From assembly GCA_964419085.1 (NCBI GenBank), contig CAYQOI010000001.1, positions 1-24,517 of the forward strand: 24,517 bases of DNA, written 5' to 3'. Position 1 is the stretch's first letter. Every line of letters starts with the position of its first letter. Made by a program: the position numbers and the translations under genes. Below the pieces are notes generated by a model that ran no database searches, was not told where the DNA came from, and saw only the letters and a program-made list of their open reading frames with translations. Origin of the DNA: an uncultured Cytophagia bacterium (GTDB lineage: Bacteria > Zhuqueibacterota > Zhuqueibacteria > Oceanimicrobiales > Oceanimicrobiaceae). Shown here piece after piece: positions 1 to 24,517 of the stretch.

Positions 1-44
1 TCGATGGTATTTTTCACGGACTCTGCAAACTCGGGAACTTTCGC

Positions 45-73
45 TTGAATCTGTGTTTAAACAATTCTATATT
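45..73 (+). promoter_or_regulatory. Putative sigma70 promoter for the iscS operon
   Basis: TTGAAT (45-50), 17-bp spacer, TATATT (68-73), ending about 30 nt upstream of the iscS start. Confidence 0.6.
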
Positions 74-104
74 TTACACTTGAAGTTGAACTAAAGGATT
101 GATT

Positions 105-1274
105 GTGAATACAGCTTCTCTCACGCGGCGGATTTATTTCGATCACAGCGCGACGACCCCGGTTGCGCCTGAGGTCTTCGAGGCGATGCGTCCGTTTTTC
201 GGCGAGATCTTCGGAAACGCCTCCAGCATTCACGCTTTTGGGCAGGAAGCAAAGGTCGCGCTGGAAAACGCGCGCACACAGGTGGCTGCGCTCATCGGCG
301 CCGAACCGGGGGAGGTCGTGTTTACTTCAGGCGGCACCGAGTCCGACAACTGGGCGATCAAGGGGGCGGCCGCATTTTTTTCGGGGACAAAGAACCACAT
401 CATCACCTCCGCGGTGGAACACCATGCGGTGCTTTACACCTGCCGCCATCTGGAGAAACACGGGGTGCAAGTCACGTACCTGCCCGTCGACGAGTTCGGT
501 GCGGTGGCACCGGAGCGGGTGGAGGAAGCCATTCGTGACGAGACATTCCTGATCTCGGTGATGCACGCAAACAACGAGCTGGGCACGATCAATCCCATTC
601 GAGAGATCGGCGCCATCGCACGCGCCCGCGGCGTGTTGTTCCACACCGACGCGGTGCAGACGTGTGGCAAGATCCCGGTCAACGTGCGCGATCTGAACGT
701 GGACTTGTTGACGCTTTCGGGACACAAAATCTACGGCCCCAAAGGCATCGGCGCGCTCTACATTCGCAAAGGCGTGCGGCTCGAAAAACTCTTGCACGGC
801 GGTCGGCACGAACGGGACCGGCGCGCCGGCACCGAGAACGTCGCGGCCGCAGTGGGGCTGGGAAAGGCCGCGGAGATCTGCCGCGAGCGCATGGAAGAAG
901 ACATGGCTCGGCTACGGGATCTCGGGGGCGCGTTGCAGCGTAAGATCGAAGCCGCGATGGACGGGGTCGCGCTCAACGGGCACCCGCAGCGTCGCGTGCC
1001 GGGTCTGGTGAACCTGTCGTTTGAGGGAGCGGAAAGCGATGCGCTGGTGTTGAGCCTGGATCTGAAAGGCATCGCGGTGTCCAACGGTTCGGCGTGTTCG
1101 TCGGGCACGGTGGAACCGTCACACGTACTCAAGGCGCTGGGCCTGCCCAAAGCTCGGGTGAATTCCGCCATCCGCTTCAGTCTTGGAAGGAAAAACACGC
1201 TCGAGGAAGTCGAGTTTGCGGTAGAGGCCTTGCAGGAGATTCTGGTGCGGCTGCGAAGGCTGAAACGGAGATAA
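105..1274 (+). CDS. iscS: Cysteine desulfurase (class V PLP enzyme, IscS/NifS family)
   Basis: Motifs YFDHSATTP, FTSGGTESDN, HTDAVQ, LSGHKIYGPKG (PLP lysine) and NGSACSSG (catalytic Cys). The ORF track starts at TTG 99, but AAGGA (94-98) is better spaced to GTG 105. Confidence 0.95.
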   Translation: MNTASLTRRIYFDHSATTPVAPEVFEAMRPFFGEIFGNASSIHAFGQEAKVALENARTQVAALIGAEPGEVVFTSGGTESDNWAIKGAAAFFSGTKNHIITSAVEHHAVLYTCRHLEKHGVQVTYLPVDEFGAVAPERVEEAIRDETFLISVMHANNELGTINPIREIGAIARARGVLFHTDAVQTCGKIPVNVRDLNVDLLTLSGHKIYGPKGIGALYIRKGVRLEKLLHGGRHERDRRAGTENVAAAVGLGKAAEICRERMEEDMARLRDLGGALQRKIEAAMDGVALNGHPQRRVPGLVNLSFEGAESDALVLSLDLKGIAVSNGSACSSGTVEPSHVLKALGLPKARVNSAIRFSLGRKNTLEEVEFAVEALQEILVRLRRLKRR

Positions 1275-1288
1275 GCCGGACCGTCGAA

Positions 1289-2428
1289 ATGGTACAAAAC
1301 AACATGATGCAAGATAGAACAACAAGAGAAACCGTGGTGGTTGCCATGAGCGGCGGGGTGGACAGCTCCGTCGCGGCGGCGATTCTGCATGAGCGCGGCT
1401 ATCGGGTGATCGGCTTGACCATGAACTTGTGGGACTACGACCGGGTCGGCGGCAACATCAACCGCGAGAGCGGCTGCTGTTCCATCGATACCATGGATGA
1501 TGCTCGCGCGGTGTGTCACAGGTTGGGGGTTCCCCACTACGTGGTCAACTTCCGCGAGCAGTTCGAGGCCGCGGTGATGGAGAACTTCGTTGCCGAGTAC
1601 ATGGCCGGCCGCACGCCGAACCCATGTGTGCGTTGCAACACCTTCATCAAGTGGGGCGTGTTGCTGGACAAAGCGCGCGAGCTGGGTGCGGAGAAAATCG
1701 CCACGGGACACTACGCCCGGGTCTCGTTCGATGCGGAGCGCAACCGTCACCTGTTGCGTCGGGGAGTGGACTCGCACAAGGACCAGACCTACGCGCTCTG
1801 GGGCATCCGGCAGCAGGCCCTGGCGCGCACACTGTTTCCGGTGGGGGATTTCCGCAAGTCCGAGATTCGGGAAATCGCGCGCAACCTGGGCTTGAAGACC
1901 GCAGAAAAGCCGGAGAGTCAGGAGATCTGTTTTATCCCGGATAACGACTACAAGCGCTTTCTTGCCACCAGGCTTCCTGAGGTTGTGGCAAAGCTGCAGG
2001 AAGGCGAGATCGTGGATGAAAGCGGTACGGTGCTGGGACACCACAAGGGGTACCCGTTTTACACCATCGGTCAGCGCAAGGGCCTGGGTCTGGCTATGCC
2101 TGCGCCGGTTTACGTCACCGAGATCGACGCGGGCAGCAATCGCATCAAGGTCGGCACAAATCGTGAGTTGGCCCACCGCGGTTTGATCGCGGAGAAGCCC
2201 AACTGGATCGCGGTCGACACCCTGGAAGCCGAACTCGAGGTGGAGGCCAAGATTCGCTACAACGATCCGGGTGCCCCCGCGCGGGTCCAGATGTTGGAGG
2301 ACGGCAGGGTAGAGGTGCAGTTTCATGCGCCGCAGCGTGCGGTCACGCCGGGCCAATCGGTGGTGTTCTACGATGGCGATGTCGTAGTGGGCGGTGCGGT
2401 GATTCAATCTTACCTGAAGGCCGCGTAA
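1289..2428 (+). CDS. mnmA: tRNA 2-thiouridine(34) synthase MnmA
   Basis: PP-loop AMSGGVDSS, PNPCVRCN, ATGHYA, KDQTYAL, ESQEICF, TIGQRKGL and AVTPGQSVVFY. The ORF-track start at 1094 overlaps iscS; the real start is probably ATG 1289 (alternatives 1304/1307). Confidence 0.95.
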   Translation: MVQNNMMQDRTTRETVVVAMSGGVDSSVAAAILHERGYRVIGLTMNLWDYDRVGGNINRESGCCSIDTMDDARAVCHRLGVPHYVVNFREQFEAAVMENFVAEYMAGRTPNPCVRCNTFIKWGVLLDKARELGAEKIATGHYARVSFDAERNRHLLRRGVDSHKDQTYALWGIRQQALARTLFPVGDFRKSEIREIARNLGLKTAEKPESQEICFIPDNDYKRFLATRLPEVVAKLQEGEIVDESGTVLGHHKGYPFYTIGQRKGLGLAMPAPVYVTEIDAGSNRIKVGTNRELAHRGLIAEKPNWIAVDTLEAELEVEAKIRYNDPGAPARVQMLEDGRVEVQFHAPQRAVTPGQSVVFYDGDVVVGGAVIQSYLKAA

Positions 2429-2430
2429 GG

Positions 2431-3216
2431 GTGCCGAAACGGTTGCTGACAATCGCAGGTTCGGACTCCGGCGGCGGCGCGGGCATTCAGGCGGACCTCA
2501 AAACCTTTCACGCCTTCGGGTGCTACGGCATGTCGGTTTTGACCGCGGTGACGGCGCAAAATACGCTGGGCGTTCAGGGGGTGCATCCGGTTCCCGCAGC
2601 AATTGTGGTGCAACAACTGGAGTCGGTGGTCGACGACATCGGGGTTGACGCGGCCAAGACCGGCATGTTGGCCAACGCCGAGATCATCGGAGCACTCTCT
2701 TCCGCACTCCGGCGTTTGAGCGTGCCGCACCTTGTGGTTGATCCCGTGATGCGGGCAAAGGGCGGGGATCCGCTGTTGCAAGATGACGCACAGCAAGCGT
2801 TTATCGACCAAATTGTGCCGCTGGCCGACCTGCTCACGCCGAATTTGCCGGAGGCGGAGGTGCTGTCCGGCGGGCCGGTGAGGACTCCCGCGGAAATGCG
2901 GGAAGCGGCCAGGCGCATCCACGACCTGGGTGCGAAGAACGTGCTGGTCAAAGGGGGGCACCTGCGCAAGGCCGCGGTGGATATTCTGTTCGACGGGAGT
3001 GACTTTACCGAGTTTCGTGCGCAACGGGTCCCGTCGCGGAACACGCACGGCACGGGTTGTACCTTTTCCGCGGCTATCGCCGCCAATTTGGCCCTGGGGA
3101 AGACCCTCCACGAAGCCATCGCGACCTCCAAGAAATTCGTCACCGCAGCCATCCGCGAGAGTTTTGCTCTTGGCCGCGGCATCGGACCGCTGAACCACTT
3201 TGTCGACATTGCGTAA
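2431..3216 (+). CDS. thiD: Hydroxymethylpyrimidine/phosphomethylpyrimidine kinase (ribokinase family)
   Basis: LTIAGSDSGGGAGIQADLKTF, VVDPVM, LTPNLPEAE, VKGGH and HGTGCTFSAAIAA. GTG start 2 nt after the mnmA stop. Confidence 0.92.
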   Translation: MPKRLLTIAGSDSGGGAGIQADLKTFHAFGCYGMSVLTAVTAQNTLGVQGVHPVPAAIVVQQLESVVDDIGVDAAKTGMLANAEIIGALSSALRRLSVPHLVVDPVMRAKGGDPLLQDDAQQAFIDQIVPLADLLTPNLPEAEVLSGGPVRTPAEMREAARRIHDLGAKNVLVKGGHLRKAAVDILFDGSDFTEFRAQRVPSRNTHGTGCTFSAAIAANLALGKTLHEAIATSKKFVTAAIRESFALGRGIGPLNHFVDIA

Positions 3217-3295
3217 CCACACCCAACTGAATCCGGCCCGCCTCCTCGATCCCGAAGGCGTTTTCCGCGTCCGGCCCAAAACGGTGGGGACGTGA

Positions 3296-3847
3296 ATGCC
3301 GACGCGCGCCCGACTCAGGGAAACCGCGGCCGTGGGAATTCTATCCTCGCTGGCGTTTGCCGGCGGCTATCTGTTTATTGCGGTCCCCAACGTAGAGATT
3401 TTCACCGCGATCGTCTTTTTGTCCGGCCTGCTTCTCGGCCCGCGCGGTGGCATGCTGGTGGGGCTCATCGCGCAGACGCTCTACGCAACCCTGAACCCCT
3501 ACGGCGTGTCGCCGCCGCCGTTGCTGGTGGCACAGATTCTCAACCGCGTGCTGGTCGGATATGTGGGCGGCCGCTTTCGCACTCTGGGGCTGACGGAAGG
3601 GAACCCCTGGCGTCTCGGAATGTACTTCGGGACAGCAGGCTTGCTGCTCACCGTGCTCTTCGATTTGATGACCGACGTCAGCTTTTTCTTTGTTTCCGGT
3701 TTCTCGCTCCAGCAGATGAAAACCACTTTCACCTTTGGGCTCCCGTTCTATCTGGTGCACTCGCTGGTCAACACGGGTGTTTTTGGGCTGGTGCTTCCTT
3801 TTGTGGTCCGGGCGTTACGGCGAACCGCTCTGTTGCGCGTGAGTTGA
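3296..3847 (+). CDS. ECF transporter substrate-binding S component, substrate uncertain
   Basis: 183 aa with about six hydrophobic helices. The N-terminus FIAVPNVEIFTAIVFLSGLLLGP...GMLVG is typical of S components, and PNV(E/Q) resembles CbrT-like members. Confidence 0.75.
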   Translation: MPTRARLRETAAVGILSSLAFAGGYLFIAVPNVEIFTAIVFLSGLLLGPRGGMLVGLIAQTLYATLNPYGVSPPPLLVAQILNRVLVGYVGGRFRTLGLTEGNPWRLGMYFGTAGLLLTVLFDLMTDVSFFFVSGFSLQQMKTTFTFGLPFYLVHSLVNTGVFGLVLPFVVRALRRTALLRVS

Positions 3848-3851
3848 TGCG

Positions 3852-5720
3852 ATGAGAAACGCCTTTCTGGTTCTTTGGGTTTTGCTCCATATCGGCGCCG
3901 TGCCATGTCTCGCGCAGGTGGCGGAGCGCGATTCTGCGGCGGTGGATTCGGCCGCCGCAACTGCCGGCCCGTCCGGCGGAAAGCAGCACCCCTCACTTCC
4001 CGTGCGGACTTTTTCTCCCACCGGAAGAGAACGGCTGCTGGCGCAAGACGTACTCGAGCTTGCGGACAACTTGCCGGATCTTACCTATCTCAACCTCGCC
4101 AGCCTAGGCCAGTTCTCTCCCCTGAGCTTCCGCGGGGGGCGTCCTGCCGAAGGGATGATTTTGTTGAACGACCTGCTTTTGGAAGATCCGATTTTCGGAT
4201 TTGCAAACAGCATGGCCATTCCCATCAATTCGGTGGAAGAGCTTTCCTATCTGGGTGCCGGGGAGCTCACACCTTTTGGCTACAAGACGGTGGGCGGCGT
4301 TCTCAGAGTGGGCTCGTACCGCTTTGAAGGAGAGCGTCCGTACTCGCGAGTGATGTTTCGCACCGGAGACTGGGGCTACAGCGACATCGGCCTTATTCTT
4401 GGGTTGCCGGTAAGCTCCTCTACCGGTCTTCTGGTCACTGGAAACCGGCAAGAGTGGGATGGGTTCGATATCAACCAGGACCATCAAGGTGCCCGGGTGC
4501 TGGTGGAGCTGACTCGCAAGTTTGGAACCGGTGCGCTTCTGCGCTACACGACGTTCCTCACCGACGACGAGGTGGAGGTGCCGGCGCCGCTTTTTCCCGA
4601 CCTGGTTCCGGGGACCTCCGGCCAGAAGCGGGACGAAAACCGCCAGCAACAGCAGCTCCGGTTCGACGCCGGGTCGTTGGGTAACGGCAGTCGCTTCAGC
4701 GCTAGACTGTTCTTTGCGCGACTCGAACGCAAGACGCTGGCCGACACCATCCGCTTCGACAACATCAGCCGGACCGTTGGGGGCTCACTGGCCTACGGTT
4801 TTAAACTGGGCGACAACGTGGTGCGCTTCGGCGGAGAGGTCAAGACCATCGATCTCGATAGCCGGAGCATGGGCGACCGATCAGACCAGTTCGGGTTCGT
4901 GTATCTGACCGAAGAGAGCCGCCTTGGTGGACACTTGCAGAGCGCATTTCAGTACCGCCTGGAAAAGCACGACGATTTCTCCGGCGCGTTTACCCGGTCG
5001 CTGCGGTTCGACTACCGCGCCTCCGGTGGGGGCGTGTGGCTCGGCCTGGAGCAGAATCGCCGCTACCCCACCTTTGCCGAGCGTTTTTGGCCGACGCCTG
5101 CCTTTCACGGCAATCTCGGGTTGAAGCCGGAGAAGGGAACGGAGGTCGAAGCCGGGCTGCACGATTCCCCCACCGGGAATCTGAGGTTCCGGGCGTCTGT
5201 TTTCCTTCGTCACGTGGAGAATTGGATCGCGAGTGCCCCGCTGCCCGACACGCTTCTTTTCGGGCCTCTGAATTTGGGCGACCAAACCACGCTGGGCGCG
5301 TCTTTGCGCTTGAAGTGGGACTTTGCCGCACATGCCCGCTTTGGGTTGACCGCCTCCTACCTGAACGTCACACAGGATGACCCGGTGAAACAACTTCAGG
5401 TGCCGGAGTACAGCGTGTTTTCTTTCCTGGAAGCGGGCCGCAGCTTTTTCGAGGAGTATGTTTTCGCACGGCTGCGCGTGGAGGCGCGTGTCTACGGCAA
5501 ACGCAAGGGGTGGGCTTATGCGGCCGGAAGCGAAATCCCCGCGTTGGTGGAGCGCGGCCCCGATGCCATCTTGAGTGCGAAGCTGAGCTTTCAATTCACC
5601 GACGCGCAGTTTTTTGTTTCCATGGAAAACGTTTTTGACCGGCAGTACGAGTTGGTGCCGCATTTCAAGATGCCACCGCAAACGTTGCGGTTCGGCATCG
5701 ACTGGGAGTTCTTCGATTGA
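3852..5720 (+). CDS. TonB-dependent outer-membrane receptor (BtuB-like size)
   Basis: N-terminal signal peptide, plug-like region (LSFRGG...ILLNDLLLEDP...SIPINSVEELSYL), LKPEKG, ENVFDRQY, and a C-terminal outer-membrane beta-signal (FGIDWEFFD). Confidence 0.8.
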   Translation: MRNAFLVLWVLLHIGAVPCLAQVAERDSAAVDSAAATAGPSGGKQHPSLPVRTFSPTGRERLLAQDVLELADNLPDLTYLNLASLGQFSPLSFRGGRPAEGMILLNDLLLEDPIFGFANSMAIPINSVEELSYLGAGELTPFGYKTVGGVLRVGSYRFEGERPYSRVMFRTGDWGYSDIGLILGLPVSSSTGLLVTGNRQEWDGFDINQDHQGARVLVELTRKFGTGALLRYTTFLTDDEVEVPAPLFPDLVPGTSGQKRDENRQQQQLRFDAGSLGNGSRFSARLFFARLERKTLADTIRFDNISRTVGGSLAYGFKLGDNVVRFGGEVKTIDLDSRSMGDRSDQFGFVYLTEESRLGGHLQSAFQYRLEKHDDFSGAFTRSLRFDYRASGGGVWLGLEQNRRYPTFAERFWPTPAFHGNLGLKPEKGTEVEAGLHDSPTGNLRFRASVFLRHVENWIASAPLPDTLLFGPLNLGDQTTLGASLRLKWDFAAHARFGLTASYLNVTQDDPVKQLQVPEYSVFSFLEAGRSFFEEYVFARLRVEARVYGKRKGWAYAAGSEIPALVERGPDAILSAKLSFQFTDAQFFVSMENVFDRQYELVPHFKMPPQTLRFGIDWEFFD

Positions 5721-6062
5721 TTCCTTTTCCCGACGTTTTTGTGCCGCGGTGTCGTTTGTGGTTGTGTTTGGCGCGCGCGGGTGCTACCTTGTTCTGGGAG
5801 ACAAATTTCGGTCGGAAATGTTCTCATTTACTTTCCGGGTGAACGATTTTCGTCCCCCTGGGGGCATGCCGCACGCGTGAACAGTTTTGAAGCAGATGTG
5901 AGTGTAAATTCTTCCGAACGCCGGGGCAGACGGGGGCGCGGATGTTGGAGGTGGGTAAATGAGAAGGGATGCTTTTGTTCTAATGTGGCTGATTTTAAAA
6001 TGACCCTCGATTTTGGTGCTTAAATTGTTAAAATACTTTAACTGACAATTCGGAATTATTTC

Positions 6063-6091
6063 TTGACAAACAGCCGTTTTCATCGTATTTT
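6063..6091 (+). promoter_or_regulatory. Putative sigma70 promoter for the signalling operon
   Basis: TTGACA (6063-6068), 17-bp spacer, TATTTT (6086-6091), with an AT-rich tract upstream (about 6020-6060). Confidence 0.55.
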
Positions 6092-6380
6092 TTAGGCCGA
6101 ATTGAACGATTTTTGACCACTTTTCGTTGGGAGAAACCCTTCGAAACCTGTTTCCTTGGATACACACCCTACGCTGACCAGAACGGAGGAACACGCTCGA
6201 GTTCAGCAGCCATGTACAGCACTTCAGTGATTTGGGTTGAATTCAGGAGTTCTCCTCCCGTTTTCTTCACTCCGCCTTCCGACTCTGATTCCGCAACCGG
6301 TTTTCCTGAGCGTGATCTGGTTCCGGTGAACGGTGATGGTCTTGGATAGCGCGGTCGCATAAGGCAGCGAACATTACACC

Positions 6381-7328
6381 ATGTATACGAATTCCAAATC
6401 CAGGACCATTTTGGTGGTCGATGATGTTCCGGTCAACATTCAGTTGCTGAATACTTATTTGTCTGCGGAAGGGTATGTGGTGGTCACAGCGCAGGATGGG
6501 GTAGAGGCTCTGGAGAAGGTGAAGACGCTCGATCCCGATTTGGTGCTTCTGGATGTCATGATGCCGAAAATGAACGGATTCGAGGTGTGCAAAGCGATCA
6601 AGTCCGATGTCGACACCAAGTTTATTCCGGTGATCATGGTGACTGCGCTCAACGAACTGCAGGATAAGCTCAAGGGAATGGATTCGGGGGCGGATGACTT
6701 CCTGAGCAAGCCGTTCAACAAGTTGGAGCTTCTGGCGCGCGTGCGTTCGCTGCTGCGGATCAAGTATTTGCACGACGAGCTGCAGTTGAAGGTGATCGAG
6801 TTGCAGAAGGCCAAAGAGGAATTGCGACAATTGGCCATCACAGATGGGTTGACCGGGTTGTACAATTACCGCTATTTTAAGGAACATCTGCAGCAAGAGA
6901 TGAACCGCGCCCGTCGCCATGGTTCGCATGTTTCATTGATCATGATCGATATCGATCATTTCAAGCACTACAACGACACGCACGGTCACCCGGCGGGCGA
7001 TTTGGTGTTGAAGAACATCGCCACGCTGCTGAAGTCCAATATTCGCAGCATCGACCTGGCCGCGCGTTACGGCGGCGAAGAGTTTTCTCTGGTGCTCATC
7101 GAGACCAACAAGGCGGCGGCCAAGATTGTGGCGGAGAAGATTCGCCGTTTGGTCGAAGATCACGTATTCGAGTTTGAGGAAACGCAACCGGACGGCAAGC
7201 TCACCATCAGCACCGGCGTGGCCACTTTTCCCGAGGATGCCACCGATTTCGATGAGCTGGTCCAGGTGGCCGACCGACGGCTGTACATGGCGAAACAGGC
7301 GGGGCGCAATACCATTTTTGCGGAGTGA
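6381..7328 (+). CDS. Response regulator diguanylate cyclase (REC-GGDEF)
   Basis: REC with VVDD, LLDVMMP, MVTA and FLSKPF. GGDEF domain with DGLTGLYN, DIDHFKHYNDTHGHPAGD and RYGGEEF, plus an RxxD I-site (RSID) five residues upstream. Confidence 0.93.
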   Translation: MYTNSKSRTILVVDDVPVNIQLLNTYLSAEGYVVVTAQDGVEALEKVKTLDPDLVLLDVMMPKMNGFEVCKAIKSDVDTKFIPVIMVTALNELQDKLKGMDSGADDFLSKPFNKLELLARVRSLLRIKYLHDELQLKVIELQKAKEELRQLAITDGLTGLYNYRYFKEHLQQEMNRARRHGSHVSLIMIDIDHFKHYNDTHGHPAGDLVLKNIATLLKSNIRSIDLAARYGGEEFSLVLIETNKAAAKIVAEKIRRLVEDHVFEFEETQPDGKLTISTGVATFPEDATDFDELVQVADRRLYMAKQAGRNTIFAE

Positions 7329-7337
7329 GGGGAAAGC

Positions 7338-8819
7338 ATGAAATCCTGGTTTAGAAACTCGCTGTTTCAAAAGCTGTTCATCCTGACCTTTTTGGTGGCG
7401 GTGGTGCCCGTGGGACTCTCGTGGGTTTACTTTCTCTATATTGAAAATGGGACGTTCCGGGGCCGCGCAGCCACGCTGCCGGTGGTGTACTACGCGCTCT
7501 TTGGTCTGACTATCATTCTGGCAGCGGTGGGTGCCTACACCTTCAGCCGGCACATCAGCCGCCCCATCCGACATTTTATCAAGACCGCGACCGAGATCGC
7601 GCGCGGTAATTTTTCGCAACGCGTGGCGGTGGAATCCAACGACGAGATCGGCCGGCTGGCCAGAATCTTCAACTACATGGTGACCGAGTTGCGCCGGCTG
7701 GACGAAATGAACCTCAACAAGATCATCAACGAGAAAAACAAGACCGAAACCATTCTCAAGAATATCGCCGACGGCGTGATCGTCACCGACCCGTACGACA
7801 AGGTGCTGTTGATCAACTATGCCGCTGAACAGTGGTTCGGCCTGAAAGGCCGTCAGGTTGTCGATCGTTCCCTCACGGAAGTCGTGAAGAGCAGCACTCT
7901 CATCGAATTCATTCACAGTATTGCCACAAACAACAGACCCAGCGAAAAGTTCGAGAACATCGAGATCGCGCTGGATGTTCCGGAGTCCCGAAAGCCGGTT
8001 TTGCAGGCGCGGGCCGCAAAGATCATCAACGATAAGGGCGAGTTGATCGGCATCGTCACTGTACTGCGGGACATCACCAAAGAGAAAGAAATCGATCGGA
8101 TGAAGACCGAGTTGGTGTCGATGGTTGCACACGAATTGCGCTCGCCTCTCACCTGCATTTCCGGATTCAGCGAGCTGCTGCTGGATCCCACCATTACGCA
8201 AGAGCAGTCGGAGGAGTACGCCACCATCATTTTGAAAGAATCTAATCGGTTGAGCGAGCTCATCAACAAGTTTCTGGATATTTCGAAAATCGAGGCCGGA
8301 AAGAGCCAGTTGCGCAAGTCTCCGGTGGACATGAAAATGCTCATCGAGAAGGTGCTGGATTTCAATGCGCAGTTGGCAGACAAGAAATCCATTCGCGTCA
8401 ACTTTGAGGCGCCTAAGGAAGTGACCATCCTCAATCTGGATCGCGATATGATGGAGCAAGCGGTGCTCAATCTGTTCTCCAATGCCGTCAAATACAGCCC
8501 GAAAGGGGCCAGGATCACCGTGCGGCTGAGAGAGGATGACAGCTCCCTGATCTTCGATGTGGAAGATACCGGGTACGGCATCTCGGAGAAATCCCTCCCG
8601 CATATTTTCGATAAGTTCTACCGGATCACCGACAACGAGCAGGTGCGCGACATCATGGGATCCGGTCTGGGGTTGTCGTTGGTGCGCGAAATCGTGGAAA
8701 TCCACGGCGGAAGCATCAAGGTGAAAAGCATGCTGGGAAAAGGCTCGACCTTCACCGTGATTTTGCCCAAGTGCGAGTCTGTGCAGGAAGAAGCCAGTAA
8801 CGAAGAGATCTTGAGTTAA
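7338..8819 (+). CDS. Membrane sensor histidine kinase (2 TM-HAMP-PAS-HisKA-HATPase)
   Basis: Two TM helices, HAMP (DEIGRLARIFNYM), PAS (NIADGVIVTD), H-box AHELRSPL, N-box NLFSNAVKYS, DTGYGI and GSGLGL. Confidence 0.92.
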   Translation: MKSWFRNSLFQKLFILTFLVAVVPVGLSWVYFLYIENGTFRGRAATLPVVYYALFGLTIILAAVGAYTFSRHISRPIRHFIKTATEIARGNFSQRVAVESNDEIGRLARIFNYMVTELRRLDEMNLNKIINEKNKTETILKNIADGVIVTDPYDKVLLINYAAEQWFGLKGRQVVDRSLTEVVKSSTLIEFIHSIATNNRPSEKFENIEIALDVPESRKPVLQARAAKIINDKGELIGIVTVLRDITKEKEIDRMKTELVSMVAHELRSPLTCISGFSELLLDPTITQEQSEEYATIILKESNRLSELINKFLDISKIEAGKSQLRKSPVDMKMLIEKVLDFNAQLADKKSIRVNFEAPKEVTILNLDRDMMEQAVLNLFSNAVKYSPKGARITVRLREDDSSLIFDVEDTGYGISEKSLPHIFDKFYRITDNEQVRDIMGSGLGLSLVREIVEIHGGSIKVKSMLGKGSTFTVILPKCESVQEEASNEEILS

Positions 8820-8836
8820 ACGGTTGGGCATCCCGA

Positions 8837-10741
8837 GTGGAAGGAAAGAAACAAAAAACAATTCTGTTTGTCGACGACGACCCTGACATGCTGGAGATCG
8901 GCGGTATCATGCTGCGCAAGGCGGGATACGATTACCTCTCCGCCAGCTCCGGCGAGGAGGGGCTGAGCGTCCTGCTGGCCAGCAAGCCCGATCTGGTCAT
9001 TCTGGACTATATGATGCCGGGGATGAACGGATTTGAATTTTTCAAGCAGATGCGGCAGCATCCGAAATACAAGCCGGTCCGCCTCACGCCGGTGATCATG
9101 CTCACCGCGTACTCCGAGAAGGAGATCGAACGTCAGGCCTTGTTCGAGATGGGACTCAGCGCGTTTTTGCTCAAGCCGTTCGGCAATCGTGAACTGGTCA
9201 ACGTCATCGACAATGTTTTTATTCTGCATGAGCTGCGTGTAAAGAACAAGGAGCTGCAGGAACAGGTCAAACGCACGGAATACAAGTACCAGGACCTCAT
9301 CGAGAATGCCAGCGACATGATCTTCACGCTGAATCGGGAAGCGCGGTTTGTGTTCATCAATCGTCGACTGACCAGCATCACCGGACACAGTCGCGGGGAC
9401 TGGCTGGGCAAGCGTTTTGTGGATCTGATTGTTCCCGAGGACCGGGAGACCGCGAATCAAAATGTGCAAAAGACTATCACCGGGAAGGCCAGCATCTTCG
9501 AGGTCCGCTGTTGCCACACCAATGGCAAGCGGGTGCATCTGTCCATCAACATCAATCCGATTTTCGAAAGAGGGCAGGTCGTCGGATGTGTGGGCATCGC
9601 ACGGGACATCACCGAAAAAAAACAGCTCGAACAGGAGATCATCGAGCTGAAGAATTTCAACGAGAGCATCATCCAGAGCATGGGCTCCGGGTTGATCACC
9701 ATCGATTTTGAACGCCGCGTCACCTCCTTTAATCAGGGCGCGGAGGAGATGCTCGGCTACGCGGCCGAGGATGTGGTGGGCAAGCCGCTGGAGAGTCTTT
9801 TCCCAAAGGAAGACTGCGAGCGCCTTTTGTCCAATGTAGACGACCCGGACCGGAGTCTGCTGAACCGCGAGATGCAGTTGGGCACAAAAAACGGCCACTC
9901 CATTTATGTTGGGTTCACCGCCACCCCGCGGTTCGACACGCAAGGCAGGCGGGTGGGGGCGATCATTTCGTTCAAGGACATCACCCAGATCAAGCAGATG
10001 CAGAGCGAGGTTCAGCGGATGGACCGGCTGGCCTCCATGGGGGTGCTGGCCTCAGGGATTGCCCACGAAATCCGCAATCCGCTGGCCGGGATCAAGACCA
10101 TCGCGCAGACGCTGGAAGAGGACATCGAGCCGGATGATTCTCGCCGCGAATATGTCTCGCGCATCGTGCGCCAGGTCAACCGGATGGATGATCTTCTGAA
10201 AACCATCTTTTCCTACGCCAAGCCGCGGGAGCCGCAGAGAAAGTACCACCGGCTTCAGGAAATCGTGCAGGAAGTCGTGGCGCTGCTGGAAAATCGCATG
10301 CGGTCTCAATCGGTTGAGTTCGTCGAATCCTATCATCCGGAGTTGCCGCTGGCTTACGTCGATTTTTACCAGATTCAGCAGGTTTTCGTCAACCTGTTTT
10401 TGAATGCCCTGGATGCGATGCCGGACGGGGGGACGCTCAAGCTCGATGCCCACCCGAAGGTCACCACGCTTCATCGCGTCGACCGTCGCGGACGGCCGTT
10501 TACGGTGCAGAACAAAAGCGCGCTGTACGTGCAGGTGCTGCTGAGCGATACGGGTGTGGGGATCCAGCCCTCGGATTTGCCGTCGATTTTCAATCCTTTT
10601 TTCACGACCAAACCGCAAGGCTCAGGCCTTGGGCTGTCCATCGTCTATCGGATCATGACCGAACACAACGGGGACATCCAGGTAAACAGTGAGATGAACA
10701 AGGGAACGACTTTTTCGTTACTGCTACCAACGGAGGAGTGA
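8837..10741 (+). CDS. Cytoplasmic hybrid histidine kinase (REC-PAS-PAS-HisKA-HATPase, NtrB/AtoS-like)
   Basis: N-terminal REC (VDDD, LDYMMP, LKPF), two PAS domains, H-box IAHEIRNPL, NLFLNALDAM, DTGVGI, FNPFFTTK and GSGLGL. No TM segment. GTG start. Confidence 0.92.
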   Translation: MEGKKQKTILFVDDDPDMLEIGGIMLRKAGYDYLSASSGEEGLSVLLASKPDLVILDYMMPGMNGFEFFKQMRQHPKYKPVRLTPVIMLTAYSEKEIERQALFEMGLSAFLLKPFGNRELVNVIDNVFILHELRVKNKELQEQVKRTEYKYQDLIENASDMIFTLNREARFVFINRRLTSITGHSRGDWLGKRFVDLIVPEDRETANQNVQKTITGKASIFEVRCCHTNGKRVHLSININPIFERGQVVGCVGIARDITEKKQLEQEIIELKNFNESIIQSMGSGLITIDFERRVTSFNQGAEEMLGYAAEDVVGKPLESLFPKEDCERLLSNVDDPDRSLLNREMQLGTKNGHSIYVGFTATPRFDTQGRRVGAIISFKDITQIKQMQSEVQRMDRLASMGVLASGIAHEIRNPLAGIKTIAQTLEEDIEPDDSRREYVSRIVRQVNRMDDLLKTIFSYAKPREPQRKYHRLQEIVQEVVALLENRMRSQSVEFVESYHPELPLAYVDFYQIQQVFVNLFLNALDAMPDGGTLKLDAHPKVTTLHRVDRRGRPFTVQNKSALYVQVLLSDTGVGIQPSDLPSIFNPFFTTKPQGSGLGLSIVYRIMTEHNGDIQVNSEMNKGTTFSLLLPTEE

Positions 10742-10747
10742 GAAGTC

Positions 10748-12118
10748 ATGTCGCAAGCCAATGTGCTGATCGTCGAGGACAATGAGGATTTGTGCCAGAC
10801 TTTGGCCGATGTTCTGCGGAAGGAAGGCAACAAGGTTCGGACGGCCCTGACGGGCGAGCACGCACTTTCCATCTTAAATAAGGATATTATCGATCTTGTT
10901 CTGCTGGACATCAAGCTGCCGGACTTGAACGGGATCAAGATTCTCCAGGACATCAAAGACATGGACCCCGACGTGCTGGTGATCATGATCACGGCGTTGA
11001 CCGATGCGAAGCCCGCGGTGGAAGCGATGAAAATGGGCGCGTACGACTACCTCATGAAGCCGTTCGAGTTGGATGAGCTGAAACTGGTTGTGGCCAAAGC
11101 CCTGGAGACGCAGAACCTGAAACGGGAGGTTTCTCGCCTGAAGACGCAGCAGCATGAGCAGTTTCCGGACAACGAGTTGTACGGCGAATCCAAACCCATG
11201 CAAGAGCTCAAAAAAATGATCAAAATCGTGGCCAGTACGCCCAAGACCTCTGTTCTGATCCAGGGAGAAAGCGGCACCGGAAAAGAGCTCGTGGCCAACG
11301 CGATCCACAACTGGAGCGCCCGGGCCGACAAGCCGCTGATCAAAATAAACTGCAGCGCCATTCCGGAAAACCTGCTGGAAAGCGAGCTCTTCGGCTATGA
11401 AAAAGGCGCGTTCACGGATGCCAAATCCATGAAAAAGGGCATCTTCGAAATGGCCAACAACGGCACCATCTTTCTCGACGAGATCTCCAGCATGCAAATG
11501 TCTATCCAGCCGAAGTTCCTGCGCGTGCTGGAGACCCAGTCGTTCCGCCGCATCGGCGGGACCTCCGACATTCAGATCGACGTGCGGATCATCGCGGCGA
11601 CCAACCGCAATCTCGAGGATTGCGTGGAGCAACAAACCTTTCGCGAGGACCTGTACTATCGTCTGAAGGTCATGGTGCTGAATCTGCCGCCGCTCAGAGA
11701 GCGCACCGAGGACATCATTCCCTTGGCCATGCTGTTCATCGAGCGCAACAACAAAGAATTCGGCAAAGAGATCAAGGGCATCGCACCGGGGGCACAAAGA
11801 CGTCTCCTGGAGTACCGCTGGCCGGGCAACGTCCGCGAACTCAAGAACGTCATCGAACGCGCGGTTATTCTTTGCGGGGCTCCGGAGCTGGAAGCCGAAC
11901 ATCTGCCGCTGGAGATTCAAAACGGAGTCTCGAAACTCTCCACCTCCAATGAGTTTACCGCCCTGGCCGGTGACGACGATTCGTTGGAGGAGATGGAGAG
12001 ACGTCACATCATCAACGTGCTCAAGAAGTACAACGGCAACAAATCCAAGACCGCGAGGATGCTGAACATCTCGCGCTCCACCCTGCGCGAAAAGATGCGC
12101 AACTACGGCATTTCCTGA
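10748..12118 (+). CDS. Sigma54-dependent transcriptional activator (NtrC family; REC-AAA+-Fis HTH)
   Basis: REC, Walker A GESGTGKE, GAFTDA loop (variant of GAFTGA), Walker B FLDEI, FREDLYYRL, WPGNVRELKNVIER and a C-terminal HTH (NKSKTARMLNISRSTL). Confidence 0.95.
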   Translation: MSQANVLIVEDNEDLCQTLADVLRKEGNKVRTALTGEHALSILNKDIIDLVLLDIKLPDLNGIKILQDIKDMDPDVLVIMITALTDAKPAVEAMKMGAYDYLMKPFELDELKLVVAKALETQNLKREVSRLKTQQHEQFPDNELYGESKPMQELKKMIKIVASTPKTSVLIQGESGTGKELVANAIHNWSARADKPLIKINCSAIPENLLESELFGYEKGAFTDAKSMKKGIFEMANNGTIFLDEISSMQMSIQPKFLRVLETQSFRRIGGTSDIQIDVRIIAATNRNLEDCVEQQTFREDLYYRLKVMVLNLPPLRERTEDIIPLAMLFIERNNKEFGKEIKGIAPGAQRRLLEYRWPGNVRELKNVIERAVILCGAPELEAEHLPLEIQNGVSKLSTSNEFTALAGDDDSLEEMERRHIINVLKKYNGNKSKTARMLNISRSTLREKMRNYGIS

Positions 12119-12152
12119 ATCTGTGCCGGAGTTGCGTTCGCTCCCTCTGTCA

Positions 12153-12199
12153 GGTCGAAAATCGACCACCTACCCGAAAATGACGCGGTAGAATCTACC
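12153..12199. promoter_or_regulatory. Putative enhancer (UAS) sites for a sigma54 activator: two related palindromes
   Basis: GGTCGA-AAA-TCGACC (12153-12167) and GGTAGA-A-TCTACC (12187-12199), both perfect inverted repeats, about 150-190 bp upstream of the -24 element. Confidence 0.5.
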
Positions 12200-12264
12200 C
12201 GTCTCGCCGTCTTTTTCAGAATCTGAAGCCTTTTTAAAAAAACACAAAAGTCAGGGACACGGCT

Positions 12265-12277
12265 TAAGGTTCTGATT
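12265..12277 (-). promoter_or_regulatory. Putative IHF binding site
   Basis: The minus strand reads AATCAGAACCTTA, matching WATCARNNNNTTR. It lies between the palindromes and the sigma54 promoter, next to an A/T tract at 12231-12249. Confidence 0.35.
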
Positions 12278-12344
12278 TCTTTTGACGAATACCTTGTCGA
12301 AGGTCATCTTAGACGTAATCGCATTCGAGCGCCCCCTGCCCCTG

Positions 12345-12361
12345 CTGGTATGGGTTTTGCT
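12345..12361 (+). promoter_or_regulatory. Sigma54 (-24/-12) promoter
   Basis: CTGGTATGGGTTTTGCT against consensus YTGGCACGRNNNTTGCW: two mismatches and exact GG-N10-GC spacing. It ends 38 nt upstream of ATG 12400. Confidence 0.75.
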
Positions 12362-12399
12362 CAAGCAGCTATTCGCATGGCATTTGAGGAACCACACGT

Positions 12400-13071
12400 A
12401 TGACAACTGCGAAGCGCATTTTGATCGTCGACGATGAGGAGGACCTGGCATGGGGCATGTCAAAGAGCCTTTCTCGATGCAGGAATCTGGATGTACGGTG
12501 TGCCTATGACGGCAACCAGGCGCTGGCGCTGATGGACAACGAGCGCTTCGACCTGGTCATCTCGGACCTTCGCATGCCCGGGCGCAACGGCTTCGAACTG
12601 ATCCGCGAGATTCGGGAGTCCTACCCCGCCACTCGGGTCATCGTGATGACCGCCTACGGGTCGGAGGAGGTCATGGAACGGGCCGATGACTTCGGGAGCT
12701 TCTTTTATATCGAGAAGCCGTTTGACATGGGATATCTGAAGCAGACAGTCTTTTCCGCGCTGGGGTTGTCGCAGGCCGGGTTCGAGGGCTCGGTGCAACA
12801 TGCCGGCATCCGGGAACTCGTGGAACTAAACTGCTTCAGCCGAAAGGATTCCACCCTATGGGTGTCGCGGCGGCAAGAAAGCGGCGCCATCTATTTTAGA
12901 AATGGAGATGTCGTGCATGCCGAGTGCGGCGAGTTAGTGGGAGAACGGGCTTTCTACAACATCCTGAACTGGGACGGCGGACGCTTCAAGATTCGTCCCG
13001 GTTCGGCGTCCATCAAGCGAACCATTCGAAGGGATTGGCGCTCCCTTCTCCATCAGTGTCAACAGGTTTAG
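12400..13071 (+). CDS. Response regulator with a C-terminal DUF4388 (PATAN-like) domain
   Basis: REC (VDDE, SDLRMP, MTAYG, IEKPF). The C-terminus GFEGSV...IRELVEL...GAIYFRNGDVVHAE...GERAFYNILNWDGGRF matches the recalled DUF4388 pattern. Confidence 0.82.
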   Translation: MTTAKRILIVDDEEDLAWGMSKSLSRCRNLDVRCAYDGNQALALMDNERFDLVISDLRMPGRNGFELIREIRESYPATRVIVMTAYGSEEVMERADDFGSFFYIEKPFDMGYLKQTVFSALGLSQAGFEGSVQHAGIRELVELNCFSRKDSTLWVSRRQESGAIYFRNGDVVHAECGELVGERAFYNILNWDGGRFKIRPGSASIKRTIRRDWRSLLHQCQQV

Positions 13072-13089
13072 AAGACAGGGAAAAGCGAC

Positions 13090-13920
13090 ATGGGAGAAGT
13101 CATCGCAATCGCGAGTCAAAAGGGCGGGGTCGGTAAGACGACCACCGCGGTCAATCTTGGCGCCAGTCTGGCGTCGCTCGGCTATCGTGTGATGCTCATC
13201 GATATCGACCCGCAGGGCAGCGTGGCCGCGAGTTTTGGTTTCAGTCGCTACGATATTCGGGCCGGAATTCTGGATATTTTTACCGATGCGGTCCCCGTGG
13301 AAGAGACCATTCATCCCACCGGCTACAACAATTTCGATTTCATCCCGATGAATGTTTGGTCTGAAGAAAACGAAAAGCGAAAGGCGATGGCCGCCGCGCC
13401 GAAAATCAAACTAAAAGATGCCATTGCGCCCATCAGAGAGAAATATGATTTTATCTTCATCGACTGTCCGCCCTCGCTGGGAAACCTCACGTTCAATGCC
13501 TTGGTGGCGGCGGATTCGCTGATCGTCCCAATCCAGTGCGAGTACTATGCTTTGAAGGCACTGGGGCGATTCTTGAAATTGACGCGCATCATCAAAAATG
13601 AACACAACATCAACCTCAAATATCGGGGTTTTCTCCTCACGATGGTGGATCTTCGGAATCGACTCACTAAAATAGTGGTGGAAAAAATCCGATATACACT
13701 CCAGGGTCTGGTGTTCGACACCATGATCCCCAGGAATGTCAGGTTAGCTGAAGTGCCTTACTACGGGAGACCTGTGATCGGGTTTGACAAGAGCTGTAGA
13801 GGAGCCACCAGCTATTTGGACCTGGCCTACGAAATTCTAGGCCGGGAGAAAAAGACGCAGGCAGTGCGGCCACACGAACGACCCGCCGAGGCGTATCACG
13901 GCGTCACGGCTGCGATGTGA
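13090..13920 (+). CDS. parA: ParA/Soj-family ATPase (orphan, no ParB in the window)
   Basis: Deviant Walker A KGGVGKTT, DIDPQG, DCPPSLG, IVPIQCEYYAL and IPRNVRLAEVP. Confidence 0.9.
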   Translation: MGEVIAIASQKGGVGKTTTAVNLGASLASLGYRVMLIDIDPQGSVAASFGFSRYDIRAGILDIFTDAVPVEETIHPTGYNNFDFIPMNVWSEENEKRKAMAAAPKIKLKDAIAPIREKYDFIFIDCPPSLGNLTFNALVAADSLIVPIQCEYYALKALGRFLKLTRIIKNEHNINLKYRGFLLTMVDLRNRLTKIVVEKIRYTLQGLVFDTMIPRNVRLAEVPYYGRPVIGFDKSCRGATSYLDLAYEILGREKKTQAVRPHERPAEAYHGVTAAM

Positions 13921-13932
13921 GAGGAAGACGAA

Positions 13933-14343
13933 TTGTACAGAATTCTGCTGGTAGAGGACGACGAGAACACGCGCACCGGATTGGCTGAACTGTTGCGACA
14001 GGAAGGCTACGCAGTGGAGTCCGTGGCGACGGCTTCCGCGGCTCGTTCTGCAGTTAGCAGGACGGTAAACTTGATTCTCTCAGATCTGCATCTGCCCGAT
14101 GTCAGCGGGCTTGATTTGTTGGAAGATATTCGACGAGGGATACCAAACATTCCCAGCGTGATGATGACCGCGAACGGGACGCCGGAAAATCGTCGCCGAG
14201 GCGCCCGGCTTGGCGTGCGCCACTGGTTGCAAAAACCGTTGGACCTTCCCAAGCTCTTGGCCGTCATCCGGGAAACGGTAAATGAGGAAACAAAGGGAAA
14301 CCCTTCGCAATTCAAGACCAAGGCCGCATACGTCGAGTCTTGA
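13933..14343 (+). CDS. Single-domain response regulator (REC)
   Basis: ILLVEDD, SDLHLPDVSG, MMTANG and WLQKP. TTG start with GAGGA 7 nt upstream. Confidence 0.85.
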   Translation: MYRILLVEDDENTRTGLAELLRQEGYAVESVATASAARSAVSRTVNLILSDLHLPDVSGLDLLEDIRRGIPNIPSVMMTANGTPENRRRGARLGVRHWLQKPLDLPKLLAVIRETVNEETKGNPSQFKTKAAYVES

Positions 14344-14376
14344 CCTTGAGTTTGCGGAGGCGAGAAAGGAGGCTGG

Positions 14377-15075
14377 GTGAACGCGAAGATCGGTCCGTTT
14401 GTCGGTCTTTTGCTAAAGAAAGGGATTTCGGTTGTTTTTATGGTTTTGTTGTTTGTCTCATTGATGAGCTTTACCGCCGACACGTACAGGATGGAGCAGC
14501 AAGAGCGCCGGGTGCAGCAATGGATAGATTGGGCGCAAGATTTTCGGGACGTTGTGCGAGTGGACAGCGTGCGACAGGCTGCCATCGACAAAGTGGTGCA
14601 GCTCATCGGCAAATACAATCGCCGGATGAGCCGGGAAGAAAAACTCGCTATCGCCAATGAGATCTACCGGATGAGCGTGAAGTACGACAACCTCGATATC
14701 GACCTGATCTGCGCGACGATTACGCATGAGACGGCTTTTACCTGGCGGACGGACATCGTTTCTCCGGTCGGCGCCATGGGGTTGATGCAGATCATGCCAC
14801 ACACCGGCTACTATCTGAGCAGGCACGAGGGCATCAAATGGACGGGCGCAACGAAAGTGCTGTTTAATCCGATTTATAACATCCGGATGGGATGCCGCTA
14901 TCTTTCCACGCTCATCGAGCTCTACGAGGTGGACGGCGGGTTGGCGGCCTACAACGGAGGTGAGCGACGCGCGGCGAGATGGCTGGCCAGCGGGCGCAAC
15001 AACCAGGTGCTGTTTGAAGAAACCAGAGAGTACGTGCCTGCGGTGCTCAGGCTGTACAACACCTACAAGAATTGA
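14377..15075 (+). CDS. Lytic transglycosylase (SLT domain) with N-terminal membrane anchor or signal
   Basis: Catalytic Glu motif ATITHETAF, GAMGLMQIMP, NIRMGCRYL, LAAYNGG and ETREYV. Hydrophobic N-terminus. AAGGAGG RBS before GTG 14377. Confidence 0.88.
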   Translation: MNAKIGPFVGLLLKKGISVVFMVLLFVSLMSFTADTYRMEQQERRVQQWIDWAQDFRDVVRVDSVRQAAIDKVVQLIGKYNRRMSREEKLAIANEIYRMSVKYDNLDIDLICATITHETAFTWRTDIVSPVGAMGLMQIMPHTGYYLSRHEGIKWTGATKVLFNPIYNIRMGCRYLSTLIELYEVDGGLAAYNGGERRAARWLASGRNNQVLFEETREYVPAVLRLYNTYKN

Positions 15076-16881
15076 ATGATGTCGACGCAAATGGCCGAAA
15101 TGTCTGAAGAGCGGTTTGTGGCAGAGCTGATTTCGCGGTTCTTTCATCGAGACAGCTACTTCTACTACTGCCTGAATCACCAACTGGAGGCTTCCCTCAA
15201 GGACGAACCGCTTGCGCAAGACCAGAGGTACGTGATTTTCGGTCATATTTTGGATAAGCTGGTGGAGGCGGAGGACAAGCTTTCGGAACTGAGCACCCTG
15301 GGTTCGGGAACCGAATTCGAGAACAGTTACAAGGCTCTCCTCGATGGTGCCAAAAAGCTGCGGCACGCCGAGTTGGTCGCCGAAACCATGAAGATAGAAA
15401 TCGAGCGTTTGGCCAAATCGTTTTTCCACAGCACGCTGAGCGCTTTGCAGGACGTTCGCACACAAAATCTTTTCTTACAGAAACTGGGAATGGCGGACCC
15501 GCTGACCGGGAACGGCACGCCTGAATTAGAGTTGGAAGAGCCGCTTTCTGAAGGACCAGTACTAGCGGAATCGAGTTTCTCCCTAAACGATCTCGCTGAG
15601 AGTGCGGGGGAAGCGACCACTGCGCCGACGGAAAAGGAGTTCCACACCGATCCAGAGACAGACAAGGAAGTCTTCGATTTGGGTGGATTCGAGAACGGTA
15701 CATCCGAAGGGAGCGGCTCTTCTGATTCTAACGGCGGCCCGGTCGACGGCACGAAGTTGCAGCCCAATCACGAGCCCGCGAGTCTGGTGGCGGTGTTTGC
15801 GGACAAAGCGCAGCAGCAGCTCGACCGGCTCGAACAAGGCCTGGCGGAATTGGCCCTGGCTCCCGGCGACGTGAGCGGCTGGAAAACCTGTGAGCTCGCG
15901 TTCGAGTCCATAGCCGGCATGGCGATGGTCTACGGTTTCGACGCGGTGGAGCAGATCGCAAACAAAGCGCGCCGCTTCATCGGTGACATCTACAAGGCGA
16001 ACCTCGATCGCAAAGCATCCGCGGTGGATGCCATCAACTGCGTACAGCAAAAGCTGCGCACGTTGTTGCGAAACGTTGAAGCAGTCGACGGAGGGGCGGT
16101 TCAGAGCATCGTGGATGAGCTCACCACGGCCCGGACGACATCGGCTCAAAAAAAAAGTGAAGAAATAAGCGTCGTCTCGGATACGCCTGCGGTCGGCGAC
16201 GGTTCGTCCGACTTGCCCGTGGCTGACAACCCTCCTTCTCAGGACGCCCGACAGCTTAAACTGCCCGGTGAAGATGACGAAGAGATTTTGCAACTCATCA
16301 AAGAAATTCGCCGCGAAAAGAACGTGGCCGTTGCCGATGAGCCGTACGCGTGCGAAGGAAGCGTGTGCGTTCCTCAGGTGGAGACGGTTTCCGTGGTCTC
16401 CTCAGTGACCGACGGGGTGGGGTCACAGGGCGCCCACGATGGAGTGCCGGCGTTCATAGAGAAAGCCGAGCTCTATTTTGCCGTGCTCGACGACGCGCTC
16501 AAGACCCTCGAAGGGGATCCGGAAAACAGGACCGCGCTCGAGGACATCGAGTTGGCCAGCAATTCGTTGTACAACCTCGCGATGCAGTTGGGGCTTGATG
16601 AAGTGGGCAAACTGCCCGCTCTGGTTCTGGATGTCACAAAGCAGGTGCTGGAGACCGATTACTTGATGTCCGCAGGCGATCACCAATTGCTGGTGGAGGC
16701 AATTCAGCGTTTCCGGAGGATCAGGCAATCGGAGGACGTTACAACGGAAGAGTTCAAAGAGGTGCTGCAAATGCTCGAAGACCTGAGGACGAACGTAAAG
16801 ATGTGGCAGGCACCGGAGTTGAACAGCCTGACTCTTGGAGAATCGGATGGGGTGAGGCCGCGGCCTCTCGACCTCCGGTAG
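15076..16881 (+). CDS. Protein with two Hpt-like (CheA P1-like) domains lacking the phosphoacceptor His, separated by acidic linkers
   Basis: Residues ~236-332 and ~456-550 follow the Hpt pattern F.E.A...L..L...L..L...P. The His position holds E277 (FESIAGMAMVYG) and N496 (SNSLYNLAMQLG). The exact start (15076 or a nearby downstream ATG) is uncertain. Confidence 0.7.
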   Translation: MMSTQMAEMSEERFVAELISRFFHRDSYFYYCLNHQLEASLKDEPLAQDQRYVIFGHILDKLVEAEDKLSELSTLGSGTEFENSYKALLDGAKKLRHAELVAETMKIEIERLAKSFFHSTLSALQDVRTQNLFLQKLGMADPLTGNGTPELELEEPLSEGPVLAESSFSLNDLAESAGEATTAPTEKEFHTDPETDKEVFDLGGFENGTSEGSGSSDSNGGPVDGTKLQPNHEPASLVAVFADKAQQQLDRLEQGLAELALAPGDVSGWKTCELAFESIAGMAMVYGFDAVEQIANKARRFIGDIYKANLDRKASAVDAINCVQQKLRTLLRNVEAVDGGAVQSIVDELTTARTTSAQKKSEEISVVSDTPAVGDGSSDLPVADNPPSQDARQLKLPGEDDEEILQLIKEIRREKNVAVADEPYACEGSVCVPQVETVSVVSSVTDGVGSQGAHDGVPAFIEKAELYFAVLDDALKTLEGDPENRTALEDIELASNSLYNLAMQLGLDEVGKLPALVLDVTKQVLETDYLMSAGDHQLLVEAIQRFRRIRQSEDVTTEEFKEVLQMLEDLRTNVKMWQAPELNSLTLGESDGVRPRPLDLR

Positions 16882-16935
16882 GCGTCCTCCGGATTTTGTG
16901 TCCAAGACATTTCTTACAAGCAGATAGGTTTAAGC

Positions 16936-18675
16936 ATGTCCGACTACACCATGGAAACCGACAAAGAGCTGGAAGCCGTTCTGGGTTCGCACAAGACGCG
17001 CATCCGGATTGTGGGGACCGGCGGTGGTGGCAACAACACCGTCACACGACTCCTGGAGTCCGGCACCAAAGAGGTGGAGGTTATCGCGGTCAACACCGAT
17101 GCCCAGGATTTACTTTTCGCCAAAGCACACCAGAAACTCCTCATCGGCAAGAATATCACAAACGGGTTAGGCGCGGGAAGCGACCCGAAGAAAGGGGAGG
17201 AGTCCGCGAAAGAGAGTTTGCCGGAGCTGGAAAAAGCCCTGGCCGGCAGTGACATGGTATTCATCACCTGCGGTCTGGGCGGTGGGACGGGCACGGGCTC
17301 CGCGCCGATCATCGCAGAGACCGCGAAGAAGTGTGGCGCGTTGACCATCGCGATCGTAACCCTGCCGTTCAGCGATGAGGGGGTGGTTCGCTGGGACAAC
17401 GCGCACAAGGGCCTGGAACAGTTGCAGAAGAATGTGGACACCGTGATCGTGGTTCAAAACGACCGGCTTCTGGACCTGGTGCCGGATATGCCGTTGAGCG
17501 CTGCGTTCAAAGTTGCGGACGAAATTCTGGTGAACGCGGTGAAGGGTATCACCGAGCTGGTGACGGAGAAAGGGCTGGTGAACCTGGACTTCGCAGATGT
17601 CAAGACCATCATGGAAAACGGTGGTCTGGCGATGATCGGACTCGGGGAAAGCGAGTCGGAAAAGAACGCGGAGGAGGCGGCGGAAAAGGCCTTGCAAAAC
17701 CCGCTTCTGGACGTGGAGATCACCGGTGCGAGAAGTGCGCTGATCAACATCTCCGGTGGTCCCGATCTCTCGCTCAAGTCCGCCAAAACGATCATGAAGT
17801 TGGTTGCGGAGCGCCTGGACCCGTCCGCGCGGATCATCTGGGGAACGCGACTCGACGAGTCTCTGGGTTCGGCGATCCGGGTGATGCTCATCGTCACCTG
17901 CCTGAAGTCGCACAGACGGTCTGCTTCGGAGGTGGATATCGCGATCAAGAAAACGGCCGCGGATCAGCAGGGAGCCTCGCCGCAAAAGCCCGCCAAGCCG
18001 GCAACCGCGCCCCCTTCTGCGGATGGTTCTAAGAAGAAAGGCCAAAAGACTCAGAAGAACGGTAGTCAGGTGTTCTCTGAGATCTTTATGGAGGAGTCCG
18101 AAGCAGACCTGGTGATGCTGGAGGAGGCGATCAAAAATCTGAGTCCAGGCAACCAGCCTCACAACGAGAAATATCTTCGCAAGATGAAGACGGCTTCCAC
18201 ATCGCTCTACAACTCTTCGGAGCTGTTCGCATATTCGAGGTTGGCGGAGTTTACCGATTTGGTGGTGCAACTTACCGAGGGGGCCATTAAGCAGCAGTTT
18301 GATCTTTCCGAAAACTTGATCGAGCTGTTTCGGGAGATTCCTGCCGCTCTGAACGGGATGATCGTCGACGACAAAAAAGCGTACGAGACCGCGGACGAAT
18401 TGAAGCAGAAGTTTCACAACGTCCTTGACCTGGTGAACAACCCCGCGGGATCCGGAAACGGAGACGCGCCTGCCCAAGCACCTCGCGCAGAGGTGCTGTC
18501 CCCGCTCGACGAGGGTGCCACGCATTCCCCCGCTGCGTTGGGTTCCGAAGTCTCCGGCGCGGCAGGCGACACCGCTGTTGCGCCACAGACAAAGCCGGAG
18601 AGCGCTGTCCCGGAAGATGGGGAAGAAGGCGCCGAGCCCCAGAAAAAGGTTCGGTATTTTGACAAGTTGTTTTGA
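16936..18675 (+). CDS. ftsZ: FtsZ-family GTPase resembling archaeal FtsZ1, fused to a C-terminal His-less Hpt-like domain
   Basis: Tubulin signature GLGGGTGTGSAP, NTDAQ, GLGAG and T7 loop NLDFADV in residues ~20-325. Residues ~378-500 are Hpt-like, and the protein has low-complexity linkers. Confidence 0.9.
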   Translation: MSDYTMETDKELEAVLGSHKTRIRIVGTGGGGNNTVTRLLESGTKEVEVIAVNTDAQDLLFAKAHQKLLIGKNITNGLGAGSDPKKGEESAKESLPELEKALAGSDMVFITCGLGGGTGTGSAPIIAETAKKCGALTIAIVTLPFSDEGVVRWDNAHKGLEQLQKNVDTVIVVQNDRLLDLVPDMPLSAAFKVADEILVNAVKGITELVTEKGLVNLDFADVKTIMENGGLAMIGLGESESEKNAEEAAEKALQNPLLDVEITGARSALINISGGPDLSLKSAKTIMKLVAERLDPSARIIWGTRLDESLGSAIRVMLIVTCLKSHRRSASEVDIAIKKTAADQQGASPQKPAKPATAPPSADGSKKKGQKTQKNGSQVFSEIFMEESEADLVMLEEAIKNLSPGNQPHNEKYLRKMKTASTSLYNSSELFAYSRLAEFTDLVVQLTEGAIKQQFDLSENLIELFREIPAALNGMIVDDKKAYETADELKQKFHNVLDLVNNPAGSGNGDAPAQAPRAEVLSPLDEGATHSPAALGSEVSGAAGDTAVAPQTKPESAVPEDGEEGAEPQKKVRYFDKLF

Positions 18676-18684
18676 GCGAACAAA

Positions 18685-19281
18685 ATGGAGCGTCGAGACG
18701 TGGACGAGACATTTCCGCTGCGGCACACCTATTTCCGGGAAATGATGCGCAGCCTGAAAAAGATGAAAGCGGCTCTGGGCGCGTGGCAGAAACGGCCAGA
18801 GGAGAGAACGCACCCGCAAGCCATCGCAGCGGCGGCGCGGGAGGTGGCAGACCTGGCGATGATCCACGGCTACGAGGGTGTGGAGAGTATCGCGGAGCAG
18901 TTGCAGCAGAGCCTTGGGCGAATGAATCTTTCCGACGACCCGGAGCGAGCGGGCGTTTTTCTCAAGGTGGAATCCGCGATCGTCGCGATCCGACAGATCG
19001 CTCGCATCGAGGATTTTCTGGAAGGTCGCCTCACCGTGAGACGAGTTGCCGCCGACCGCGGCGATGATGTTTCCTCTCACACGGTGAAGATAGGTGACGA
19101 AGAAGCCGAGCCGTTCTGTGAGATCGAAAAGCTTACCGAGGCCGATTTGAACGATTTGAGCGCAATCTCTTCCCCAGAGCCTCAGTTCGATATCAGCGAG
19201 TTCGAGTCTGTGGCACATCTGATGGCCAAAGCCCGGACGCCGCGCGCCGAGTCTCCCTCGTCCGATTCCCTGCCACATTAA
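18685..19281 (+). CDS. Hpt-like domain protein lacking the canonical phosphoacceptor His, with an acidic C-terminal tail
   Basis: AAREVADLAMIHGYEGVESIA closely parallels AFESIAGMAMVYGFDAVEQIA in ORF 15076. It starts 9 nt after the ftsZ stop. Confidence 0.65.
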   Translation: MERRDVDETFPLRHTYFREMMRSLKKMKAALGAWQKRPEERTHPQAIAAAAREVADLAMIHGYEGVESIAEQLQQSLGRMNLSDDPERAGVFLKVESAIVAIRQIARIEDFLEGRLTVRRVAADRGDDVSSHTVKIGDEEAEPFCEIEKLTEADLNDLSAISSPEPQFDISEFESVAHLMAKARTPRAESPSSDSLPH

Positions 19282-19293
19282 GCTCCTCTTATT

Positions 19294-19315
19294 CCGGTCC
19301 CTAAGCCGGGATCGG
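19294..19315 (+). terminator. Hairpin at the end of the sigma54 operon (possible terminator or stabiliser)
   Basis: CCGGTCCC-taagcc-GGGATCGG, an 8-bp stem with one G-U pair. No U-tract follows. Confidence 0.25.
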
Positions 19316-19360
19316 GTGCTTCCCTCTCCGCCGAAGCGACTTCCCCCGTCGAGAAATCCG

Positions 19361-19389
19361 TTGTAATTCTTCACAAGAATTCGTAAAAT
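19361..19389 (+). promoter_or_regulatory. Putative sigma70 promoter of guaB with an internal palindrome
   Basis: TTGTAA (19361-19366), 17 bp, TAAAAT (19384-19389). The inverted repeat AATTCTT-cac-AAGAATT occupies 19365-19381. Confidence 0.55.
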
Positions 19390-19419
19390 AGCCAAAGTAT
19401 CAGAGGTGAGGAGAACGGT

Positions 19420-20886
19420 ATGAGCGAGAAGATTATCGGGGAAGCCCTGACTTTTGACGACGTACTGCTGGTTCCGGGCTATTCGGAGGTTTTGCCGCGG
19501 GACACGGATGTGCGAAGCCGGCTCACGCGCAACATTGAGCTGAATGTTCCGCTCGTCGCGGCCGCAATGGATACGGTGACGGAGTCCGAGCTCGCCATCG
19601 CTCTGGCCCGAGAAGGCGGGATCGGAATTATCCACAAGAACATGCCGGCGAGCAAACAGGCGGAGGAAGTCGATCGCGTCAAACGCTCAGAAAGCGGGAT
19701 GATTTACAACCCCATCACGCTCACCGCGGACCGGAAGGTCAGGGAGGCGCTGGAGCTGATGAAGCGCTACAAGATCTCCGGCATTCCCATCGTGGAGGGG
19801 AAGAAGTTGGTGGGCATTCTCACCAACCGGGATTTGCGATTCGAAATCGACACCGAACAGGAGATCGGCACGGTGATGACGCGGGAAGGCCTGGTTACGG
19901 CTGCGGTCGGCACGACGCTGGAAGAGGCCGAGCAGATCTTACAGAAAAACCGCATCGAAAAATTGCCGGTGGTGGACGCGACCGGGAATCTGAAAGGTCT
20001 GATCACGGTAAAGGATATTCAGAAAAAGCGCCTTTACCCCAACGCGGCTAAGGATGAGAAGGGCAGACTCCTGGTGGGGGCTGCGGTCGGTGTGGGTTCA
20101 GACGCGATGTTACGTGCCGAGGCGCTGCTGGCGGCCAATGTGGATGTCATCGTTGTGGATACCGCGCACGGGCACTCCCGGGGCGTGCTGGAGACGGTCC
20201 GGCGCTTCAAGAAGGAGTTCGAGGACGTGGAGTTGATCGCGGGGAACATCGCCACGGAGGACGCGGCCAAAGCGTTGATCGATGCCGGCGCGGATGCCGT
20301 GAAAGTGGGCATGGGGCCCGGCGCCATCTGTACGACGCGGGTTGTTTCCGGTGTGGGTATGCCTCAGATCACCGCGGTGATGGAGTGTGCGAAAGCGTGC
20401 GAGAAAGCCGGCGTTCCTCTGATTTCCGATGGGGGGATCAAGCAAACGGGCGACATCGCTAAGGCCATCGCGGCCGGCGCGGATAGCGTGATGATCGGCA
20501 ACCTTTTCGCCGGCACCGAAGAAAGCCCGGGACAGAAGATGTTTCTCGGCGGGCGGAGCTTCAAGGTCTATCGTGGCATGGGGTCGCTCTCAGCGATGCA
20601 AGAGGGGAGCAAAGACCGATATTTTCAGGAGCATGAGACGGAGATGAAGAAGCTGGTGCCGGAAGGGATCGAGGGTCGCGTGCCCTACCGCGGGCGCGTC
20701 TGCGAGGTGGTGTACCAGATGGTAGGTGGCCTCAGGTCTGCGATGGGGTACTGCGGAACCAAAGACATCGCACAGCTCAAACGTGAGGGCCGTTTCGTGC
20801 GGGTGAGCACCCCGGGACTGGCGGAAAGTCACCCCCACGACATCCTCATCACGCAGGAGGCCCCGAACTACAACATGCTGAAATAA
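19420..20886 (+). CDS. guaB: IMP dehydrogenase with a CBS pair
   Basis: [46 protein letters not shown] (catalytic Cys), ISDGGI and YRGMGS. GAGGAG RBS. Confidence 0.97.
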
Positions 20887-20956
20887 AAAGAAGCCGGGTT
20901 CGCCGTCCTACCGGAATTAGGGGGAGTTACCAGTTGGGACGTGCTCGCCCGGCTTC
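20885..20956 (-). terminator. Long hairpin between convergent guaB and rpsT, with the U-tract on the rpsT strand
   Basis: GAAGCCGGG (20890-20898) pairs with CCCGGCTTC (20948-20956). On the minus strand the stem is followed by UUUUUAUUU. Confidence 0.55.
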
Positions 20957-20979
20957 GTAATTTAGGAAAGCTCTTTTGC

Positions 20980-21231
20980 TTACAAACTGTTCACATAACG
21001 GGCTAAACGGGCCTTTTGATTGGCGGCCTTATTGCGATGAATAATGCCTTTGGAAACGAGTTTGTCTAAAACAGAAGTCGCCTTCCTATATCGGCTCTCT
21101 GCGTCTTCTCTGGACTCAGCCGCCAGCACTTTCTTGATATAAGTCTTCATCATCGACTTATAGTGGACATTGCGCTGTCTGGACTTTTCGTTGCGTCTGA
21201 TTCTTCGTATCGACGAAGGATAATTGGCCAT
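20980..21231 (-). CDS. rpsT: 30S ribosomal protein S20
   Basis: MAN..S..RRIR..EK.RQRN...KS.MKT.IKK and LDKLVSKGIIHRNKAANQKARL. AAGGAG RBS. Confidence 0.96.
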   Translation of the reverse strand: MANYPSSIRRIRRNEKSRQRNVHYKSMMKTYIKKVLAAESREDAESRYRKATSVLDKLVSKGIIHRNKAANQKARLARYVNSL

Positions 21232-21274
21232 TCTTGTCTTTTCTCCTTAGCACTCGTTGTTACGGAACTGTGTA

Positions 21275-21303
21275 AATATACGAAACTATGGCGCCTTTGT
21301 CAA
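21275..21303 (-). promoter_or_regulatory. Sigma70 promoter of rpsT
   Basis: Minus strand TTGACA (21303-21298), 17 bp, TATATT (21280-21275). Confidence 0.7.
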
Positions 21304-21371
21304 CAAAAAAACATCAGGCGCTATGCTCATTAAAAATGGAAATTTAGCCGGTTCGCGGCGGAAACTTTTGC

Positions 21372-21400
21372 TTGACTTTTAGCGTGGTATGTGTTATTAT
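21372..21400 (+). promoter_or_regulatory. Sigma70 promoter of the STAS gene, divergent from rpsT
   Basis: TTGACT (21372-21377), 17 bp, TATTAT (21395-21400), with an extended -10 TG at 21392-21393. Confidence 0.65.
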
Positions 21401-21490
21401 AATTGACTTTGATTTCCAGACTTCGCGCCTCTTAAGATCCGGGTTGCCAACCCCTGGGGAGGACGCACGTGCTCAATGTAAGGAGGGAAC

Positions 21491-21832
21491 ATGAAGATTA
21501 AAGAGCGGATTCTGGGTAATGTGGCGATTTTGGAGCTCAGCGGGAAGTTACTGGGCGGACCGCCGGATTCCCAGGAATTTAAGGACAAAATCTATGCCCT
21601 TATCGACCAGGGCATCGTGAATGTTGTGGTGGATCTCAAGGACGTCAAGCGGATGAACAGTTCCGGGCTCGGGATTCTGATTTCGGCGCTGACATCCTTG
21701 CGAAACAGGAACGGCGATCTCAAGCTTGCGGCTATCGATGAATTGATGGAAGGCATTTTGATCATGACCAAATTGAACACCATCTTTGAAACTTATGACA
21801 CGGCAGAAGGCGCAGCACAGAGTTTCAAATAA
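21491..21832 (+). CDS. Anti-sigma factor antagonist (STAS domain, SpoIIAA/RsbV family)
   Basis: 113 aa. VAILELSGKL, VVVDLKDVKRMNSSGLGILI (phosphorylatable Ser motif) and GDLKLA. AAGGAGG RBS. Confidence 0.9.
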   Translation: MKIKERILGNVAILELSGKLLGGPPDSQEFKDKIYALIDQGIVNVVVDLKDVKRMNSSGLGILISALTSLRNRNGDLKLAAIDELMEGILIMTKLNTIFETYDTAEGAAQSFK

Positions 21833-21872
21833 AAGGCGCGGTTCCGTGGCACCAGTCGATTGTTTCCAGAAT

Positions 21873-21897
21873 GAGAGCTCCTTGGCTCTCTTTTTTT
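21873..21897 (+). terminator. Intrinsic terminator after the STAS gene
   Basis: GAGAGC-tccttg-GCTCTC followed by T7. Confidence 0.7.
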
Positions 21898-21934
21898 GGT
21901 TTATTTTCGAACGTGAAGATTAAGGGAGGTTACG

Positions 21935-24019
21935 GTGAAAGAGTATTCTCCGGTGGATATCAGAAACCTGGCTCTGATCGGTCACGCGACCGTCGGTAAG
22001 ACCACGCTCTCCGAGGCGATGCTTTTTACCGCAGGCGAAATCAACCGGCAGGGCACGGTCGATGATGGTAGTACGACATCCGATTACAACGCAGATGAGA
22101 TCGAGCGCAAGATCTCCATCAACACTTCCCTTCTTCACTGTGCGTGGAAAAACCGAAAGATAAACATCTTGGATACGCCGGGGTACTCCGATTTTATCGG
22201 CGAGGTCAAGGGTACGCTGCGGGTCACAGACCTGGCTGTGGTCGTCATCAATGCCGTCGCCGGCGTGGAAGTCGGTACCGAAACGGTCTGGAAGATGAAC
22301 GCGGAGTACGGGCATCCGGCCGTGTTTTTCCTCAATCGGCTGGACAAAGAGCACGCTGACTTTGATAAGTCTCTGGCGGGACTGCAAGAGCGTTTTGGAA
22401 AACAAGTTGTCGCCGTACATTTGCCCACCAACCCGGGAGAAGATTTCGATTCGTTCGTGGACCTCATCTCGATGCAACAGGTCACTTATTCCCGGGATGG
22501 TTCGGGGAAGTTCTCCGTGACCGACATTCCCGGGGAGTTGAAAGGCCGGGCCGAAGAGCTCCACGAAAAGTTGGTGGAAGTGGCTGCTGAAAACGATGAC
22601 GCGCTGTTGGAGAAGTTTTTCGATGAGGGGGGACTCTCGCCTGAAGAGATCGCGAAGGGGTTGCGGCTGGGCATTCTGAACAAGGGCATCTATCCGGTAC
22701 TCTCCGGTGCCGCGGCTGGAAACATCGGGGTGGCGCATCTGTTGGATTTTATCGCGGACTTCGCGCCGTCGCCCGTGGATCTGCCGCCTGAAGTGGCCAC
22801 CCGGGTCGGGTCCAACGAAGAGGTCACCCGGGAATGCAAGGAGGACCTTCCGGTCGCGCTGCTCGTTTTCAAAACCGTGGCCGAGCAGCATGTGGGGGAA
22901 CTCTCCTTTTTCAGAATGGTCTCCGGTCGGCTGGCCTCGGGCACAACCATCATGAACACCAGCCGCAACATTTCGGAAAAGATCGGCCAGATCTTTTTCA
23001 TGAATGGCAAGAATCGCAAAGAGGTGGGTAACGTGGTTGCCGGCGACATTGCAGCGACGGTCAAGCTCAAGGACACCCACACCGGTAACACCCTCAGCGA
23101 CAAAAAAGATCCCATCGTGCTCAAGGGCATCGATTTCCCTGCGCCGGTGATCCGAATTGCGGTGGAGCCGAAGGCCAAAGGCGACGAAGATAAGATTTCG
23201 TCCGGTCTCAGCATGCTGCACGAACAGGATCCCACATTTGTGGCTTCCCACGACAGCGAGCTCAAACAAACCATCATCGCTGGCCAGGGAGAGTTGCATC
23301 TGGATATCGTGGTCAAGCGGTTGAAAGAGAAATTCGGGGTGGACGTGAATCTCGTGGAACCCAAGATTCCTTACCGGGAGACCATCACCGCCACCGCGCA
23401 AGCCCAGGGCAAGTACAAGAAGCAGTCCGGCGGCCGCGGGCAGTACGGGGATGTCTGGCTCAAACTGGAGCCGCTCAAGGGAGACCAGGAGTTTGAGTTT
23501 GTGGATGCGATCGTCGGGGGCGTCGTGCCGGGCAAGTTCATTCCCGCGGTGGAGAAAGGCGTGCGCGAAACGATGGAAGAGGGGGTGCTGGCAGGCTACC
23601 GCGTGACGGGAGTGAAGGTCACCCTTTACGACGGCAGCTACCACAGCGTCGACTCTTCCGAAATGGCCTTCAAGATCGCCGGGTCCATGGCGTTCAAAAA
23701 GGCGTTCCACGAGGCCAAACCGGTTCTTTTGGAGCCTATTTACGATGTGGAGGTGGTCGTCCCGGAAGAGTTTATGGGGGATGTCATGGGTGATCTCTCC
23801 AGCCGCCGCGGCAAGATCGCGGGCATGGATTCAGAAGGGCCGTTTCAGCTCATCAAAGCGAAAGTCCCGCTTGCGGAATTGTACAAATACTCGACTTCGC
23901 TGCGTTCGCTGACGCAGGGTCGGGGGTTGCATCGTCGCAAGTTTTCGCACTACGAGCAGGTGCCCCATGACGTGGCCGAGAAGGTGATCGCGCAAGCGCA
24001 GGAAGAAAAGCAGCAATGA
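21935..24019 (+). CDS. fusA: Elongation factor G paralog (EF-G2/EFG II-like)
   Basis: Full five-domain EF-G length (694 aa) with GQGELHL, PKIPYRETI, KKQSGGRGQYG, YDGSYHSVDSSEMAFKIAG and LLEPI. The G-motifs are divergent: GHATVGKTT, DTPGYSDF, NRLD. GGGAGG RBS and GTG start. Confidence 0.9.
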   Translation: MKEYSPVDIRNLALIGHATVGKTTLSEAMLFTAGEINRQGTVDDGSTTSDYNADEIERKISINTSLLHCAWKNRKINILDTPGYSDFIGEVKGTLRVTDLAVVVINAVAGVEVGTETVWKMNAEYGHPAVFFLNRLDKEHADFDKSLAGLQERFGKQVVAVHLPTNPGEDFDSFVDLISMQQVTYSRDGSGKFSVTDIPGELKGRAEELHEKLVEVAAENDDALLEKFFDEGGLSPEEIAKGLRLGILNKGIYPVLSGAAAGNIGVAHLLDFIADFAPSPVDLPPEVATRVGSNEEVTRECKEDLPVALLVFKTVAEQHVGELSFFRMVSGRLASGTTIMNTSRNISEKIGQIFFMNGKNRKEVGNVVAGDIAATVKLKDTHTGNTLSDKKDPIVLKGIDFPAPVIRIAVEPKAKGDEDKISSGLSMLHEQDPTFVASHDSELKQTIIAGQGELHLDIVVKRLKEKFGVDVNLVEPKIPYRETITATAQAQGKYKKQSGGRGQYGDVWLKLEPLKGDQEFEFVDAIVGGVVPGKFIPAVEKGVRETMEEGVLAGYRVTGVKVTLYDGSYHSVDSSEMAFKIAGSMAFKKAFHEAKPVLLEPIYDVEVVVPEEFMGDVMGDLSSRRGKIAGMDSEGPFQLIKAKVPLAELYKYSTSLRSLTQGRGLHRRKFSHYEQVPHDVAEKVIAQAQEEKQQ

Positions 24020-24507
24020 AGTCGGGTGGGAACTCCGGGATTCTGTGGGCGCCGTGGAGAATGGAGTACATTCTCAGCGAAAAAGAAAAAGAGTGCATCT
24101 TCTGCAGCAAGACCAGGGAAGATGACGATCGCACGAACCTCATTCTCTTTCGCGGGGAACACAATTTCGTCATCATGAACAAGTACCCCTACAACAACGG
24201 GCATCTGATGGTCGTGCCGTATCGCCACATCTCTGAATTCGAGGAGCTCACCGAGGCGGAGTTCAGCGAAATGACCCGGCTGATCGCAAAATCCATCAAC
24301 GCGCTAAAGGCCGCGTTGCAGCCTGAAGGGTTCAACATCGGGATGAATGTGGGCAAGATCGCGGGGGCGGGCATCGACGACCATCTGCACTTCCACATCG
24401 TCCCCCGCTGGGCCGCGGACACCAACTTCATGCCGGTGGTGGGGCACACAAAAGTCATTTCCGAAGGGCTGTGGGAGACCTGGGACAAGCTGAAGGGGAG
24501 ATATTAA
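24016..24507 (+). CDS. HIT family nucleotide hydrolase/phosphorylase (FHIT or Ap4A phosphorylase-like)
   Basis: LWAPWRMEYI, CIFC, NKYPYNNGHL, GFNIGMN and the histidine triad HLHFHIVPRW. ATGA overlap with the EF-G stop. Confidence 0.9.
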   Translation: MKSGGNSGILWAPWRMEYILSEKEKECIFCSKTREDDDRTNLILFRGEHNFVIMNKYPYNNGHLMVVPYRHISEFEELTEAEFSEMTRLIAKSINALKAALQPEGFNIGMNVGKIAGAGIDDHLHFHIVPRWAADTNFMPVVGHTKVISEGLWETWDKLKGRY

Positions 24508-24517
24508 AGTACAATTG

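Follow-up and report, generated by a model that had tools for sequence, protein, structure and literature searches.

The window, i.e. the whole 24,517-nt stretch of DNA that was analysed, derives from an uncultured hot-spring bacterium of the KSB1 phylum, and the operon studied occupies positions 12400-19281. The domains of the window ORFs were called by Pfam and NCBIfam scans. The operon and the genes and elements in front of it are as follows.

8837-10741, + strand: hybrid sensor kinase, REC-PAS-PAS-HisKA-HATPase, cytoplasmic (Pfam)
10748-12118, + strand: NtrC-type sigma-54 activator (EBP), REC-AAA+-HTH_8 (Pfam Sigma54_activat, 235.6 bits)
12153-12199, no strand assigned: two perfect palindromes, read from the sequence
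12346-12361, + strand: sigma-54 -24/-12 element TGGTAT-N5-TTGCT, with correct GG/GC spacing
12400-13071, + strand: REC-PATAN (DUF4388) protein (DUF4388 56.5 bits, REC 93.8 bits)
13090-13920, + strand: ParA/Soj-type ATPase (AAA_31/CbiA; Pfam AAA_31, 175.9 bits)
13933-14343, + strand: single-domain, CheY-like REC protein (Pfam Response_reg, 80.6 bits)
14377-15075, + strand: membrane-anchored SLT lytic transglycosylase (Pfam SLT, 58.9 bits against a cut-off of 21.3)
15076-16881, + strand: 601-aa scaffold-like protein (FtsZ-tail HMM, AF2, Foldseek)
16936-18675, + strand: FtsZ fusion, which includes the next three features
16936-17940, + strand: FtsZ core, residues 1-335 (TIGR00065, 419.6 bits)
18067-18444, + strand: predicted His-less CheA-P1-type Hpt domain of FtsZ, residues 378-503 (hhalign, AF2, Foldseek)
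18643-18672, + strand: terminal amphipathic peptide KKVRYFDKLF of the FtsZ fusion (conservation, hydrophobic moment)
18685-19281, + strand: 198-aa protein, probably Hpt-like, with an acidic tail (Pfam Hpt, E 0.031)

The seven operon genes all lie on the + strand with open frames, and their intergenic gaps of 18, 12, 33, 0, 54 and 9 nt agree exactly with the original prediction. As it had also pointed out, no ftsA, ftsQ, mur, lpxC or parB gene is present among the scanned window ORFs. Chemoreceptor, CheW and CheA kinase genes were likewise not found adjacent to the operon among these ORFs, and neither an integrase nor repeats were noticed around the locus. The source genome is a metagenome bin of 570 contigs with 89% completeness, and such fragmentation would favour explaining the cluster as an assembly artefact; a mobile element inserted recently and a functionless relic in decay belong to the same class of explanations. 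However, the identical gene order recurs in more than 15 independent assemblies, some of them on contigs of 0.3-1 Mb, and thus both chance and a chimeric assembly, the latter named beforehand as a possible refutation, are ruled out. The open frames, the lack of an integrase or repeat context at the locus and a fused-FtsZ subtree that tracks the family groupings argue in the same direction. Synteny and conservation therefore contradict all three explanations, artefact, mobile insertion and relic, and we consider them extremely improbable.

The FtsZ-tail domain was detected in 82 of 167 genomes and in 54 of 100 genera, and a second long FtsZ is present in about 45 of the 61 KSB1 genomes sampled. 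The co-occurrence of the genes in other genomes was confirmed phylum-wide by synteny across families. Three layouts could be distinguished, namely the full operon, a minimal HK-HK-EBP-REC-FtsZ layout and a form within a glycan gene cluster. The fused ftsZ was never found in a dcw context, and it almost always follows a sigma-54 element and genes for a histidine kinase, an NtrC-type activator and a phosphorylatable REC protein. Because the minimal and glycan-cluster layouts have neither ParA nor SLT nor the scaffold proteins, these are dispensable for the core function; the minimal layout keeps the REC protein and the fused FtsZ. The composition had been thought to be undescribed, and indeed a literature search found no published description of an FtsZ-P1 cytoskeletal module.

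The -24/-12 match TGGTATGGGTTTTGCT at 12346-12361 lies 54 nt ahead of the first operon start codon. Of 19 loci with the full or minimal layout, 14 have an equivalent element 39-73 nt 5' of the first gene, the background rate being 0.024 hits per 100 nt. Both layouts are represented among 14 related loci in which an EBP orthologue (559-842 bits) stands immediately 5' of the operon and is adjoined by an orthologue of the hybrid kinase (527-1047 bits), and the source genome itself contains rpoN (456 bits). The proposed sigma-54-driven operon with its own promoter is supported at the sequence level by this conserved element, the adjacent EBP and kinase genes, and rpoN. The hybrid kinase is likely to be the sensor of the module. 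Two palindromes 5' of the operon, GGTCGA-N3-TCGACC and GGTAGA-N1-TCTACC, are candidate activator sites; matching palindromes with 6-bp arms are absent from the same spacer in most related loci.

The operon FtsZ exceeds the TIGR00065 cut-off of 295.2 bits, and it also matches Tubulin (PF00091, 157.6 bits) and FtsZ_C (PF12327, 110.8 bits). Its motifs for GTPase activity and for polymerisation are intact. The GTP-binding motif GGGTG[ST]G is present in the window FtsZ and in 30 of 31 relatives, and the T7 loop NxDxxD in the window FtsZ and in all 31. The genome yields two TIGR00065 matches, the other of which follows ftsA on contig C449, where the expected second, canonical ftsZ is thus found; the core of the operon FtsZ is 44% identical to this canonical protein. 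Hence, the operon FtsZ is an accessory copy, with a canonical ftsA-ftsZ pair elsewhere in the genome. It might be supposed that this second FtsZ routinely joins the canonical one in every division, as in the dual FtsZ1/FtsZ2 systems of archaea, with sigma-54 serving for housekeeping expression, as the GTPase motifs are intact in both copies and most KSB1 genomes retain both. A precedent is given by Haloferax, in which FtsZ1 and FtsZ2 are both required (bioRxiv 10.1101/2020.06.04.133736). However, families f7, f8 and f9 possess the canonical copy only, in genomes that are 90-100% complete, and the second FtsZ is therefore dispensable. Moreover, the second ftsZ is situated outside dcw and nearly always has the kinase, activator and REC genes alongside, and being tied to these genes points to a conditional use. 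A routine partnership is thus regarded as unlikely.

When compared with solved structures, the operon FtsZ matched FtsZ1 best and reached 395 bits with that of Methanocaldococcus jannaschii versus about 290 bits with bacterial FtsZ. Its core shares 55-63% identity with many archaeal FtsZ1 proteins, 14 diagnostic columns are common to it and FtsZ1 while none is common to it and bacterial FtsZ, and two one-residue gaps are common to it and archaeal FtsZ. The signature TCGLGGGTGTG occurs in 39 of 40 FtsZ1 and in 22 of 24 full-layout copies, with TAGMGGG in FtsZ2 and bacteria. In the ML tree, for which the bacterial FtsZ were drawn from the KSB1 phylum and E. coli only, the fused FtsZs form a single clade (100/100), which a branch with a support of 100/100 and a length of 1.24 places on the archaeal side. 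They group with all FtsZ1 at 82/64, and they are nested within FtsZ1 in 200 of 200 bootstrap trees. By the AU test, grouping of the fused copies with bacterial FtsZ was marginally disfavoured (p=0.063), the value at sparser sampling being p=0.51, and FtsZ1 monophyly excluding the fused copies was not rejected (p=0.56). The likeness to archaeal FtsZ1 (M. jannaschii, PDB 1FSZ/1W58) comprises core identity, structure scores, signatures, indels and tree grouping, whereas the bacterial host, the dead P1 domain and the new terminal peptide, with no SepF-binding end seen by eye, set the operon protein apart. The archaeal-type FtsZ of the original prediction can be retained as FtsZ1-like by scores, tree and signature residues, with a bacterial placement only marginally disfavoured.

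In the fusion protein, the C-terminal partner peptide of FtsZ is swapped for a linker and a P1-type domain, to which a terminal peptide is added in most full-operon relatives. The tail gave a weak CheA-P1 match in the Pfam/NCBIfam scans, and hhalign aligned its domain with E. coli CheA P1 at a probability of 96% (E 4e-9). The AF2 model of the domain has a pLDDT above 95 with disordered linkers on either side, and Foldseek related it to 1I5N (target TM 0.84-0.86, rmsd 2.4-2.8 A). The 601-aa protein, also with a weak Hpt/CheA-P1 match in these scans, is composed of an N-terminal helical domain (residues 5-140), two His-less CheA-P1 modules (residues 240-350, nt 15793-16125; residues 460-575, nt 16453-16800), acidic disordered linkers and a conserved LPGEDDEE helix (residues 396-416). 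Both modules are detected by the FtsZ-tail HMM; the domains of this protein were modelled at pLDDT 80-93, with the CheA3 P1 structures 3KYI/3KYJ as best Foldseek matches (target TM 0.80-0.82). The 198-aa protein had no match in these scans, and a separate Pfam comparison gave Hpt at E 0.031; hhalign aligned it in register, though weakly (E 0.015), its protein-atlas neighbours are Hpt clusters, and its orthologues elsewhere are matched once or twice by the FtsZ-tail HMM. Residues 12-125 or so of this protein are probably a fourth His-less Hpt-like module.

None of 47 modules from 20 loci has a histidine at the column of CheA His48. This position is taken by Thr, Ser, Lys, Ile, Glu, Asn, Tyr, Arg and others, and in the window by Thr in the FtsZ tail, Glu and Asn in the 601-aa protein and Arg in the 198-aa protein. 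As the acceptor histidine is missing, the modules would be unable to relay phosphate. With PF01627, window proteins scored 17.8 and 14.9 bits against a gathering cut-off of 24.6 and the window FtsZ tail gave no hit, while 25 of 29 relatives were matched at E<=1 (best 6.6e-7). Judged from the models and profile comparisons, the Hpt-like modules are real CheA-P1 folds without the histidine. Four Hpt-like modules, one fused to FtsZ, had been predicted; three of them stand as such folds, but the fourth, in the 198-aa protein, is only probable.

The terminal peptide KKVRYFDKLF is kept as xNVxEAVKYFDKLF in most full-layout relatives, but some of them have a divergent version or none, and the minimal layout lacks it. 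A hydrophobic moment of 0.72 was calculated for it, versus 0.57 by the same calculation for what we take to be the E. coli FtsA membrane-targeting peptide. We infer that it may either tether FtsZ to the membrane or dock a partner. The peptide motifs known to bind FtsA, ZipA or SepF are of the PxFL type in bacteria and the GID type in archaea (PMC8178401); inspection by eye revealed neither at the end of the FtsZ tail, and SepF was not found in the source genome (89% complete).

The phospho-acceptor pocket of the REC-PATAN protein is intact, with DD11-12, D56, T84 and K106 invariant in 17 orthologues, among them the REC protein that stands alone in the minimal layout, and the DDEEDLxW signature is likewise invariant across them. 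The single-domain REC of the operon carries the acceptor Asp and is found in some full-layout loci only. When a complex between the FtsZ tail and REC-PATAN was predicted, the score was 0.00, which the tool reads as neither support nor counter-evidence. In Pseudomonas aeruginosa, both Hpt-like domains of FimL, a scaffold of the Pil-Chp system, carry Gln in place of the phospho-acceptor (PMC3019171), and FimL brings the REC protein PilG to the cell pole (PMC10519157). The modules described here resemble FimL in lacking the acceptor histidine, but one of them is part of an FtsZ fusion, the gene context is neither pilus nor chemosensory, and REC docking is only proposed here. FimL came up solely as a language-model feature-similarity lead of 0.85, and the Pfam families FimL_2nd and FimL_C gave no match at E<=1 in nine proteins. 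Another counterpart is PatA of Anabaena, a PATAN-REC protein that binds ZipN and SepF and without which Z rings are stronger (PMC7380572). Both proteins combine PATAN with REC and are linked to the control of an FtsZ ring, putatively so in the operon. In contrast to PatA, REC comes first here, so that the domain order is reversed, and the putative partner is a second, archaeal-type FtsZ.

The operon ParA contains the deviant Walker A motif KGGVGKT (pattern KGGxGK[ST]), and among solved structures it is closest to 8RAY, followed by Soj (E 1e-46 for Soj). Its orthologues (48-81% identity) are confined to families with the full operon, whereas a housekeeping Soj (40-45%) occurs in nearly all genomes, the source genome's own copy being at G000:C193. 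Assignment of the operon ParA as an operon-specific paralogue, distinct from the housekeeping Soj, passed these sequence-based tests. No ParB domain was detected in the scanned window ORFs, as the original prediction had stated. In the PomXYZ system of Myxococcus and the MipZ system of Caulobacter, canonical FtsZ is positioned by ParA-type ATPases. The operon is similar in that a ParA-family ATPase is encoded alongside the FtsZ polymer that it plausibly positions, but this ATPase is nearest to Soj/ParA, and only one of the three layouts includes it. Its Pfam match to MipZ is weak, partial and limited to the N-terminal P-loop, and no Pfam/NCBIfam name among the window proteins points to PomX or PomY (name check only). 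The SLT protein qualifies as a family 1 lytic transglycosylase (PF01464) with the catalytic Glu motif THE[ST]. Of the 11 orthologues checked, 9 keep its hydrophobic anchor at the N-terminus together with CATITHE[ST] and AYNGG, L136 and L137 being the deviating loci.

A Soj-type ParA without ParB might instead drive the positioning of a signalling or other assembly, in which the P1 scaffolds are cargo or adaptors and FtsZ is a track with no role in division or the wall. The acidic, largely disordered multi-module scaffolds do resemble adaptors, and the P1 fold originates from chemosensory kinases. However, the minimal layout dispenses with ParA and the scaffolds yet has REC and the fused FtsZ, the full operon encodes a conserved, membrane-anchored SLT with intact catalytic motifs, and chemoreceptor, CheW and CheA genes are not adjacent among the scanned window ORFs. 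This makes such a positioning role quite improbable.

Our preferred reading is an accessory FtsZ cytoskeletal module, passed on vertically through much of KSB1, that would be signal-gated and tied to local wall remodelling, and we put its probability at about 0.55. The function is deduced from the sequence data as follows. The PAS kinase would sense a cytoplasmic signal and phosphorylate the activator, which switches the operon on, and the REC proteins would be phosphorylated by the same or a neighbouring kinase. The REC proteins would bind the dead P1 modules, both the one in the FtsZ tail and those in the two scaffold proteins, in a manner likened to the recruitment of PilG by the His-less FimL, and this docking might gate the place and time of filament assembly. 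The terminal helix of FtsZ would anchor the filament at the membrane, the Soj-type ParA would set its position relative to the nucleoid, and the membrane-anchored lytic transglycosylase would make local cuts in the peptidoglycan. A conditional division-like or shape-changing event may be the outcome, which is the least certain step. The alternative division mode, shape differentiation or positioning of the original prediction likewise stand as putative roles.

Accessory FtsZ paralogues are also known from other bacteria. FtsZm of Magnetospirillum arose from bacterial FtsZ by duplication and is truncated, and the FtsZl proteins have diverged so far that they do not reach the FtsZ equivalog model. 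Unlike these proteins, the operon FtsZ is above the TIGR00065 cut-off, FtsZ1-like and P1-fused. It shares with FtsZm and with the FtsZl families of Makarova and Koonin (PMC2875224) the state of a second tubulin-family GTPase outside dcw with a presumed specialised role.

The seven co-oriented open reading frames between 12400 and 19281 are separated by gaps of 18, 12, 33, 0, 54 and 9 nt, and a kinase and an activator lie directly upstream of them:

8837-10741, REC-PAS-PAS histidine kinase, directly upstream of the operon
10748-12118, NtrC-type sigma-54 activator, directly upstream of the operon
12400-13071, plus strand, REC-DUF4388 (PATAN) regulator (Pfam/NCBIfam)
13090-13920, plus strand, ParA-type ATPase (AAA_31, 175.9 bits)
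13933-14343, plus strand, single-domain REC protein (Pfam/NCBIfam)
14377-15075, plus strand, SLT lytic transglycosylase (Pfam/NCBIfam)
15076-16881, plus strand, 601-aa protein with weak Hpt and CheA-P1 matches (Pfam/NCBIfam)
16936-18675, plus strand, FtsZ with a 245-residue extension (TIGR00065, 419.6 bits against a cut-off of 295.2; the extension weakly resembles CheA P1)
18685-19281, plus strand, 198-aa protein with no Pfam or NCBIfam match

The next gene downstream is guaB, and none of ftsA, ftsQ, mur, lpxC and parB was found among the scanned ORFs of the window. Judged by ORF coordinates, Pfam and NCBIfam, the original prediction described this seven-gene operon, its gaps and its missing division-gene and parB context correctly.

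The operon genes also occur together elsewhere. The C-terminal extension of FtsZ, searched for alone, was matched in 82 of 167 genomes of the phylum (54 of 100 genera), and by the FtsZ family model about 45 of the 61 genomes sampled encode a second, long FtsZ; families f7, f8 and f9 of the phylum carry the canonical FtsZ only. From the neighbourhoods of 20 genomes we derived three layouts around the fused FtsZ. The full layout (families f1, f2, f5, f12, f14, f17 and f18) runs in the order REC-PATAN, ParA, sometimes a further REC, SLT, a multi-module protein of 570-970 aa, fused FtsZ and a protein of 190-430 aa, often with the kinase and the activator upstream; some of its loci miss one gene, those of f5, for example, having no adjacent REC gene. 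The minimal layout (f20-f24 and f26) consists of two kinases, the activator, a REC protein of 121-146 aa orthologous to the REC of REC-PATAN, and the fused FtsZ, with thrS-infC-pheS behind it. In the third layout (f15), a longer fused FtsZ of 719-889 aa stands in a glycosyltransferase/heparinase-type cluster without the regulators. These last loci, L140:9431-11779, L144:8442-10601 and L172:9001-11670, come from family f15 and one NCBI assembly, and their conserved gene content comprises glycosyltransferases, a heparinase II/III-like protein, an AMP-binding enzyme and a TPR/cytochrome-like protein. Because the locus is conserved across genomes of the phylum, a chimeric assembly is ruled out. 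The FtsZ subtree mirrors the family groupings and thus fits vertical descent. When a profile of the P1-like domain was run against 1.84 billion representatives, it returned mostly long multi-Hpt kinases, a result that speaks to family membership and not to the range of the fusion; the fused matches from this search carry no taxonomy.

Control by sigma-54, also part of the earlier proposal, is supported by sequence comparison. The window holds the promoter element TGGTATGGGTTTTGCT at 12346-12361 with canonical GG/GC spacing, and in 14 of the 19 loci with the full or minimal layout an equivalent element precedes the first operon gene by 39-73 nt (in two more it is further upstream, at 161 and 249 nt); the background rate of such -24/-12 matches is 0.024 per 100 nt. 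The activator gene adjoins the operon and rpoN is present in the genome. The two palindromes at 12153-12199 are real; they were dropped as activator sites since they are not conserved at related loci. Terminator-like sites inside the operon did not exceed chance. No RNA run containing the locus was found, and four metatranscriptomes searched at 80% likeness gave only pieces of 34-75 nt at the Walker A and GGGTGTG motifs, which are sequences of other organisms.

The operon FtsZ is an accessory copy. In the genome (570 contigs, 89% complete) two proteins match above the FtsZ cut-off, and the other one, a 405-aa protein encoded directly after ftsA on contig C449, is the separate canonical FtsZ and shares 44% identity with the operon protein. 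SepF was not found in this 89% complete genome. In genome G141 (97% complete), the FtsZ model found the fused FtsZ alone, in a 644-aa frame, and the canonical copy was not found; the canonical gene may have fallen into an assembly gap, or the genome may depend on the fused FtsZ. Genomes of family f4 have no fused FtsZ; a third FtsZ-like frame in them, divergent and 511-521 aa long, matches the N-terminal half of the FtsZ model only, at 115-123 bits (G043:C95:6832-7296, G044:C9:47706-48173 and G045:C12:166650-167018).

Several lines of evidence point to an archaeal affinity of the fused FtsZ. Its best 80 genome matches were archaeal FtsZ1 proteins with 55-63% identity over the core, except for three full-length bacterial relatives, and among solved structures FtsZ1 of M. 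jannaschii scored 395 bits versus about 290 for bacterial FtsZ. At 14 conserved columns the fused FtsZs side with FtsZ1 against bacterial FtsZ, while the converse holds at 0 columns; archaeal FtsZ1 and FtsZ2 also share two one-residue gaps with them. The motif TCGLGGGTGTG is present in 39 of 40 FtsZ1 and 22 of 24 full-layout copies, TAGMGGGTGTG being the usual form in FtsZ2 and bacterial FtsZ. In an IQ-TREE phylogeny (LG+C20, 92 rows), all fused FtsZs formed a single clade (100/100), which a branch of length 1.24 with 100/100 support places on the archaeal side. Their grouping with 31 DPANN-type FtsZ1 had a support of 93/87, that with all FtsZ1 82/64, and FtsZ1 was monophyletic to the exclusion of the fused copies in 0 of 200 bootstrap trees. 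By the AU test, FtsZ1 monophyly was not rejected (p=0.56), and grouping of the fused copies with bacterial FtsZ was only marginally disfavoured (p=0.063; p=0.51 with only two FtsZ2); the tests did not discriminate between a fused clade nested within FtsZ1, one sister to FtsZ1 and a deeper one. Bacterial FtsZ in the tree and the AU tests was that of this phylum and E. coli only; a search for further homologues with E. coli FtsZ as the seed brought up enterobacterial near-copies only and did not broaden the bacterial sampling. Given this affinity, the non-decisive AU tests and the narrow bacterial sampling, we regard the operon FtsZ as FtsZ1-like and most probably acquired once from archaea. The archaeal type that had been proposed is favoured by scores, signature columns, gaps, motif and side of the tree, the bacterial grouping being only marginally disfavoured. 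Among archaea themselves, two Methanothrix-type genomes, at loci L102 (G167:C16) and L167 (G172:C1), have one more FtsZ-like match, which at 241-270 bits stays under the cut-off; it lies in long open frames (569-665 aa) that are extended far at the N-terminus.

In an alignment of 29 FtsZ tails, a domain of about 125 residues lies between a variable linker and a second linker, after which most full-layout members carry the terminal peptide xNVxEAVKYFDKLF; minimal-layout proteins end directly after the domain. The domain aligned with E. coli CheA P1 at 96% probability (E 4e-9), and 25 of the 29 tails matched Pfam Hpt at E<=1. It was modelled as a five-helix bundle (pLDDT >95) that superimposes on CheA P1 (1I5N) with a target TM of 0.84-0.86 and an rmsd of 2.4-2.8 A. 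Alignment and model alike assign it a CheA-P1 fold. A search with an HMM of this domain showed that residues 240-350 and 460-575 of the 601-aa protein hold two further modules and that, at other loci, the downstream proteins contain one or two. In its AF2 model the 601-aa protein has three helical domains joined by disordered acidic linkers, and its best structural matches are CheA P1 domains, the CheA3-P1/CheY6 complex among them; its N-terminal domain had no detectable likeness to Hpt by hhalign and was set aside. The 198-aa protein probably supplies a fourth module (Pfam Hpt E 0.031; hhalign in register but weak; Hpt clusters as atlas neighbours), so that the predicted count of four was right, the fourth being less certain. 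None of 47 modules has a histidine at the CheA His48 column, and they are thus taken as dead phosphotransfer domains. The terminal FtsZ peptide is strongly amphipathic, with a hydrophobic moment of 0.72 versus 0.57, in the same calculation, for the peptide used as the membrane peptide of E. coli FtsA. In the 601-aa protein, residues 396-416 (window 16261-16323), between its two P1-like modules, hold an invariant LPGEDDEE followed by a short helix in 11 of 11 orthologues, which looks like a short docking motif for a partner.

Both REC proteins keep the acidic pocket, the acceptor Asp, the Thr and the Lys, and a DDEEDLxW signature is invariant across the phylum in the first of them. In 9 of 11 SLT orthologues checked, an N-terminal membrane anchor accompanies conserved catalytic THE[ST] and AYNGG motifs. 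The nearest solved structures of the operon ParA are Soj-type. Its orthologues (48-81% identity) are found in families of the full-operon class and f17-f19, and a Soj-type copy at 40-45% identity exists nearly everywhere, that of the window genome being on contig C193. The operon ParA, predicted to be an orphan, is accordingly classed by sequence as a paralogue distinct from the Soj-type copy.

In two of the three layouts, the fused FtsZ is almost always linked with a REC gene, a sigma-54 element, an activator and a kinase. We tentatively propose, with a probability of about 0.3, that a phosphorylated REC protein docks on the His-less CheA-P1 domain of an FtsZ1 that was taken up from archaea close to the base of the phylum, thereby switching filament assembly or placement and triggering a conditional division-like or morphogenetic event with a dedicated ParA and wall-cutting enzyme. 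The activator would make operon expression signal-dependent, phosphorylatable REC proteins would dock on the dead P1 modules, the terminal helix of FtsZ could tether it to the membrane, ParA would provide positioning and SLT would cleave peptidoglycan locally; two-component signalling would then be wired directly into a cytoskeletal polymer. Precedents support the logic of REC docking and divisome control. In FimL, which recruits the REC protein PilG to the pole (PMC10519157), glutamine occupies the acceptor sites of the two Hpt-like domains (PMC3019171). PatA, a PATAN-REC protein of Anabaena, binds ZipN and SepF, two proteins of the divisome, and has a weakening effect on Z rings (PMC7380572). 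The FimL-specific Pfam domains themselves gave no match at E<=1. Complex prediction for the FtsZ tail with REC-PATAN scored 0.00, which by the rule of the tool is neither support nor counter-evidence.

Each part is of a known kind (FtsZ, ParA, REC, dead Hpt scaffold, SLT, sigma-54 control), and literature searches directed at the system turned up no account of the combination or of any bacterial FtsZ of archaeal type. FtsZ is mentioned nowhere in the Zhuqueibacterota/KSB1 genome paper, the system is absent from the reviews of FtsZ evolution examined, and sources that name the operon protein call it plainly "cell division protein FtsZ". If true, the phylum would clearly exemplify the long retention of an archaeal-type FtsZ beside the native one in bacteria, and phosphorelay-derived domains would here be used as docking parts of a cytoskeletal protein. 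The operon offers concrete, clonable parts for studying signal gating of FtsZ assembly, and it may point to cell-cycle or differentiation behaviour so far overlooked in a phylum that is uncultured and has a global distribution.

Elsewhere in the window, at 21491-24019, a small STAS-domain protein of the anti-sigma-antagonist type lies just ahead of an EF-G gene and has no relation to the operon. Just upstream of the operon-associated kinase are a REC-GGDEF diguanylate cyclase (6381-7328) and a HAMP-PAS histidine kinase (7338-8819), making a c-di-GMP input into the circuit possible; the KSB1 relative at locus L004 has a different upstream arrangement. At 3292-5720, a 187-aa ORF with no Pfam match overlaps by 4 nt a following gene for a TonB-dependent-receptor-like protein, and the AT skew there is strongly negative, unlike the rest of the window.

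Follow-up and report, generated by a model that had tools for sequence, protein, structure and literature searches.

A second FtsZ of an uncultured KSB1/Calditrichota bacterium, together with the two proteins encoded next to it, carries four Hpt-like domains in which the phospho-acceptor histidine is missing. We put a probability of roughly 55% on the reading that these pseudo-Hpt domains are P1-type bundles that are not phosphate carriers and serve as docking adaptors joining two-component signalling to the polymer of the second FtsZ (FtsZ2). The three genes lie in a window of 24,517 nucleotides, the whole stretch of DNA analysed, and all features described here are on the forward strand. P0001 (15076..16881, 601 aa; open reading frame and AF2 model) is a FimL-like scaffold with two of the domains; P0002 (16936..18675, 579 aa; TIGR00065, Pfam Tubulin and FtsZ_C) is an FtsZ paralog that has a pseudo-Hpt fused to its C-terminus; and P0003 (18685..19281, 198 aa; open reading frame and alignment) is a small stand-alone pseudo-Hpt protein with a disordered tail.

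The genes upstream of P0001 (12400..15075) belong to the same module, and their order is kept in the KSB1 contigs L006-L009 and in others. By Pfam they encode a REC-PATAN protein (12400-13071), a ParA/MinD-like ATPase (13090-13920), a single-domain CheY-like REC (13933..14343) and an SLT lytic transglycosylase (14377-15075). The CheY-like REC is a candidate docking partner, and its alignment shows a complete active site (D9, D10, D51, T79 and K101). Pfam also bears out an earlier count of five REC domains within the window, and identifies the kinases of the operon as HisKA type, which need no Hpt. The neighbours of the pseudo-Hpt genes are FtsZ, ParA-like, SLT, REC and NtrC/HK genes, with no Pil-Chp, type IV pilus or FimV system among them.

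A sequence-only reading of this DNA had placed four Hpt-like motifs at Glu277 (15904-15906) and Asn496 (16561-16563) of P0001, Thr422 (18199-18201) of the FtsZ fusion and Arg52 (18838-18840) of P0003, and profile alignments agree with both positions and register, as the CheA phospho-His column falls on exactly these residues. The corresponding domains are P0001 domain 1 (aa 234-358, 15775..16149, five helices), P0001 domain 2 (aa 457-576, 16444..16803, five helices), the FtsZ tail domain (aa 378-505, 18067..18450) and the P0003 bundle (aa 7-124, 18703..19056). When the profile of each domain family was searched against PDB sequences with hmmsearch, the top natural match was CheA P1 in all four cases, with E-values of 0.0069 for domain 1, 0.013 for domain 2 (T. 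maritima CheA, N on the His column), 5.8e-5 for the FtsZ tail (E. coli CheA, T on the His column) and 0.024 for P0003. The Pfam Hpt model (PF01627) scores P0001 at 17.8 bits (domain 1) and P0003 at 14.9 bits, under its 24.6-bit cut-off, and the Pfam search gave no Hpt match for domain 2 or the FtsZ tail. NCBIfam CheA models match in their P1 part (E 6.8e-6 and 1.5e-3), the former being the alignment of domain 2 to positions 4-123 of CheA_Halo. Finally, multi-Hpt kinases of the ChpA-like kind are found by the P0001 family profile with E-values between 1e-15 and 1e-28, which places the homology well above chance.

The suggestion that these are Hpt (CheA-P1)-type bundles is upheld by the AF2 models of P0001 and P0003, both of which yield P1-type helical bundles; the FtsZ tail domain was assigned to the Hpt fold by profile alone. 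In VIA comparisons domain 1 superposes on the CheA3 P1 domain 3kyj_A with Z 17.8 (rmsd 2.7, 125/129 residues), a match that spans the fifth P1 helix, and the P0003 bundle (pLDDT ~90) superposes on the T. maritima P1 domain 1tqg with Z 14.7 (103/105 residues), values to be read knowing that two unrelated helical bundles often give Z 13-14. The model of domain 2 has five helices (pLDDT ~90), and BRIC1, which has two P1 repeats, aligns over P0001 residues 237-575, covering domain 2. Fold and helix order are therefore shared with CheA P1/Hpt (PF01627; 3KYJ, 1I5N, 1TQG), down to the fifth helix for domain 1, and the helix B sequence register is identical in all four domains; unlike CheA P1/Hpt, however, the domains described here lack the phospho-acceptor His, fall under the Pfam gathering threshold, and have no kinase core attached.

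Loss of the histidine is family-wide and not peculiar to one genome, as homolog alignments across lineages show. Histidine occupies the site in none of the 42 FtsZ fusions, in one of ~28 P0003-like proteins, in no copy of domain 1, and in ~5 of ~110 copies of domain 2; the Hpt residues Lys +3 and Gly +4 have also largely gone from these domains. Among the FtsZ fusions 21/42 have S or T there, ~116 domain-2 copies include 65 with Y or S, domain-1 representatives have E (22), D (12), Q (12), L (9), R (6) and others, and within each family K, Q, A, I, V, L, R or E can also be found. Since the residue varies in three of the four families, the spot itself is under no strong constraint. The Glu at the domain-1 site is invariant only within the 13 closest sequences, so that a phospho-mimic role for Glu277, as judged from this alignment, would be clade-specific at best. 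The four bundles at this locus have no phosphorylatable His and are therefore probably not phosphate carriers, although phosphotransfer may persist in some members of the family, given that some relatives keep the domain-2 His and that one of them, P0067, clears the Pfam Hpt threshold.

The AF2 model of P0001 has three folded domains separated by disordered linkers. Its N-terminal helical domain (aa 10-136, 15103..15483, pLDDT ~85-90) gave no significant match among PDB sequences and is weakly alignable to the N-termini of the ChpA-like proteins P0142 and P0145. A linker motif, L-P-G-E-D-(D-E)-E-I-L followed by a short helix (aa 396-414, 16261..16317), has invariant columns at L396, P397, G398, E399, D400 and E403 and a modelled helix at 401-414, and resembles the start of helix A in the ChpA-type Hpts of the same two proteins. 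The family numbers 479 representatives at E<=1e-3. Foldseek against Swiss-Prot models aligned the FimL model (Q9I2S3) over P0001 residues 38-580, and the Pfam and NCBIfam searches returned no FimL-specific family. In P. aeruginosa (Pseudomonas aeruginosa) FimL, both His sites of the Hpt-like domains are Gln (PMC3019171), and the protein recruits the CheY-like receiver PilG with no need of phosphotransfer (PMC10519157). P0001 shares with this Pil-Chp accessory scaffold a similar size, an architecture of helical bundles and linkers, several Hpt-like domains without phospho-His, the absence of a kinase, and homology to the N-terminus of a ChpA-type kinase. ChpA-like kinases such as P0142, P0143 and P0152 (1744-1787 aa) have a His-less domain N-terminally with the motif [A/S]-M-I-H-G-[Y/F], as seen here, followed by Hpts that are the closest His-bearing kin of domain 2; further along they have real Hpts, CheW and REC domains and a kinase core, whereas P0001 ends after two degenerate bundles. 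P0001 is a FimL-like scaffold whose ancestry lies in the N-terminal portion of multi-Hpt kinases of the ChpA type. The contexts differ, as FimL acts with type IV pili, FimV and CyaB and P0001 is found with a second FtsZ, ParA, SLT and NtrC-type two-component genes; moreover, the pseudo-Hpts here are spread over three proteins, FtsZ included, and receiver binding is known for FimL (PilG) but predicted from gene neighbourhood for P0001. FimL, a His-less Hpt scaffold that docks a receiver, provides a precedent for bacterial pseudo-Hpt adaptors, so the idea of a bacterial pseudo-Hpt that docks a REC domain is an existing one; the fusion of an FtsZ paralog to an Hpt-like domain, and its surrounding module, are new.

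P0002 is a clear FtsZ, scoring 419.6 bits against TIGR00065 (cut-off 295.2), and its translation shows G-G-G-T-G-T-G and the T7 motif N-x-D-x-x-D. The canonical ftsA-ftsZ pair of the same genome is on contig C449, and the FtsZ encoded there beside ftsA has the C-terminus D-Y-D-V-P-A-Y-L-R-R-R-M-D. The canonical C-terminal peptide (D/E)-[IV]-P-x-[FY]-L is absent from P0002, in which K-K-V-R-Y-F-D-K-L-F (18643..18672) replaces the FtsA/ZipA-binding peptide; homologs conserve a terminal A-V-K-Y-F-D-K-L-F, and the amphipathic moment of the peptide (0.72-0.73) is higher than that of shuffles.

The P0003 gene is immediately 3' of the FtsZ fusion at most loci. Its His61 (18865-18867), within the motif D-L-A-M-I-H-G-Y-E-G-V-E, had been suggested as an alternative phospho-site, but a structural role is more likely: H61 is conserved in the close P0003 family, yet many other relatives have Y, Q, F or C instead, and the CheA residue in the same column is hydrophobic (M or F) and lies ahead of the helix B-C turn. 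The disordered tail contains a conserved F-D-I-x-E motif (19186-19200), and in many lineages P0003-like proteins have basic-hydrophobic C-terminal tails that we take to resemble the MinD membrane-targeting helix.

The four domains fall into two subtypes, A (domain 1 and P0003) and B (domain 2 and the FtsZ tail). The resemblance within these pairs, noticed from the sequence at the outset, is real by hhalign: domain 1 pairs with P0003 at 94.6% (E 7e-8), and the match of domain 2 to the FtsZ tail reaches 90.8% (E 1e-6). Local duplication, which had been offered as the explanation, is not borne out as a recent event by the domain tree, where two old subtypes are separated with 98 SH-aLRT support and the FtsZ-tail, domain-2 and P0003 families are each monophyletic and phylum-wide. 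Type B clusters among genuine Hpts in this tree, and domain 2 groups with those of ChpA/CheA and is not sister to the FtsZ tail; type A also occurs towards the N-terminus of multi-Hpt kinases like ChpA, and is His-less there too.

The FtsZ-Hpt fusion is present in single copy in 64/101 genomes of the phylum, in a module composed of HK, NtrC, REC, (ParA, SLT, scaffold), FtsZ-Hpt and (small pseudo-Hpt), with HK-NtrC genes in the operon in every case. In distant families the operon has a minimal form, in which a single-domain REC gene lies directly upstream of the FtsZ-Hpt gene and ParA, scaffold and P0003 are all missing. We suppose that the pseudo-Hpt bundles may keep the ancestral Hpt capacity to dock receiver domains or one another, and that assembly or placement of the FtsZ2 polymer would be tied to the phosphorylation state of the CheY-like REC or REC-PATAN of the operon, presumably fed by the neighbouring HK/NtrC two-component genes. 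A more specific version, which we regard as less likely than not, takes the FtsZ2 pseudo-Hpt itself as a receiver-docking site: a phosphorylated CheY-like protein would act through it to switch directly how a second FtsZ ring polymerises, attaches to the membrane or is placed, while P0001 would serve as FimL-like scaffold and P0003 as anchor. A four-chain complex prediction of domain 1, the FtsZ tail domain and P0003 with the REC gave 0.00, scored for the REC partner only, a value that decides nothing for or against binding. Two observations speak against REC docking: three of the four families vary at the old His site, and the most conserved type-A surface, the motif around His61, is at the helix B-C turn, off the classical REC-facing face.

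The same displacement of the type-A motif from the His site fits a different account, that the pseudo-Hpts are self- or hetero-association modules (A-A, B-B) bundling FtsZ2 filaments onto P0001 and P0003 in a Zap/anchor-like manner with no receiver involved. The one type A and one type B domain of the scaffold would match P0003 (A) and FtsZ (B), and the basic-hydrophobic tails of P0003-like proteins would suit an anchor; however, we know of no mutual pairing among monomeric Hpt or P1 domains, and with neither scaffold nor P0003 in the minimal operon, the FtsZ pseudo-Hpt there must have some other partner than these. We consider this the most serious competitor, if still an improbable one. That the domains merely look like Hpts by chance, being generic helical bundles, is very unlikely: the PDB E-values are modest for three domains (0.007-0.024) and Z of 13-14 is common between unrelated bundles, but four independent profiles choose CheA P1 in the same register, and the relative P0067 passes the Pfam Hpt threshold. 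Chance likeness is effectively refuted by the Z of 17.8 with a fifth helix in domain 1 and by the E-values to ChpA-like kinases.

Plant AHP6 is a soluble competitive inhibitor of the cytokinin phosphorelay, an established case of a decoy that has an Hpt fold with His changed to Asn and acts without phosphotransfer, as the pseudo-Hpts here would. By analogy, the His-less domains could damp a phosphorelay by competing with genuine Hpt/P1 domains for their receiver or kinase partners; they are homologous to ChpA/CheA P1, and the CheA of this genome (contig C127) has two real Hpts. We think this very improbable, as the HisKA-type kinases of the operon require no Hpt, and the FtsZ fusion and the fixed, phylum-wide linkage to FtsZ, ParA and SLT favour a structural over a titrating role. 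AHP6 itself belongs to another Hpt subfamily and another kingdom. At this locus there is no sign of inhibition, and one of the four domains is joined to a cytoskeletal GTPase. Slightly less probable again is persistence of a non-canonical phosphotransfer, through Ser/Thr/Tyr at the site, His61 of P0003, or the domain-2 His of some relatives. ChpA has been described with Hpt, Spt and Tpt domains (PMC10896506), and the S/T and Y/S counts given above, the conservation of H61 in the close family, and the ~5 His-bearing representatives with P0067 are all compatible with such activity, but each family also has the other residues listed above, from K to E, at the site, H61 is replaced in relatives and has a hydrophobic CheA counterpart, and the Lys and Gly of the Hpt motif are mostly lost.

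Docking by pseudo-Hpt adaptors remains our preferred reading. Besides AHP6 in plants, FimL is the one well-studied example of an Hpt adaptor lacking His; here such a domain is fused to FtsZ itself and conserved throughout an almost uncultured phylum. The family also records a stepwise decay of the Hpt domain, with some relatives still bearing His and one over the Pfam threshold, and so informs how a signalling domain is converted into a scaffold. If the domains dock receivers, they would form a direct link between a phosphorelay and an FtsZ polymer, and P0002 would be a rare instance, among bacterial FtsZ paralogs, of a signalling-derived module taking the place of the partner-binding tail. 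Were docking to the FtsZ2 domain itself to prove true, two-component signalling would be wired physically and directly to a tubulin-family cytoskeleton, a connection that might drive conditional, sigma54-controlled morphogenesis, such as an alternative division or SLT-based wall remodelling.

The window constitutes contig C1 of a 3.7-Mb MAG, whose relatives carry the labels KSB1, Calditrichaceae or Caldithrix. P0001, a 601-residue scaffold protein (15076-16881), adjoins P0002, a 579-residue FtsZ paralog (16936-18675) that lies between it and P0003, a stand-alone protein of 198 residues (18685-19281) adjoining P0002 on its other side; all three ORFs are on the plus strand. The sequence-only reading had located four histidine-less Hpt-like motifs in these proteins, at E277 and N496 of P0001 (domains 1 and 2), T422 in the tail domain of the FtsZ paralog, and R52 of P0003. 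These occur at precisely the positions reported. The observation holds up, and part of the interpretation placed upon it is supported.

Residues 237-333 of P0001 and 12-94 of P0003 score 17.8 and 14.9 bits against the Pfam Hpt model, both below its cut-off of 24.6 bits. One family alignment was made per domain (A4-A7), and when the resulting profiles were run against PDB sequences the CheA P1 phosphotransfer domain was the top natural match of all four (E values of 0.0069, 0.013, 5.8e-5 and 0.024). In all four profile alignments the column of the CheA phospho-histidine is filled by E277, N496, T422 or R52, which bears out the register in which the motifs had originally been aligned. Domain 2 and the FtsZ tail domain also match the P1 segment of NCBIfam CheA models, with E values of 6.8e-6 and 1.5e-3 respectively. 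A whole-family P0001 profile run against 1.84 billion representatives retrieved 479 proteins at E <= 1e-3, and outside its own family it matches ChpA-like multi-Hpt CheA kinases with E values of 1e-15 to 1e-28, which excludes a chance likeness to Hpt domains. The sole CheA found in the MAG, a 769-residue protein on contig C127 (L001:943-3249), has two genuine Hpt domains, neither of which was picked up by any of the four pseudo-Hpt profiles at E<0.01.

The predicted structures likewise point to Hpt-type folds. In its AF2 model P0001 is folded with confidence into three helical domains (residues 10-136, 237-358 and 457-576) with disordered linkers between them, and domain 1 matches the P1 domain of R. 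sphaeroides CheA3 with a Z score of 17.8 (125 of 129 residues superposed at an rmsd of 2.7 Å, the fifth helix included), clearly above the Z scores of 10-13 of generic bundles. The synthetic protein BRIC1, both repeats of which align to CheA P1 sequence, matches the model over residues 237-575 and thus covers both domain 1 and domain 2. P0003 is modelled with a pLDDT of about 90 as helices 11-36, 42-61, 64-78 and 88-124, and superposes on the P1 domain of T. maritima CheA (Z 14.7; 103 of 105 residues); Hpt proteins top its list of fold matches together with four-helix-bundle designs whose sequences also match the CheA-P1-based profiles. The models put E277, N496 and R52 halfway along the second helix, the place that the phospho-histidine has in P1. 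The FtsZ tail domain is predicted to be a P1-type bundle from its profile match and its hhalign match to domain 2. For the N-terminal domain of P0001, a profile run against PDB sequences gave only weak, seemingly unrelated matches, such as TFIIS.

Site counts over the four domain families show that loss of the histidine is a property of the families, with a few members keeping it. Of 101 genomes sampled from the phylum, 64 gave exactly one match to a profile of the FtsZ tail domain, each within a frame of 500-800 residues. In 42 fusions the former histidine site is occupied by S (15), K (7), T (6), A and I (3 each), Q and V (2 each), or M, L, R or E, and never by histidine; the single histidine-bearing match in the search behind this count is a genuine CheA. 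About 28 P0003-like proteins have Q, R, K, M, E, L, C, A, N or T there, and histidine in one copy. Among representatives at 50% identity, domain 1 has E (22), D (12), Q (12), L (9), R (6) and others with no genuine histidine, and domain 2 has Y (38), S (27), N (15), K (7) and others, with histidine in about five P0001-like representatives. P0031, P0035, P0038 and P0052 combine Asp at the domain 1 site with a retained histidine in domain 2; P0067 instead has Glu at the domain 1 site, and its domain 2, which also retains the histidine, scores 33.7 bits and so exceeds the Pfam Hpt cut-off. These five are possible intermediates in decay of the phospho-site. In the family alignments, histidine never occupies the site among the closest relatives of the window's proteins. 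As P1-type bundles devoid of the histidine, the window's four domains are expected to have lost canonical phosphotransfer. H61 of P0003, suggested earlier as a possible alternative site, is probably structural: it is common, but relatives have Y, Q, F or C in its place, and it aligns to a hydrophobic CheA residue immediately ahead of the helix B-C turn. We note that a 390-residue P0003 homolog (L008:11704-12873) has a second Hpt-like domain with Glu at the former histidine position (L-A-C-E-G-L-R-A-S-A-Q-K-V-G).

The four domains had been sorted into two similar pairs, taken as a sign of local duplication. The pairs stand: hhalign relates domain 1 to P0003 at 94.6% and domain 2 to the FtsZ tail domain at 90.8%, compared with 30% for domain 1 against domain 2, and it found no relation between the FtsZ tail domain and P0003. 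A tree of 74 domains built by maximum likelihood, resting on a short alignment of 119 columns with many forks unresolved, splits them into two groups (98 SH-aLRT). Domain 1, the P0003-like proteins and a histidine-less domain from the N-terminal region of ChpA-like kinases form type A; the FtsZ tail domains, domain 2 and the real Hpts of ChpA and CheA form type B. The types are tied solely through domains 1 and 2 and through the FtsZ domains of the minimal operon form described below. Since the FtsZ-tail, domain 2 and P0003 families are each monophyletic, and domain 2 groups with real Hpts and is not sister to the FtsZ tail, the pairs reflect two old subtypes that arose before the spread of the module, and duplication as a recent local event is rejected. 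Five giant proteins (P0142, P0143, P0152, P0153 and P0173; 1744-1823 residues) have a histidine-less type A domain with [A/S]-M-I-H-G-[Y/F] in the N-terminal region, followed by histidine-bearing Hpts. P0142, the one among them so checked, is by Pfam a ChpA-like CheA-REC kinase and resembles P0001 in its N-terminal domain; the scaffold probably arose in the context of proteins of this kind. Between the P0001 pseudo-Hpts, the disordered linker contains an invariant L-P-G-E-D-(D-E)-E-I-L with a short helix (16261-16317), which looks like the beginning of helix A in ChpA-type Hpts; it may be vestigial or serve as a short binding motif.

P0002 is a second FtsZ (FtsZ2), as a canonical ftsA-ftsZ pair is located elsewhere in the genome: on contig C449 (L005:1264-2481, minus strand) a 405-residue FtsZ ending in D-Y-D-V-P-A-Y-L-R-R-R-M-D directly follows an FtsA-like ORF, and is 44% identical to P0002 in the core. 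The GTPase core of P0002 is intact (TIGR00065, 419.6 bits), but the usual tail has given way to the pseudo-Hpt, with a linker on either side, and a conserved amphipathic peptide at the end. In the window this peptide (18643-18672) reads K-K-V-R-Y-F-D-K-L-F, and it is conserved in loci L006-L019 as A-V-K-Y-F-D-K-L-F. Its amphipathic moment of 0.72-0.73 is clearly above that of shuffles, and it could serve to target the membrane, as a helix, or to bind a partner. Many P0003-like proteins of other lineages are longer (270-430 residues), with basic-hydrophobic tails such as K-L-R-K-L-F-G-M-Y and I-R-R-F-F-R-R-L-F-G-R-R (L008:11704-12873; L030:6105-7292, minus strand; L029, L026, L032, L034, L037 and L038). 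These tails resemble the MinD membrane-targeting sequence; the hydrophobic moment of most is not clearly above shuffles, and the window's P0003 has no such tail. Its disordered tail has an invariant F-D-I-x-E (19186-19200), kept in all seven aligned homologs, a candidate for a short linear motif that binds a partner.

Gene order is conserved across the module loci. The long form runs REC-GGDEF, HK, REC-PAS-HK, NtrC, an optional REC-PATAN, a ParA/MinD-like gene, optional REC and SLT genes, then P0001-like, FtsZ-Hpt and P0003-like genes; in the window the operon kinases are ORFs 7338 and 8837. In distant families of the phylum a minimal form (L040-L049, for example L043:390-5914) consists of REC-PAS-HK, NtrC, a single-domain REC and an FtsZ-pseudo-Hpt of about 510-530 residues with Lys at the histidine site, and lacks genes for ParA, SLT, the scaffold and a P0003-like protein. 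Comparison of the two forms shows that the constant core of the module is a two-component set together with the FtsZ-pseudo-Hpt fusion. The single-domain REC of the window has a complete active site.

We propose, with a probability of about 0.4, that the pseudo-Hpts dock the receiver proteins of the operon and couple assembly or placement of FtsZ2 to signalling. The main rival, which we consider unlikely, is that the pseudo-Hpts associate with one another and so bundle or anchor FtsZ2. When domain 1, P0003 and the tail domain of FtsZ2 were modelled as a complex with the single-domain REC, the prediction scored 0.00 and neither supports nor opposes binding.

Receiver docking by a bacterial pseudo-Hpt is not itself a new concept, since the Pseudomonas scaffold FimL, in which both putative phospho-acceptor positions are Gln (PMC3019171), together with FimV brings the receiver PilG to the pole independently of phosphotransfer (PMC10519157). 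Like FimL, P0001 is related to the N-terminus of ChpA, lacks a kinase and has Hpt-like domains without the histidine, and Foldseek aligns FimL (Swiss-Prot models) over P0001 residues 38-580. What appears to be new is the fusion of a pseudo-Hpt to FtsZ and the module around it, of which we found no description in the literature on FtsZ with Hpt domains, KSB1 with FtsZ, or Caldithrix with FtsZ. The pseudo-Hpts of this module are probably adaptors of the FimL type, in a cytoskeletal setting where such domains were not expected.

What the first reader, a model, noticed from the sequence alone, without database searches (positions are those of the whole stretch)
17911..18675. FtsZ C-terminal tail replaced by linker, pseudo-Hpt, linker and a short terminal peptide
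Seen: after the FtsZ core there is a K/P/A-rich linker (~326-377), an Hpt-like bundle (~378-500: FSEIFMEESEADLVMLEEAIKNL...KTASTSLYNSS), an acidic A/P/E-rich linker, and a terminal KKVRYFDKLF. The bacterial (D/E)IPxFL peptide that binds FtsA/ZipA/SepF is absent. The frame is continuous, with no internal stop or obvious RBS. Inference: a direct fusion of a phosphorelay-derived domain to a tubulin-family polymer, which could let REC proteins dock on filaments. The basic-aromatic terminal peptide may be a short membrane-targeting or partner-binding motif. I do not recall a described FtsZ-Hpt fusion.
Basis: partly seen in the sequence, partly recalled or inferred. Interest (0 to 1): 0.85.

Follow-up and report, generated by a model that had tools for sequence, protein, structure and literature searches.

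The report
Second FtsZ with dead phosphotransfer domain
This hot-spring bacterium of the Calditrichota/KSB1 phylum has, besides its normal division gene, a second FtsZ of archaeal type whose flexible tail carries a histidine-less copy of the chemotaxis CheA P1 phosphotransfer domain; the fusion is conserved across the phylum, almost always sits beside a response-regulator gene, and may be a direct link between two-component signalling and a cytoskeletal polymer.

Summary
ORF 16936-18675 (579 aa) has five parts: a complete FtsZ core, a basic linker, a 125-aa five-helix domain, a disordered acidic linker and a conserved end peptide.

The helical domain is a CheA-P1-type Hpt by profile (E 5e-5) and by fold (TM 0.75, rmsd 2.1 Å to 1I5N). 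It has Thr422 in place of the phospho-accepting His. None of 97 distinct homologs has His there.

The tail was not "replaced" on the cell's FtsZ. This gene is a paralog. A canonical FtsZ ending in DVPAYLRRR lies next to ftsA on another contig. The paralog's core groups with archaeal FtsZ.

The fusion occurs in about 100 of 167 genomes of the phylum and was never seen unfused. In 33 of 38 loci a REC gene lies upstream. In seven families the module is only bEBP, REC and FtsZ-P1*, behind a conserved sigma-54-type element.

REC docking on the dead P1 is therefore the best-supported mechanism, but it rests on gene context alone. The one complex prediction was uninformative.

I found no paper describing an FtsZ-Hpt fusion. 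This scan has already noted the same family on other DNA (e1-913875, e1-1247728, e1-3677197, e1-4049156).

The parts
16936..18675 (+). Whole gene: archaeal-type FtsZ paralog with P1* tail (579 aa)
   Evidence: Single ORF. TIGR00065 scores 419.6 bits. It is one of two FtsZ genes in the genome.
16936..17910 (+). FtsZ core (residues 1-325): Tubulin GTPase 23-182 and FtsZ_C 230-323. The G-box GGGTGTGS and the T7 loop NLDFADV are intact.
   Evidence: Best solved-structure match is M. jannaschii FtsZ1 at 397 bits, against 295 bits for the best bacterial FtsZ. The motifs were read directly.
17911..18060 (+). Linker 1 (residues 326-375), K/P/A-rich, variable in length and sequence among homologs
   Evidence: Alignment A1, columns about 330-395
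18061..18438 (+). P1* domain (residues 376-501): five-helix CheA-P1-like pseudo-Hpt
   Evidence: Family profile against PDB: CheA P1 8c5v E 5.2e-5 and 1i5n E 2e-4. AF2 pLDDT 92. Foldseek: 1i5n TM 0.75-0.77, rmsd 2.1 Å; also 2lp4 and 3kyi.
18199..18201 (+). Codon of Thr422, the position aligned to the phospho-accepting His48 of CheA
   Evidence: HMMER alignment AAHSIKG / ACTSLYN. Among 97 distinct homologs the position is S 38, T 20, A 9, I 9, L 6, Q 3, Y 3, N 3, V 2, R/D/G 1 each, and His 0.
18439..18642 (+). Linker 2 (residues 502-569), acidic A/P/E-rich, predicted disordered
   Evidence: pLDDT 39-52 in the model of the whole tail. Not conserved in A5.
18643..18672 (+). Terminal peptide KKVRYFDKLF. 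Family consensus: F-S-N-V-x-E-A-V-K-Y-F-D-K-L-F.
   Evidence: Conserved at the extreme C-terminus in the near clade and recognisable across several families. Amphipathic, muH 0.66-0.85. Not docked on P1* in the model.
12400..13071 (+). REC-DUF4388 (PATAN) protein, first gene of the operon. Its REC is the ortholog of the single REC that sits directly before FtsZ-P1* in the minimal modules.
13933..14343 (+). Single-domain REC protein with intact D/D/T/K phospho-acceptor residues
13090..13920 (+). ParA/MinD-type ATPase of the operon
14377..15075 (+). SLT lytic transglycosylase of the operon
15076..16881 (+). 601-aa protein with two His-less P1-like domains. The second (residues 459-538) is related to the FtsZ P1*.
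   Evidence: Pfam Hpt at 237-333. CheA_Halo match at 456-575. hhalign E 4.9e-5.
18685..19281 (+). 198-aa protein with a weak Hpt-like N-terminus, 9 nt downstream of the FtsZ stop
12346..12361 (+). Sigma-54-type -24/-12 element TGGTAT-N5-TTGCT, 53 nt before the first operon gene
   Evidence: Not above chance within the window alone. Conserved at 53-71 nt in 10 of 13 homologous intergenic regions.
10748..12118 (+). REC-sigma54-activator (bEBP), conserved directly upstream of the module
8837..10741 (+). REC-PAS-PAS-HisKA-HATPase hybrid kinase. Its ortholog precedes the bEBP in a minimal module (45% identity).

Best explanation
Shown. The gene encodes an accessory FtsZ of archaeal ancestry that looks able to polymerise. 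It keeps the usual FtsZ plan of core, disordered linker and short terminal peptide. A CheA-P1-type four-helix-bundle domain that has lost its phospho-accepting histidine (P1*) is inserted into the linker. The fusion is old, is inherited across Calditrichota/KSB1, and the paralog was never seen without it. It lies behind a conserved sigma-54-type element and a response-regulator-type enhancer-binding protein. A gene for a phosphorylatable REC protein is almost always upstream.

Inferred mechanism. A hybrid histidine kinase upstream activates the bEBP, which switches the operon on. The co-encoded REC protein is REC-PATAN here and a bare REC in the minimal modules. It docks on the P1* domain, as CheY docks on CheA P1, but no phosphotransfer takes place. 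The phosphorylation state of the REC would then control where or whether the accessory FtsZ filaments assemble. Every subunit of the polymer would display one REC-binding site on a flexible tether.

The terminal [FY]-[FIV]-D-x-L-F peptide would act as a short linear motif that recruits an unidentified anchor or partner, as the C-terminal peptide does in other FtsZ proteins. In the extended operon, ParA, the SLT lytic transglycosylase and the other P1* proteins would add positioning and cell-wall remodelling.

The confidence given (0.45) is for the whole statement. I put the descriptive part at about 0.95 and the REC-docking mechanism at about 0.4.
For: Architecture and fold.

No His at the acceptor position in 97 homologs.

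Paralog status: the genome holds two FtsZ genes, and the other has a bacterial C-terminal peptide next to ftsA.

Archaeal affinity:
- M. jannaschii FtsZ1 scores 397 bits against 295 for the best bacterial structure.
- The nearest named relatives outside the phylum are Thermoplasmatota, Lokiarchaeota, Methanobrevibacter and Freyarchaeota.
- A split with 100% support puts the clade with sequences bearing the archaeal GI[DE] motif and away from 87 bacterial-type FtsZ, including the genome's own.

Fusion always present:
- The tail domain is in 96 of 167 genomes and 62 of 100 genera.
- Genomes without it have only the canonical FtsZ.

REC linkage:
- A REC gene lies upstream on the same strand in 33 of 38 loci with enough flank.
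- In 18 of 18 loci from families f20-f26 the module is exactly bEBP, single REC and FtsZ-P1*. In L019 the REC stop overlaps the FtsZ start (ATGA).
- Both REC proteins of the window keep the acceptor Asp, Thr and Lys.

Sigma-54 element conserved in 10 of 13 loci.

Precedent for non-phosphorylatable Xpt domains acting as protein-binding scaffolds, and for FimL as a hub for the REC protein PilG: PMC12632253. The protein-atlas neighbours are Hpt and Hpt+FimL_C clusters.
Against: There is no direct evidence that any REC binds P1*. The three-chain complex prediction scored 0.00, and the tool says this counts neither for nor against.

Four f15 loci and one f5 locus have FtsZ-P1* with no REC nearby, so REC adjacency is not universal.

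Ser or Thr occupies the acceptor position in 58 of 97 sequences. This leaves room for Ser/Thr phosphorylation instead of pure docking.

The partner of the terminal peptide is unknown. No SepF was found in 31 genomes searched.

The biological process served is not known. Possibilities include alternative division, cell differentiation and envelope remodelling.

Confidence: 0.45

Rival explanations
1. P1* is a homotypic or heterotypic bundling module. It pairs with the other His-less P1-like domains of the operon (two in the 601-aa protein, one in the 198-aa protein) to cross-link or scaffold FtsZ filaments, with no REC involved.
For: Four P1-like domains lie in three adjacent genes. The FtsZ P1* is related to the second domain of the 601-aa protein (hhalign E 4.9e-5). 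These genes co-occur with FtsZ-P1* in families f1, f2, f5, f11-f14, f17 and f18.
Against: The 18 minimal modules (f20-f26) and the orphan f15 genes keep P1* but lack the 601-aa and 198-aa proteins. These proteins therefore cannot be the domain's ancestral or universal partner. CheA P1 domains are not known to self-associate (my own knowledge).
Confidence: 0.17
2. The domain is still a phospho-acceptor, but on Ser/Thr. It would be an Spt/Tpt-type domain like those of ChpA, so FtsZ itself would be covalently modified at Thr422.
For: Ser or Thr occupies the His48-equivalent position in 58 of 97 distinct homologs. ChpA contains Ser- and Thr-type Xpt domains (PMC12632253).
Against: The other 39 sequences have A, I, L, Q, Y, N, V, R, D or G there. 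The ChpA Spt/Tpt domains were not found to be phosphorylated (PMC12632253). No CheA-type kinase domain is in the operon.
Confidence: 0.07
3. P1* is only a folded spacer in the C-terminal linker that tunes tether length or stiffness. The functional element is the terminal peptide alone, acting either as a membrane-targeting amphipathic helix or as an anchor-binding motif.
For: The core-linker-peptide plan is that of every FtsZ. The terminal peptide is amphipathic (muH 0.66-0.85) and carries +3 charge in the window's copy. It is conserved.
Against: The P1* sequence is conserved (mean column identity 66% in the near clade, with 22 invariant positions). The flanking linkers are not conserved. The terminal motif is acidic (-3/-4) in KSB1 long forms and is missing or altered in several families (L016, L017, L023, L024). 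That does not fit a general membrane anchor.
Confidence: 0.12
4. Artefact: two genes joined by a sequencing or assembly error (a missed stop or frameshift), or a chimeric contig.
For: The window comes from a fragmented metagenome-assembled genome (570 contigs). One low-depth contig shows a 166-nt skip from 17901 to 18068.
Against: The same single frame is found in about 100 genomes and 118 of the 120 nearest database proteins. A 780-nt contig crosses the junction without an indel, and no insertions or deletions were reported in two studies' data. The skipping contig has only 27 letters on one side and depth 2.7, which the tool flags as typical of another organism.
Confidence: 0.01

Closest known systems
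Archaeal FtsZ1 (e.g. Methanocaldococcus jannaschii FtsZ1, PDB 1FSZ/1W58; Methanobrevibacter smithii FtsZ)
   Same: The core is most similar to it (397 bits) and groups on the archaeal side of the tree. Both follow the plan of core, disordered linker and short C-terminal peptide. The end motif [FY]-[FIV]-D-x-L-F resembles DDFIDGIF of M. smithii.
   Different: This one is found in a bacterium beside a canonical bacterial FtsZ/FtsA pair. It carries a folded P1* domain in the linker. It lacks the near-invariant archaeal G-I-D motif. No SepF, the archaeal anchor, was found in 31 genomes searched. It is placed under sigma-54/bEBP control.
CheA P1 (Hpt) domain (Salmonella 1I5N, E. coli 8C5V/2LP4, R. 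sphaeroides CheA3 3KYI)
   Same: Same five-helix topology, TM 0.75, rmsd 2.1 Å. The profile match covers helices A-E. The helix-A motif F-x-x-x-F-x-E-E is conserved.
   Different: The acceptor His48 is replaced by Thr here, and none of 97 homologs has His. The domain is not attached to the P2-P5 kinase modules. It is fused to a tubulin-family GTPase.
Non-phosphorylatable Hpt-like domains used as scaffolds: ChpA Spt/Tpt domains and FimL of Pseudomonas aeruginosa; plant AHP6 pseudo-Hpt (the last from my own knowledge)
   Same: These also have the Hpt fold without the acceptor His and are proposed or shown to bind partners without phosphotransfer. FimL with FimV localises the REC protein PilG (PMC12632253). 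Protein-atlas neighbours of the tail include Hpt+FimL_C clusters.
   Different: None of them is fused to a cytoskeletal polymer. Binding of a REC to the present domain is untested.
Bacterial FtsZ C-terminal peptide and engineered FtsZ-mts (MinD amphipathic helix; from my own knowledge)
   Same: A short conserved amphipathic peptide at the end of a disordered tether.
   Different: It lacks the D-I/V-P-x-F/Y-L-R/K signature. Its charge is not consistently positive, so a direct membrane anchor is unlikely across the family.

Membership tests
FtsZ (TIGR00065 / Pfam Tubulin + FtsZ_C) | Full-length match above the curated cut-off, with both domains present | tested here: met
   419.6 bits against 295.2. 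Tubulin E 5.6e-46 and FtsZ_C E 4e-32.
FtsZ (TIGR00065 / Pfam Tubulin + FtsZ_C) | GTP-binding G-box GGGTGTG and T7 catalytic loop N-x-D-x-x-D | tested here: met
   GLGGGTGTGSAP (residues 113-124) and NLDFADV (216-222), read. Both are invariant in A1.
Bacterial division FtsZ | C-terminal D-I/V-P-x-F/Y-L-R/K peptide and a dcw/ftsA neighbourhood | tested here: not met
   The tail ends in KKVRYFDKLF, and the neighbours are REC, ParA, SLT and P1* genes. The genome's other FtsZ meets both criteria.
Archaeal FtsZ1 | Core groups with archaeal FtsZ and not with bacterial FtsZ | tested here: met
   A split with 100% SH-like support. All four named sequences on its side are archaeal, and none bears the bacterial peptide. 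PDB scores agree. Caveat: this is a FastTree of top hits, and most rows are unnamed.
Archaeal FtsZ1 | C-terminal G-I-D motif that binds SepF, with SepF present | tested here: not met
   The motif is Y-F-D-K-L-F, only similar to the M. smithii variant. SepF (PF04472) was not found in 31 genomes, while the control detected it in 7 reference genomes.
Hpt / CheA P1 (PF01627) | Helical-bundle fold of P1 type | tested here: met
   pLDDT 92. Best PDB matches are all CheA P1, with TM 0.71-0.77.
Hpt / CheA P1 (PF01627) | Sequence match to the family model | tested here: inconclusive
   The window's copy scores 14.0 bits, below the cut-off of 24.6. Five of 8 homologs match, best E 3.3e-5. One relative, P0020, scores 25.7 bits. 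The family profile hits CheA P1 chains at E 5e-5.
Hpt / CheA P1 (PF01627) | Phospho-accepting histidine on helix B | tested here: not met
   Thr422 aligns to His48, and 0 of 97 homologs have His. It is therefore a pseudo-Hpt, not a working Hpt.
Hpt / CheA P1 (PF01627) | Binds a REC domain | tested here: inconclusive
   The complex prediction scored 0.00, which the tool reports as no evidence either way. Gene context favours binding. A binding assay is needed.
Membrane-targeting amphipathic helix (MinD/FtsA type) | Amphipathic helix with net positive charge, conserved as a pattern | tested here: inconclusive
   muH 0.66-0.85. Charge is +3 here, 0 to +1 in near relatives and -3/-4 in KSB1 long forms. 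Liposome binding cannot be tested with these tools.

The most novel reading that the evidence does not exclude
Two-component signalling plugs directly into a tubulin-family polymer. A phosphorylated REC protein binds the histidine-less P1 domain displayed on every subunit of an archaeal-derived FtsZ filament. This would gate assembly or placement of a second, sigma-54-induced Z-structure, which, together with ParA and a lytic transglycosylase, would drive an alternative division or cell-remodelling programme in Calditrichota/KSB1.
Probability: 0.3. Interest if true: 0.85.

Novelty: new variant of a known kind. Interest (0 to 1): 0.72.

Why it matters
FtsZ tails are known as disordered tethers that end in a short partner-binding peptide. 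A folded signalling domain built into that tether has, as far as I could find, not been described (literature searches).

If the dead P1 domain docks a response regulator, this would be a new, direct route from a sensor kinase to a cytoskeletal filament. It would also be a bacterial case of a pseudo-Hpt used as a scaffold.

The core is of archaeal type and sits beside a normal bacterial FtsZ/FtsA pair. This looks like an ancient inter-domain transfer of a cytoskeletal gene that was then rewired with bacterial signalling parts.

The module is present in about 60% of the genomes of a poorly studied phylum. It probably underlies a conditional cell-biological behaviour that is not yet known.

Tried and rejected
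1. Complex prediction of the tail with the two operon REC proteins, each supplied with an ortholog alignment, scored 0.00. It is unusable as evidence in either direction.

2. SepF as the partner of the terminal peptide: no PF04472 match in the window's own genome or in 30 relatives.

3. Intramolecular docking of the terminal peptide onto P1*: the model of the whole tail leaves the last 75 residues at pLDDT below 50, so there is no support.

4. A membrane-targeting helix as the general role of the end peptide: weakened by the acidic variants.

5. Missed stop or chimera: rejected.

6. Sigma-70 promoter and terminator scan of the operon: nothing above chance. The sigma-54 pattern is also not above chance within the window alone. 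It becomes meaningful only through its conservation in relatives.

7. The 198-aa protein does not match the FtsZ P1* profile by hhalign. It has only a weak Pfam Hpt hit.

8. Literature searches for FtsZ with Calditrichaeota, with Hpt domain, or with phosphotransfer domain returned nothing relevant.

9. The residue numbers printed were shifted by two. The tally was redone correctly.
Full report
**What is in the window**

ORF 16936-18675 (+) is a single 579-aa frame.
- Residues 1-325 are a complete FtsZ. Pfam finds Tubulin at 23-182 and FtsZ_C at 230-323. TIGR00065 scores 419.6 bits against a cut-off of 295.2. The G-box and the T7 loop are intact.
- The finding's coordinates (17911-18675) start at codon 326 and cover the rest.
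- Residues 326-375 are a K/P/A-rich linker.
- Residues 376-501 are a helical domain.
- Residues 502-569 are an acidic A/P/E-rich stretch.
- The protein ends in KKVRYFDKLF.
- The stop codon is followed after 9 nt by the next gene.

**Is the helical domain Hpt-like?**

The window's copy alone scores only 14 bits on Pfam Hpt, where the cut-off is 24.6. It also gives a weak NCBIfam CheA match (E 0.0015). A profile built from eight orthologous tails (A2) does better. It finds the CheA P1 chains of E. coli and Salmonella in the PDB (8c5v E 5.2e-5, 1i5n E 2e-4) and a designed repeat protein, BRIC1, whose two matched stretches align like CheA P1 (E 1.9e-10).

An AlphaFold2 model of the domain is confident (pLDDT 92, pTM 0.85) and has five helices. 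Its best structural matches in the PDB are all CheA P1 domains: 1i5n with TM 0.75-0.77 and rmsd 2.1 Å, then 2lp4, 8c5v and 3kyi/3kyj.

In the HMMER alignment the phospho-accepting His48 of CheA (AAHSIKG) falls on Thr422 (ASTSLYN). Across 97 distinct homologs that position is S 38, T 20, A 9, I 9, L 6, Q 3, Y 3, N 3, V 2 and R/D/G 1 each. It is never His. The domain is therefore a CheA-P1-type pseudo-Hpt, written P1* below.

**Is the fusion real and conserved?**

- All of the 120 nearest database proteins that are not truncated (118 of 120) carry the domain after an FtsZ core. A few already carry a precomputed Pfam Hpt label.
- In a survey of 167 genomes of the phylum, the tail domain was found in 96 genomes and 62 of 100 genera. 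It always lay in open frames of about 500-900 aa without stops.
- Searching the same genomes with the FtsZ core shows that the genomes holding the paralog are those holding the tail. Four more genomes (G014, G033, G035, G037) have frames of 510-552 aa whose tails were too divergent for the profile.
- Families without the tail (f4, f7, f8, f9) have only the canonical FtsZ. An unfused version of this paralog was not seen.
- Metagenome contigs from two studies (hot spring and microbial mat) cover the gene without insertions or deletions. One 780-nt contig crosses the core/tail junction.

A missed stop is excluded.

**It is a paralog of archaeal type, not the cell's division FtsZ with a swapped tail**

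The genome (570 contigs, 89% complete) has two FtsZ genes. The other one lies next to ftsA and ends in ...DYDVPAYLRRRMD, the normal bacterial peptide. It is 43.6% identical to the core of the window's gene.

The window's core scores 397 bits against M. jannaschii FtsZ1 and 295 bits against the best bacterial structure. In an exhaustive search of 50%-identity representatives, the nearest sequences outside the phylum are 46-56% identical. Where a name is available they are archaeal: Thermoplasmatota, Lokiarchaeota/Promethearchaeota, Methanobrevibacter and Freyarchaeota. Many of them end in the archaeal LGI[DE]F[LV] motif.

A FastTree of 142 cores gives a split with 100% support. On one side are the Calditrichota/KSB1 paralogs with these archaeal-type sequences. 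On the other are 87 bacterial-type FtsZ, including the genome's own canonical copy. The tree uses top-scoring, mostly unnamed sequences and is not rooted, so the donor lineage is open.

**The terminal peptide**

In the window's family the last 15 residues follow F-S-N-V-x-E-A-V-K-Y-F-D-K-L-F. The window's copy is somewhat deviant upstream of V-R-Y-F-D-K-L-F. Recognisable variants occur in other families:
- VVKYVDKLLRN
- AVKYVNNLLKGM
- AVRYIMKLFDRRSQ
- EVMEYLDDLF...
- GYIVNRLREM...

In some families the motif is absent or changed (L016, L017, L023, L024).

The pattern [FY]-[FIV]-D-x-[LI]-F at the very end mirrors the M. smithii FtsZ C-terminal peptide NEDQLDDFIDGIF, which binds SepF (PMC8178401). 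I read this as a diverged FtsZ C-terminal motif retained behind the inserted domain. That is an inference from a short motif.

SepF itself was not found in the window's genome or in 30 relatives, 24 of them of high quality. The same search detected SepF in seven reference genomes. The partner is therefore unknown.

The peptide is amphipathic (muH 0.66-0.85). Its net charge varies from +3 here to -3/-4 in the KSB1 long forms. That speaks against a general membrane-anchor role and for protein binding.

In a model of the whole tail, everything after residue 505 is disordered (pLDDT 39-52) and the peptide does not pack on P1*.

**Genomic context**

In the window the gene is the seventh of a co-oriented set:
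1. REC-DUF4388 (PATAN)
2. ParA-type ATPase
3. REC
4. SLT lytic transglycosylase
5. a 601-aa protein with two His-less P1-like domains
6. FtsZ-P1*
7. a 198-aa weakly Hpt-like protein
8. IMP dehydrogenase

Upstream lie REC-GGDEF, two histidine kinases and a REC-sigma-54 activator. Both REC proteins keep the acceptor Asp and the conserved Thr and Lys.

The order bEBP / REC-PATAN / ParA / REC / SLT / 2xP1* / FtsZ-P1* / 198-aa / IMPDH is kept in the 12 nearest public loci, all Calditrichaceae, "Caldithrix sp." or KSB1 MAGs. With small variations it is also kept in families f2, f11-f14, f17 and f18. In f5 (L015) the ParA-to-198-aa part is kept, but neither a REC nor the bEBP was found upstream.

In 18 of 18 loci from seven more distant families (f20-f26) the module shrinks to bEBP / single REC / FtsZ-P1*. 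In L019 the bEBP is preceded by the ortholog of the window's hybrid kinase (45% identity), the REC stop overlaps the FtsZ start, and housekeeping genes follow. That REC is the ortholog of the REC half of the window's REC-PATAN protein.

In family f15, four loci show long-tailed versions. Database relatives of this kind are about 700-900 aa. They stand alone among unrelated genes.

Overall, 33 of 38 loci with enough flank have a REC gene upstream on the same strand.

A TGGYAY-N5-TTGCW element lies 53-71 nt before the first gene after the bEBP in 10 of 13 loci examined, including the minimal modules. Within the window alone the match is not above chance.

**How it most likely works**

Shown:
- An accessory FtsZ that looks competent to polymerise.
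- A conserved His-less P1 domain on a flexible tether.
- A conserved end motif.
- Conserved linkage to a bEBP, a sigma-54-type element and a phosphorylatable REC.

Inferred:
- The kinase and bEBP switch the genes on.
- The REC protein docks on P1* as CheY does on CheA P1, without phosphotransfer. The REC's phosphorylation state would then control assembly or placement of the filaments.
- The end peptide recruits an anchor or partner.
- ParA, SLT and the extra P1* proteins were added later for positioning and wall remodelling.

Precedents exist for Hpt-like domains that cannot be phosphorylated and serve as binding scaffolds. Examples are the ChpA Xpt domains and FimL acting as a hub for the REC protein PilG (PMC12632253). 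The plant pseudo-Hpt AHP6 is another, cited from my own knowledge.

The only direct test I could run was a three-chain complex prediction with ortholog alignments. It scored 0.00, and the tool states that this is no evidence either way. I put the descriptive part at about 0.95 and the REC-docking mechanism at about 0.4.

**Rivals**

1. P1* pairs with the other P1-like proteins of the operon. The relation to the 601-aa protein's second domain is real (hhalign E 4.9e-5). However, the minimal and orphan forms keep P1* without those proteins.
2. Ser/Thr phosphorylation at position 422. S or T is present in 58 of 97 sequences, but many non-phosphorylatable residues occur in the rest, and no CheA-type kinase is present.
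3. A mere structured spacer. The domain is much better conserved than its flanking linkers.
4. Assembly artefact. Excluded.

**Comparison with what is known, and novelty**

The protein is a member of the FtsZ family, with an archaeal-type core. It is not a bacterial division FtsZ by tail or by context, and it is not a functional Hpt because it lacks the acceptor His.

Full-text searches for FtsZ with Calditrichaeota, Hpt domain, paralog or phosphotransfer domain returned nothing describing such a protein. The FtsZ-family survey PMC9871819 does not mention these taxa. Some database entries already carry Tubulin + FtsZ_C + Hpt labels, so the architecture is visible in databases but appears undescribed.

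Within this scan the same family was already noted and followed up on other genomes, with the same reading (e1-913875, e1-1247728, e1-3677197, e1-4049156). Those are unchecked AI notes and I did not use them as support.

- The phylum-wide tally showing that the fusion and the paralog are coextensive.
- The minimal bEBP-REC-FtsZ-P1* module in seven families.
- The acceptor-position census.
- The conserved sigma-54 element.
- The absence of SepF.
- The reading of the end peptide as a diverged archaeal-type FtsZ C-terminal motif.

I class it as a new variant of a known kind, with interest 0.72.

Noticed in passing
L019:8794-12276 (-), L020, L025-L040: In seven distant families of the phylum the module is reduced to bEBP, a single 133-aa REC and FtsZ-P1*. 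In L019 the REC stop overlaps the FtsZ start (ATGA). ParA, SLT and the other P1-like proteins are absent. This is probably the ancestral core of the system.
   Followed up: partly
L021:8931-11279 (+), L041-L043: Family f15 carries long forms of the fusion (782 aa in L021) in which a Pro/Ala-rich linker of about 400 aa precedes P1*. They end in EVMEYLDDLF plus a basic extension and stand alone among glycosyltransferase, AMP-binding, TPR and cytochrome genes, with no REC or bEBP nearby.
   Followed up: partly
window 12346-12361 and homologous intergenic regions: A sigma-54-type -24/-12 element (TGGYAY-N5-TTGCW) lies 53-71 nt before the first gene after the bEBP in 10 of 13 loci. It is not significant within the window alone.
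   Followed up: partly
window 6381-10741 (+): A signalling block lies directly upstream of the bEBP: REC-GGDEF diguanylate cyclase, HAMP-PAS histidine kinase and REC-PAS-PAS hybrid kinase. The hybrid kinase has an ortholog (45% identity) in the same position in a minimal module.
   Followed up: partly
window 17901-18068: One low-depth metagenome contig (depth 2.7, only 27 letters on one side) skips 166 nt of linker 1. It probably comes from a related organism with a shorter linker. 166 is not a multiple of 3.
   Followed up: no
proteins P0123, P0124, P0130: Three database proteins of 744-840 aa match the FtsZ core in two separate stretches, so they look like tandem double-FtsZ proteins. P0137 (863 aa) and others on the archaeal side carry N-terminal extensions of about 500 aa before the core.
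   Followed up: no
window 19420-20886 (+): IMP dehydrogenase follows the module in the window and in most near relatives. This suggests a stable chromosomal position, not a mobile island.
   Followed up: no
whole window: Near-identical DNA is present in a hot-spring metagenome (2018) and in a microbial-mat metagenome (2024) from two different studies. No RNA run was shown to hold it.
   Followed up: partly
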